64,000 bases of DNA from Chlorokybus atmophyticus. Its lineage: Eukaryota; Plantae; Mesostigma and Chlorokybus algae. Position numbers and translations under genes: made by a program. A model generated the notes under the pieces. The model had not been told where the DNA came from, did no database searches, and worked only from the letters and a program-made list of their open reading frames with translations. The stretch spans positions 195,350 through 259,349 of the forward strand of contig RHPI01000671.1 of the NCBI GenBank assembly GCA_009103225.1. Direction: 5' to 3'. Positions 1 through 64,000 of the stretch are shown here, one piece after another (position 1 is the first letter of the stretch; each line of letters begins with the position of its first letter).

Positions 1-3000
1 ACAATAATTTGTACGATATTACACGACGTACGAATGGGTTGTTTGCAGTAAATGACCAATCATTTAACATATTGTTTGTTATATATATAGGTTTCTATCA
101 AGCAAGTTATAGCTAAATATGCGACATATGCATCGGCCTTCACAAGAGTTATTGCTCCGCATTTTATGTGCAATGTAACACCGATCTTTATTTGCATTAA
201 TAATGATAAAAGTGTGGGACTGTAGTTGAAGCAAAGCCATATATCATGCTTCATGCAATACACTTCATTTAATGCACGCGTTGCAACATGGTAATATCAT
301 TTCATAATATAGTAAGCATGCATATCTTATATATTGCTGTTGCATGACATCATGATTATCAATCAATCATAAATGGGGCCCCCCTCAGTGTATGCTAGGC
401 CAGCAGAACAGAAACGTATGCGTGCAAGCCCATGATTCTGCAGTCGAGAAGCGTTCAGCCAGCATGGAAGCCTGGACGTTCCACCACAGGCCAGGATCTC
501 GCAGCACTTTCGGCCCTTCTGTCATACAGCCACACATACCCCGCTGACAAGACATGAGAATACTGTACACGCTCTCTCGCACAGTCCTTTCCAACCACCC
601 ACAAAGCGTCCAGTCATACAGTGTACTACTCTAGTAGAGCCGTTATGAGGCCTATGATTGCCTCTCAAGCTTAGGCCTGCCGCAGTCACCGAACTCGCGT
701 GCATGCATGCTGTGGGTGACGGCACAGTGCAGCACTTGCTTGCGGGCTGTGGGGCGGCGGTGGCAGTGGCGGTGGCGGTGGCGGTGGCGTGTGAAGCTGC
801 CCCCCAACAGGCCGGAGAGGTGTTGCGGGCTGTGCTTGTGACAGGACAGGAGCAGGAGCAAGAAAGTTGGATGGGTGCAAGCATCAGATGGGTGGTTACT
901 AGCGCAGCTTGGGTGCACTGAGGAAGCGTGCTGCGCTCAGCCTCCTCTTCGGCGGTTTCTTGGGTAAGCTATGGTAAGCAGCTTGGCATGGTTGTGTGCA
1001 TGGCCGAGCACTGCGCATGCTTAACTCGCACGTTGGCATTTGCTGTTCACTTGCTGTACCTCAACTAGTTTGTACCAAGAGCACACAATGCACATGCACA
1101 AGTGCATGGACATGCTAGTGCACAACGCTGTCAAGCATGCTGGCAGCCAGCCAGTGATCATAGGACGGATAATTGCTTCTATTCCCGAACTGTAATGCTG
1201 CAGGCAACACAGTTCCATCCAACAAGCGTTCAATAACAGCTGTTACTGCTTTTCCAAGCACAGGCATGCAATTCCAGCAGCAGCACAACAGTCTATGTGA
1301 GTCTGTGAACTCATCCTAAGCACAGTACTGCGTGATTTACACATGGAAAGACATGTTTTTAGCACCGATAACAGCAGAGTCAACACTGGAACACTCTTCG
1401 TTTTGGGGCCAGTCCATGCGCACACAAGTTAGACAGTCGACTTACTAAGTGTGACACAGCGTTCAATGCTCTTGCGCAACGGTTGCACAAGCGCTGATTT
1501 GATGCACTCAAGTATTGCTGTTTTGCCAAGCTAATTGACCTGACTCAAAAGGCGCTTTCTGTTCAGGTCTTGATGGCTGTGTGGAGGCTGGCCAAGGCTT
1601 CAAGTTGACGACGCTGAGGAGGCGTGGGCACTCTTCCACCCAGGCTGGCGTGCAGCACGCGGTAGGCAGCGCAGGCAGTGCCGCATGCCGAGTATATTGG
1701 TAACAACAAAGACAACAACTGGAAAGGATCGGCTCAGCTGTCAGCCACCCAGCAGTCGTCCTTGAGCAGGTTTGTGCTTAAATGCTCTGCTCTGCTCTGC
1801 TTTCCCTCAGCCTTGAATACGAACCACACCTATGGCATGGCTTCATACGTAGCACACGCTGCTATGCCAAGCTCTAACTACTGCAGTTGGTAGCTCACTG
1901 AATTTCTACCTCTTGTTTCGGAATATAGTGGTCACTGGCAGGTTGAAGAGGCCCGATGCCGCAACGTTGCTGAGCGGCTGCGGCAGCCGCTCAGCATTAC
2001 AACTGCGGCAGTAGCATCATGTTAATAAAGCTGTCTATAGCAGGTGTATGGTCGCTTCCTAGCTTTCGTGATGCCAACTTGCGCCAAGCTTTTAGCTATG
2101 CTGAGTGTAAGTACAGCTACAGGTAACGACATTTGCGACAAGTGCCACCTGCCTCGAGGCATGCTGCCAGAGCTCTGGCAGCGCGATGCGGCATATCATT
2201 GGCCAACGTTTGTACACATGTTTGTCCGAGATTACCAGCATTGGCTATGATGATAGTTGCGGCGGCATCATAGCTTCTACTGTTTGGGCCAAGCCATCTG
2301 TGAGCTTACAGCCTGGCTACCTGGTAACCCTGGCAGGCTGGTAAGCTCACAGCGCCCTTTCTGGTCGCACCAACAGATGATCAATCAATCTCACTGAGAG
2401 AGGCTGAGTTAGGCAAGCAGCTGGCGGGATACTTCTGCTCCAACGGCGCAGTGCCTTATGGCAAAAAACTGTGCAGAGGCCTTAAAAGCATGGACAGCAG
2501 CCTGCCATGCTTGTATGTTGGGTCCCTTGGCAGCTCGGTCAAAAGCGTTGATGTCACCATTCAGCTCTGCCATCAGCCCCAATATTCAAGCTATTTTGAC
2601 GCCCACTTTTCATTGTAAAGTTGAGCAGCATGTCGGCGCGGGCTGTCGTTTCCAGAGCCCCAATCGCTCAGCTCATCGCGACGTAATAACAACACATGAT
2701 TGTTGGTGCACTTTGCCTTGTATAGGTGGCGCCCGTACGTACGTCCCAGCTGACCCTTTGGTTGGAAGCAGAGAGCAGGCGGGGCCCATCAGCCATGAAA
2801 ATGGTGCCACACTGACGCCGTGATATGGGCCGATCCCGGGCTGTCAGTGTTTGGAGGTAAGTGATTCACATTTTCACGCCTTGGTTGTGGCGTTTGTGCA
2901 TGTGCCCATGCCAGCAGTGCCACATGTCATCAGATGCATGGTTTTATGCGCTCATAGAGACATGCGTGCATCAATGACCGTACAGTCATCAGTTCATGCA

Positions 3001-3795
3001 TGCATACGGGTGCGTTTACCGGTATGCATGCAAGCCCCTTGCATGGGTCCATGCATGAGTGCATTCCCAACGTGAGGGACTCATGCACGCAAGGCTAAAC
3101 CCATGCAACGCCCGTACACGTGGAAGGCCTTTGTCTGCATTACGTCACCTGACAGCGCGCATTGCACGGAGGTGTCCGTGCCTGCTGCGTCCGTGTGCAT
3201 AGTTGCAATCTAGGGTGAGAGGGCCTGCATGCCATGCAGTGGAGGGCCAAGCATTTGCAAAGCGAATGACACGAGATCTGACACACACGGCGTCAGATCT
3301 CGCTTGGTTCGTATGGACCACTGAACTTGCGATTGCTCAAAACATTTCATGTCTCTCCAGATTCCTTGTCGAGGAATCTGGAGGTTGTCGTGAATTTCCC
3401 ACTTTTCCCCAGTGTTGATATCAACAATCAGGGTTACTTGCTTGCATGCATGCATGACTGCATGCAGTCTACCGCTCTTTAGTGCGCCACAGCAATGTCT
3501 GCGCTCCTATACAGTGTCACATTTTCATGTGCTTGAAAACGGAGTAGAAAAGCTCTTGCGTCGCAGAGGGGTGAGAGGCAGCTGGCCTGGCCTGTCCCCT
3601 GTCGTCTTGTGGCTGGCTGCGCAGCCTTTGGCTCTGGCAAGGTTGGCGTGGTGGTTTGCTAGCTGTTGGTCTTAATTCAACGATAGAGGGTGAGAGAGCC
3701 CAGCTGTCACAGAGGTTGGCTGCTTTGAGTTTGGTAGCAGCGTTGTGTGGTGTTGTGCTGCGCTCTTTGGGGCGCTGCTGCTGTTGCATGTAGCC

Positions 3796-6700
3796 ATGCA
3801 AGCGTACTTGAGAGAAGCTGATAGCTGGCGTGCTGTTGCTGCTGCTGGCTTGCAGCCGCCTGCTGGTGCTTTTGGGATGGAAGGAGCCGGAGGAGGGCTG
3901 CTGTCATCGCTTAGCGGCGGCGGCCTGAACTGCCACATGCCAGCACCGCCGCCCTTACCTCCACAACAGCAGCTGCCTCTCTTCTCCCCTCCTCAGGACG
4001 CTCCGCAAGCTTCTCTTCTGCAATGTCACCCCTCCCCTGCCACAGCGGCCGCCGCCGCCATCTCCCTCTTGCCCTTCAAGGAGCCTCGCAGCTGGCGGCT
4101 GGCCATGCTGGGAGCCAGCCTGCCTGGACTCCTCGCGCCCAATAACACCAATAACCTGCTTCTTCTTCCCGAGCCTCTGGAGGCCGCTGCCGCCAACGTC
4201 CTGAACGACCTCACGCCCAGGGTTAGAGTTGTGCATGTTGACATGCACATGCACGAGCATGCTTGCATCATGCATCTGCGATGTACGCATGCAGCTGCAT
4301 CGAGCACAACCCTACGGTACTGATGCAGTAGTACGGATAACCAGTGCACAAGTTGTGATGCACAATGATACTACTGTGCATTACAACTGGTGATGCACAG
4401 TATGATGTGCACTGCTATTGATATTTCTGCTAGATCCATAGCCACAACTTAAGCTACAACATGCTTGTCAATGTGGGCAATTGTCATCCCACAATCACGC
4501 TTGGTTACGCACATTGTATCTGGACCCGGAAGGCTTTTGCACTTGAGAACTCATGTGTATGCTTTGACATTGCTTCCTTGAGGGCACCCGTCGTGTGCGG
4601 CTCAAGTCACACAGACAATGTGACTGACTCACTATCAAGCTTAGGTGTATGTCTGCGTCTCTCTGTGTGCTCAGCCCAGATCTAAGACATCAAGTAGCTG
4701 TGGATGACACAGCCATCAGAAGCCTTCTGAGACTTCACTACACGACATTCCATGGTTTAGGAAACTCACACAGCAAATGTATGTATGCTTGCACAGAGCG
4801 CAGAGCCCACAAACGAAGCGCCCGCGACAACCACTACTGCTTGCGGAGCAGAGGACGGAGGGCCCGTGTGTTTTGCAACAGGTGCGGTGCTGATGATGCA
4901 GCCGCCGCAGGCGCCAAAGCCCGTGTTCGACACCACAGGTGCAGGGGACGTCGTCAATGACATCACTACGCTTGCCGACGACACCGGCAACGCCGCCACC
5001 AATAGCAACAGCAACGTCGCCGCCGGCAATGCCTCCGGCGCCAAGGGAACAACACCGCCCACGATGACGAGTGCAATCAGGGCGCAGCGGGCACGGTCGG
5101 CCCGCACACGCCTTGCTGGCCACCACCTTGCCAGCAGGTACCAGTCATGTTGTTATCATGTAATATGATGATGCTTCTTTTTACTCTTCCATTTCATGCA
5201 TGTGTTCTGATGGCTGCATCTGACTCTCTGATTCTCATTCAGGAGTGTCTCTCAGCCGCAGCAGAGAGAGTTGGGCGCTGCTTCAGCCTGCGCGATGCCG
5301 TCATCGGCCTCAAGCATGTTGAGGCAAGCGCCGATGGCGGTGGGGAGCCTTATGGAGCTCATGACAGCGAGGAGCTCAGATGCACAGCAGCAGCAGCAGA
5401 TCCAGGCGCAGGGCACAGGGCCTCAACCCTCTCGAGCTCAAGTGGCGACACAGAGCCGCACGCCCAAGCGGCAACGCCAGAAAAGGCAACAACAACAACA
5501 ACAACAGCAGCAGCAGCAACGCCAGCAGATTAACAACACCTCGCAGGTACTCTGCATGCAACAAAGGTCCTTGTTGCTCAATACAGATTGATTCAACCTG
5601 CCTTGAAGGCCTTTATCACTCACGTTCATGTGTATGACATGTGGCAGTTGCCTTCCATGCTAGCTGCGCCCAGCGTGGCGTGGCCCAAGCGTCACCCCAC
5701 CACCACCACCACCGCCAACAACAGTAACATCGACAACAACGTTGCCACTGGCCACCCTGGCGGCGACATGACGGACGCCGACTGCTGCTCGTCCTCTTCA
5801 GAACTCTCCGGTGTAGCAGCCTGGCAACAGCTGTCCGCTTGTCTGCCCGCTGAGGCAAGCATGCATTCATGCATGCGCGTGTACGTGTGGTTGTGTGTAC
5901 TCAACATGCGCGTTGCATCAGTGCTTAACCCAGCTGCTTGACTGTGTAGGCTACGTCGCCAATCCATCTGCCGGCTATGGCCCACGCCGTTGCGAATGCA
6001 GAGAAGGTGATGGCAGAAAGCTTGCCGATCAATGATGCCAGCGCCGATGATGCGGCTGTTGCAGCTGCAATGGCTGCTGCTGAGACCATCCATCATGCAA
6101 TTGGTACGCTGTTCTAAAGATTTTAAACAGTGTTCACATCTAGCAAGCGGACTGCAACACAAGATGATTGTCACGCAATTTGGCAGGTGTGACGTGGTGT
6201 GACATGTTCACTGTGTGTGTGCAGGTGCGCAGCCGGGAACGCAGAAACAGGCGCTGCAGGAGACGCTTGCCAACATGCGCAAAGACTACCAGGTCAGGGG
6301 CATTGCAGCATAGTTTATGCACGCGTTTTCTGCCAAGCATGCCAGCTGCCAGCTGTCGGTGACTTAACTGGCAGCTGAGCTACTCTACTCAACCATACAC
6401 ATGCTGCTCAGGTGGCTCCATATCCAGCAGAAGTGAGCAAAGTGTCTCCCTCCGTGGCCCGTCTCCTCCGATCGGTACGCCACACTTGTGCCACATATGC
6501 GCCATTGCTGAATAGATGATGACGCTGGAGTGAGGATGTTTATAGTAGATAGAAATGTGCTTCATCTTCTGTGCTTGCACAGGCTGAGGAGCTGGCAAGC
6601 GCGGCGGCGGAAGAGATGCAATGCATTGATCGCTGCAGCATGTCGCTGGTCGCGCGTGCCATCCTGCACCTTCAGAACATACCGCAGCCCTCGCCAGCAT

Positions 6701-7950
6701 CACTGGTATTATTATGATAAAGACTGTTAGTAGAAACAGCCATGAGATTAACCGCATATATGTGACTTCCAGGCTCAGACACTGGAAGGCGCTGTTTCGG
6801 TTGCGAGCAGCATGCGGCAGGCGCGCGACGCGCTGCTCGAGAATGTCACAGCACAGATACATGCCCTCGAACAGGTATGCTGTAAGCGTGTACTTACTGC
6901 ATGAACAGTTTTGTTGTTTCCATGCGTACTGTCATGATGAGCTGTTGGAGCAGGAAACCCCCTGCAAGCCGACAGCAAAGCGACAGCGCTGGAACCTGCC
7001 GCGCGAGGCCGTTATCATCCTGCGCCAGTGGTTGTTTGATCACTTCGCTCACCCGTACCCATCAGAGGTGATTAAACAGCTGACAACCTCAGCTGACAAC
7101 CCCACCGAAGCTGCATCATCATCATCGGCGTACTTGTCAGTGCTGCAACTTGCTTGGGGTTTGTTTGGACACTTCTTGCATTGATGCGACACACGCATGT
7201 GTCACATCAATGAGGGCGTTTCATGCTTCGACCCTCACGTCGTTTATCTTTCGACCGTCTCTCTCACAACATGTTGATGTTTTGCAAGTTGAGAGATGGC
7301 ACATGACTCACTTGTGTCGCCTTCCAACATTGCTAGGCCACACTACTTATTTCACGCAAAAGTTTCACTGCACTCCTGCATCACCCCAAATGCACCACTG
7401 TTCCTCTTCAGGCTGAGAAGAAGGTGCTGCATGAGGACACGGGGCTGAGCATCACGCAGATCAACAACTGGTTCATCAACGCACGGGTATGTGTACGCCT
7501 CCCAAGTGCAATGCACCAACAGCTGTCATGCCCGACTTATTACATGCATTATTGTGACACATAATTCATTTGACCAGAACTCTGCTCTACTGCCAGGTGC
7601 GGTTATGGAAGCCAGCTTTGGAGAAGCTGCACAGGAATGGTGCGGAGTCTCCCGAAGCCGGATTGGGCAATGCGGATCAGGATCAGGGCGGCCAGCAGCA
7701 GCAGCAGCAGGAGGAGCAGGAGCATGGCGACGACGGGAGCTTTTATCAGGGTGATCCGCAGCAGCACCAGCACCAGCAGGAGGAAGAGATGGAAGAGCTG
7801 CCACAGCACCAGGAGGAGGGCCTCTACCATGACCAGGAGGTGGCTGATCATGACCATGACCAGGAGCAGGAGCAGGAGCAGGACCTGGATCCGGATGCGG
7901 GGCAGCAGGTGCCTGCCACTGCGGAGGAGAAGGATGAGGAGCTTTACTAA
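3796..7950 (+). CDS. TALE homeodomain transcription factor, BELL/BEL-like class (multi-exon; 5' start uncertain)
   Basis: Spliced exons at about 6950-7067, 7412-7487 and 7598-7950 give [58 protein letters not shown]. This has the PYP three-residue loop and the [12 protein letters not shown] ending typical of BEL proteins. Upstream exons join in frame and encode helical and low-complexity segments. The C-terminus is Q/E/D-rich and stops at TAA 7948-7950. Confidence 0.85.
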
Positions 7951-8976
7951 CTACTCAGCAACTTGAAGGGCACTAAAGCAAAGAAAGAAATCCAATAAGA
8001 AGGAAGGAAGTGCGGAGAGTTGGTCCAAGTGCTGGCCCAGAATTACATAATCTGGAGTCATTTGATCTTCTTCTTTTGTTCATTTGTTTGGGTTTGTTTG
8101 CTGCTAAGCTGCGGTTAAGCGGGCGCAGAGCACGTGCGCATCGATGCACGCGTGCAAAGGCCACAGTATCCCGAAGCTTGCGATTTTGACACGCTGGCAG
8201 GGCACACGCTTGCGAGCAAGAGGGGTCAACAACATGTCGCATGTATCTTACTCGTTGGATGCCCAACACTGACAGACTGTGCAGTGCAGCTCTGTATATA
8301 GTAGCGCAGAGGTTGCAACAGACGATGAGCCCAGCGTTTTTATAACGGTGTGCAGATATAGGTGTGCGTGATACATGTCTACGCTTAGCATTTGCGAAAC
8401 AGTGTACAGATTCAGTAGTCTCCAGTGGTGAAGAACGATGTACAGTAATGTTGCAGGTGTGTGGGTACAGGATATGCGCGCAGTAGCTGTAGACATGCAT
8501 TTGGCAAGCGGTAGCATACGAAGCAACATGCAAGCACGCAAGGTGTGCAGCACTGCTAACGGTTAGAGTGTAAATTTTGCACAAGAGATGCAACGGGGAC
8601 GGCAATCACGCGAGTGCATACACGCAGTCACTTACTTGTGCACATTATTGCAAGCTGCCTTGTTTTCAAGGATTGGCCCCTGCCGTGCATCACAACCAGT
8701 TGTCATATACTGTACAGATCTAAAAACCATGCTGGGGCCAGTCATAGCAGCGTGCGACACGTTATGGTAGCCAACCATCTGTTGCGCACACGTGCGCGCA
8801 CACCGCACGCCCTGGCAGGCCGCACTGTGACCGTTCCAGGCCAGAGGCAAGTCGGGTTTGCCCACGCTTGTAAAGGTGTGCGCCCGACTACCTATGTCAA
8901 GGCATAGGGAGATAGTTGAACCCTTGTACATAGCGTTAGGTGATGCATGACAGCTGCTAGGTATGCATAGGGTGCG

Positions 8977-9599
8977 AGACCGGGAGCACCATGCATGTGT
9001 AGACAAGTAGAGACTAGTTAGGCCCCCACCCCGTTGGCCATGCAGGGCAACACAAGACGCGTACAACACAATGGCGCAGCTGAGGCAGCAGCTGCTACGC
9101 ACCGGCAGCTATGCGTACTGTACACCGCCCCCACTGCTGTACCAGTTGGTGTATCAGCCGTTCAAGCGTCGCACCCCGCAAAGACCGCATGGGGAGCACG
9201 CTGTGGAGTAGCACAGCTTGCCCATGCCGGAGACGCAGGAAACCAACCCCACCACCCAACCCCAACCAGCACCTAACCAGCCCAGCACCCGAACCGAAGA
9301 CAGCACAACCTGTGCGGAGGGCACTGGACCAGGCACTGCTGACGTCGGCAGTGCAACGCAACTACGACACAACCCAGCAAACCCTGCTGCGTCGCTAGCA
9401 GAGGGCGAGGAAGGAGGCGGAGCCAGGGAGAGAGGGAGGGGGAGTCCTGGTCGCCAATTTGCATGCTGTCTGCGTGACCGAAAGCGCCAACAATTAACCA
9501 ACGCCCATGTGGGCAGGTGATTACCAACTGCATATTGACTGCTGCATGTCTAACGGGGTAGAGGCAGTAGAGTTAGCGTGCTAGTAGTAGCCCGGTGGC
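8977..9599 (+). mobile_element. Copy of unclassified TIR/MITE-like family (CCACCGGGCTAC core)
   Basis: The right end reads ctaacggggtagaggcagtagag...gtagcccggtgg. A degenerate inverted copy sits at the left (gaccggg ... accccgttggccat). The interior aligns by eye with the reverse complement of 28607-29165 (cccatgtgggcaggt, GA-rich tract). Confidence 0.65.
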
Positions 9600-10158
9600 C
9601 AATTAAATGTCATTTGTACGACACCTTGCATGTGTTGCTGCGTGCTGACTGGACTACACGTTGTGCATGCGCATGCATGTTCTGCATTTGATGTACAGCT
9701 TGAAGCTGACCATAGGTGATGAAGTTCACGGCTGCCGCGGTGTAGGTGATGAAGCTGACCATACATGCATAACTGACTGACGGGGCACGCAGGTAGTGTG
9801 CTCAGCTGAGCGTATCACTTATAGATAGCCGTAGCTTGCTGGTGGCGCTATAACATGAGTGGCAGCTGGCTACAGGGGCTGTATGCTTGACACCATGCAT
9901 GTTTATGTGTATATGAGAAGGAGTGCCACTCCAGTGGGCAATTGTGCTACACACCACTGGTGCCACCAGTGCAGTGCATGGCATGGTATGAGCTCATTCT
10001 AGCATACCATCTCTTGTACATACGCACAGTGGCGCACACAGAGCGACCTGCAAGCATATACCAATAGCACCAATAGCATACACAGCGATACGCGCACACG
10101 CACACAGTTGTACTTTGCGTCTTTTTTACACATTTGCAGTGCTCGACTGTACACATGA

Positions 10159-10202
10159 GCGCGCGCGCGCGCGCACGCACACACACACACACACACACGC
10201 GC
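10159..10202. repeat. (GC)n(CA)n compound microsatellite
   Basis: Direct reading: gcgcgcgcgcgcgcgcacgcacacacacacacacacacacgcgc. Confidence 0.9.
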
Positions 10203-10462
10203 GTCATTGGCATCAGGGGTACGGGCCCTAGTCCAGCCAATGGCTCAGTTGAGTTACGTGAATACAATGGTAGCAGCAGAGCAGGCGCACCGTATTGTGT
10301 CGAATACGACCCCTCTAACTTGTACAAACAAAGCATTGGTAGCGGTGCTTTGTTTGGACAACATGTGGCCCCCATCGAAATTAATGTAGGGCATTGTATT
10401 AAAGGTAAAAACGTCAGTGCAAAAGGGGGGTTACAAACCCCCCCCGCGTGCAATGGGGGGTG

Positions 10463-10708
10463 NNNNNNNNNNNNNNNNNNNNNNNNNNNNNNNNNNNNNN
10501 NNNNNNNNNNNNNNNNNNNNNNNNNNNNNNNNNNNNNNNNNNNNNNNNNNNNNNNNNNNNNNNNNNNNNNNNNNNNNNNNNNNNNNNNNNNNNNNNNNNN
10601 NNNNNNNNNNNNNNNNNNNNNNNNNNNNNNNNNNNNNNNNNNNNNNNNNNNNNNNNNNNNNNNNNNNNNNNNNNNNNNNNNNNNNNNNNNNNNNNNNNNN
10701 NNNNNNNN
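10463..10708. other. Assembly gap (N run) flanked by G/C homopolymers
   Basis: Run of N in the sequence. Confidence 1.
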
Positions 10709-12523
10709 GGGTAATAGAGGAGGGTACTCAACAACCAAATGATGAAACGTGTACAATCTTATTGTGATGGTAGCGCGGCTAATCCGAAGATATGTGCTCC
10801 TCATGGCCAGGGCCCGTGACACTATCGCCACGGAATTGAATGTCGCCGCTCGTTACATAGCTATGATGCGGGTGTGTGACGTAAGGTGTATGCACTTGTA
10901 GGAAATCATGCTGCGGGGGGTGCACATTTTTTGTCATAAATGTCCACACCTTAACGTGCACATTAATGACTTATAAAACTTGTGAGACAAGTCGGGCAAC
11001 ACGTTAGCAAATAAAGCTATCAACTAATGTGCCATTACGCAATCAAGTGCGGGTTGCAACTGCATGCATGACCCATTATTAACAACGATCATGCATGGGT
11101 TTGATCAATAATATTACTGAAACCAACAACTTTCGGTGTTCAAAGGTTGGTAACACCGCCTATTTTGTGTCGCTTGCATATGCTGATGATTGTATTGTGT
11201 CATAAAGCAAGGTTGTTTCGTGTTAAACAGTACCAATTAACACGTGTGAAACGAGGACGGCACTGCTCTGTAAGTAATACATAACTTGATTTCTAACGTG
11301 ACCAATGCGTTACCCAATCCGGTGACGATTGTGGACGTATACGGCCCTACGTATGGCGGGATTCATAAACACAGTATTGCATCAGTTGATGCACATGCAT
11401 CAGCATCAGCCTTTTACCAACCACCGCTAATATATGATTTGTTACTAGCACATTGTTTGACTATTTTTTCCCATCGCGCTTTCGTCATCATCAGCCTCAA
11501 CTTCTTGCCAATCGGCAACATTGAATGATACGTTAAAATCATAGATGGTTATCACACGGGTGCTATTGGAGTCGTACGGCCTCTTGCTGCATTTGCAAGC
11601 ATGTAACACTTATATTGCAAATGTTCAAACTTATTGCTGCTTGGTTCTGTAATTGTGTGCGCGTAGTGTACAACATCTCAATCTTGGCTTAAAAGCATGG
11701 GTGCTGTATGCCATCAAGCTGTACAAGATAGTTACAAGAGAGGTACACAATGCTTACCATACAAGCATACGAGCATAGCTCATCAGGTGCAATGCAACAT
11801 GTCAGCCTAGTACCTGGCATTACCAGGCCTAGATCGTGTGGTACATGTAGCATATCACACTGGTGTGCCTTCCTGCCGTTTGCTCGGTGCTTTGAAAGCA
11901 GCACTGCTTTTCGTTTTGGGCGGCACGTTGGCCAAGCAGCACAAGTGAATAAAAGACGACGCACAGCCTGGGCGGCGGTGGTGTTGGCATGCATGTTGGC
12001 GGCGGCGGCGGCGGCGGCGGCGATAGACGCAACAGAGTTTGCCTTAGCACCTGATACATTCGAGTTGGCGGGACTACTCAATTGCACAAGCAGCATGCAG
12101 GCAGCAGCAGCAGGCGGCTGTCAGCGGCGCCCAGCGGTGACGCATTGATTACAACACCAGCTCAGTGCATCTTACTTCTCAGCAGGTGAGAGCGTTGTTC
12201 ATCAGCTCATAGCATAGCAGCTCGAATTGTTACTTGAGCCTGACATATGGTTCCAAGTTGCATTCCGAACAGTCACGTCATTTTCGTAAGTTCCGTCTAT
12301 GTTGTTGAAATCCACTTCTCTGAAGCTATGAAAACCAACAACCTCTCTGCTTCTTTGGGCTGTCAGGGTTACTTTTTCGATCAGCTTGTTCGATAGGCAT
12401 TTTGCCAATCTCACGTAGCAACATTGTGCTCACAGTGTACACAAGCCACCGGGCGGAGTTGAAAGGTTGGTTGGAAACAACAGTTGTTTGCAAACAGCAC
12501 AGCAGCAAGCGTGTAGTGTGTGG

Positions 12524-15500
12524 ATGGCCAATTCTGAGTCGGATGAGGGGGTGGACTGGAACTTCACGACAACGCAGCAGGCGGCGTTCAACATGGAACC
12601 CCTTGAAGACGCCCACGGCAAGTTCTTCAACGACAATGTGTACCCCGACGGCTACACCCTTGACAGGGTATGCCAAAGATCTGCTGATTACTTTTGATAT
12701 TATATTACACATCGGGTTCTAGTCTTATACTTTGTGTGAAAGTGATGGATGAATTTCACTCAACTGTGTGCTCTGCTGAGTGGACAGCTAGCGGAGGGTT
12801 TGACATGTGACAACTTGCAATGCTATGCATGTGCCTGTACAGTGCTGTGTATGTGCATGTACATGTGCATGTGTGCACGTGCGCATGCGTGTATGAGTGC
12901 TTGCATGTGTTGGGTGACAGGGACAACCAATTGGCATGTGTGCGAATGTGGTGTTGCGGGGCAGGTGTGCGTGTCGGTGATAGACACGCCGGAGTTTCAG
13001 CGGCTGCGAGAAGTGAAGCAGCTCGGGGCGTCGTACTTTGTGTGGCCGACGGCAAGCCACAACCGCTTTGAGCACTCGCTCGGCACCTGCCACCTCGCCG
13101 CCAGCCTCGTCAACCGATTCTACACGTACCAGCGCTCCGAACTCGACATGCAACGCCAAGACACCGTCGTAGTCAAACTCGCCGGTCCGCTACTCATGCA
13201 TGCATCAACCAACAACAATGACACCAGCAGCAGCAGCAACAACAACCAAATTGCGTGTCTAAAAGTGCATGCACGCAGGGCTTTGTCACGACATTGGACA
13301 CGGCCCCTTCAGCCATGTGTTTGACAACGAGTTCATGAAGGAGATCCACAACGGCGTCAAAGTGTGGTACGATGTGAGGAGGAGACTACACTGCATGTTT
13401 GGTTGAGCACAGCTGAGCTCGGTGTGGTTGTTGTTTTCGCAGGAAACACGAGGAGATGTCGGCGAAACTCGTGGAGAAGCTCATCGATGACAACAACATT
13501 GACATATCAGACACAGAGCGCAGGCGTGTCCAGGTGCCAATTCACAACCTCATTACATTACACATCGGCCTCTAGTGCACAACTTATTGATGTTGTTGCT
13601 TGTGTGACTGATGTGTGTGTCCTTATGTGGGTGACAGCTTTACTGTGTTGCGTGCAGGACCTGATTGTGTCAAGCACAAAGCCTGTCGGCTTGCAGAATG
13701 TAGGTAATCTCAGTAACTAGAATTGCCCAATAGTTCATTGCAATTGTAATGTACTGCTGTAACGTAGGCTGAGCTGACTTTGCATTCACTTGAGACATGT
13801 GTACTCTGTCAGGGACACAATGACAGCAAGCAGTTCTTGAAGGAAATTGTTGCTAACGGCCGCAATGGCGTGGATGTGGACAAGTGAGCTAGCTCTGCGT
13901 ACTTGCTTTGTTTCAGGTGATATTGACAACAAACCATTCATTGTGTGTTCATAAACTGTGCCTTGCATGCAGATGGGACTACATCATGCGAGACTGCAAA
14001 GCGTGCGGAGTAAGCAATGGTGTTGAAGTGAAAAGGTAAACACCAACAATTGGTGCATGCCGTGGCTGTGGGCTCCATTCATGCATGCAATGGCACATGC
14101 GTGCATGAGCGCACAAAACACTCGCATGCATGCGCACATAGTGGCTCGTGCTAAAGATCAACACGCTTTTCATAGAGTGAAGTGATGTGCAAGGTGATGT
14201 ATGAGCGCTTGTACATGCACCCGCACGGCCACATTTGCTGCACTGTTACAGGATGGAGAAGGCAGCCAGGGTCATTGATGACGAGATATGCTACCAAGCC
14301 AAGTGCGGTGAGCGCTGCCTGATGTGTGCATCTTGTGACACTGGCAATTGTGCGGTGTTGATGAGTGCTATAGTCAAGTGGGTTTTCCTTGCTGCAGCCA
14401 AGAACCTGCACGGGCTCTTTCAAACACGTTGCACACTGTTTGACACCGTGTACATGCATCCGAAAGCCAAGGTTGGCGCAGTTTACTTGACTCATCTTGT
14501 GTACTGTGAATATGCTCTTGTGGTATGCTTCAAACCTGTCATGCCACAGGCAGCTGAGTACATGCTGCGGGATGCAATGCTGGAGGCCGAACCCGTGCTG
14601 AAGTTCTCAAAGATTGTGGAAGACCCCGAGGAGTTTATCAAGGTTGGGTGTGTTTTCACTGCTGCAGCTTACTTTGATACACCCGCCACACATCGGACAG
14701 AAGCTAACTAGCTGTGTTCTATTCTTCATGCAGTGGACCGACAGCGCGATTATGGACAGGATCTACTGGTCCAGTGATCCGGCGCTGAAGAAGGCGCGGG
14801 ACATAATTCATCGTCTGAAGACGCGCTCTCTCTACAAGGTTGTAATAAGGAGGCTGTTTCTTTTGTTGCTGCTGCTGATGTCCATGATTGTCTCTTTCTG
14901 GCTTTACTTTGACTGTGTTAAATGGGCTGTTGCCTCAATTTCAACAACAGTTGTTCACTGCAGCAAGGCTTCCTGGCTATTGCATTATGTTGAGGGTACC
15001 TTGTTGGAGGTTGTTCAATACTGTTGTCTTTCTGTTTCTGTGCACGATGCTGCCTGCAGTTTGTCAACCAGTACATAGCGCAAAACGATGCCAAGGACGT
15101 GACGGCTATGGACATTGTGTCACATCAGGTAAACTTCTGCACTGGCTCTGTTGGGTGTTTGGTTTACAGTATCAACACTTGATGCCATGTCGGGCGTATG
15201 CCTGTTGTGGACTCGATGCACTTCGTGTTTCAGCTGATGTGCAACTTTGCGTGCGAGTGCAGAGTGGAAGCGTGCTCACGGTGGATGACGTGATCGTCGA
15301 CAACACCGTGATCACATACGGGATTGATGGCGAAACCAATCCGCTAAAGCAGTAAGTTCTGGCATCCGCATGTACTGGTTATGTTACATATCGCTTGTTG
15401 GTTGTTCACAAGCACCACTGGCATTTACCCACTCTTTCTGACATTGGGTGCTGCTGTGCGCAGGATACACTACTACACGGTACATACGCGTTGCTGCCCG

Positions 15501-16070
15501 CCTTAATGGTCGCAACTTGGCGAATAGTTCCAACATGCAGGAAGTACATGTGACATGCCCGTGTTGTGCAGAATTCATGGGACACTGAGAAGTATGAGAT
15601 TGATCCCGAGCAAATCACCGCCTTTGTGCCCGCCAAACTGAAGCAGCGCAAAGTGCGGCTGTTTCTCAGGAGGGTGAACAACGAAACGGTGCGCAATGCA
15701 TGTAGACTTCGTTTTCTGTGCAGCATCGAACCCAAGCACCATAGCATGCACACATGTTTGGGCTCACCTGTATGCTTCGCGCTGTGTGTGAAGCTGTACT
15801 GGCATGTAGATGCATGTTGTGTGTTGTGTCGCTGAGATAGATTGCCACACGTGGCTTGGTGTTGTTCAGCTTCTAAGTGGTGTGTTATATGTTATGCAGA
15901 TCAAAGTGGCAGATGAAGCTTTTAGGGAGTACCAACGCAAGGAGCTAGGTAAAGTGGTAGAGGCGCACTCAACACCAATGAGGCTTGCAAATGGCAACGG
16001 CAGCCTGGTCGATGCATCCACTAAAAGACGCCGCATCGATTTCCACGAACGCAGGGAGGACGCACTCTGA
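12524..16070 (+). CDS. HD-domain dNTP triphosphohydrolase, SAMHD1/VENOSA4-like (about 16 exons)
   Basis: Exons encode [62 protein letters not shown] and VYMHPKAK, which are the ordered motifs of SAMHD1-family HD hydrolases. Introns are GT-AG; stop TGA at 16068-16070. Confidence 0.93.
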
Positions 16071-16493
16071 CTGTAGGCTCTCAAACAACCGACATCATAT
16101 AGCACCTAATAGATGCAGCGGTTCGTGTTTTCAGTCACCTGTGTTTACAATGTAGTTGCACTGGCGGCTGTCATGAAGTATATGTTTGCTATGAGATGGC
16201 TGCGGAGTGCACCTCTCAGCGCAACATGCTTGTTCCCGTCGCTGGATAGCCACCGCCACAGACTTGGTGGCGTCTAGAGACGCTGCAGACAAATGATCTG
16301 GTACTGTGGCACTGTAACTGCGGCAACTCTGCACACAGTTATGCCGACACTGGTGAGGCCAAATGACAGCTGCCATGAATCATTCATAATGAATGCCATA
16401 GTAACGACACCATTATTTGTGTTGAGATGCAACGCATTTCCCATCGTCGACATGAAGCTGCACTGCAACGGGTCCTATTGCAGCAGTTGTGCC

Positions 16494-16498
<5 letters not shown>

Positions 16499-16551
<53 letters not shown>

Positions 16552-16552
16552 N

Positions 16553-16628
<76 letters not shown>
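16499..16628. repeat. (CT)n microsatellite, about 130 bp
   Basis: Direct reading; one N inside the run. Confidence 0.98.
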
Positions 16629-16632
<4 letters not shown>

Positions 16633-17447
16633 GGCTGTGTGGCAAATGATGATATTGACACTTGCTGTGATGCATGTTACAGTCGTCGGGGATAGGGTGT
16701 AGTGGTAGTATTAGAAGTAGTGAGGTTGTTGGTAGACTCAAGTGTGGTTAGTTCGGTTATTACAGTCTATGCTGTTGCATGCTGTGTGTAGTATGCTCTG
16801 CTGCGCAGGTGGTGCTAACGTCGTACCCTGCCATGGTAGCTAGGGCCTTATTAGTCTAGCTACTTGCGTCGATCGTGTTCTAGCTTCCTTGATTGTAGTC
16901 CGTGTTCTGTATAGCTAGCTGTGCTGTGCTCTGTCCCCCCCCCCCCCTTCCGTCTTTGCTGTGATAATGCCACCGCGCTTGCTTGTGTGCTTTGAGACTT
17001 CTGTTTGCACACGCATTTACACTCCGCCTCTTAAGCTTTATGCTATATGCTATCTATGCATGTGCGCATTGCACTTCGCATCTTATGTTCACATGCGCAC
17101 AAGGCAAGCACCTTGCAGAGCAAAACAAAAAGCAATAACTTTGTAGTGTTTTCCATTGCAATAATGCTTTTTACGACAAAATTCAAGAACACTGGCTCTC
17201 AGCCACCATGACTTGAACTGCACTACCCTTAAGCAACCGCAGCCATGGGCATGTCGATATGTCATGCTAGCTGTTGTGCCATAGCAGAATCGCAATGATG
17301 GCACGATGGTGCATTGCATTGTTTGAATGAAATGGAGCACCCGGTGTTACACATTTTATGATGACTTGTTGTCTTTATATAATTGCTTTTGGCTTACCTA
17401 TTACTTATATGGGTTGTAATCCAGCAATGACTTATAATTAACAGTAG

Positions 17448-17606
17448 CATAGTGAGTATTAGAGTAGTTTGGCATAGTCTGTATGCAGCTGTATGAGAAA
17501 GTCGACCAAAGTTATATATTTTTAAATGTTTAACATTGCCATAGCGAGTATTAGAGGAGTGTGGCATAGTCTGTATGCATCTTTTGTGAGAAATACGACA
17601 AGTTTA
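17448..17606. repeat. Two-copy degenerate direct repeat, period about 92 bp
   Basis: catagtgagtattagagtagtttggcatagtctgtatgca at 17448 versus catagcgagtattagaggagtgtggcatagtctgtatgca at 17540. Confidence 0.8.
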
Positions 17607-17765
17607 CCCAGTTTTCAAGTCAAGCTGATAAGCTACATCACAGCATGGGGCTTGAAAGTGTTGAGCGGGTGGTGCATGTGGGGCGGTGTTGTGCTCTTTG
17701 GTTGGTGAGTTGAGTTGGCATGGAGCGGTTTGTTGGAAAGGGTGATGGTGGTCCCCTTGGAAGGG

Positions 17766-17963
17766 GTGGGCTGCGCCCTCCTCTGCTGCAGTGCAATGCT
17801 GAGGCGACGCTGGGAGCCTCGGGTGAGCAAGCCCACCCATACGAGACCCCCACCCAAACAAATTAGTTTAATATCATTGTGACCCGATGGGCCACGTATC
17901 AGATATTAAGCTGATAAGAACAGATACTACACTTGATCTTAGCCAAAAGGCCGAGAAAGGTAT
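17766..17963 (-). ncRNA. U2: U2 spliceosomal snRNA
   Basis: The minus strand reads ATACCTTTCTCGGCCTTTTGGCTAAGATCAAGTGTAGTATCTGTTCTTATCAGCTTAATATCTGATACG. It carries the GTAGTA branch-pairing motif, an Sm-like site (AATTTGTTTGG) and the ATTGCAC loop of stem IV. The 3' end is approximate. Confidence 0.97.
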
Positions 17964-20234
17964 ACCTCAACACCGGAAACTGTCAGATAATGTACCCCCG
18001 GCGGATTGCTTGCGAACGTGCATAGACTGCTGGGGCCCGCATCGGATGAACATTGTGCGACATAACGTGATCGGACGGTGCACGTCTGATGAGCAGGCAG
18101 AGGTATCGGCACATCATGCCGCATAGCACACGGCGGCGGCGGCGGAGGTGCCGTGTTAGCGTAGGGTGTACAGGGAGGCGTCTCTTCGAAGCGTGATGGT
18201 AAGCCTAGAAGGGTAAGATCAGCTTGAGGGTAAGCTTAGCTGTTGGGCGCAACCACAACCGGATTGCTGCATGCGGATGGTCACCTCGCAATGCCAGCGT
18301 GCAGCAGAGTGCCGTCATGCACGTGTCAAAATGAACAGCCTGCAGCACATGAACATATCGCAGAGTGCCCACGCAGAGCTCACACACGCACGCACAGTAA
18401 CATTCACGCACACCCACGCAAACGTGGAGCAGAGCAGAAACACACATGCACCAGTCAGAGCGCAGAAAAGATACACGCCTTCCTTACGCACGCACACGTA
18501 GTATACACCAACGCACGGCAGCATGCAGTACACCGCACACACCTTAACTCCGATTAACTACTTCATATCTGATCTGTTCAACTAGGCTTGATGGGGGCTG
18601 TAGGTCGCTGCTGTTGTAATGTCTCACGACTGCCTGCCTGCATACTGTTGCTGCTGCTGCTTAATGCATAGCACATAGTCAGCCCTCCCCTTTGACCAGC
18701 ATGTACCGGCTTTAACCAGCGCGAGCTTGGCGCAAACCACCGCTGCTACAATATGATCGTAAACAAACGTTGCCAAACGGACTTCACGAGCTGAAAATTC
18801 AAGTAGTCTATGTATTGCTTTATTTGTGGTTTGAATTTCTAAAGGATGAGTAGGTTAGGTACTGCGCTCGCGCCTTAACGAATAGATTGTCACTATACGA
18901 AGCTTAGCGTTGTAACTTTAGATGTACGGAGGTGGTTTCAAGCTGAATAAGACTTATCATGAAAAACAAGTGTGCACTTGCGGCTTGATGGCTGTTGCTG
19001 GCATGATGTTTGAAATTTATTCAATTATGTCACTTGGTTTACAAGTACAACGGAAAGGCTCAAAATGCCAGCAGAAGTAACACAGTTAATAAGCTGAAGA
19101 TATGCAATGATAACACATAGCTGCAATCAACTGCAAGCAGCGCGTCCTACGGTGGAGGCAAACATGGCAATGGCTGAAGCGGCCTAGATGCAATTTGCTG
19201 TGTAGTTGTTGTGGTTGTTGTGGTGTGGTGTAGGCATGGACGCCGTGTATGTCTGCTTGCTGTATTGTCTAATATACCAAGTGTTTGATGCCTGTACACA
19301 CCCATCTGCTGCTGCTTAAGGGTCTGGTTCAGGCTAGTTGTGTTGAGTTGTAGTAAGATGTGCATAACTCTGCCTTGGCCCCCATGTAACCACATGACAA
19401 CTTGCTTGCCATTGCTCTACTGCCACCTACTTCGGGGTTTGCCACATGCAACCATTGTGTGTTATATACGACAACACACTTCGTGTGTGTATATGCTATA
19501 AGTCAATTGTATGGCCGACACAACCCGCCCCTGTATTACTTGCTTCCATTGCTGGATGAGCTATGCGTGTGCCGAGTGTTTGCGGGTGATTTGCATGTCA
19601 CATACTTGGATAGCTCATACACACCAACGACTTTAACAACCATGGCAAGTGATGACATCAGTTGCTGCCAGCTGTGATGCTAGCCGCTGTTGTTAATTGA
19701 ATTTGTGCTTGCTTGCCCCTCCCCTCCCGTGCCCGCACTTCCCTAGCATACCCCCTGAGTCACCGCGGTCAGACACCATGCGTTACCACGGAGGCGGGCA
19801 CGGCGCTGTTAAAAGATTGCGTCGGCGTTGTAAATGCTATGCATGTGCTTTTTATAATAATGTCAGCCTATGAATTGAGGCATAGAAGCGAAAGGCATGC
19901 ATGCGGACCGCACACACGTGCGAGTGTACGACAATGTGGAGTAAAATTGCTCATGCATAGGGTATGAGTCATATTGCAAACATGCAGTGTGTGCACACAT
20001 GACCAATGTGTGCAAGGCATTGACGGCATTTTTAGAATAGTTTGAAAATTTATGTACACTAGCGAGTGATATGCATGTGCTAATATAGTGTTTGCATTTA
20101 TGTGTTGTTTGGTAGGGAGTGACTAGCACGCTGCGACACCGACACAGCAACTGCCTGATTAGCGTGATGTCATCCTGAATATGCATGTGAAACCCTAACG
20201 ATTAAGCGGCTGCCGAGTGATGGCAGTGCGTTGT

Positions 20235-20417
20235 GAGTGAGCTGGCGGCGGCAAGGGGGAGAGAGGGGGGAGTTCGTTGACTCTGCTGCTGTCGTGGACG
20301 CTGCAAGGCTGACCGCTAACCACAGCCGTGCTGCAGGTGACTGCGCATGTATGCATGCTTGCATGGCTTACCGGGTGTTAGCAGTAGTCAGTAGAGTAGG
20401 TAGAGTAGCCCGGTGGT
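20235..20417 (+). mobile_element. Right-end fragment of the CCACCGGGCTAC TIR family
   Basis: GA-rich tract, then gaccgctaaccacagcc...gcaggtga...gtagagtagcccggtggt. Aligns by eye with the reverse complement of 28607-28800. Confidence 0.65.
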
Positions 20418-21362
20418 GAGCTACGTGGTAGTGTGAATTGTGAGTGGTATGATTGTGGGATGGTGATAATCGCTGTGCATGAGCATATGCCGCGTGCATG
20501 GTATGTACTTTTGTAATAACATACTACACACAATAACACTCCTTGCCAACGTGGCTAATCCGCTGAAGTTGGAACCCCAGGCACCTTAGCTTTGTGCACA
20601 TAGCCTGCAAGCACCGTTTTCCGCATGGTTCACACTATCGCTTCTATTAGCTGTTGCTCGACAATTACCATTCACATGGTGTCCGGCTGATTGCCCCGAA
20701 CGAGTGACGCGCTGCTGTGAAACATGCAACGCATCACTCAATTCTTCTAGCCAATCATTTGATACTGGTCGAGTTCCAAATGCTCTTATTGGGCGCAATG
20801 CGTCGGTAATGCTTGAGAGTAGCGATTGCAGATGTTACATAGTTGAACTTGCAAACTGTGGCAACAAGGGTGTGCAAAATTTACCGTCAGAAACTGACAC
20901 CCAAACACACCTCTATGATCACAGCATACAACGTTGAATAACCGCCAAACTCGCCTCCAATAAGACACACAGCAAAGTGCCTATGGCAGCACATCAACCT
21001 TCTTGATCGACGTTCTTCATCTGCGGAGGGCATGCAAAATCTCCTGCAAACAGGATCGCATATACAAAGCTCCACCTGGCCACCATGAAGGCATCCTGTT
21101 GTCTTGACCTGCCAACACGAATGCAGTGCCGTGTCCTGTCAACTGCTAACAACCAGACACAAAACACAACCTGGGCAAGACATGCTCGAGAGAAGCCACA
21201 GATGCCAACCCATGAACCTGCAACCTGCGCTACAGCTCGACAACTACGTCAGAGGTAACTGCCAGAACCCCACATGCTGCCCACACCACTCCAATAACAT
21301 CCCAACCATAACACGTAACAGGCACAAGCAACAAGCTCCACCTGCTCAAGACAGCGTGTCGT

Positions 21363-22681
21363 CTAGTGGCCAGTGGGCTGTCCTGGAGGGGGAGGTCCTG
21401 GTGGAGGAGGCGGGGCACCTGGAGCAGCACCTGGAGCCGCAGGAGGTGGTAGGCCACCTTGAGCAGGAGCCTGCGCCACTGCTTCTCGTTCTCGGTTCCA
21501 CTGCTCGATCTTCCTACGCCTTTCCTCACTGCCAGCACGGTCATGGCGATCGCGGCCACCATGACCATCACGCTCGCGCTCCCGACCGCGCCCTTCCCTC
21601 TCTCTGTCTCTGTCTCGGGGGCCGCCGCGATGGACCGGGCTTCGGCTGCGCTCGCGGCGAACCCTGTGCGCGTCTCTGTCTCTGTCATCGCGCCCTCTAC
21701 GCGGCGGCGGACTGCGGCTGCGCGCCACAGGCTTCTCAGGGCTGGGACTCCGGCTTTGGCTGCCATCCTTGCGATACCGCCCAAACAGTTTCTTGCGCAA
21801 TTCACGGCTGATCCGCTTCAGATGCATGAAGTTGCAGTAACCGCCGCGATGGCATGTGTTCTCCTCGTACTGGCGGCATGTGGCCTCGCGAAAGTCTGTC
21901 ACAGGCGAGAAGTCCACGATGATGGGGCGACCAGCATAAAACCTTCCTGTTAGCGCTTGTAGCGCTGCTCCTGCGGCCTCCTCCTCTCTAAACTTCACGT
22001 ACACATTGCCCACCATGTGGTCTGCAAGGTTGTCACATACATTCAAGTTTTCAATCTCGCCAAATCTGCTGAGCTCCTCAAAGATATCCTCATAAAAGTC
22101 CTCAAAATGCTCTTGCACCTGGGCACAATAGCAACGTGCTGTTAGCTGTACAGTTGTAGGTGAACATTGCGAAATGTAACCACACGAAGCACAACTGCAG
22201 AGGGTGTGCATAAGCTTACCTTTTTCATGTCCACCTGCTGTACAGGGTTTCCAGTTGCGTCAAAGCCCTGCTGCACTCCCGCGTCCAAGCTCTGGTACAA
22301 ATTGGCGAGCAGCACCGTCTGGCTCATCGTGGGCTTGTTGTGAATGCGGGAGCACCGATCTCCATGACGACAAGCACCCATCTTGAAATAAAAAGGACAG
22401 TTGACACGGTCCTTTTCCGTCCCTGCGAAGCGCAACAGTCAGCAAGCATACACAACATTGTTGATGGACGAACTAGGGTTGGAGTAGAGCTGCACATAGC
22501 ACAGGCGACCGCACAAACTGCAACGCTCCGGATGCTTGCTCCCTGACGCACATCGCAACCATGCAGAGACACAGGCTGCTACTACAAGCATTTCTCAACC
22601 CCTTTCAACCCAAGCGCAAGCTTCGCATGCAACACAAGGAGCACTTCGCTTACCGAAAATAGACGCCAAATGTTCCGCCAT
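21363..22681 (-). CDS. U2AF35: U2 snRNP auxiliary factor small subunit (3 exons)
   Basis: [35 protein letters not shown] (CCCH1), UHM domain [45 protein letters not shown]2 [19 protein letters not shown], then an RS/RD-rich and Pro-rich tail. Confidence 0.97.
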
Positions 22682-22808
22682 GGTTACAGGCCTCTTGCAG
22701 ACAAATTTTTAAGGAAAATTTCACAAAAAGCGTCAAGGTGCGCCCGCAGCGCCCACGGCCAACACCTCCAACCGGCTCCGCAACGCCGCCGCCGCCGTCC
22801 CAGCGGGC

Positions 22809-22816
22809 TAGGGTTT
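22809..22816 (-). promoter_or_regulatory. Telo-box (AAACCCTA) upstream of U2AF35
   Basis: TAGGGTTT on the + strand, about 130 nt upstream of the ATG. Telo-boxes are established in plant promoters of housekeeping and RNA-processing genes. Confidence 0.5.
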
Positions 22817-22928
22817 GGCTGATACGGAAGTTGAACTGCTAGGAATCTGCTAGGGAACGAACATGCCGGAAGCTCCAGCACGTTCGCTAACGTTGGTGGT
22901 AATTTTCATGAAGCTTCGTGGTCCGTTA

Positions 22929-23452
22929 CCGTATTTACCCCATAAGAGTTCCCCCCTCTTTATACAGTTCCCTCCTTGATTAAGCAGGGGCGAACTCTAT
23001 ACCGGGGGGAACATTATTCCAGCAGCGGAACTGTATCGTCTAGCAGGCGGCTGCCGATACTGTCGTTAAAAACGTGAATACTGTGCCGTATCTGATTACG
23101 GCAGATACCGGCGGCCGAGACTGTAGATTCCCGCGACAACCACGGGCCAGACTGCAAAGTGCCGCCGATTGCATCATGTACATGCATCATGTACATATAT
23201 ATATACCGCTATATGATACATTTATTACTTATAACATATTCACTATTTTACATTACACTGTTATATATATACTATACACTATGTATACACCCATACATAC
23301 ACTCTTTAATAGTATATATCATGTATACATATATACTGTTCCCTCCAAAGGGAACATGAAAAGGGGGGGAAACTCCATCATGCAATAATTCCCCCCGTGT
23401 TTTAACGAGGGGGAACTGTATAAAGGGGGGAATTCTAATGGGTTAAATACGG
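22929..23452. mobile_element. Non-autonomous TIR element (MITE), Tc2/pogo-like termini
   Basis: About 65-bp imperfect TIRs: left (ta)CCGTATTTACCCCATAAGAGTTCCCCCCTCTTTATACAGTTCC, right GGAACTGTATAAAGGGGGGAATTCTAATGGGTTAAATACGG(tg). The interior is AT-rich and non-coding. Confidence 0.75.
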
Positions 23453-23472
23453 TGAATGATACAAGTGCGCAC

Positions 23473-24061
23473 CCGTATTTACCCGTATAGAAGCCCCTCC
23501 NNNNNNNNNNNNNNNNNNNNNNNNNNNNNNNNNNNNNNNNNNNNNNNNNNNNNNNNNNNNNNNNNNNNNNNNNNNNNNNNNNNNNNNNNNNNNNNNNNNN
23601 NNNNNNNNNNNNNNNNNNNNNNNNNNNNNNNNNNNNNNNNNNNNNNNNNNNNNNNNNNNNNNNNNNNNNNNNNNNNNNNNNNNNNNNNNNNNNNNNNNNN
23701 NNNNNNNNNNNNNNNNNNNNNNNNNNNNNNNNNNNNNNNNNNNNNNNNNNNNNNNNNNNNNNNNNNNNNNNNNNNNNNNNNNNNNNNNNNNNNNNNNNNN
23801 NNNNNNNNNNNNNNNNNNNNNNNNNNNNNNNNNNNNNNNNNNNNNNNNNNNNNNNNNNNNNNNNNNNNNNNNNNNNNNGGGAAGGGCGGTGTGGTGGCGG
23901 AGAAGAGCCCCCCCCCCGACAAGAACCGCTGGCAAAAAAGGGTGGAGGGCTTGTGTAATAAATCCCATTTGCGGGCAAATATAGGCTCTACAAGCCCTCC
24001 TCCCGACACAAAAGGGTAGGAGGCTTATATAATAAACAAGGGCTTCTCCAAGTAAATACAG
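23473..24061. mobile_element. Second Tc2/pogo-like MITE, spanning an assembly gap
   Basis: Left CCGTATTTACCCGTATAGAAGCCCC, right GGGCTTCTCCAAGTAAATACAG. N gap at 23501-23878 lies inside it. Confidence 0.5.
23501..23878. other. Assembly gap (N run)
   Basis: Run of N in the sequence. Confidence 1.
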
Positions 24062-25916
24062 TGGGTAAGACATGAGGTATTAATAGAGTGCAGTGTCACA
24101 ATTGTGCTACTACTCGTATTGAGTTCTTTGTTGCAGCCCACTTACATTTTTGCAGCTTTCGTAATATCTTTCAATCGTCAAATAGGTTTATTTATCACAT
24201 TAAATATAAAACCATAAATGATGCAGCAAAACGTGTTCTGACAAAATGTTTATATAGTCATTGTTGCATTACATAATGTACTTAACAATAACAAAATAAT
24301 TAGTACGTGATTATGTATTATGGTATAATACATTATGATAGGTAACTTAACAATATGATACATCATGAGTAATATCATACCGATATTGTAACTGTTTAAT
24401 ATATTGTCACCTTGTAAAATAATAAATTTTAGGTCAAGTACATACAACCTGCGACTTATTTTTCTTATAAAAAGCGTACAATTGCAATGTACTCGCCTGT
24501 TTGTTTATGATTATTGTGTCACCAATATTAATAAATGTCAAATGCTTTCACGACGTTACCTTTAATAAAATGGGAGACCCATTGCACGCACCGAAAGTTT
24601 GCGTCTTGTTCCCACTATATAGGTTGTGCAACATCTAGCGAGCTCCATGCACTTAAAACATGCATATCAACCACGGGTCAATTGGCATGTAGACGCGTGG
24701 TAGAATTGTCCGCCATGTAGAGGCTGTCGAGGTGTGCATGCCTGTAGATGTGCTTCTACAATGGCGCATGCAATGCGTTTGTTCTTTCGGCTTTGTTGTC
24801 ATCGGTTGTTTTGAAGAAGCGAGGTTTTCAAGTCATCAATGCACGCACCGCCAACGAGCTCCTGCCTGACAACAGGCACCCTTGCGCCATCATGCATGCT
24901 GTCAATCACTGAGGGCGCACTCACACGCGCGCATGCACGACTCACTCGCAGCGTCGGCGGTGGTGGTAAGCATAGCGGCGGGGCCGTCAGAGTAGCGGAT
25001 GGCATACGCGCAGACCATCCGATCAGCACCGTGCGCTGAGAGCTCTCAGCGCACAGTGCTTGAAGCAGCTGCGTATGACATGAACACACTGGCCTGCTTG
25101 TGCAATGCACTGTATGCTCCTACTGTATGCTCCTATTTCTGCTTGGTGCATGCTATGTAGTGACTACACAGTGCATCCATGCGTTGCTCCAGCCAATGAT
25201 CTTGTCAATGCGCCGTCAGCGCAGCTCGACTGGGATTTGCGGGCGGCGGGGCGTGGTGGCGCGGTGGGGAGTCTGGCCTGGGACAGGCTCTGCTGTGTAC
25301 GCTGTCTCCGGCCTGGTCACCAGGCAGGACGGTCCTGTGTGCATGAGTGTGTGGAAGTCGCCAGCTTGCAGGAGGGACGGGTTGTCGCAGGAGCAGACGT
25401 AAGCAGTAGTCTACAGAAGCAGCGCGGTCGTCGCCGCCAAGCGGCTGATTTGGTCGCCCGGTTGCGACTGAGGTAAGTTGTGACGACCACCAGGCCAGTA
25501 TGACCGTCTGCATGTGTGCTGTTAGCAAGCGTAGAGCTTAAGCAATTGTCTTCAGTCAGAGTGTTATTCAACCCCCTTGATATGATTGCGAGCTGTCAAG
25601 TGCGTTGCTTAGGATGTGACACGCTTGGCAGTGATAGCTTCACAGTGGTTGTCAATCCCAACGTGACACAGCTTTCTCTTGGACACGCACGTTCAAGGTT
25701 AGCTTAAAGGTTACAAATAGGCAAGTATCTTTGTAGAGGCTGCTGTGGCTAGGGGTGCGTTGGGAAGGTGATTTCAACTCTGCTGAGCTGTGCCAACGTG
25801 TGCAGTTGATACTCAAGCGTGGTTCCTCTTAGTTTCCAATAAAGCTGAAGACACGTTGAGGCGGGCTTGTGGTCGCCGTGTGCTGGTTTGGCTCTTCCAG
25901 CGGCGAAGCAGCGGAG

Positions 25917-27826
25917 ATGGCACCCAACTTGAATGTTCCGGACCTGAGGCCTGCTAGTGACGGTGCTCAGGCCATCGCCTCACCGCCTTCCGGCAGTTGG
26001 CGACGTGCGTACGTGACGCTGTTGACGGGGGAGGATTACCTGCCCGGAGTGTTGGCGCTGAAGCGCAGCCTCACGCAGACGCGCAGCCTTTACCCTCTGC
26101 TTTGCATGATCACGCCGGGTGTCACTGCAGAAACTCGCCACCAGATGGAAGAGGCTGGTGTAGGGGTGGGTGGCTTACGTTGTTGTCGTTACTTAATGCG
26201 TGCGTTTGTATGAACGCATGCTTTCATGCGAGCATAGCAAGCACCCCTGTGCATGGCTTCACTATTGGTAGCTGCAGGTGTTAGAGGTGCAGCAGTTCAT
26301 TCCTGTGCCTAAGGAGGACCTCGCACGCCTGAACTACAAAGTGGCAAGCTTTCTGGACTGCTGGTACGCAGCTTGTCCTAGTAATGGTCGTACACATACA
26401 GGCGCTCCTGGCAAGACAGTCACTGCTTTCCTGTTGACAGGCTCAAGCTGCGATTATGGGAGATGGAGAAGTATGAGACAGTTGTGTACATAGATGCGGA
26501 CATGATCACGGTTCAAAACACCGACGACCTCTTTGACATACCATTCCCAGATGGTAAGCCAGGGTTGTGCGCTAATGGTAAGCCAGGGTTGTGCGCTGTT
26601 GCAGTGCTGGTCAGTTGCATGCCTTGAAGTTCACAGTGCATGCTTGGCAGATGGCTTGCTGGCAACTCTGGACTGCTGGTGTGGCCGTCCCGTTGACGGG
26701 GACCGCTGCCCCTTCTTGTGCAGCAAGGCGCCAGCTGCTACCAGCGGCACCATCATGGACCCAATAGCGTACAGCAAGAAAGGCGGTGCGCACATCAACG
26801 GCAAAAGAGCCAACGGTTACTTCAACGCTGGGTTGATGGTGCTCAAGCCCGGTCGTGCTACCTTTGAGGTGTGAACAGTGTACCTGCAGCAAAGCAGTCC
26901 TCAACCTCTATACTGCATATGCCAAAAGTATAAAAGACGTACTCACTTACTGTGTAGCCATTTTGCACTGCTGACTCTCTGCTGCCAACCTTCACAGGAT
27001 ATGGTGCAGAACCTGTCGAACGGATACGACTTCACCAAACACAAGTTTGCTGAGCAGGCAAGGAGTTGTTGAGTTGGTTGATTTGGTTGCATGCGGTGTG
27101 GTGAAGACAGATAGTTGTGCGCTGCCTGTCAAAGGAGCAAACTGAACAAGTCGTGGCCGTTGGTCTAGTGAGCTTTGTGTCTGGATTATGCCAGTGTGCT
27201 TGGCAGGCATTGAAACCCATCCTGGCTGGCGTACTACGCCAAGGCATGATGCATTGCTGCATTGCTGATGATGCACTCTTTGAAAGATGACCGCTAGCTT
27301 GCATGCCGTCGTTGGCTTGTCTGACAAGGAACCTTGTTGCTAGACACCGATATCACTTTGGTGCTTGCAGGACTTCTTAAATGAGTACTACGCCAATCGC
27401 TGGGCAGCGCTGCCATACACGTACAATGGAATGAAGCTGCTGCCGCACTTCCACAAGGACATGTGGTCGACACCCGACCTCAAAGTCATCCACTATGTTG
27501 GCTTCAAGCCCTGGAAGTTGCCTCAGGCAAGCAGCAGGCCTCATTTTGTTGTTGCTACGCTTGATAGGTGTTGTGAAAGCAACATGCTAGAGACTTGTGC
27601 ACTTGAGTAACTTGAGAATATGCATGCATTCCAGGTGCTGGCATTGAACCCGCGCCATCAATCTGCCTCAGACTACCACCTCGCCCTGGCGTCCCTTCTC
27701 ACCAACGAGAAGAGCACCAACGATATGATGAACGCTATCAAGCACGCTGAGCTTGACGGCATCGTCACCAAGCTGCTGCTGCAGTTGTACGTGCGCTGGT
27801 GGGCCACCATGGCTGGCGCGGTGTGA
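25917..27826 (+). CDS. Glycosyltransferase family 8, galactinol-synthase/glycogenin-like
   Basis: AYVTLLTGEDYLPGVLAL, KLRLWEMEKYETVVYIDAD (DxD), LATLDCWC, YFNAGLMVLKP, FAEQDFLNEYY, LPYTYN, VIHYVGFKPW. Stop TGA at 27824-27826. Confidence 0.9.
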
Positions 27827-28606
27827 ACACGTGCGTGTATGCCACTACGAGCCGCGAGCAGCACCTAGTGTACCTGCTTTGATGACGTCGGTTTGCAGGT
27901 GCTGACTTGTTACGTTGTTACGCTGCTGCTCAATATCAGAGGTTAGGAGAAGCATACTATGTACGTAATACAGGCCACAAGGGACAAGTATGTTGGTTTT
28001 GTTTTGCAGCAAGCGTGCAGCAGTGACAGACAGGTAGGCCACAGTTGAGTTTGGTGTGTTTGTAGTAGACGCTGAGTTTTACGTTGTGGCATTGCTGCAC
28101 ACACTGGTGAAGCTACGGCAAGACAATATGCAACAAACACTCGCTCTCTCTTGTGACTGCTAGTACTGATATTGTGGCAACCGAAAGCAATGCTTGCTCA
28201 TTGCTGCATGCGAGTTGGCCAACCTGCCATTTGTCTTACAGTGCAGCCGGCACTATTGGAGCGAGTTGGTGCTCCCTGCTGGGCCATCAAGGCTTCATGG
28301 GTAACGAGTTGCTGCTGTATCTAGAATTCTGTAACTGTAACTGCTGCTTAAAAGTGGTTCGACATGCTTGTGAACTGTTTTGAATCTGCTGCCCGGGGCA
28401 GTGGCGTCACTCTTCTTGCAGACAATCAGCATAGTACTGCCGTAGCTATCCAGCACACTTCCCTGGTACTGCGTGCAGGTGCGTGCACGAGAGGCAGCTC
28501 TGCAGTATATGCAAGTGAACAGAAAATGCGCGACACGTATGCACATGCACGACACATGCAATGGACCCAGCATGATGTCAACATGCTGTTCACACTTTTC
28601 ATGTAG

Positions 28607-29165
28607 ACCACCGGGCTACTACTTCTTACTTACCTCACCATTTACTCTACTACCCACACCCCGTTAGCCATAGCAGTCAGTACATGCATGTAGTACCTGC
28701 CCACATGGGCCGTGGTCAGCGGTTGATAGTTGCCCACAACGTCAACATGAGCAGCAGCGACGACAACTCCCTCGCCCTCTCCTCCCCCTCCGCCTCCCTG
28801 CGCTTCTGCCGCTTGCTCCGCTGCTTGCGGTCTTGTGCTGCGTCAACCCTCACGCACTGTCCACGTCCGCAGCGCTGTGCGTGCAGTGCTGGTGGCACTG
28901 GGCTTGTGCCATTCATGTTTGCTCTTGTGCAGTGCATGTTCTGGTTCGGTTGGGTTCGGTTGCGTTGGGTTGGGATGGGTGGTGTGCATAACATTATCGC
29001 TGGCATTCTGAGACGTCGTCCCTGACTGCCAAACAGAACACGCTACCATGTACGAGTGTACTGCATGGGGTGCAGTACAGCGAGAATCGCTTCCTACTGC
29101 GTCAGTCACACCTCGCTGGCCACCGTTGGTGACCCACAGCACACATGTATAGGTAGCCCGGTGGT
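28607..29165 (-). mobile_element. Complete 559-bp element with perfect 13-bp TIRs (ACCACCGGGCTAC)
   Basis: ACCACCGGGCTAC at 28607-28619 and GTAGCCCGGTGGT at 29153-29165. The interior is homologous to 8977-9599, 20235-20417 and 34421-34720. Confidence 0.8.
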
Positions 29166-29879
29166 GTAACAAGTTGTTGTTTGCTGGCGTGTGCGAGTGC
29201 GCTTGTGTTTGCATGTGTCATGCATGTGCACAATGCAATGGGGTCACATGCATAGCATTGCATATACGCTACACATCCACATGTGGCACACTGTGGGCTC
29301 AGCATGCACAGTACGCTGCCGCCACTGACTGAAACAGAGAAAACCCCTCTGCATGTCACATGTTCATGTCCATGGCCTGTGCATTGACCGTCACTGGGTC
29401 CGACACTGATGTGTGGGTGCTGTGAGCGTAGGTATACTTTGTCTGCAGCGCCCTCGCGGCTTTCATCGTGCATTATGGTTATGACCAAGCTGGCTTGTCC
29501 GCTCGTTCAAAGTGGCGCTGTGCTGGAACCCATGTACATTGGCCTGATGTAATGCTGCTTGCATTTCAAGGCAAGCTGCAACATGCAAGCTGCGGCCTCT
29601 GCCTGCCTCATGCTTGCATGTGTGTGATAGAGCATAGGGTTCCGGCCAACCCATTGCTCGTTGCTGCTGTCCGGCCATTCCGAGCATGCACGATGTCATA
29701 GGAATCATCTGCAGCGACCGTGACATACAAGCACAAGCCTTGCGGCGCTCTGATCAAGACTGCAGTCCGCATAATGTGCTATACAACGCCCGCACCACAT
29801 GCAGTGGACCCCGCCAGGTCAGTCACGCCGAACAGCAGGAACAAACATGAACACATGCTTGTTGCATACATCGCTTGTA

Positions 29880-30185
29880 CTGCTGTACACATTCTGTACA
29901 CACACCCAACCCCACCACCCAACCCCACCGCCTAGGCCTGACTGCCAGCAACTGGGGACCCCTGCGCACTGCAGTGCTGACGTGGGCACTGAGCCGCAAG
30001 GGTTGCGTCGCCAGGGAGCGCAGCAGCAGAGGGCGGGAGACAGAGGAGAGGGAGGGGGAAGGGCGGTGTGGTGGCGGAGAAGAGAGAGGCGGGCGCAGAG
30101 GGGGGAGTCCTGCTGGTCTGTTGTCGTTGCCACTGCTGCCGCGTTGTACAAAACTGACTGCAACCGCACTACAGGCAGGTACCGA
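29880..30185 (+). mobile_element. Internal fragment of the same TIR family
   Basis: Shares ccaaccccaccacccaacccca, gtgctgacgt, the GA-rich tract and gggggagtcctg with 9240-9450. Confidence 0.55.
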
Positions 30186-30197
30186 TGCCACGCACAT

Positions 30198-32137
30198 TCA
30201 CTTCGATTGTTCCTCGCCCTTCGACACTGCTGCGCTGGCTTCTCTCACCATCTCCACCATGATTTGCTTGACCTCGCTGCGCGGAACAAAGGAATGCAAG
30301 GAGTAACACTTAGCAACACCACACCACAACAGGCAGGCCACTGCAGTAAGACAACCAGCTACTGACCCGCGAGTCTCAGCCGGGCGGATGAAGGGAACGC
30401 GCACTTGCCACTCCTGGCCGTCTTTCTTCGCCTGCACGGAATCATCAACATCACATGCGTGTACATCACAACATTGACCAATCGATCCATCTGTAGACAG
30501 TTGGACAACTGTGCATACCATAACCTCCATGCCCAGATAGTCAATGTCCTTTAGCCTGGCAGAGTCCACCTGCCCCGACAACAGTAGATATGTTACACTC
30601 ATTGCACAGACATCAAGTGCGTATGGTGTACAAGATGAACAGACATTACATAAGCAGCAAATACATGTAGATTGTGCTGAAGTGCGCTTACCTCCTCTCC
30701 AAGATAGTGCCGCACATAAGCTGCAATGCTGTCCCCGTGATCCGCGTTCATGTGGCCCTACCACAGGCGAGTCAGACACGATGAAGCAGCAAACATACCA
30801 CAACATGCCAGCAACTTACCATGATAGGTGCAGCGAAAGGAGCGATCGGATCTGGCCTGGCTTCAAAATAATCCTTACTGGACAGCACTGCACAAGAATG
30901 CAGTGGCAGGTTAAGGTTCTAAACAAACTTGTGTAGGACAAGTAGGGCCGACAGGCACACTGCAACAATGGCACATGCAATATTGTAGCATGCGTTAACA
31001 ATGGCACACTGCAATAGAAATGACAACTTACCCTGAAACCGTGCAAAGCCCCCGTTGTAGAACGCGCCAACCACTTGGTCCAAACGCCAGAGCCCAAAGT
31101 CCCCAAAGTTGACCTAAAATTCATAGAAATGAGATAAGGAAAGGAGGGTACGGGGATAGCTACATGCATGCATGCATGCATACCCAAAATGCATCAGGAT
31201 GTTTGGTAAGGAATGTCTCTTTGCACGCGGCTTCTTCCTCAGCTTTGACCTGCGGCACCAGTATGGAATGCGTGGGTGCTATGGTAAGGATACGCATTAA
31301 AGATTATGAAAAGCGGCTGTGGTATCGCATACCCACCTTTCGCACAGAGCCAATGAGCGTCACGCGTGCATCTGCCATGCCTTGAAAGCCGTTTGCCATG
31401 ACCGTCACACTGCACCGCGGGTCCACAACAATGTCCTGCCAGCAACTGTTGCAGTACTGTATTGCCCTTGTAATGGCACGCACGCTGTACTGCAGCATGT
31501 AGTCACCTTCCAATGCTGCGAAATGCTGCTGAAAGCAAAGATCGGGCGGCCCTCATCATCCGTCGCATATGACACAACGCTTCCCGACGGGTGCCCTTCA
31601 AACAACTGCAGCAAGCTTTTCAACTTCTTTTTCATGTTGGAACAACAGGTAGCACTGTTCTGGAGTGATGACATGCGTGTACCTTTGAGTGCGTAGAGAA
31701 CACTGCCAACTTCTGTATGTTTACGAGCGTGCGTGCGGCTTCAGCTGCTGACGGCCTCGCCGCCGGCGCCTTTGCGTCTGCACCCGTTGCAGAGGAAGAA
31801 GGCGAAGAAGCCATCGCCCTCACGGATGAACCCGCAATTGCCCTGTATTGAAAGTTTCATGATTGTTGTTCCCGACATTAAGAATCGTCAACACAACACC
31901 ATGCATGTCACCAATATTGCATGTCACACGAGCAAGATGTACAAGCTGACAACATCTGTACCAGCTTCTGCGGCGCAGGGAGTGTGTAGTAGGTTGTGGC
32001 TGTGCTGTTGGGTGTGTGATGGGCTTGTGGGTGCGTTGAGAGAGCGAAACCCTTATTGCTGAGGGGCGAGGCAGCTGGCGAAGGTGCTGGTGCAAGCCCA
32101 CAACAGCTACAGCCGCTGGTGAGTGCACCCCGAGCAT
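30198..32137 (-). CDS. Plastid HugZ-like heme-binding split-barrel protein with DUF2470 (HOZ-like)
   Basis: Transit-peptide-like N-terminus, then GHPSGSVVSYATDDEGRPIFAFSSISQHWKDIVVDPRCS, HPDAFW, PDPIAPFAAPIMGHMNADH, LKDIDYLG and VRVPFIRPAETRSEVKQIMVEM. The motif order matches the plant HOZ family as I recall it. Confidence 0.85.
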
Positions 32138-32705
32138 TGTTATTGTATCGATCCTGAGACAGCAACAAACGGGTGATAGTGGCGAGATGATAGACAGGGC
32201 GAGCGAAAGAAAGGCAGACGTGACCACATCAAAGGCGTAAGCTACAGCTATATATGCAGTACAAGGGTGGGCATGCAAAGTTTTACCCAGCCCAGAAAGA
32301 AACTGCGTTATACACAGACTTGGCTCGCAGCGAAGATTAGAGTTTGCTTAATATCAACACTTACAATCCCAAATACTTACTATTCAACCATACCACCGCA
32401 AAGCATCAAGTAAGCCTGCGTGCACGCACATGCTGAGCTGCGCCCGACAGCTCGTAAACTCAGCGTAACTGTCATGCACCTACAACAAGCAGCAGCTTCG
32501 ATGCCTATGCGGCTTACCAGCAGAGCAGGAGCTGCTGCAGCAACGACCGCCGAAAGCAGCGACGGCGATGTCGTCACCGCCAACCGCAGGCGACGCTGCG
32601 TAACTGAATGCGGAACACGCGTCATCAGAAGGTAATCGACTTGCGGTAAGTCACCCATGCATCAATTACGCCGGCTTGTCGTCGTTGACGTTGGTGGCTT
32701 TGTCC

Positions 32706-33790
32706 ATGGCGGCGGCGGCAGGGCAGTGCAGCTCGTTAAGCAAGTGTGCTGCTTCCCCTCCTCCGTGCTGCTCCGCTCTGCTGTCAAGACCCTGCCCTGG
32801 TCGCAGCCGGCCGGAGCTGAGGAGGGGGATAGCTTCGCCCCTCCACCATACCGCTGGCGCCGCCCTCCAGGCCAGGACGAGGAGCAGAGTTACAGGTAGA
32901 GCTGCCCAAACATGCTGGCGATCCACTACAAAGTGAGTATTGCAGCTTAACATGCGGAAGTCAGCGTGTGGAGCTGTGCTTGTTCACGTACACAAGCATG
33001 CATGCATTGTGTGCCAAGCAGGTGCATAGCTGATCCGTGGGGGGCGAGCGTGGACGCGTCGAACTTGGCGAGCCAGTTGTTTGCGTTCTCTCTGTTCCCG
33101 TATCTGGGCTTCCTGTACCACCTCACACGCTCCAAGTCCACCCCCACCCTCGCCCTCATTGGCTTCTACTTCCTCCTTGTTTTCGTCACCGCCACAAGTA
33201 CTTACTCTGCTACTACACTGGTTGAAGCTGTATGCATGCTTGCGCTGTCGGCGAGTTCATGGCTGAAATCTGCATGCTTTGTTCCCACTGCAGTTCGTTC
33301 GGTACTAACTCCTGTCTCTGTGTGCTCCTTTGTTCTCGCCAACCACGCGCGGTGCAACAGTTCCTGCTGGTATATATGGTGAGTTGACCAGGTCGACAGA
33401 ATAGATGCATACATGGGCGTGTTTTGTGGTAACGCTAGGCATACATGAACAGATGTTATGGTGCATGCAAGCTCAAATGTTTGCAATTGAACAAATTCAC
33501 AGTAACACGCCATTCATCGCATGATACTGCATCGTATGGCACCATATGTTGCTTCTCGCGCACATGCTGCTTCACGCGCACAACACCGCTAACAATGGTT
33601 TCCCTGTTTGGCAGCTAAGACACATTACCACACCGCTCTTGCCAACGTGGATTGGCTGCATGGCAGCGCGGAGTCCATGTTGACGGTCACCAATCTGCTG
33701 GTGGTTCTCGGCATGCGCAAGGGCCTGCGCGAAGCCACCCGCGCGAGCATTGAGGCGCCTTCGCAAGACATTACGGACAAGGTGGAATGA
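32706..33790 (+). CDS. DUF3593 family membrane protein, plastid-targeted
   Basis: LFAFSLFPYLGFLYHL, GFYFLLVFVTATIPAGIY and LANVDWLHGSAESMLTVTNLLVVLG are the conserved cyanobacterial/plant DUF3593 motifs. The N-terminus is Ser/Arg/Ala-rich like a transit peptide. Confidence 0.88.
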
Positions 33791-34420
33791 TTGCTTGAAT
33801 GCTTCGCCTTGTGGTAGATGAGAGTAGCTGTGTTGGTTGTTCCGCAGGTCTTATGTAAGTTATGCGTCACGCATGTTGTTACTTAAATCATGCGGATATT
33901 TATGTATACGAAGTGGTGTTGTCCCCATTACTGTCGCACACAACCGACATTGTCATGCTGTATGATCGGCAGGTTGATATCGCCTAGTTCATGCATTACC
34001 AACGACACAGCCATCATATCAGCCACTTTAATACTTACCGCAACGGCATCGTACCTGTTCCGCTATAGTCGAAGGCGCCATGGTTCCGCTTCTTAAGGAA
34101 GCAACTGTGCAGTGGCATGACAGCAAAATCATGTGTCCATGGTGCTTAATGTATGTACAATGTTGAGATATGGTTTGTAGGCAAAAACGATTGCAATGGA
34201 TGCGTGAGACATGTTCCACCAACCATGCTTGAAATGATTTGTTGCTAAACCTGCTAATCAGCTTCTTGCTAACTAATACCATGCTTTCAGTATAACCATG
34301 GTACATGAATTGCTTCACAGCATGGGTTCTTTGTAATAGATATGCTCGAGGCAGTTTTGTACATGCATTATGCAGAAGCGCATAAGCGCACACACAAACA
34401 GCATGCAGGCATGATCATAT

Positions 34421-34720
34421 GCCACCATCGGGCTAATATCTATTGCTTGTTGCTACCTAACATGCTACACTACCCTAGACCTCCCCGTTAGACATGCATA
34501 CATGCATTTTAGTGTCCATTACCTGCACAACAGGCAGCATGGCAGCGTCAACCACGGTCTTCAGTGCTGTAGCAGAGCAGCAGCTGCAAAGGAGCATGCA
34601 GCATGCCCATATGTCTCTCCACCTCCCTCCGTCCTCCTCCTCCTCTTCCCTCCTCCTGCTCCTCCACCACCTCCACCTCTCCCACCTCTCCCACCTCCCT
34701 CTCTTCTTCTTCCTCTTTAG
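34421..34720 (-). mobile_element. Degenerate copy of the CCACCGGGCTAC TIR family
   Basis: gccaccatcgggcta...ctccccgttagacatgc...attacctgcac followed by a CT-rich tract, matching the reverse complement of 9400-9599. Confidence 0.6.
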
Positions 34721-36149
34721 TTGCTGCCGCGACTGTAACCCTTGCCATTGCTGGCGTGGTCGGGCCCCTCTACCCTGCCCCTTTGCCCTGTGTTAATTAA
34801 GCAGCTTAGTACCCATTATATCGCACGGCCATCATGGTAATCCTCGGTCAACGTAACCATGCTGTAATGGCTTACCTACATGCACAAATCCAAAGATTCG
34901 CCGTGGATGACACCATTATTAAGTACAGCTTCAACCAAGTAAAGTTATGGCAGTCACCCGATTGGGCCGAATGCGTCATTTCTTTTTATATCATATGGCA
35001 TGCGGTTTTGCAAATCTACAAAATAAACATCCGATGATTTCTTGACACTACTTGTAAACACAAATAAATAATTATTATCAAAAAGCAATTGCCGTTCCAA
35101 GTACACTGCATTTCATAGGCTTTTAAGCATCATGTGGGTACATTGTGTGCCGGCAGTGTGGGTAATGTGTATAACATGTATCATGTTAGATTTTGCGTAA
35201 TGATCAATGTGCACTGCATATGTGATTGTAAATGTGACATCAAAGGATGTAATCAATGTTAATGTCGATTATAGTACTGATTCGTGCATACAACATGTGT
35301 GGCATGCATTTGTTGCAATAATGTCGTCATGATTGTTCATGACCCAAAGTACAAATCATGCACAGCAAGTGTTGTCTATTCTTTGATATGCATATGGTAC
35401 AAACTTGGCTCAATCACTCACATACATTACGCTGCGTCAAACTGCATCAATTTAGCAGCGATTATATAGAGTAATTTTACGCATAGTGTATGAAAATACC
35501 ATGTGTATATACGGTTTCATGAACTTCATTATATGTTGATTAAGCTATGCCATGCTTGCAAATCATGCAGCTTCATGCAGCTTCAAAGTGCGTTCGAGTA
35601 ATGCGTTTTTCCATTTTTATTTCTTCAAACATTGATCGTGCTACACCTATCAACCCTCATATTTACAAGCTTAATCACTATATGCAAGTTGAAAGCAGGC
35701 CACTGGCTTTCAGGTAGGCTACTAGATAGCCTATCTTGTAGCCTGTCTGAAAACTATGGCATTGTATACATGTTGGCCATGGCTGTAGATTGTGAGTTGA
35801 AAAGAGTTGCCAAAAGAATAACTGAGAGATTTTCGCAGCGGAAATCTCTATCGCATGCGCGTGCATATTGGGGTCGACTCGCGAGGGAGACACTGAAGAT
35901 CGCCAACAGTTTCGCTTCCAGCAGAAAGCGCAGCCTTTGCCGCTCTGAGTCCGTTGGCAAGGCACGCATTGGCGGCGCCTACGGAGGTGGTGGCGGCGGC
36001 GGCGGCGGCCGGAGCATTGGCGAGGTGGTGTGACCCTTGGAGGACGCCGCCATCACTGGTGGGTGGTCGTCCGGGAGGTAGCCATAGCCATGCACGCCTA
36101 GCAGCGAGAATAGCAGTTCGCCGGCCGGCCAGCCAGCCCGGGCGGCAGC

Positions 36150-37687
36150 ATGGCGCCGACGACGGCGCCGTTATTGCCGACGGCGGCAGTGGCCGTGGCT
36201 GCGTGCTTCCCAACCTCGCTGGCAGTGCGCCTGACCGTCGCCGCCTCCGCCTCGCACAAGAGCAGCAACCGGAAGCTGCGGGCACCGCTGCTGCGCCGCA
36301 CATTGCTGTTGGCCAGCCGACAGGTGCGGCTGTCGGCGACGTCGCCACCGGCGCGCACACCACTTGCACGGCGGCAGCAGGCGAGTTCCTGTTGTCGTTG
36401 TTGTTGTGCGCCGCCGTCGTGCAATCCAGCATCCCAGCTGCTGCGCGTTCTTTGCCGCGAAATGCACGTGCTGTAATCATGTGGCAGGCTGCACGCATTC
36501 AGTTGCTGTCCAGTTAACCTTCCGGCGCCCGTAAATGCATGCGTGTGCATTGTGCTATCTGCACTCGATTTAGGTTTAGGGTTATGAGTGTGGTGTTCTG
36601 TGCTGCTAGGTGTGTGCAATTAACCGAGTGTTGTGTTGCTGGTTGTGCAGTTGCGTGTCTCTTGCTCCAAGCAAGAGCATGGCCCAGCAGACAGCACTGA
36701 GGGAGCTCCGGAAGCCTGCGCTGCAAGTATGCGAGTCGGTGAAAGTGAAGACTATGCTGCCCTACCATCCAGCTCTGAGGTGTTGAGAGGTGGCAGCTCT
36801 TCCGCCGTGATTGAATTCAACCCACCCTCCGATCTTGAGTACCTGCAAGAACTAGTCGCCATCCAGCAAACGGGACCAAAGGCCATTGGCTTCTTTGGCA
36901 CCCGCAACATGGGTTATCTTTACCAACAACTCATTGAAATCTTGAGCTATGCTATGGTTCTCACGGTATGTCAGCAAATGTGTCATTGTTCGCGCATTCA
37001 GTGACACAATTGCTCTTGTTTCTTGTGGACTGGACATGCTTGATACAATTGGAGATTGAGATTCTGCTGCTGTTGCGCACAGAAAAACCACATCTACACT
37101 TCTGGGGCCACTGGCACCAATGCTGCGGTCATCAGGGGTGCTCTGCGAGCGGAGAAACCCGACTTGCTCACAGTTGTGCTGCCCCAGTCGCTCAGCAAAC
37201 AACCATCAGAATCCCAGGAGCTGCTCAAGCAGGTGAGCTGGCATGCACTCACTACACACAGTGCAATGGCCCTCCAATACTTGGTTGGAGTGTGCGTGTA
37301 CTTGAAATGCGCGACACAAGCGTGTGTGGAAGGCGTTGTAGCTCTGTTATTAGTTGGAAGGTGCCGTTGGTGGGTTGCTCCACAGCTCACCAACATGCTT
37401 TGCTCCACTGCAGGTGAAAAATGTCATTGAGATGCCCGAGAACGACGGCATGACGCTGATGGAATCCAGCAGGTGTGTTGGGTCACAGTTGAGTAGCTGC
37501 ATTAGCCCAACTTTTGCTGAGTTTGCCAGTGCCTCATACATACTTGCGCAGGATTTGCAATGATGAGATTGTCTCAAGGGTACAACAAGTCATCTGCTTT
37601 GCTTTCCACGACAGCCACCTGTTGATGGAGACCTGCAGCAAAGCCACAGCCATGCGTAAGATTGTCACACTATTTTATTTGGACTGA
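36150..37687 (+). CDS. Plastid-targeted DprA/SLOG-like Rossmann-fold protein (cyanobacterial type)
   Basis: YLQELVAIQQTGPKAIGFFGTRNMGYLYQQLIEILSYAMVL, HIYTSGATGTNAAVIRGALRAEKPDLLTVVLPQSL, ICFAFHDSHLL and KIVTLFYLD*. Five exons with a transit-peptide-like first exon. Confidence 0.85.
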
Positions 37688-39281
37688 CTGCCACGTTGCC
37701 TCACCAGCCGGACAGTCGCACTCGACCAGCAGATTGCACTAGCGCAGCTCTAGTTGTTTTGTTTTGCTGCTGAGATACATGCCGCGATTGCTGAACTCCA
37801 GTATCAGCATTGTCGCTCAGCTACTGCAGTAGTATGTTGCCAGATGATTGCACACATTACAGCAGGATCAGCATCAGGAGTGCTCTCGAAATGCATGATT
37901 GGTTTCACAGTTGCTTGGGTTGCGGTCATCAAGATGTTGTGGGAGAACCAAGCCAGCACGAGTTATGTAGTACACACCAAAGCAGGTAAACAACACGCAT
38001 CTTCGTGCGGAATTGCCATTCTTTTATATACACACCTAGTGCATTTACTCAAGATTGTGCGTGAGTGCTGCATGAGATATTCACCTGGATGGTTGTCTAT
38101 ATGCATTTGATAACTGCGTGAAGGCCATGCTCTACAAGCTTTGATGTTCTATACCTGAACTGGTTGGTCACCTGAGGATAAGAAATACAGCACTAGTCCA
38201 TTCGGTCGTAACCAACATGTACATCGACAATTGCTTGTGAAAGACCAACATGTGCCGCGTGCATGCAACACAACCCGACGCGTTATGCAGTGCCTGTTCA
38301 TCTGCAACTGTGGCGCTCCCTACCTGGTCAATTTAGGGTACTGGCCATGTAGTTGTGGTGTTGCTAGTTGGATTATCCCCGCGTCAGGCCTCCCGCTTGA
38401 TGGCACCTTGTACGTATGCATGTGGTGCCTTCTGTTGGGCTGTATGGCGTCAATGACTACGTACTCACTCACGCACGCAGTGGAGTGCCGGTCTGCACAA
38501 CTGCAAGCATGCAGCAGTTGCAAAACAACTACAGCTGGAGTTAGGTGCCGACGTTGGCGCATCCAGCTACTCTATTGACCGCCCAGGCATGAGAGTCAGC
38601 GTCACATGCGTTGAAGCAGAAAGGGCGCCGCATTGCCGCCTCGTCCCCTCGTCCTCTTACAGGACGGCGACTGTGTGCGCCGCAGCAGCAGGCAATGCCC
38701 ACACGTCGCTTGAACTAGGCTCAGGCTTTCAATGGATTGCTTGCTGGTTGCTGCTCCAGCAGCAAGCAATGCTGGCCTGCTTGCCTGCCAGCGTGTCACA
38801 CCGCAGCGTACTTGTTCCGACTGACGTTTGGCGCACGTCAATCAGCTGCATTGCAGCCTAGAAGCGATTTGGTCGTTCTACTTGTCAGGCTGCGCGCATT
38901 GCAGGCGGCTGATGGGAAAGCTGGCGAGTCGCAGCTGCTGCAATGAAGGCTTTTCAGCAATTGGACCCAAATATAGGGATACTGGTTGCGGCCTCAGCAA
39001 GCGGCGCTTCAGGCTTGTCCTTCTGGCTGCTTCCTGACCTGACAGGCCATCTCAGCATGGACGCGTCGGCTGCTGCCTGCGGCTTCTTCTTCCAGACGCT
39101 TCCAGTCTCGTGCATACGACTGGCTGAGCCTATGAGCACTCTGAGTATGAGGCTGCAGTGTTGCATGCCATTGTAGTGTGTTGCTGTGAAGCCAGCCTAA
39201 GTTGCTTGCTTGCAGTGAGTAGCCAGCTGTTTGTCTGGGAGCGAAGAATAAAGCGACACAGAGAGGTAATCACCCAAAAGC

Positions 39282-42952
<3,671 letters not shown>

Positions 42953-45351
42953 AATGTATCACCGCTGCACTTCATGGTTGTAAGGCTGCAGGAGTTATTT
43001 TCCCTCAGGACTTTGTGACAGTGGCATGCGCTGTTGTTTGGTCGCTGTGATGTACAGGTAGATAGTGCAGGGTTGGCGTAGTATTTGTGGTCAACAAGTG
43101 TGTGGTGCTGTGAGGTGGTAGTAGGCCCTTGTACAGTCGCAATAAAAGCTAGTCAATGTTCAAAGGAACGAATCAGAACAGCTGGAGCTGTTGCGCATGT
43201 GTAACACACTACCTGGTGCGTGCGCTGCAAGAATAGTGTTGGTGGCAGTCACATGCGATGACTGACTCCCACAATTGCTTGCATTGCAACATCCTTCGCT
43301 GACATATTGTGAACATGCTCTATATCGTGAGTGTATGTGGAACTTGCAGCAAAGATGATAGTAAAAACATAAATTGCGGAGTACAAGTGCCCACGCATAG
43401 AATATGCAATTAGTACAGGACGGGACCGCACACGACGCAGGCACAACCTCGACAGTGAAGGCAGAACAACAGCATATACCTTTTGTACACTGCAGCATAG
43501 CATCACACGCCAACAATCATGATCATCATTTCTTTCATGTTGGTATACAACTAGCCGGACTTTTAATGATCATGAATGTCGATTCCATCTTGGCGAAATT
43601 ATGCTGCCTCCACCATGGTCACTTATGAGTTGAACATCAATAGTTCTGTCGTGATGGAAATGATAACATCATGTACGATAATGATCAATTAGCATATAGA
43701 TTTGCTACTTGTAACTACCCGTAACAACCAAACAATTGTAGTTCTTGATAGTGTTTGGAAAGCAAACGCTTCTTGCACCAAAGTGACATAGTCAGCTACA
43801 CATCGGCATTCAATGATATTGATATGTATGCATGATTGATTCATAGCTATCATGTATCAGACTGTGAAGAGTGCGCTTAATGATAACTACTTCGGCTTCA
43901 AGTTGTTTACACCCTTTATCTATTGTTACGTGCAACAATTTGACACCGTGCAATAAGTACAATAAGTATCAAAACAATTACACTTTGATGTAAGCTTGCT
44001 ATTTACGATACCTGTGTTTTGTTGAAGCATCCATTAACCTATACTTTGATTATAAGGCACAAGCATCTTAGTACAACTCGACCGAGCCCAACTGATGCCG
44101 TGTACTAGATGCACGATGTCGACTTTTGCAAATGTCACTTTCCTCGACTTATTGATGCTTTAAAACTGATAATTCATGAAATGTTATTATGTTGACGAAT
44201 AAATCTTTCATTCTTGCAATTATCAATAATGTATTTAATTACAAAAGTGAGAAACCTAGGCCGTTTTTGTTTGTGCAATTGAATTCATCGAAACATTCGA
44301 TATGAGCATTCATGTTCATAATAGTGCAAACATTGCGCCATCAATTCCACATAATTGGAGCGTATTGCTAATAATCAATAACCAATAATAAATTTATGAT
44401 CATTATCAGACCATAATTTATCATATGCCATTGTGGTGGATAGAGTACAAAACACATATCATGCATGATGTCAACAGATTATAATCAAACTTTTTCTTTC
44501 TTTTTAACAATGTTGCATGACTTTTGTACGATCTTTAAGGGCAATAATGTAATTGTAAGATGAACTCCATGGCACGCAAACATGTGAGAAATGTTAACAT
44601 CATAATTGCCCCTATGTCAGCGCATACACATGGGCTATGCATGCAGGGTTGATAACTTTAGCTCATAGACAATTTGTGGTAGTACTTGACATGATGATGG
44701 ATGTGGTTAATTTGTGCTTTGCATGTAAATGTGCATGTCAACCCACCATGTGCGCATGCAAACACGCCTTGAGCATGTGTGATGCAGCATCAAGTACATA
44801 TTGCATCAATACTAAACAAAACCCTTTGTATAAGCAATATAATGTGGTAATGCACGTGTGGCTTGGGCCAATGAGGTCCACCCGCCTGGCTTCAAGCCAG
44901 TGTCAAGTTGACACTGTCAAGTTTACATGGTCTGACAATTTGCATGCAAAATGTACAACGCAGTGTACGTGCTTCCTGCGGGCTAATGCAGACGCGGCAC
45001 AGTGCGCCACAGGCCAAATTTGCCAGTCACTCATCACCCTTCCATAGCAAAGTTGACAACGTCAAGGCGGGGTGACAGCGTCATTGTCGGCATTGTTGCC
45101 GCCGCTGGCGTGGTTGCCGAGAAGGAAGCTTCCTCCTGGCCCTGATTGGTTGGGCTGGTTGAGGCTGTGCGAAGCCAGCCGAGGAGCAAGCAGCGGTGAG
45201 AGGAGTTTGCGGGCTGCAGAATAGTCCAATCAATCAAGGAAGGCTTGATGCACGGGGAGGTGCCTTACTGGTTGTCACCTTAGCTTGGTAAAGGTGTAGG
45301 GTTGAATTTGTGGCGATGAGCGGTGGACAGCCAGCTGGTTAGCCCAACAGG

Positions 45352-46425
45352 ATGCAAGTAGAGAAGGAGGGCGAGGGCGAGGCCAACCTGGGTAGCGACG
45401 CGGACGCGGGGGCAGAGACCGTGGCGGTCACGTCCGTCGGCGTAGGCGCGGGCGGGGGAAACACGGCTTCGCGATGCCTTTTCCTGGGGGCCGGCATGGG
45501 ATCCCGGAGCAACGCGAAGGGGTACCGCCTCGAGGTAGAAACGTCCACTGGCGACGCCGGGAGGGACCCGCTGGTGTTCGGCAACATGGACACGGCGAGC
45601 GTGCCCTTCCTGTCGATCAACGGCGCGCTTCGCGTGTATCAGCGCAGTGCCGCCGCCGGCGAGGGCACGGGCTACGGCCGCGACGGGCTAGTAATGCTGA
45701 GGCACGAGGACCCATCATCGGTATGGCAGCTGTACCAGGACGACGCCAACAATCTCATCATGCGCCACAACAGCCACCCGGTGTTTGTGTACGAGAACAA
45801 TGGCACCGCGGCCGATGCTGCGTCCCTTGACTTCACCGGTCAGCACGTCAAACCGACCTCTGCGCTGAAAACCATGATGGCAACCGGCGCCGTTGTCCCA
45901 GGTATGGTGGTGCGCTCTACGGGCAAGATATCGACCGTCCTGCACGCCAGTGGTCTCGCCTCTCACGACAAGAGGGGGATCACAGTGTCGCAGGCACTGC
46001 CCGAGGTGGACCTGTGTGTCGAGCGGTGCGACCGCGCATGTCTCGGTGTCATTGCGGGCATGGTAAGCTCGATGGTCGACGCCGACGGCAGCAAGTATCG
46101 GAGGTACAAGGTGGGAGGGGGCAGCTGCCTGTTTTGGATGCAGGAGGGCGACGATTAGCTCATTGTCAACTCGGTCGGTGAGGGTGCCATTTGGGTGCTC
46201 GACAGCGCGGGGCGTGTCCGAAATAACGACCTCGTTACGATTTTGTGCGTCGCAGGATACGCCGAACGACAAGACGACGATCTGGTGCGCAGCTGCACCA
46301 TGGCGAAGGTGACGATGGACTGCGAGTTTGATGAGGATTCTACGGAGTACATATGCGAGCGCATCGAGTGCGCCGACCGGGTTTACCACAGGGCGCTTCT
46401 TGCGTGCACGTACCGTGCTGGGTGA
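45352..46425 (+). pseudogene. Virus-like fibre protein fragment with C-terminal S74-like chaperone/autocleavage-type domain; in-frame TAG
   Basis: One intronless frame interrupted only by TAG at 46156-46158. It reads DFTGQH, GMVVRSTG, ALPEVDL, LIVNSVGEGAIWV, GYAERQDDD, AKVTMDCEF and LLACTYRAG*. I recognise this motif order from giant-virus and related dsDNA-virus fibre-like proteins (FTGQH...INSxGEGxIWV...TYHCG). The N-terminal FLGAGMG...PLVFGN resembles tail-fibre repeats. No database search was run. Confidence 0.7.
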
Positions 46426-46926
46426 AACCCATTGGCACTGTGTTCCATGCTACATGGACCTGAGTAGAGTTCAAGTTTTATAATCATTGTATACGCAACA
46501 ACGTTGTCTACTACTTCTTGTAACTTCGTCGCGTATACATCCACAGGAAGCAGAACAAGGGGGGATAGAGCTGTTTGAGCAGGAGAGAAGGAATGGAGCC
46601 CCAGCCAGCAGACATAAAGCCTCCATTCCTTCCAATTGCGATATTGCGAGTGGAACCAACAACAAAACAACGTTGAACAGCACCCGCACCAAGACTAAGT
46701 CAAGCATTAGGGTTAGGGTGCAGTGCACATTCTTCTTTAAGCTAAGAGTATAAACAAGCAGTATACACAAGCTTACTGCTAAACACATGGAGTAAGAGAT
46801 CACACACTAAGACAGGTCCTATACTGACACACATTAAGAGGGAGGCGTGGGGCACTTTCCTACTGTTCTACTTACTATGCCCGCTGCCTGGCCTCCAGTG
46901 CCGTACGTGGAGACGCAACCATCCTC

Positions 46927-48800
46927 TCAGATCACCAAGTTATTGCCTTTGGATCCAAAAAATTGTCCGGATGTGCTGCGGATTACCAAAGCTGTGAGCT
47001 GTGTGCCGTCGTAGATGGAAGCCAACCTCTGTTGGGTGCTGGATGCTATCTTCCAAGCATCAAGCCATATCTGCAGAAAAACAGGCTCGGTTGTACTCAA
47101 GTTGGCTACGCCAGTCGTGTAGGCTATGCGGACGTCTTCCCCTCGCATCTGAGCCAACCAGTCCCGGATAATGAGAACACATTTCTTGGGATCATCGCTT
47201 CTAAATGCACTTATGGTATATCTAATAGTGCCAGGATTGTCGTAAGCAAACAGGTTCACACTTTGAACGGTAATTTCTCCGTTCTTGTAGAAGCTGTTGA
47301 CGAGGGATTGCAGGTCTGCCACGTTCTTGTTGGCCGAGTTGGCAAGCGCCTGACAGTTTGCAATGTGCTGGTTGGCTGAATTGACTCGGGCCTGCAGGTT
47401 CACAATCTGTGCCCGGAGTCTTGCGATTTGTGTCGGCGGGATCGCGTTGTACAGAATGGCATTGCAGTAACCGCCTGCATTCCAAGTGACGTGTATGAGA
47501 GAGAACGCGAGCAAGAAAACGAAAGAGATAGATTTCCCACCGTACCAGGACTGGTGTAGACAAAGACGTCTATGGCCCTGGTTAGCTGTGTTGCATTGAT
47601 GACGCAGTACACATTGTAAGCAACGGAGGGTGCGAGTGGAAACACCAGCGACGTTTTGGCGGTTGCGGTAACTTTGGGCCCAAAGAGAGTGCAGACAGCC
47701 GCCCTGGTAGGCGTGACCGAGTAGCCGTTCAGGGAGGCTGTCGCTCCCGATACTGAGCTTGAAAACAAAATGTTGAGAGTGACGGAGTCGCCATTTACGC
47801 CATTCACAATCCGAATAGTGGTACCGGTGGCAAAATTCTTCACACAGGACTGCCAGGAGCTGATGACGTTGGGGTCGATCCAGTTGTTAATGTACTGGTG
47901 ACACTGGTGTCACCTGAGGAGGAGGACGATGAAGCACCACAGCTGGTGCGCTTGTACTCGTATGCATTGTTTTGAAAGAGACTAAAGTGGTCAGCTGTCA
48001 TGTGGTTGTCTCCCCAGTCAGCTAATCCGCTGGCATCCCACATGCCTATTTGGCTCGCTGACGCGTCGATGTGGCGCGCGTAGCTGTCGGTGCTTTGGGC
48101 GCTAGAGTCTGCTACATATTTGGCATAAGTGTAGCTGCTATCGTAGGTACAAAGAGTGGTCTAAAATTGGGAATAGCTCTGACTCGAAGTGCTCTGACTC
48201 ACTGAATTGTAGACGCCCTGCTCACCCAATTCCACAAGTCTGTATAAGTTTCAACTTGGCAAGGCCTTGCATGCGCACATGAACATGCACAAGGAGGGGG
48301 GGGGGGGGGGGGGNNNNNNNNNNNNNGGGGGGGGGTCCAAGGGAGACCACAGCAAGGACCAAGAGTTCGGCAAATAAATAGCAATACTAGTCCTTATGGG
48401 CATCAGCGTACCTGTTGCAGCACTGCCGCGCATGCAGAGATGGGGCTGCTCTGTCCAAGAGCAGCTGTGGCGAGGGCCAGGAGAACAGCAGCGGACATCA
48501 GCATGAAACCAGCATAAACGCCAGAACTGCAGCACCAAAAGCACATGGTGAGTCAGTACTACACCAGAGATGTCAGACCGACTGTTCTTAAAGGTAGACA
48601 GATCTCGTCATAAGATGCTTGTCATGAGGTGGGGCGAAGAACATCAAACATCCATGCCCAGCCAGATGCAGTCACATGCGTGCATGCCAAGCCCACCACT
48701 AAAGACCATACTAGCGCAAGCACACGCTCAAGTGCGCACACACGTGCTTAGTGAGACAGAGAGGTAGGAGAGCGGCTTACTTGCAGCATCGCTTCGCCAT
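46927..48800 (-). CDS. Unrecognised secreted protein (about 430 aa, 4 exons, one apparent frameshift)
   Basis: Exons 48800-48781, 48526-48412, 48160-47546 and 47474-46927 are joined by GT-AG introns. The N-terminus MAKRCCNSGVYAGFMLMSAAVLLALATAALGQSS is signal-peptide-like. Exon 3 needs a 1-nt frame change near 47905-47915. A heptad segment (IARLRAQIVNLQARVNSANQHIANCQALANSANKNVADLQSLV) follows. Confidence 0.65.
48314..48325. other. Assembly gap within poly-G, inside intron 2 of the secreted-protein gene
   Basis: N run; the exons on either side are in compatible phase. Confidence 1.
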
Positions 48801-48932
48801 TGTCTGACTCTGGGTTCAATGATAAAACTGCAACGCAAACGATAGGAGACAGTGGGAGACAACAACTGCACACCCCAGGGTGATGACTGCCGCAACGCCA
48901 GCTGCTTGCAGATAGATATACAGGGTTTAACC

Positions 48933-49232
48933 CTAATAGGGTAGTGTAGGAGTCCAAGTTGCAGTTCGCGGAGCAGTCCACGGCCCCGCGGCCAGAACCG
49001 CGGCGCCGCGGATTGGACTCTCCGCGGCCCAATGGAAGATTCTCCTGCCCAGTCGCGGCAAGTCTCCCACCCGCGGGGCCCCGCTACGACCCGCCAATGG
49101 CGTGCCGTTGGAGTAGGCATGGTTCTGGGTGCTCCAAACCCACACAGCGGCGAGCGGCATCGCCATGGTGCGCAATATGCGCGGCGTCCAGCTGCGTGCT
49201 TTCTTCTTGCCGCACCATTCTATGCGCCGCAC
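48933..49232 (-). pseudogene. Intronless ORF remnant with a partial duplicate of the neighbouring ORF
   Basis: RILRTMAMPLAAVWV here versus RILRTAAMPLAAVWV in 49251-49595. The match is also visible at DNA level (49140-49190 versus 49300-49375). Confidence 0.4.
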
Positions 49233-49250
49233 AGGATAACGCGGCTGCAG

Positions 49251-49595
49251 CTATGCACTACCGTCCGCAGCGAAAGTTTGCGGGTTAGGGTTCGCCAAGA
49301 CCCACACGGCGGCGAGCGGCATTGCGGCGGTGCGCAAGATGCGCGCGGAGGCCCTCGCGTACTCCAGCTGTTCGATCAATCCCTCGATGTCGCACTCCAG
49401 CAAGTCTGCGAGCACGACCATCTGCTGCGCTTGGCCCACCAGCGTATCGCCGACACCATCCATCAACGCGCTAGTGACATCGTCGCAGCTGGATCCGGCC
49501 TCACACGCGCAACGCAGCGCCAAATGGGCCGCATCGACATCGGACACCGCAGCCATCAACTTTGCGAGCGCCGCTGCTTCGAGCGAAGCAAGCAT
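49251..49595 (-). CDS. Small intronless helical hypothetical protein (114 aa)
   Basis: ATG at 49595 follows a short A/T spacer (gaatattattg). Sequence MLASLEAAALAKLMAAVSDVDAAHLALRC...; CpG-rich. Confidence 0.45.
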   Translation of the reverse strand: MLASLEAAALAKLMAAVSDVDAAHLALRCACEAGSSCDDVTSALMDGVGDTLVGQAQQMVVLADLLECDIEGLIEQLEYARASARILRTAAMPLAAVWVLANPNPQTFAADGSA

Positions 49596-49683
49596 GCCCT
49601 TTCCTGTTTTCCGCGCGCACAATAATATTCACCGGCCTAACGAACCGCGCTGTTGTAATGCAGTCGCGTGACGCGCCGCTTCG

Positions 49684-50820
49684 TCATTTCTCGCGGTCTT
49701 GCCTCAGCCACGCGGCGATTCGATCGGACTTGCGCTCCAACCCGTTTTCCCACTCGTTCTGCCCCAGTTCTAGACGCCAGATGTCTTGTGCGTACTTGGT
49801 TCTGCGCTTGTCCATCTCGTACACAATGACATTAACCACCGCTTCCCGCCACCACTTCTCGGTACAGTCCATGGGTTTATTCCGCGATTGTTTTTTCATG
49901 AGGCGTTTGGCGTCTTGCACGTAATAGATGTCACGTATCATGGCGGAGAGGTCGTTCGCGTGCCAGGTGGAGAGAATGTTCGATATGCCTAAGCCGATCG
50001 GTTCGAACTCCAGCTTGTCGACGGTCTGCAGCGCGTCTTCTAAATCAACGAGCCATCTGCCGGTCAGGCAGTCGTGGACTAGTCTCAACGTCTCTTCGTG
50101 GCTGCTCGCTGGTGGCCGTTCCTGTGCCAGTCGGGCGCGGCGCCTACGGACAGCGTCGACGGACTCTCCGGGTTACGCGAGCGTCAGAGTGCCGTTGCCG
50201 TCGCCGTAAACCGGCTTCTGTAGCGTGTTTGCGCAGTCGAGGTACACCTGGCAGTACGTCTGTCCCAACCGGGCAACCGCCTTGATGGCGCCAGCGGGAA
50301 CCGTTTGCTTGTGTCGCGCTATGGTCAACCGATCCAATTCTGGAGCTCCATTGCGAAGCTCCGCAACGATGAGATGGTACTGATGGTGCGTTTCCGCTAG
50401 GACGCTTGACGTGTCCATTGGCGACTTCCACGGTGCACCGATCAGCCATCGCGTGCGGTTGATCGGGCACGATGCGAACAGCATGCCGGACTCCAGGCGC
50501 TGAAGCGGGACCATCGCGGCGCGTATGCGGGCGGCGGCACCCGCCCCGCGCTCGAGCTCGCGAAGGACGACGCAGCGTTGATCTATGTCTCGGATGGCGT
50601 TTCCTAATTTGAGCCGTTGAGCGGAGACGCGCTCGACGTCCTGCAGGCAATCTGTAACACCGCGCGTCAACGAAACCAGCGTGTACACTTTCGACGCAGG
50701 CGCGTTCAAGGACCAGGGTTTCGGTCCTTCCTCCGTCCCTCCCGACAACTCGTTGCACGCTCCAACAACTACGCCAGGCCCTGGGCTCGCTGCTGGGCAC
50801 AGGCCACGCGCTGCCGAATG
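49684..50820 (-). pseudogene. Intronless hypothetical gene, 5'-truncated and frameshifted (two overlapping frames)
   Basis: Frame 50173-50820 is open without an ATG up to the TIR end. A second frame, open from about 50185 to 49684, overlaps it. Both have natural-looking composition (for example WWREAVVNVIVYEMDKRRTKYAQDIWRLE). No family recognised. Confidence 0.45.
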
Positions 50821-50849
50821 TAACTACTAACAAGCTGCCATGGTGAACA

Positions 50850-50912
50850 CATGTCCAATGGGGTATGGGCAGTAGAGAAGGTAGGTAGCGGCTAGGTTAG
50901 CAGCCCGGTGGT
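50850..50912 (+). mobile_element. Right terminal inverted repeat of the CCACCGGGCTAC family
   Basis: catgtccaatggggtatgggcagtagag...ttagcagcccggtggt, matching the ends at 9545-9599, 20370-20417 and 28607-28670 (reverse complement). Confidence 0.65.
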
Positions 50913-52022
50913 TAACGAGAGTACTTCATGGTGTGGTGAGCAGACTGCTCGTGCATGTGTACATGATATGCTGCCAGTAGTTGTAGACATGCATGACATC
51001 ACTTACAGCATGCCAAGCAGTGTGTGTCACACTCTCATGCATGCCACAAACGTTGCATTCTATTTATTATACATATGCACATCACATCTACTGCACATGC
51101 GCATGCACAGGTAGTCAAGTCTGCCTTGCATGCACTCATAATAGAGTGGGGCGGTAGTAGTAGTGGCAGTTTGTGGCTAAGTCACGTGCTCCCCCGTTGA
51201 GTAGGCAACAGGGGATAACGTGACTTAGCCCGGGGGTCATGCATGTGATTGTCGTAAGCACTTTTTGTGTGTGATGCAGTTTTCAAGTTGGTGGCACCAT
51301 GCACAACATCCCACTATATATACACGCCACTCGAAAGCCCATATACATGTACATGGTTACGTATAGTGCAGTGTGCTGCTCTACCTCACACGGTCATGCG
51401 CACACCAACACGCCTACGCGGTTGCCTCTTGCATTTTTGTACGCATCACGCACAACACCACGACACTTACCCTATATACAGCCACTCAAGGCTGTGCTTG
51501 TTTTACTTGGGAGGGCAAGATGAGGCACTCGCGCAATCAATGGTAATGTTTTGTAATGTCTACAGTGAAAATGGAAGTGATGTATAGGGTATGGGAAAAC
51601 AATATGCACACGCTATGCTAAGCTTACACAATAACAAGCATAACACATAGAGCACCCCACTTTATTTACACCACCACCACTAGGCTACAGGGTGTATGCA
51701 ACAAGGACGACACATGCATATGCAAAGACAATATGCAACAACAGCTACACAACAACACGCATGCAACCCTAGCAAGTAGCACTAGATATTGGACGTGGCA
51801 ATGACACACAAGCTAGTGTTGAACGCCACGTAGAATACAAGCAAGATAGCAGTGAACTGGGCCTCACAACTGCACGCTCAAGGAGGGAAGGAAGCAGCAA
51901 CCAGCGGCTCTTCATTTGAGCAAGCAGCACCACAATGAAAAAAGATGCCGAAAAGGGTGTCATTTTTTTTTAGGTGTCATGCATGGACATGACACCTAAA
52001 AAGCAATACGCACCTCAATTGC

Positions 52023-52100
52023 GGCCACCAAGCTAAGTACACATTATACCACTACCAACTTCATTAGTCTGTTGCCCAACCCCGTCAGTCATGCATGCAG
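52023..52100 (-). mobile_element. Degenerate left end of the same TIR family
   Basis: ggccaccaagctaag...accccgtcagtcatgcatgc versus consensus ggccaccgggctac...accccgttagccat. Confidence 0.45.
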
Positions 52101-52793
52101 ATTGTTGTCCGCTTTGGTTGGCCCCTGCTCCTACTCCTACCGCACCAACATTGCACACATTGTACGCACGCATGCACAAAGCTAGGTGAGGGTAGGATAG
52201 TGTAAGCTGAGGCTATACTCACTAGTGTAATAAGTCTTCATATGTGTGTGTGTTTTGCTTGCCACTAGGTAGATAGGGTGCATTGATTTCTGCACCTCAT
52301 GCATGCATGACCTGCCACATCGCGGACATCTGCGTTAATGTTAACAGCACATGCTATGGCCTTGTAGTGTACAGATATTGCAAGTGATATATGTGTACAG
52401 AAAATGCAAGTGATTATGATACAAGCAACATGCATAACACATGCACTGTTCACCAAGCTCATCATCATGCAATGATTATTTGCCACTGGGGTCTACCTAC
52501 ACTAGCCACTCGTACTATTGTAACTACTGCCTTCAACCCCCATCAGACATACATGCATGCATTTGCTCATTACTTCACGCGCAGGTCTGTACATATGCGC
52601 GAAGACTTTTGTAAGGCTGTGTATGCATACAGGGCCAAAGGATCAATATGTCCATGAGCATTGCACTCCTCAGTACACAAGTGAAGCTGCGGCAGCACAA
52701 CTTGCGCAGTGCACACTGCATGCAGCGAAATCATACTCGCCAGCAAAGCTCATTGCAAAAAGTCATGCAATAACAGCAAGGCTACACCTAGTG

Positions 52794-54874
52794 TTAGTGC
52801 AGTATTTCTAAATCTGACTTCAGGCCAACCAACAATGACGCAATTTCCCACAACCGCGCAGCTGTCTCAGCGTCATATGCTGTGGGGTTTGCCCTCATTG
52901 GCTTAGCTGTGGACGTGTAGTACGATGCCTGCAATTGGGGAGTGGTGGCTACATGCAATGTGCACCTGGCGCCTGCACAATCAGACAGTGTCTGGTCACT
53001 TGACGCAGGTCGCAGCTTCACACATCGCAGCATGCCGACTACCTGTCAAACCAGTCATGCATAGCAGTCCAGTGATGTGTGTGTGTCTCAGCAGAGAGTC
53101 TGGTCAGCGCTTGCGCGTGTCCTATGCTATTGGCATCAACTTCTGAGAAGACATTGGGACCTTTGGAAAGACAGCCGCTCACCTTCTTCTGGTGTCAATA
53201 GGATATATGAAAGCGATAACCGGTACAGCCGCTGCATCAATCTTGGCAGAGTCCGGACCTGGTCATTTGCAGGGCAATGTAAGCCGCAGGGACACCCGTT
53301 GTGAATAACAGAGTGACTGAGGCAGCAGGCTCACCACTTGCGTAAGTATGTTGCCAGGGTGCAAGGCAACAGAACTGACGTGCAATGGAGGTAACCTTCG
53401 AGCAAGCTCAAAACTAAACAGCACCTGCCCAAGCACAACAAGGTAGGAACAAAGCCGGTTGGGATAAGTGCCCAGAATTATGCAAAGTCATGACTATAAC
53501 TCCTATGTGCATATGCATTGTAGGGTTGAACCACGTCAGATCACAAGGGACAGTAGTCCCATATGTTAAGCAGACACCTAGTGCATTTCTGTTAAAGTAC
53601 ACTGATAAAGCTACTGCACTAAACCATCACAGCACGAGCATGCGGGTGACTTGCTGCGCTCTCAGGCTTGCACACAACTGCAGTAAGCCACCCTTACCTG
53701 TGCTAGTTTGCTTTGGCTGTACGCGCGTTCAGCTGTGTAATGCTTCTGCAGCTGAAGATCGTCGAAATGGATGGCACCAAGCTCATGCATCTGACACCAC
53801 AACAACCATCAGTGCCATACAAAAAACAAACAAAGCAGCTGGCATGACGAGACCAGCCCATAAGATAAAGGTTGTCAATGGCAGCTATACATCCCGTGCG
53901 TAGTAACCCGAATGCACGTACCGCGGATGAGATCATCACCACTCGTGCCGGCTGTCCGCGCACAAGTGCCGGCAGGAGCAGCCGAGTTAGAAGGAAATGA
54001 GACAGGAAGTTCACACCAAAATGCGATTCAAACCCATCTGCGGTCTCACTTCTTGAACCTGTATGCGTGCAATGGTCAGGTATGCAGTCAAGAACTGATG
54101 AGCTCGCTTTTTCTTGCAACGTTAACAACTGTTGTAGGCCAGCAGTGGTGCCTGACAATGCTTACCAACCATAGAGAAGATGCCGGCATTGTTGATGAGT
54201 ACATTGACAGGCAGCTTGCGCTTGTTGATGATATCTGCGAATGCTTGCACCGACGCTAAGGAGTTCAAATCAAGCTGCAGCACCTATCAACTGGTTGCAG
54301 TCAACAGCAAGCTTGTAAGTGAATAACCGAGATAATCATTGGCTAATCACAAAAGCCACGTGGCCATGCCAACTGCAAAGAAGCGCTGCTGACCTCGGCT
54401 TTGAGCTCTTTTCCAGCGCCCACTTCTAGCTGCCACCTGGCAACCAACTCCTTCGCCAACTTCTCATTGCGACAGGCAAGTATCACACGGGCTCCGGCTT
54501 GCGCCAGTATGCTATTGAAAACCACATGTCAAGTGAGCTGCAATGCCCACAATCACGGTGCAAAGACGAGCAAGTGAGCTGCAATCCAGTTCAACATGGG
54601 TGTACCGCGCAGTCTCTAGTCCGATGCCACTGGTGGGGCCAGTGATGATACATGTTTTGCCGGCAATGCTTGGATCGCACATGCTGCGAGCGGAAGGCAT
54701 CCCGCGTACTTGCCATCGCTGTGTGCATGGAGACATGCATGCTCGTAAGCCCATGTCATTTGACGCACTAACAAGAGGACGCTGAAGTATCAATTTGCTC
54801 CGTACCTGCGTGATGACATCCCAGGCCACAAACAGCAGTCCTTGCGCCCAGTTCCACCATTTGCTCGACATCAT
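52794..54874 (-). CDS. Short-chain dehydrogenase/reductase, retinol-dehydrogenase/WWOX-like subfamily
   Basis: [67 protein letters not shown], and C-terminal [15 protein letters not shown]. Some internal exon ends are approximate. Confidence 0.9.
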
Positions 54875-55580
54875 GCGTAAATCACAAGCGGCGATGCTGT
54901 CGCCTGCAACGCAAAATTGTAACTAGTATCATGGCAAGCTGTGCATGCCAACAGCTGACACAGAAGACTAATGCATGTACCGGACCGGCAACGCCTTAAT
55001 GCAGCATTCGCAAAAGCAAATGAAGATGGCACGACCATATGCGCAATCCAAGGACCCAGCGCACATGCGTAGCGCTAAGAAAGCCATTACGGACAAGCAA
55101 GCCCACACCGGCCGGCCAGCAGCACTGGCAGCGTGGCTACGTACAGCATCGCAGCCATGAGACATGTAACAACCCAGCCCAAACAAGAGCAGTACCTTTG
55201 CAGGCACAGCAGTCGTCTAAGCACGACCGATGCCCCCACCTCCACACCGACCTCCCTCGCCGCCGCAGCGGTCAAAGCACTCACAGACATGGCATGCAGC
55301 TTGCATGATGGAGTGCCATGCTGCCCTTGCGCGCTTGTTGGCGGTGAGGCCGCAGTGCGCGTCCTTATCGGGGCGCGCGCTGCGGCGCAGGAGTCGACCC
55401 CGCGAGTGGGCATCGCTTGGCTACTGACCATAGCCTAACCGATCGCTGTTTTGGTGTGCCAGCTGGCAGAAGGGTACTTGCGTGAGAGGGTTTGTGCTGA
55501 TTGCTGGACGGCGCGGCGGGCGGCGGTGGCGGTCGTAATCGTGGTCGTGGTGGTGGCTGGGGTGCCTTCTGTGGCTAGTC

Positions 55581-58500
55581 ATGGCAACCGCCAAGAAAGC
55601 GCAAGATGAGCGCAACGAGAAGGCCATTCGCGCCTTGCTGCGGCTGCCGGAGAACAAAGTGTGCGTCAACTGCGGCGCTAGGGTACGTGGGGTAGAGGAA
55701 TGTGTCAGCTCTGCTATGTGCTTTTGATTTCTTGCTTTGCGTTGCTTGGTAGTTGGTGATCTGGTCAGTAAAACGGTGAACGAGTTCGAGCGCATCCCTT
55801 CAAGACCGGTTTCTTGTTGGGTTGCGGCATGTTGCACTGCTTCTTGGGCAGTCATTGCCTGCCGTTCAGCATTGCTTCTTGTCAACTGCAGCATGGTAGG
55901 GACGCTTGCGATTCCGGGCAGTAGCGCATGCAAGTACTCCATGTTGAAAAGCCATCACAGACGTGGCTTGATTCTGGTTTGCAGTTGTGTTGTACGGCCG
56001 TTGCTGCTATTGAGCCTGTTAAGCCGTGGCCGTGATGAAGACTCTCATGTTGATCTGCATGTGGGAGCTCAGCAGCCTGTTGTAACCCGTCGTCTTGTTT
56101 TGCAGGGCCCTCAGTATGTCTGTACCAATTTTTCCACATTTGTCTGCACGACGTGCAGTGGGATCCAGTAAGTGTTGTGCGGCTAACGCAACAACATGAC
56201 GCACTGTTTAGGCTTGTTCTTGTGTTTTATGGAGTTGGTTGTAACCTGATTGTTATTGGCCAACTGACCACTGTGACCATGTTGCAGCCGAGAGTTTTCA
56301 CATCGCATTAAGTCGGTATCCATGGCAACATTTACACCAGACGAAGTGCGCGCACTAGAAGCTGGCGGTAACAAGGTGCGCTTGGTTGTCAAAGGCATTG
56401 ATGTCATTTACGGTGCCCTTTGCTGGTTGCCAGGCGCATTTGCACAAAAGTATATATGCTTTTCTTGCAGCTTCCAGTGGTGCTTCTCTGCATTTGCTTC
56501 CATGTAGCATAGCTTTGCAACCAAGCTGGTGCATCCCTGTGTCTGTAGGCTGCAAGGGACACCTACTTGCGGCGCTGGACAACTGCTGACCTTCCACTAC
56601 CAGAGCCAAATAGCAAGTTGGAAAGAATACGGGAGTTTATTCGCCTTGTATATGTCGAGAATCGATTCGGTCAGAACTCAGAAGCGGACTATCCCCAAGT
56701 AAGAACAACAGCATGCTAACTATTGTCGCTTGCTGATAGTGTGGCAGTCGGGCACCATCTGTCTAACTGCTTCTTTTGCACAATAGGCCGCAGATGCGCG
56801 GCAATATGACACACCAACATTTGCCCAGCTGCCTGCAAGCAACGGGTCCGCTTCAACAGCTCGCAGCTCTATTCAGCCATCCTTCCGGCAAAAAGAGTTG
56901 CCCGTGCGTCCTGACCTTCCTAATCCCAGTCTTGCTCCCCAAAGCCCAGCTGTCCATGCCATTGCTTCCCCTCCTGCTGTCATCGACCCTGCAAATGCCC
57001 AAGCGGCAGCACAGGTATGTCGCAGTACTTGTTGTGCACTTTAAGCTGTCACTTGACATGGCCAAGCCAGCCATGTCAGGTCAGCCTCACTTATGAGACA
57101 ATCCTTTGCAGGCTGCCCTCACAAGCGGCGTTATGGATGGTCATGCACGCAAGGACTCAGGAAGCTTGATTGATTGGGGGGATTCGAATGGCGCATCAAC
57201 AGCAGCTGCAGCAACCTCGGCTTCCGACCCGTTCTCATCAGCTGATGGTATAGGTGCTCGGTAGATGTGTTTTGATTTCTTTGGTTCATTTTGGGAGTAT
57301 GGCTTGACAAGGTTCGGGTATCCTTGTTATGCAGTTGCTGTGTGGTAGTCCTTCCATAGCATGCTCATGCCAGCTGACCGCTTGTGAGCATCGGTGCAGC
57401 GGCCCAACCCTCTCTTTGGGTGGCAGGTTGGGCAGCATTTGGCTCAGCTGCCCCGGCAATGCAAGCCACCGCACAGGCAGATGCTTCTTCTGATTGGGCG
57501 GCATTTGGCAGTGCAAGCAATGCGCCACAGCAGCAGCAGCAGCAGCAGCAGCCATATCAACAGCAGCAGCAGCCCCAGTCCTCCGGTTTTGGTGCCCCGA
57601 GCAATTATGCTCCACAAGCAGGCTTCATCTCGCAGCCAACCGGGTTCTCCTCCCAGGCAGGTAGCTTTCCAGGACAGCAGCCGCAACAGCAGCCTGCCTT
57701 TTCGCCAGGCGGCTTTGGTGCTCAACCGGGTACATTTGGCAATCAAGCTGGGTTTGGCAGCCAACCGCCACCCTCACCGTTTCCCGCTCAGCCCGTTGGC
57801 TTTTCGCCTCAGCAGCCGGGCTTTGCTCAGGCAGCAGCCTCATATGCAGTCCAGCATGCCAACTTCCCCGTACCGCAAGCGCAGTACGGTGCGGCTTTCC
57901 CTTCAACACAACCGCAGCAGCAGGGTGGTTTTGGCACTGATTTCAACAGCGGTCAGTTTGGAGGAGGTGCCTCCCAGTTTGGAGCTTCCGCACAGCCCGG
58001 TGGTGCTTCTAGCCAGCCCCCTGGTGCACAAGTTAAACAGGAGATTCCGGCTGACCTTTTCAGTAATCTGAACCCCTCACCCTATGGTCACCCCACACAT
58101 CCCGCCAACCGTTATATGGGCGCACAAGCTGCACCACCAGATCCCTTTGGCAACCTGGCCCCCATCCACAGAAGCTCTGTGCCTGCAGTTCCCCAGATGC
58201 CTCAGTTTGGCAGCAGCAATGTTGGAGCACAGCCTGGCAGCTTCGGTACGCGAAGAGTTTGTTTGGTTTTCGTTACTTGCTGTTCCCGCTATGAGTTCCT
58301 TATGCTGACAACCATTCGCATCAGGCGGCTTAGGGCTGGGTTCAGGAGGGTTTGGTGGCCCAGGTGGCTCGAATCCTGGCATTAGCGGAGGCAAGCTGAT
58401 AGCCGCTTTGTCTCAGAGCAGTTTTCAGGTCACTGCCATACTTATACATGTTACTGCAGGTGGTATGGGAATGGGTCCGGGCAGTGGTTTCGGCGGTTTG

Positions 58501-59077
58501 GGTGGCTCAATGCCCAGCAGTAGTGGGGGTGAGCAGCGACAATGCTTCGTGTAAGTTGCTTCTCTTCTTAGCATGCTGAGACCTGATTGCGCTAGGTGGC
58601 CTCGGCATGACATCAGGCTATGGTACCCCAGCACCAACACCAGTTGGCTTGATGCCCGGTGGCGGTCAGCAGGTGTGCGGTTGCATATCTCACATGGCGC
58701 TGAACTCTTGCATGCATCTGTTTAACACGCACTTCAACGCATTTGCCACTGGTTGTCAGGGCGGAGGAGCGGGGCAGTTCCCAGACTTCTCCGGTGGTTC
58801 ATTCACAATGGGCAACGCTCAACAGGGTGGCTTCAGTGGCGCACCACAGGGCATGGGCAACAGCCAGTTTGGAAACCCGCAGCAGTTCGGTCAGCAGCAG
58901 CAGCAGCAGTTTGCTGGTTTGAACCCATCATTTTCTCCGGTACGTTGCATGGTCAGTAGAACCTGCCTGGCGGCAGTGTTGTGTGCTCATCGGCAGTGTT
59001 GTGTGCTCATCGGGTGGTAAAAATTGCAGGCACCTCCTGCGCCGACTCCAGCGAACTATAGAAACCCGTTCGGGTAG
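55581..59077 (+). CDS. ArfGAP zinc-finger protein with FG/NPF-rich tail (AGFG1/AGD14-like)
   Basis: NEKAIRALLRLPENKVCVNCG, PQYVCTNFSTFVCTTCSGIHREFSHRIKSVSMATFTPDEV, a long Q/P/G region with FG, WAAF and DPF motifs, and terminal NPFG*. Confidence 0.9.
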
Positions 59078-59850
59078 GCCATACTGAGCGTTGGCTCAGG
59101 ACCTTGTAATCACTAGACATGTCAGCGCGAGGCAACAGTTGTTGCACAACAATGACTGCACTGGCTGGGCACATTGAGTGCATTTGCATGCTTCACACAT
59201 GAAGCAGGCTGTGTTTGTGCTGTTATGTGGCTCCTTGATGCACACTATGTACTTCTTGTTGCGCTTCTCGCTACACGCTAGGCCAGAGTGTTGCATCAAG
59301 CTCCAAGTGCATGAAAAGTGTGCACCCAGGTGCACATGCAGCAGACTCTGTTAATTGAATGTGGAAATCGTTTATATCTGTCAGTACACATATGCCGCAG
59401 CACTGTGGTATTTCCAGGTGCATGCTGTGTAAACTGTGTCATTGCTGCACCAATACAGCCTCAACCCCATGCAATTGCACAATCGCAATCCTGAACTGCA
59501 GGTTGTGCTTGCAAGCAGCTGACGCCGACTCCTTGGTAGTTAGTTTAGATACTCTTGCAGACTGACGTTCGCCACTGGACTCCAGTGACTGGAGGCTTCA
59601 AGAAGTTCCACAAAGCTGGAGTGATAAGCATCACATGTACAAACTTGATGAGCACACGTAGCTTGCTGATTACATCAGTAACCAACTCAAAGCCTCACTG
59701 TGAGTGTATATAAACAACATATTGCTGCAAATTGGACAATTCTCATAGCCACCACACAGCCGGTAAGCATGCTGGCTTGGGAAGGGCAGACCAAAGCTTG
59801 GTCCCATGCACTATCCCATCTTTGCTGCGTTGAGCCCAGAGCATCCCAAA

Positions 59851-61270
59851 TTATTGGTGTGGTAGCTGTTTCCTCTCCCGCAACAAGCTCTCAATAAAGA
59901 ATTCTCCTGCACGGTACGAGGAGCGCACAAGGGGTCCGCTGGCAACATATCTGAAGCCGAGGACATCCTCACCATACTCCCGCCAGTGCTCAAACTTCTC
60001 TGGAGTGACATACTCCTTGACAGACAAGTGCAGCGGCGTGGGCTGCAAATACTGCCCGAGGGTGAGGACGTCCACGCCGGCAACCTCGCGCAGATCGCGC
60101 ATGGTGGAGCGCACCTCCTCATCAGTCTCCCCCAGCCCCAACATGATGGAGGACTTGGTCACCAGCCCAGGAACAGCAATCTTGGCGTGGCGAAGCACGT
60201 CAAGGGTCTGGTCGTACCCCGCGCGGGGGTCACGGACGGGCCTTTGCAGCCGTCGCACAGTCTCCACATTGTGGGCAAAGACATCAAGTCCAGAGGCAGC
60301 AACAATCGCAACATGCTCAGGATTCCCACGGAAGTCACCCGTAAGACACTCCGCAAGAATATCCGGCCTCAACGCCTTGAGAGCGCGTACCGTGGCAGCA
60401 AAGTGGCCCGCACCACCGTCGGGTAGATCATCCCTGTCCACACTTGTCAACACAACGTAACCCAACCCCCACGACGCGATGGCCTTGGCGACATTCTCGG
60501 GCTCGTCCGGGTCGGGAGGCGCGGGGTTGCGCGAGGTCTTCACTGCGCAGAAGCGGCAGCCGCGCGTGCACGTGTCGCCCAGGATCATGATGGTGGCGGT
60601 GCCGCCAATGCCGCCGTCGCCGCTGCCACCATTCCAGCACTCGCCTATGTTGGGGCATTGCGCCTCCTCGCACACGGTGTGCAGGTTCAGATCCCTCAAA
60701 CTCTCCTTCAAGAACTCGTACCTAAAATAGCAAGATATATACATACACAGACCATGCACTGTTTCAGGTTCAGGCTATATTCACTAATTCTGCAAATCCC
60801 TTTCAGACTACAGCACTACCAGATCAAGCGACATTGCATGCAGGCATGCAGCTACTCAGCTCAATTCCGCATTCTGCAAGTGAAGACGTCATGCAACTAC
60901 TAACATTAAGCATTGTGCGTTATTGTTGAACAACTTTGAAAGCCCAACCCTGCTCGGACGCCGAACATTGCGGGAGCTAAGCCGCTCACCTCTCCCCTTG
61001 TGGCGCTCTTTGTCGCAGCCAGGGTGGCTTGCTGCTGCTGCTTTTGGCCGCAGCATTCGCCTCGCCTGTCTCCCTGATAGCTGGAGGCCTCTCTGGCGTT
61101 GCGACTGCCGCCGTCCGCTGCGTGGCTGCTCGCCGCCGCTGCTGCTTCTGCCGCCCACTCCTGTCAATTGCGGGTACAGCACCGCGCAGACGTCCAGCTG
61201 GCCTTCCATCGGGCAGCAGCCCTGCGTGAATTGAGCTACCCAATCCCACCACCACGCCCGCTGCCGCCAT
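59851..61270 (-). CDS. LIP1p: Lipoyl synthase, plastid type (radical SAM; 2 exons)
   Basis: [14 protein letters not shown]|[25 protein letters not shown] and RSSYRAGE. The [15 protein letters not shown] segment resembles the plastid isoform. The start codon is uncertain (61270 or 61426). Confidence 0.9.
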
Positions 61271-62239
61271 CTCCGCCGCCGCCGCCGCCGCCGCCACCGC
61301 CACCGCCACCGCCACCGCCGCCCCTTGCCGTCCACGTGGCACTACGTGCAGTGGCTGTCCGAGTTGGCAAATGCGGAGGACATCGACTTCAAGCAAGTTA
61401 GATATCGGCATTGGGATCAGCGACATCAACCTGTTAGTGATTAGATTGGTGCAACTAGTGCGTTGCGCGGCGCAACTAGGGCCTGGTGCAATCAGCAGTG
61501 CACACATGCGAGTCGTAGGTGGTACCAGCAAGTACACGCTGGCGAGGCTGCAACCTTGAAAGTGATTGGTTGCGTTTCATGATGCCCGGTAGCCGAGTGC
61601 TTTGCAAGCACGAACAGGCTGCTCGGAACAGCCATTGTCGTGCGTTGTTGAACATGAAGGTTAATGACAGTGTCATTAAGGTTAATGACAGTGTCATTAT
61701 GACACGAAAGCAGGCCTTAGGCTCTAGCTAAGAGCTCCAGCTTAGGGTCTCCTAGCCTAGCAGTTTTAGGCTTTCAGTGCCGTTTCATGACGATGGTGAA
61801 TTCGACAATGAAATCCCGCCACAAAGTTCACCTTCAAAGTTTAATCCAGTCATGACTCATGAGTGGAGGGTGCCGAAGTGCATGCACCGTGCAACGTGCT
61901 GGTTGTCACCGCAAGCTGCCGCAGCACAACATGCCTGCGTATCCCCCTACACCACTAGCCATAAAGGTCGCCCGGACTAGCCTACAGAGCCCTTAGCCCC
62001 TCCGCATGTCGCTGTACAGACGTGTGCCATGCGGCGCGTGGCCCAGTAGCGCTGCTGGCGGCGGCATTGGCGGCGGCGGCGACGGCGGAGGTGCTGCCGA
62101 GCTCGCTGAGCTCGCCGTTGTCCGCATCGTAGGTGTAGATAGCCATGCGTTTGGCCGCCTAATGCGTGCGGACCGCAAGGATCCGGCCATGCTGCTGCCC
62201 AGGCGGCGGCAGCGTGGCCATAGGCCTAGCTATGCCGGT

Positions 62240-64000
62240 ATGGCGCCGGCGCTACTGGCGCTGGCGCTGGCGTTGCTGTTGACGGCGCTGCCTACTGCAA
62301 GTGCCCAGTTTGCTACCGTCACGTAAGTGTTGTTGTTGCTCGGCCTAGCTCTAAGTGCTCTGGCATCACCATGAATGCAAACAGCAGCTACATCCAAACT
62401 CTAACATACTGTCATGCTTGCAGGGGTTGCGTCTACTGTGATATCTGTAACAATGGTAAGCTGTGTCAGCTGCGCTTGTACTCACTGTTTCACTCTGTAT
62501 GTGTGCTGATAGCTAGCAGGAGCAGATAGCAAGAGCAGGTAGCTCACTTAGCAGCAGAGCTTCTCACTTCTATACTTGCTCTCTCAGGCGTGTTCAACGC
62601 GCCAACCGACACGCAGCTTGCCAACGTCCTCATGCGCATAACCTGCACGAACAGTTTGGGTGTGGAGACGACTTCCACCTTCAGCACCGATGATTCGGGT
62701 TGCTACCGGCACGATGCCGTGCCTTCGGTAGAGTGGTACGAGTCTCAGGGTGAGATATATGCAGCATGCTCAGTACTGCCAGAAGACGCCAGTGGTGTAG
62801 CAACTTGCGGCAGCAAATCCACGAAAGCATGCGGGTCAGCTTATACCTTTAACGGCGACAATGCCTTACGCGCGGACATCGTGTACTCGGTGAGTACCAT
62901 GCGTAGCTTCTGTTGTATCAAGGCTGCTGCACAGAGGTATCGCAAGGAGTATGGACTGTAAATGGTATCAACGTGCAGTATGTACTACACATTGAACTGC
63001 ACATTGTGATATGCAGTACATTGTGCATTACATTGTGGGCAGAAACTAAGCTATGCATGTGTGTTGTGTGTGGTGCAGGTCCCTTTGCCGTTCTCTTGTT
63101 TCAGGCCAGACACGAGCCCTCAGAGCTGCTTTCCCTCGCCTCCCCCGCCCAAGCTTTTGCCACCTCCGCCCCCAACCCCACTCCCACCCCCGCCAAGCCT
63201 CTCGCCGCCTCCACCTTCCTCACCGCCTCCAACACCACCATCTTCACCGCCACCACAGCCTCCACCACCTTCACCACCGCCGCCGGGACCTCCACCTTCT
63301 CCACCACCTCCATCTCCACCACCACCACCGAAGCCCTCACCGCCACCACCATCTCCACCTGCACCGCCCCCGCCTAAGCCCTCACCGCCCCCGCCCTCAC
63401 CCCCTTCACCACCGCCGCCATCCTTGCCTTCCCCACCACCACCGTCACCACCGTCGCCACCGCCACCACGACCGCCTTCACCACCCCCACCTGTGATCTC
63501 ACCACCGCCACCGTCGCCACCACCACCCTCTCCACCTTCCCCACCACCTGCAAGGCCGCCACCATCTCCACCGCCGCCATCACCGCCTCCACAATCCCCT
63601 CCACCACCATCTCCACCTTCACCGCCCCCGCCTAGGCCATCACCTCCACCACCGTCACCATCACCACCTGCACCACCCCCACCTAGGCCATCACCCCCGC
63701 CACCCTCGCCACCGTCACCGCCTCCACCATCTCTGCCATTCCCACCGCCACCTCGACCTCCTCCTTCACCCCCACCGCCATCTCCACCTTCGCCACCCCC
63801 ACCGGTGCTCTCACCACCGCCGCCGTCGCCACCACCACCCTCTCCGCCTTCTCCACCACCTTCAAGACCTCCACCATCCCCACCTCCTCCATCTCCACCA
63901 CCCCCGCCAAAGCAATCACCCCCGCCACCAGGACCTCCACCATTCCCACCCCCACCCTCTCCACCTTCCCCACCGCCCCCTGGAGCACCGCCATCCCCAC
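62240..64000 (+). CDS. Secreted extensin-like hydroxyproline-rich glycoprotein with an N-terminal Cys-containing domain (3' incomplete)
   Basis: Signal peptide MAPALLALALALLLTALPTASAQ, a globular exon (VLMRITC...TDDSGCY, Ole e 1-like pattern), then more than 900 nt of SPPPP/SPP repeats continuing to the window edge. Confidence 0.85.

What the first reader, a model, noticed from the sequence alone, without database searches (positions are those of the whole stretch)
45340..50912. Composite foreign island: decaying virus-like genes interleaved with a spliced secreted-protein gene
Between HSP70 and the SDR, after 2 kb of AT-rich spacer, two blocks (45340-46425 and 48930-50830) are intronless, CpG-rich and lack the tgca/gcatgc-saturated texture of host introns. 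The first encodes a virus-type fibre/chaperone-like protein with a premature stop. The second is a tight array of unknown ORFs with a frameshift and a truncation at a TIR end. Between them lies an intron-containing secreted-protein gene. Block 1 is gap-free with HSP70 and block 2 is gap-free with the SDR, which argues for true integration rather than a contaminant contig. Inference: an endogenous giant-virus or Polinton-like-virus remnant rearranged by transposons, possibly with one gene being domesticated. No hallmark gene (capsid, packaging ATPase, polB) is present, so the virus group cannot be assigned.
Basis: partly seen in the sequence, partly recalled or inferred. Interest (0 to 1): 0.8.

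Follow-up and report, generated by a model that had tools for sequence, protein, structure and literature searches.

The report
Giant-virus gene relics beside host genes
Two short CpG-rich stretches between a host HSP70 gene and a dehydrogenase gene are foreign DNA, and one of them is the broken rear half of a virion spike-like gene otherwise found only on chlorovirus-like giant-virus contigs; this is a small, ordinary example of a known kind of viral fossil in algal genomes.

Summary
The compositional observation holds. Blocks 45.3-46.4 kb and 48.95-50.8 kb have GC about 0.62 and CpG o/e 1.17-1.27, against a host median of 0.71. Their dinucleotide signature is further from the host bulk than any of 96 host windows. 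It is closer to each other and to virus-like contigs.

Block 1 is the C-terminal ~60% of a ~650-aa protein: one in-frame stop, no frameshift, N-terminal ~40% absent. An exhaustive HMMER search found 9 relatives. Where their context could be read on contigs of 15 kb or more, they sit among dense intronless genes with PBCV-1-type capsid markers. Their N-terminal halves match phage tail-spike and virion-structural families.

Block 2 looks coding: a 354-codon frame with one stop, plus a small ORF. No relative was found, but long kin could not be searched for.

The gene between the blocks is host-like in composition. It has two clean GT-AG introns, and the assembly gap lies inside one of them, within a poly-G run. 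No TIR, transposon or hallmark gene was found.

Verdict: a fragmentary endogenous chlorovirus-like (Phycodnaviridae-type) insertion, a new member of a known kind. Domestication and transposon rearrangement are unsupported. The host species was not identified.

The parts
39282..43200 (+). Host HSP70 gene, multi-exon (neighbour; 3' end approximate)
   Evidence: Exon ORFs; Pfam HSP70 E 2.7e-43 and 1.2e-35 on two exons.
43500..44900 (.). AT-rich spacer (GC 0.33-0.43), CpG o/e 0.70, no coding signal
   Evidence: only weak inverted repeats.
45343..46425 (+). Block 1: 3' part (about 60%) of a ~650-aa giant-virus virion spike-like gene. Broken by one in-frame stop, no frameshift, N-terminal ~40% absent
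   Evidence: HMMER: 9 relatives, best E 2.4e-32. tblastn of relatives gives one HSP each, best E 2e-59, reaching their C-termini. The profile of relatives covers positions 233-571 of 572 in two adjacent pieces and finds nothing for positions 1-232 in 42.0-47.5 kb. Period-3 power 19.5, codon-position GC 0.64/0.49/0.81. 64 of 85 well-conserved family columns are retained.
45357..45382 (.). Left copy of a short direct repeat at the island's outer edges (11 nt exact, 19/26 overall)
   Evidence: chance about 0.006-0.01, assessed post hoc.
46927..48546 (-). Middle gene: spliced, predicted secreted protein (signal-peptide exon, Ser-rich linker, beta-rich segment, coiled-coil-like segment). Composition is host-like. 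One of its three junctions has no clean canonical intron
   Evidence: Dinucleotide distance to host 101, within the host range. No hits in Pfam, NCBIfam, PDB, viral contigs or the virus-like loci.
48161..48411 (-). Predicted intron 1 of the middle gene (GTACGC...AG, phase 0/0); contains the assembly gap
   Evidence: Read; frames.
48314..48326 (.). Assembly gap inside a poly-G/C homopolymer run
47475..47545 (-). Predicted intron 3 of the middle gene (GTACGG...AG, phase 1, 71 nt)
   Evidence: Read; frames.
48930..49250 (.). Left part of block 2: CpG-rich with no period-3 signal. Holds 5 of the window's 10 CCGCGG sites and a diverged 63-nt duplicate of the 3' end of the small ORF
49251..49622 (-). 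Block 2 small ORF (123 codons from the first start codon, 114 from the first ATG), apparently intact; acidic, helix-like; no relatives found
   Evidence: searches.
49684..50748 (-). Block 2 long frame: 354 codons with one in-frame stop and no ATG near its start (probably 5'-truncated); no relatives found
   Evidence: Searches, all negative. The two word searches could not see kin longer than 1.75x each piece.
50871..50896 (.). Right copy of the edge direct repeat
52900..54900 (-). Host short-chain dehydrogenase gene, multi-exon (neighbour; bounds approximate)
   Evidence: TGxxxGIG motif and exon ORFs; adh_short E 5e-5 on one exon.

Best explanation
The island is an inert relic of giant-virus DNA of a chlorovirus-like (Phycodnaviridae/Algavirales-type) lineage. 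It was integrated into the nuclear genome of an intron-rich, roughly 52% GC eukaryote, probably a green-lineage alga, between HSP70 and a short-chain dehydrogenase gene.

Shown: block 1 is the rear ~60% of a gene for a ~650-aa protein. Full-length relatives occur, wherever their context could be read on longer contigs, on gene-dense intronless contigs carrying PBCV-1-type capsid genes. Their front halves resemble phage tail-spike and virion-structural proteins. Here the front half is missing and one stop interrupts what remains, so no full-length product can be made.

Shown: block 2 has the same foreign dinucleotide signature and coding periodicity.

Inferred: block 2 comes from the same kind of virus and carries one broken, 5'-truncated ORFan gene plus one small ORF.

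Inferred: the insertion is fairly young or protected from methylation-driven decay. CpG is undepleted, there is one stop per ~350 codons, and family-conserved residues are retained as well as in intact relatives.

Inferred: the host-textured 2.5 kb between the blocks, with its spliced secreted-protein gene, is host DNA. Either it split a once larger insert, or it separates two captured fragments.

Likely mechanism (inferred): end-joining capture of viral DNA fragments. The 11-nt direct repeat at the two outer edges is compatible with microhomology, but it may be chance.
For: Composition and signature.

Block 1 homology: 9 relatives among 1.84 billion representatives, best E 2.4e-32; tblastn E 2e-59 to the relatives' C-termini; profile positions 233-571 of 572 covered, one stop, no frameshift; 64 of 85 conserved columns retained.

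Viral context of relatives: searches show dense genes on both strands with Capsid_NCLDV, MIP, dCMP deaminase, DNA methylases, P8_CR, DUF5767, DUF5901, SWIB and GT25. One search gives PDB 8h2i MCPv2 at E 3.9e-7. One search gives P8_CR at 3.6e-29 and DUF5901 at 5.7e-115.

Spike-like nature of the family: (phrog_4636 tail spike 4e-18; phrog_6002 virion structural protein 3.2e-19). add a periodic beta-strand N-terminal region and weak BFVD matches to giant-virus and phage adhesin or fibre-like proteins.

Block 2 coding signal.

Contiguity with host genes.

Precedent: Phycodnaviridae-like inserts in Klebsormidium and other algae (PMC5294986). One relative is K. nitens GAQ93146.1, on a contig with the same gene order as the virus-like contigs.
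Against: Block 2 has no detectable relative anywhere, so its viral origin rests on composition alone. No hallmark gene lies in the island. The contigs of the relatives are metagenomic or from raw-read assemblies, so they could themselves be endogenous copies rather than free viruses, and some are too short to show any context. Contiguity cannot be verified without reads, and the two blocks are joined only across a gap. The host was not identified. The structure model of the family is of low confidence (pLDDT 56.6), and the PDB fold search was not significant. The function of the C-terminal domain kept here is therefore unknown.
Confidence: 0.65

Rival explanations
1. Only block 1 is viral. Block 2 is something else: a lineage-specific GC-rich host ORFan locus, or DNA from another foreign source such as a bacterium or an unknown mobile element. 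In that case the island is not one composite viral relic.
For: No relative of any block 2 ORF was found in Pfam, PHROGs, NCBIfam, PDB, the word search, viral, metagenome or prokaryote contig scans, or 120 kb of virus-like loci. Its ORF lengths are not beyond chance.
Against: Its dinucleotide signature is closer to block 1 (106) and to the virus-like contigs (101-125) than to any host window (minimum 127, median 203). It shows period-3 signal and typical codon-position GC. ORFans are the rule in giant-virus genomes (general knowledge). The word searches were blind to kin longer than 1.75x the pieces, which is the very reason block 1's kin were missed and then found.
Confidence: 0.2
2. The blocks are assembly chimeras or contaminant viral reads stitched into a host scaffold, not true integrations.
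For: The scaffold has four gaps, one of them between the two blocks. Viral DNA can be co-sequenced with algal cultures, as discussed in PMC5294986.
Against: Each block runs without any N into host-textured DNA and host genes on its outer side. Block 1 is truncated and stop-bearing, which is not expected of a replicating virus. The fragments are only 1-2 kb with sharp boundaries on both sides. The gap sits within a homopolymer inside a phase-compatible intron.
Confidence: 0.07
3. The pieces are not dead: they are domesticated. The 268-codon open stretch of block 1, the small ORF of block 2 or the middle secreted-protein gene would then be expressed host genes of viral origin.
For: Block 1 starts with an ATG and keeps strong coding periodicity and family-conserved residues. 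The small block 2 ORF is intact. The middle gene has clean introns and a signal peptide.
Against: Block 1 lacks the whole spike-like N-terminal half and loses its conserved C-terminal quarter to a stop. Good preservation is equally expected of a young insertion. The middle gene has host-like composition and no similarity to the virus-like loci. No expression data are available.
Confidence: 0.1
4. The island derives from a Polinton-like virus, a virophage or a Polinton/Maverick element rather than a giant virus.
Against: There is no TIR and no PLV, virophage or Polinton hallmark gene in the island. Block 1 relatives sit on 15-60 kb contigs with NCLDV capsid, P8 and other chlorovirus-type genes.
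Confidence: 0.03

Closest known systems
Phycodnaviridae-like viral inserts in Klebsormidium and other algal genomes (Gallot-Lavallee & Blanc 2017, PMC5294986)
   Same: Giant-virus-derived DNA of Phycodnaviridae type in an algal nuclear assembly. One of the nine relatives of block 1 is a K. nitens protein (GAQ93146.1) on a contig with virus-type gene order.
   Different: Those inserts are contigs dominated by viral genes with core genes (polymerase, capsid, ATPase). Here only 1.1 kb and 1.9 kb survive, there is no core gene, and the junctions with intron-rich host genes are visible. Identity to the K. nitens protein is only about 38%.
Giant endogenous viral elements (GEVEs) of green algae (for example Chlamydomonas reinhardtii field isolates, PMC9693826)
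   Same: Endogenised Nucleocytoviricota DNA in green-lineage genomes, compositionally distinct from the host.
   Different: GEVEs span tens to hundreds of kilobases with hallmark genes. This is a small, degraded fragment pair without hallmarks, so it fails the usual GEVE criteria.
Chlorovirus (PBCV-1-type) virion genes
   Same: Contigs of the relatives carry genes matching PBCV-1 MCPv2 (PDB 8h2i), minor capsid protein P8, DUF5901, DUF5767, an aquaglyceroporin and cytosine methylases.
   Different: No named chlorovirus protein came back as a direct hit to the window's protein. The family has no Pfam model. Membership of the relatives' viruses in the genus Chlorovirus was not tested by phylogeny.
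Phage tail-spike / virion structural proteins (PHROG phrog_4636, phrog_6002)
   Same: The N-terminal halves of full-length relatives match these families (E 4e-18 and 3.2e-19). They are predicted as periodic beta-strand repeats.
   Different: The window retains only the C-terminal part, which matches no phage family. Fold matches to solved tailspikes are not significant. No Peptidase_S74 chaperone domain was found.

Membership tests
Endogenous Nucleocytoviricota fragment (viral insertion in a eukaryotic genome) | Encodes protein(s) whose relatives are giant-virus genes | tested here: met
   Met for block 1. Context of relatives. Not met for block 2, which has no relatives.
Endogenous Nucleocytoviricota fragment (viral insertion in a eukaryotic genome) | Contiguous with intron-rich host genes (Filee's criterion, quoted in PMC5294986) | tested here: met
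   No N between HSP70 and block 1, nor between block 2 and the dehydrogenase. This holds at assembly level only; read support is not testable here.
Endogenous Nucleocytoviricota fragment (viral insertion in a eukaryotic genome) | Composition departs from the host | tested here: met
Giant endogenous viral element (GEVE) | Large region with several hallmark genes (capsid, polB, A32 ATPase, VLTF3, D5) | tested here: not met
   No hallmark domain in any island ORF. No other part of the 64-kb window matches 120 kb of virus-like loci.
Chlorovirus-like Phycodnaviridae origin | Relatives co-located with PBCV-1-type structural genes | tested here: met
   8h2i MCPv2 E 3.9e-7; P8_CR 3.6e-29, DUF5901 5.7e-115, DUF5767 7.7e-22.
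Chlorovirus-like Phycodnaviridae origin | Phylogenetic placement of hallmark genes within the clade | not tested
   No polymerase or full capsid phylogeny was made, and reference sets are not at hand.
Tail fibre with intramolecular chaperone (Peptidase_S74) | C-terminal Peptidase_S74 auto-processing domain | tested here: not met
   No Pfam hit in the window pieces or in nine of the relatives. BFVD matches to such proteins are at E 0.06-0.3 only.
Tail-spike-like virion protein | Beta-solenoid repeat region matching tail-spike families | tested here: inconclusive
   Met by full-length relatives. The window lacks that region. The PDB fold search was not significant.
Polinton-like virus / virophage / Polinton | Small-virus capsid pair, packaging ATPase, protease, pPolB or integrase, TIRs | tested here: not met
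TIR DNA transposon | Terminal inverted repeats and target-site duplication | tested here: not met
   No TIR. The only feature is an 11-nt direct repeat at the island edges, of doubtful significance. No transposase was found.

The most novel reading that the evidence does not exclude
The whole 5.5-kb island, bounded by the 11-nt direct repeat, moved or was inserted as one unit. The host-textured, intron-bearing secreted-protein gene would then have travelled with viral DNA, either as a giant virus that had captured a spliced host gene or as a host segment shuttled by viral DNA. Block 2 would represent genes of a chlorovirus-like lineage with no sequenced relative.
Probability: 0.08. Interest if true: 0.6.

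Novelty: new member of a known kind. Interest (0 to 1): 0.3.

Why it matters
It adds a clean, junction-resolved example of giant-virus DNA fragments lodged between ordinary host genes. It ties an unnamed protein family (nine representatives among 1.84 billion) to chlorovirus-like viruses as a probable virion spike protein. It also shows that undepleted CpG in a CpG-depleted host is a workable flag for such relics. It does not change what is known about endogenisation of giant viruses in algae.

Tried and rejected
1. Word-based protein searches of the larger block 1 piece and the two block 2 pieces found nothing. For block 1 this was a length-window artefact, since its relatives are 623-662 aa. 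The same caveat remains open for block 2.
2. Pfam, PHROGs, NCBIfam and PDB sequence searches of all island ORFs gave nothing significant.
3. Back-translated pattern scans found nothing relevant: viral contigs, metagenome contigs, prokaryote genomes. One search found only a weak match to the N-terminal repeats of a relative.
4. tblastn against phage genomes gave no match.
5. A single-sequence AlphaFold model of the block 1 piece was unusable (pLDDT 37). The alignment-based model of relative P0001 was mediocre (56.6) and its PDB fold search was not significant.
6. TIRs, dispersed repeats, tRNAs, Rfam families and promoter or terminator scans gave nothing.
7. Exact look-ups to identify the host genome failed.
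8. A profile search for the missing N-terminal half in 42.0-47.5 kb found it absent.
9. The telomere-like repeat and the CCGCGG cluster were considered as terminal or regulatory features. They are left as unexplained observations.


Full report
**1. The observation**

The window is about 52% GC and CpG-depleted. In 500-nt windows the median CpG o/e is 0.71, and HSP70 exons give 0.63-0.86. Two stretches stand out sharply, at about 45,300-46,430 and 48,950-50,800. Their GC is 0.61-0.63, their CpG o/e is 1.17 and 1.27, and they hold few TGCA/GCATGC motifs.

The symmetrised dinucleotide signature gives the following distances (x1000):
- Blocks to the host bulk: 186 and 181. The largest value among 96 host windows of 1.5 kb is 148.
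- Block 1 to block 2: 106.
- Blocks to three virus-like contigs fetched later (L001, L002, L004): 101-129.
- The 46.9-48.3 kb segment between the blocks to the host bulk: 101, which is inside the host range.

The compositional part of the finding is therefore real and beyond chance. A few other CpG-rich spots exist (21.5, 36, 60 and 63 kb), but they are host exons or low-complexity coding repeats.

**2. The gap**

N runs lie at 10,463-10,708, 16,552, 23,501-23,878 and 48,314-48,326. The last one sits inside a homopolymer, with 18 G on one side and 9 G on the other. No reading frame used in this report crosses it.

On the minus strand it falls inside a predicted 251-nt intron (48,411 down to 48,161, GTACGC...AG). 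That intron separates a signal-peptide exon (48,546-48,412) from the next exon (from 48,160). Both exon ends are in phase 0.

The simplest reading is an unresolved poly-G tract within one locus. Continuity itself cannot be proven from the letters. If the join were wrong, each block would still be contiguous with host genes on its own side.

**3. Block 1**

The plus-strand frame has coding-type codon-position GC (0.64/0.49/0.81) and a period-3 power 19.5 times the mean. Family libraries, the PDB and the word search found nothing.

The exhaustive HMMER search of 1.84 billion representatives found nine relatives, the best at E 2.4e-32 and 40% identity. The top ones are 623-662 aa, and the query aligns to their rear part. 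They are longer than 1.75 times the query, which explains the blank word search.

tblastn of the relatives against the window gives a single HSP each. The outer bounds are about 45,316/45,367 to 46,413/46,422, the best E is 2e-59, and the alignments run to the relatives' C-termini. A profile built from the relatives alone matches the two stop-delimited pieces over profile positions 233-483 and 485-571 of 572 (E 3.4e-61 and 8.8e-31). It finds nothing for positions 1-232 anywhere in 42.0-47.5 kb.

Count of lesions: one in-frame stop, no frameshift, and loss of about the first 40% of the gene. The fragment agrees with the family at 64 of 85 well-conserved columns. Intact but independent relatives score 0.57-0.81 on the same measure, so decay is slight.

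**4. What the relatives are**

- L001 (a 49.8-kb ENA contig), L002 (60.2 kb, JGI), L003 (15.1 kb, Logan) and L005 (37.5 kb, JGI) are packed with intronless genes on both strands.
- Gene content includes a capsid gene matching PBCV-1 MCPv2 (PDB 8h2i, E 3.9e-7; Capsid_NCLDV 1.5e-6), minor capsid protein P8 (3.6e-29), DUF5901 (5.7e-115), DUF5767, SWIB and glycosyltransferase 25. It also includes an MIP channel, dCMP deaminase, C5 cytosine methylases and TnpB-like genes.
- One relative is Klebsormidium nitens GAQ93146.1. It lies on the 7.9-kb contig DF238272.1, which keeps the MIP - relative - methylase order of L001 and L002.
- Other relatives lie on short contigs (0.9-6.5 kb) that show little or no context.
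- Gallot-Lavallee & Blanc (PMC5294986) had already described multiple Phycodnaviridae-like inserts in that alga.

The family is therefore virus-associated and chlorovirus-like in context. It is not a vertically inherited algal family.

**5. What the protein does in the virus**

No Pfam family matches any of the nine relatives scanned. In PHROGs, the N-terminal halves of the full-length relatives match 'virion structural protein' (phrog_6002, 3.2e-19, 9 of 18 rows) and 'tail spike protein' (phrog_4636, 4e-18, 8 of 18 rows).

An AlphaFold model of P0001 with the 18-row alignment has pLDDT 56.6. It shows short strands every 16-17 residues over residues 15-230. BFVD matches are weak (TM 0.1-0.3) and go to giant-virus and phage adhesin or fibre-like repeat proteins. 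PDB matches are not significant.

I conclude, as an inference, that this is a virion surface spike or fibre protein. The window keeps only its C-terminal domain, whose role is unknown. No Peptidase_S74 chaperone domain was found.

**6. Block 2**

Three minus-strand ORFs (191, 134 and 123 codons) have coding-type codon-position GC and period-3 power of 4.4-6.9, against about 1 in the spacer and intergenic DNA. Their lengths alone are not beyond chance for this GC (P = 0.2).

The first two share one frame. Together they make 354 codons with a single stop, and neither has an ATG near its start. The third is in another frame with its own early ATG. I therefore count one stop, a probable 5' truncation, and no demonstrated frameshift.

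The leftmost 320 nt (48,930-49,250) shows no periodicity. It carries a 78%-identical 63-nt duplicate of the small ORF's 3' end and five of the window's ten CCGCGG sites.

No relative was found by any route. Absence of relatives is therefore not established. Viral origin of block 2 rests on composition alone.

**7. The middle gene (46,927-48,546, minus strand)**

The model has four coding segments. The first and third junctions are canonical, phase-compatible introns with similar donors (GTACGC, GTACGG). At the second junction the two frames overlap in the open state for about 30 codons without a good canonical donor. That is either a short weak intron or a frameshift, real or a sequencing error. 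RNA data would decide.

Composition and GCATGC texture are host-like. Exons were searched one by one, by reference, and gave nothing. The same holds for HSP70, and this is why the host species could not be looked up by exact protein (searches failed). The signal peptide is my reading of the first exon, not a tool result.

**8. Borders and mobility**

There is no TIR, no transposase, and no second copy of any island part in the window. No other part of the 64 kb matches 120 kb of virus-like loci. No tRNA or Rfam family is present.

One oddity remains: an 11-nt exact direct repeat (19 of 26 overall) lies at the outer edge of block 1 and just beyond the outer edge of block 2. Such a match occurs in 19 of 3,000 shuffles and in 6 of 577 real window pairs. 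The test was post hoc. The repeat is compatible with microhomology at an insertion of the whole 5.5 kb, or with chance.

**9. Verdict**

This is a fragmentary endogenous insertion from a chlorovirus-like giant virus: a known kind of feature and a new, small member of it.
- That block 1 is such a relic: about 0.9.
- That the whole island is explained as in the best explanation: about 0.65.
- Transposon rearrangement, Polinton-like origin, a chaperone domain and domestication are not supported.

**10. Conduct**

Broken genes were searched as separate pieces. Alignments across the stop were used for scores and outer bounds only.

Noticed in passing
window 45357-45382 and 50871-50896: Direct repeat (11 nt exact, 19/26 overall) at the two outer edges of the island. 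Chance is about 0.006-0.01, assessed post hoc. It could be microhomology or a target duplication for the whole 5.5 kb, or coincidence.
   Followed up: partly
window 48986-49076: Five of the window's ten CCGCGG palindromes cluster within 91 nt, in the non-periodic left end of block 2. The relatives' contigs encode cytosine methylases, so a viral methylation or regulatory target is conceivable but untested.
   Followed up: partly
window 46707-46718: Interstitial telomere-like TTAGGGTTAGGG between block 1 and the spliced gene. With one mismatch allowed, 0.1 matches are expected in the window.
   Followed up: partly
window 49121-49183 and 49283-49345: A 63-nt direct duplication (78% identity, 162 nt apart) repeats the 3' end of the small block 2 ORF.
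   Followed up: partly
window 48296-48335: The assembly gap is embedded in a long poly-G tract, probably a homopolymer that the sequencing could not read through.
   Followed up: yes
L001 17950-19044; L002 2547-3032: TnpB/Fanzor-like genes (Cas12f1-like TNB domain, E 4.7e-22) on the chlorovirus-like contigs that carry the block 1 relatives. L002 also has a resolvase next to it.
   Followed up: no
L004 (K. nitens DF238272.1) 1-5847: The alga's 7.9-kb contig keeps the MIP - spike-like gene - DNA methylase order of the metagenomic contigs L001 and L002. In the annotation its gene models were given introns (the product does not equal the straight translation).
   Followed up: partly
window 63050-64000 and 61235-61345: Long proline-rich coding repeats with very strong period-3 signal, like hydroxyproline-rich cell-wall glycoprotein genes. 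This is a weak hint that the host belongs to the green lineage.
   Followed up: no
window 43500-44900: A 1.4-kb AT-rich spacer (GC down to 0.33) with weak inverted repeats (43557-43687 / 44392-44424). Similar AT-rich stretches border the other assembly gaps at about 10.5 and 23.7 kb.
   Followed up: no
L008 3-3626: A 1207-aa gene with a kinesin motor domain (E 1e-11) lies directly upstream of a block 1 relative on a 6.5-kb metagenomic contig.
   Followed up: no
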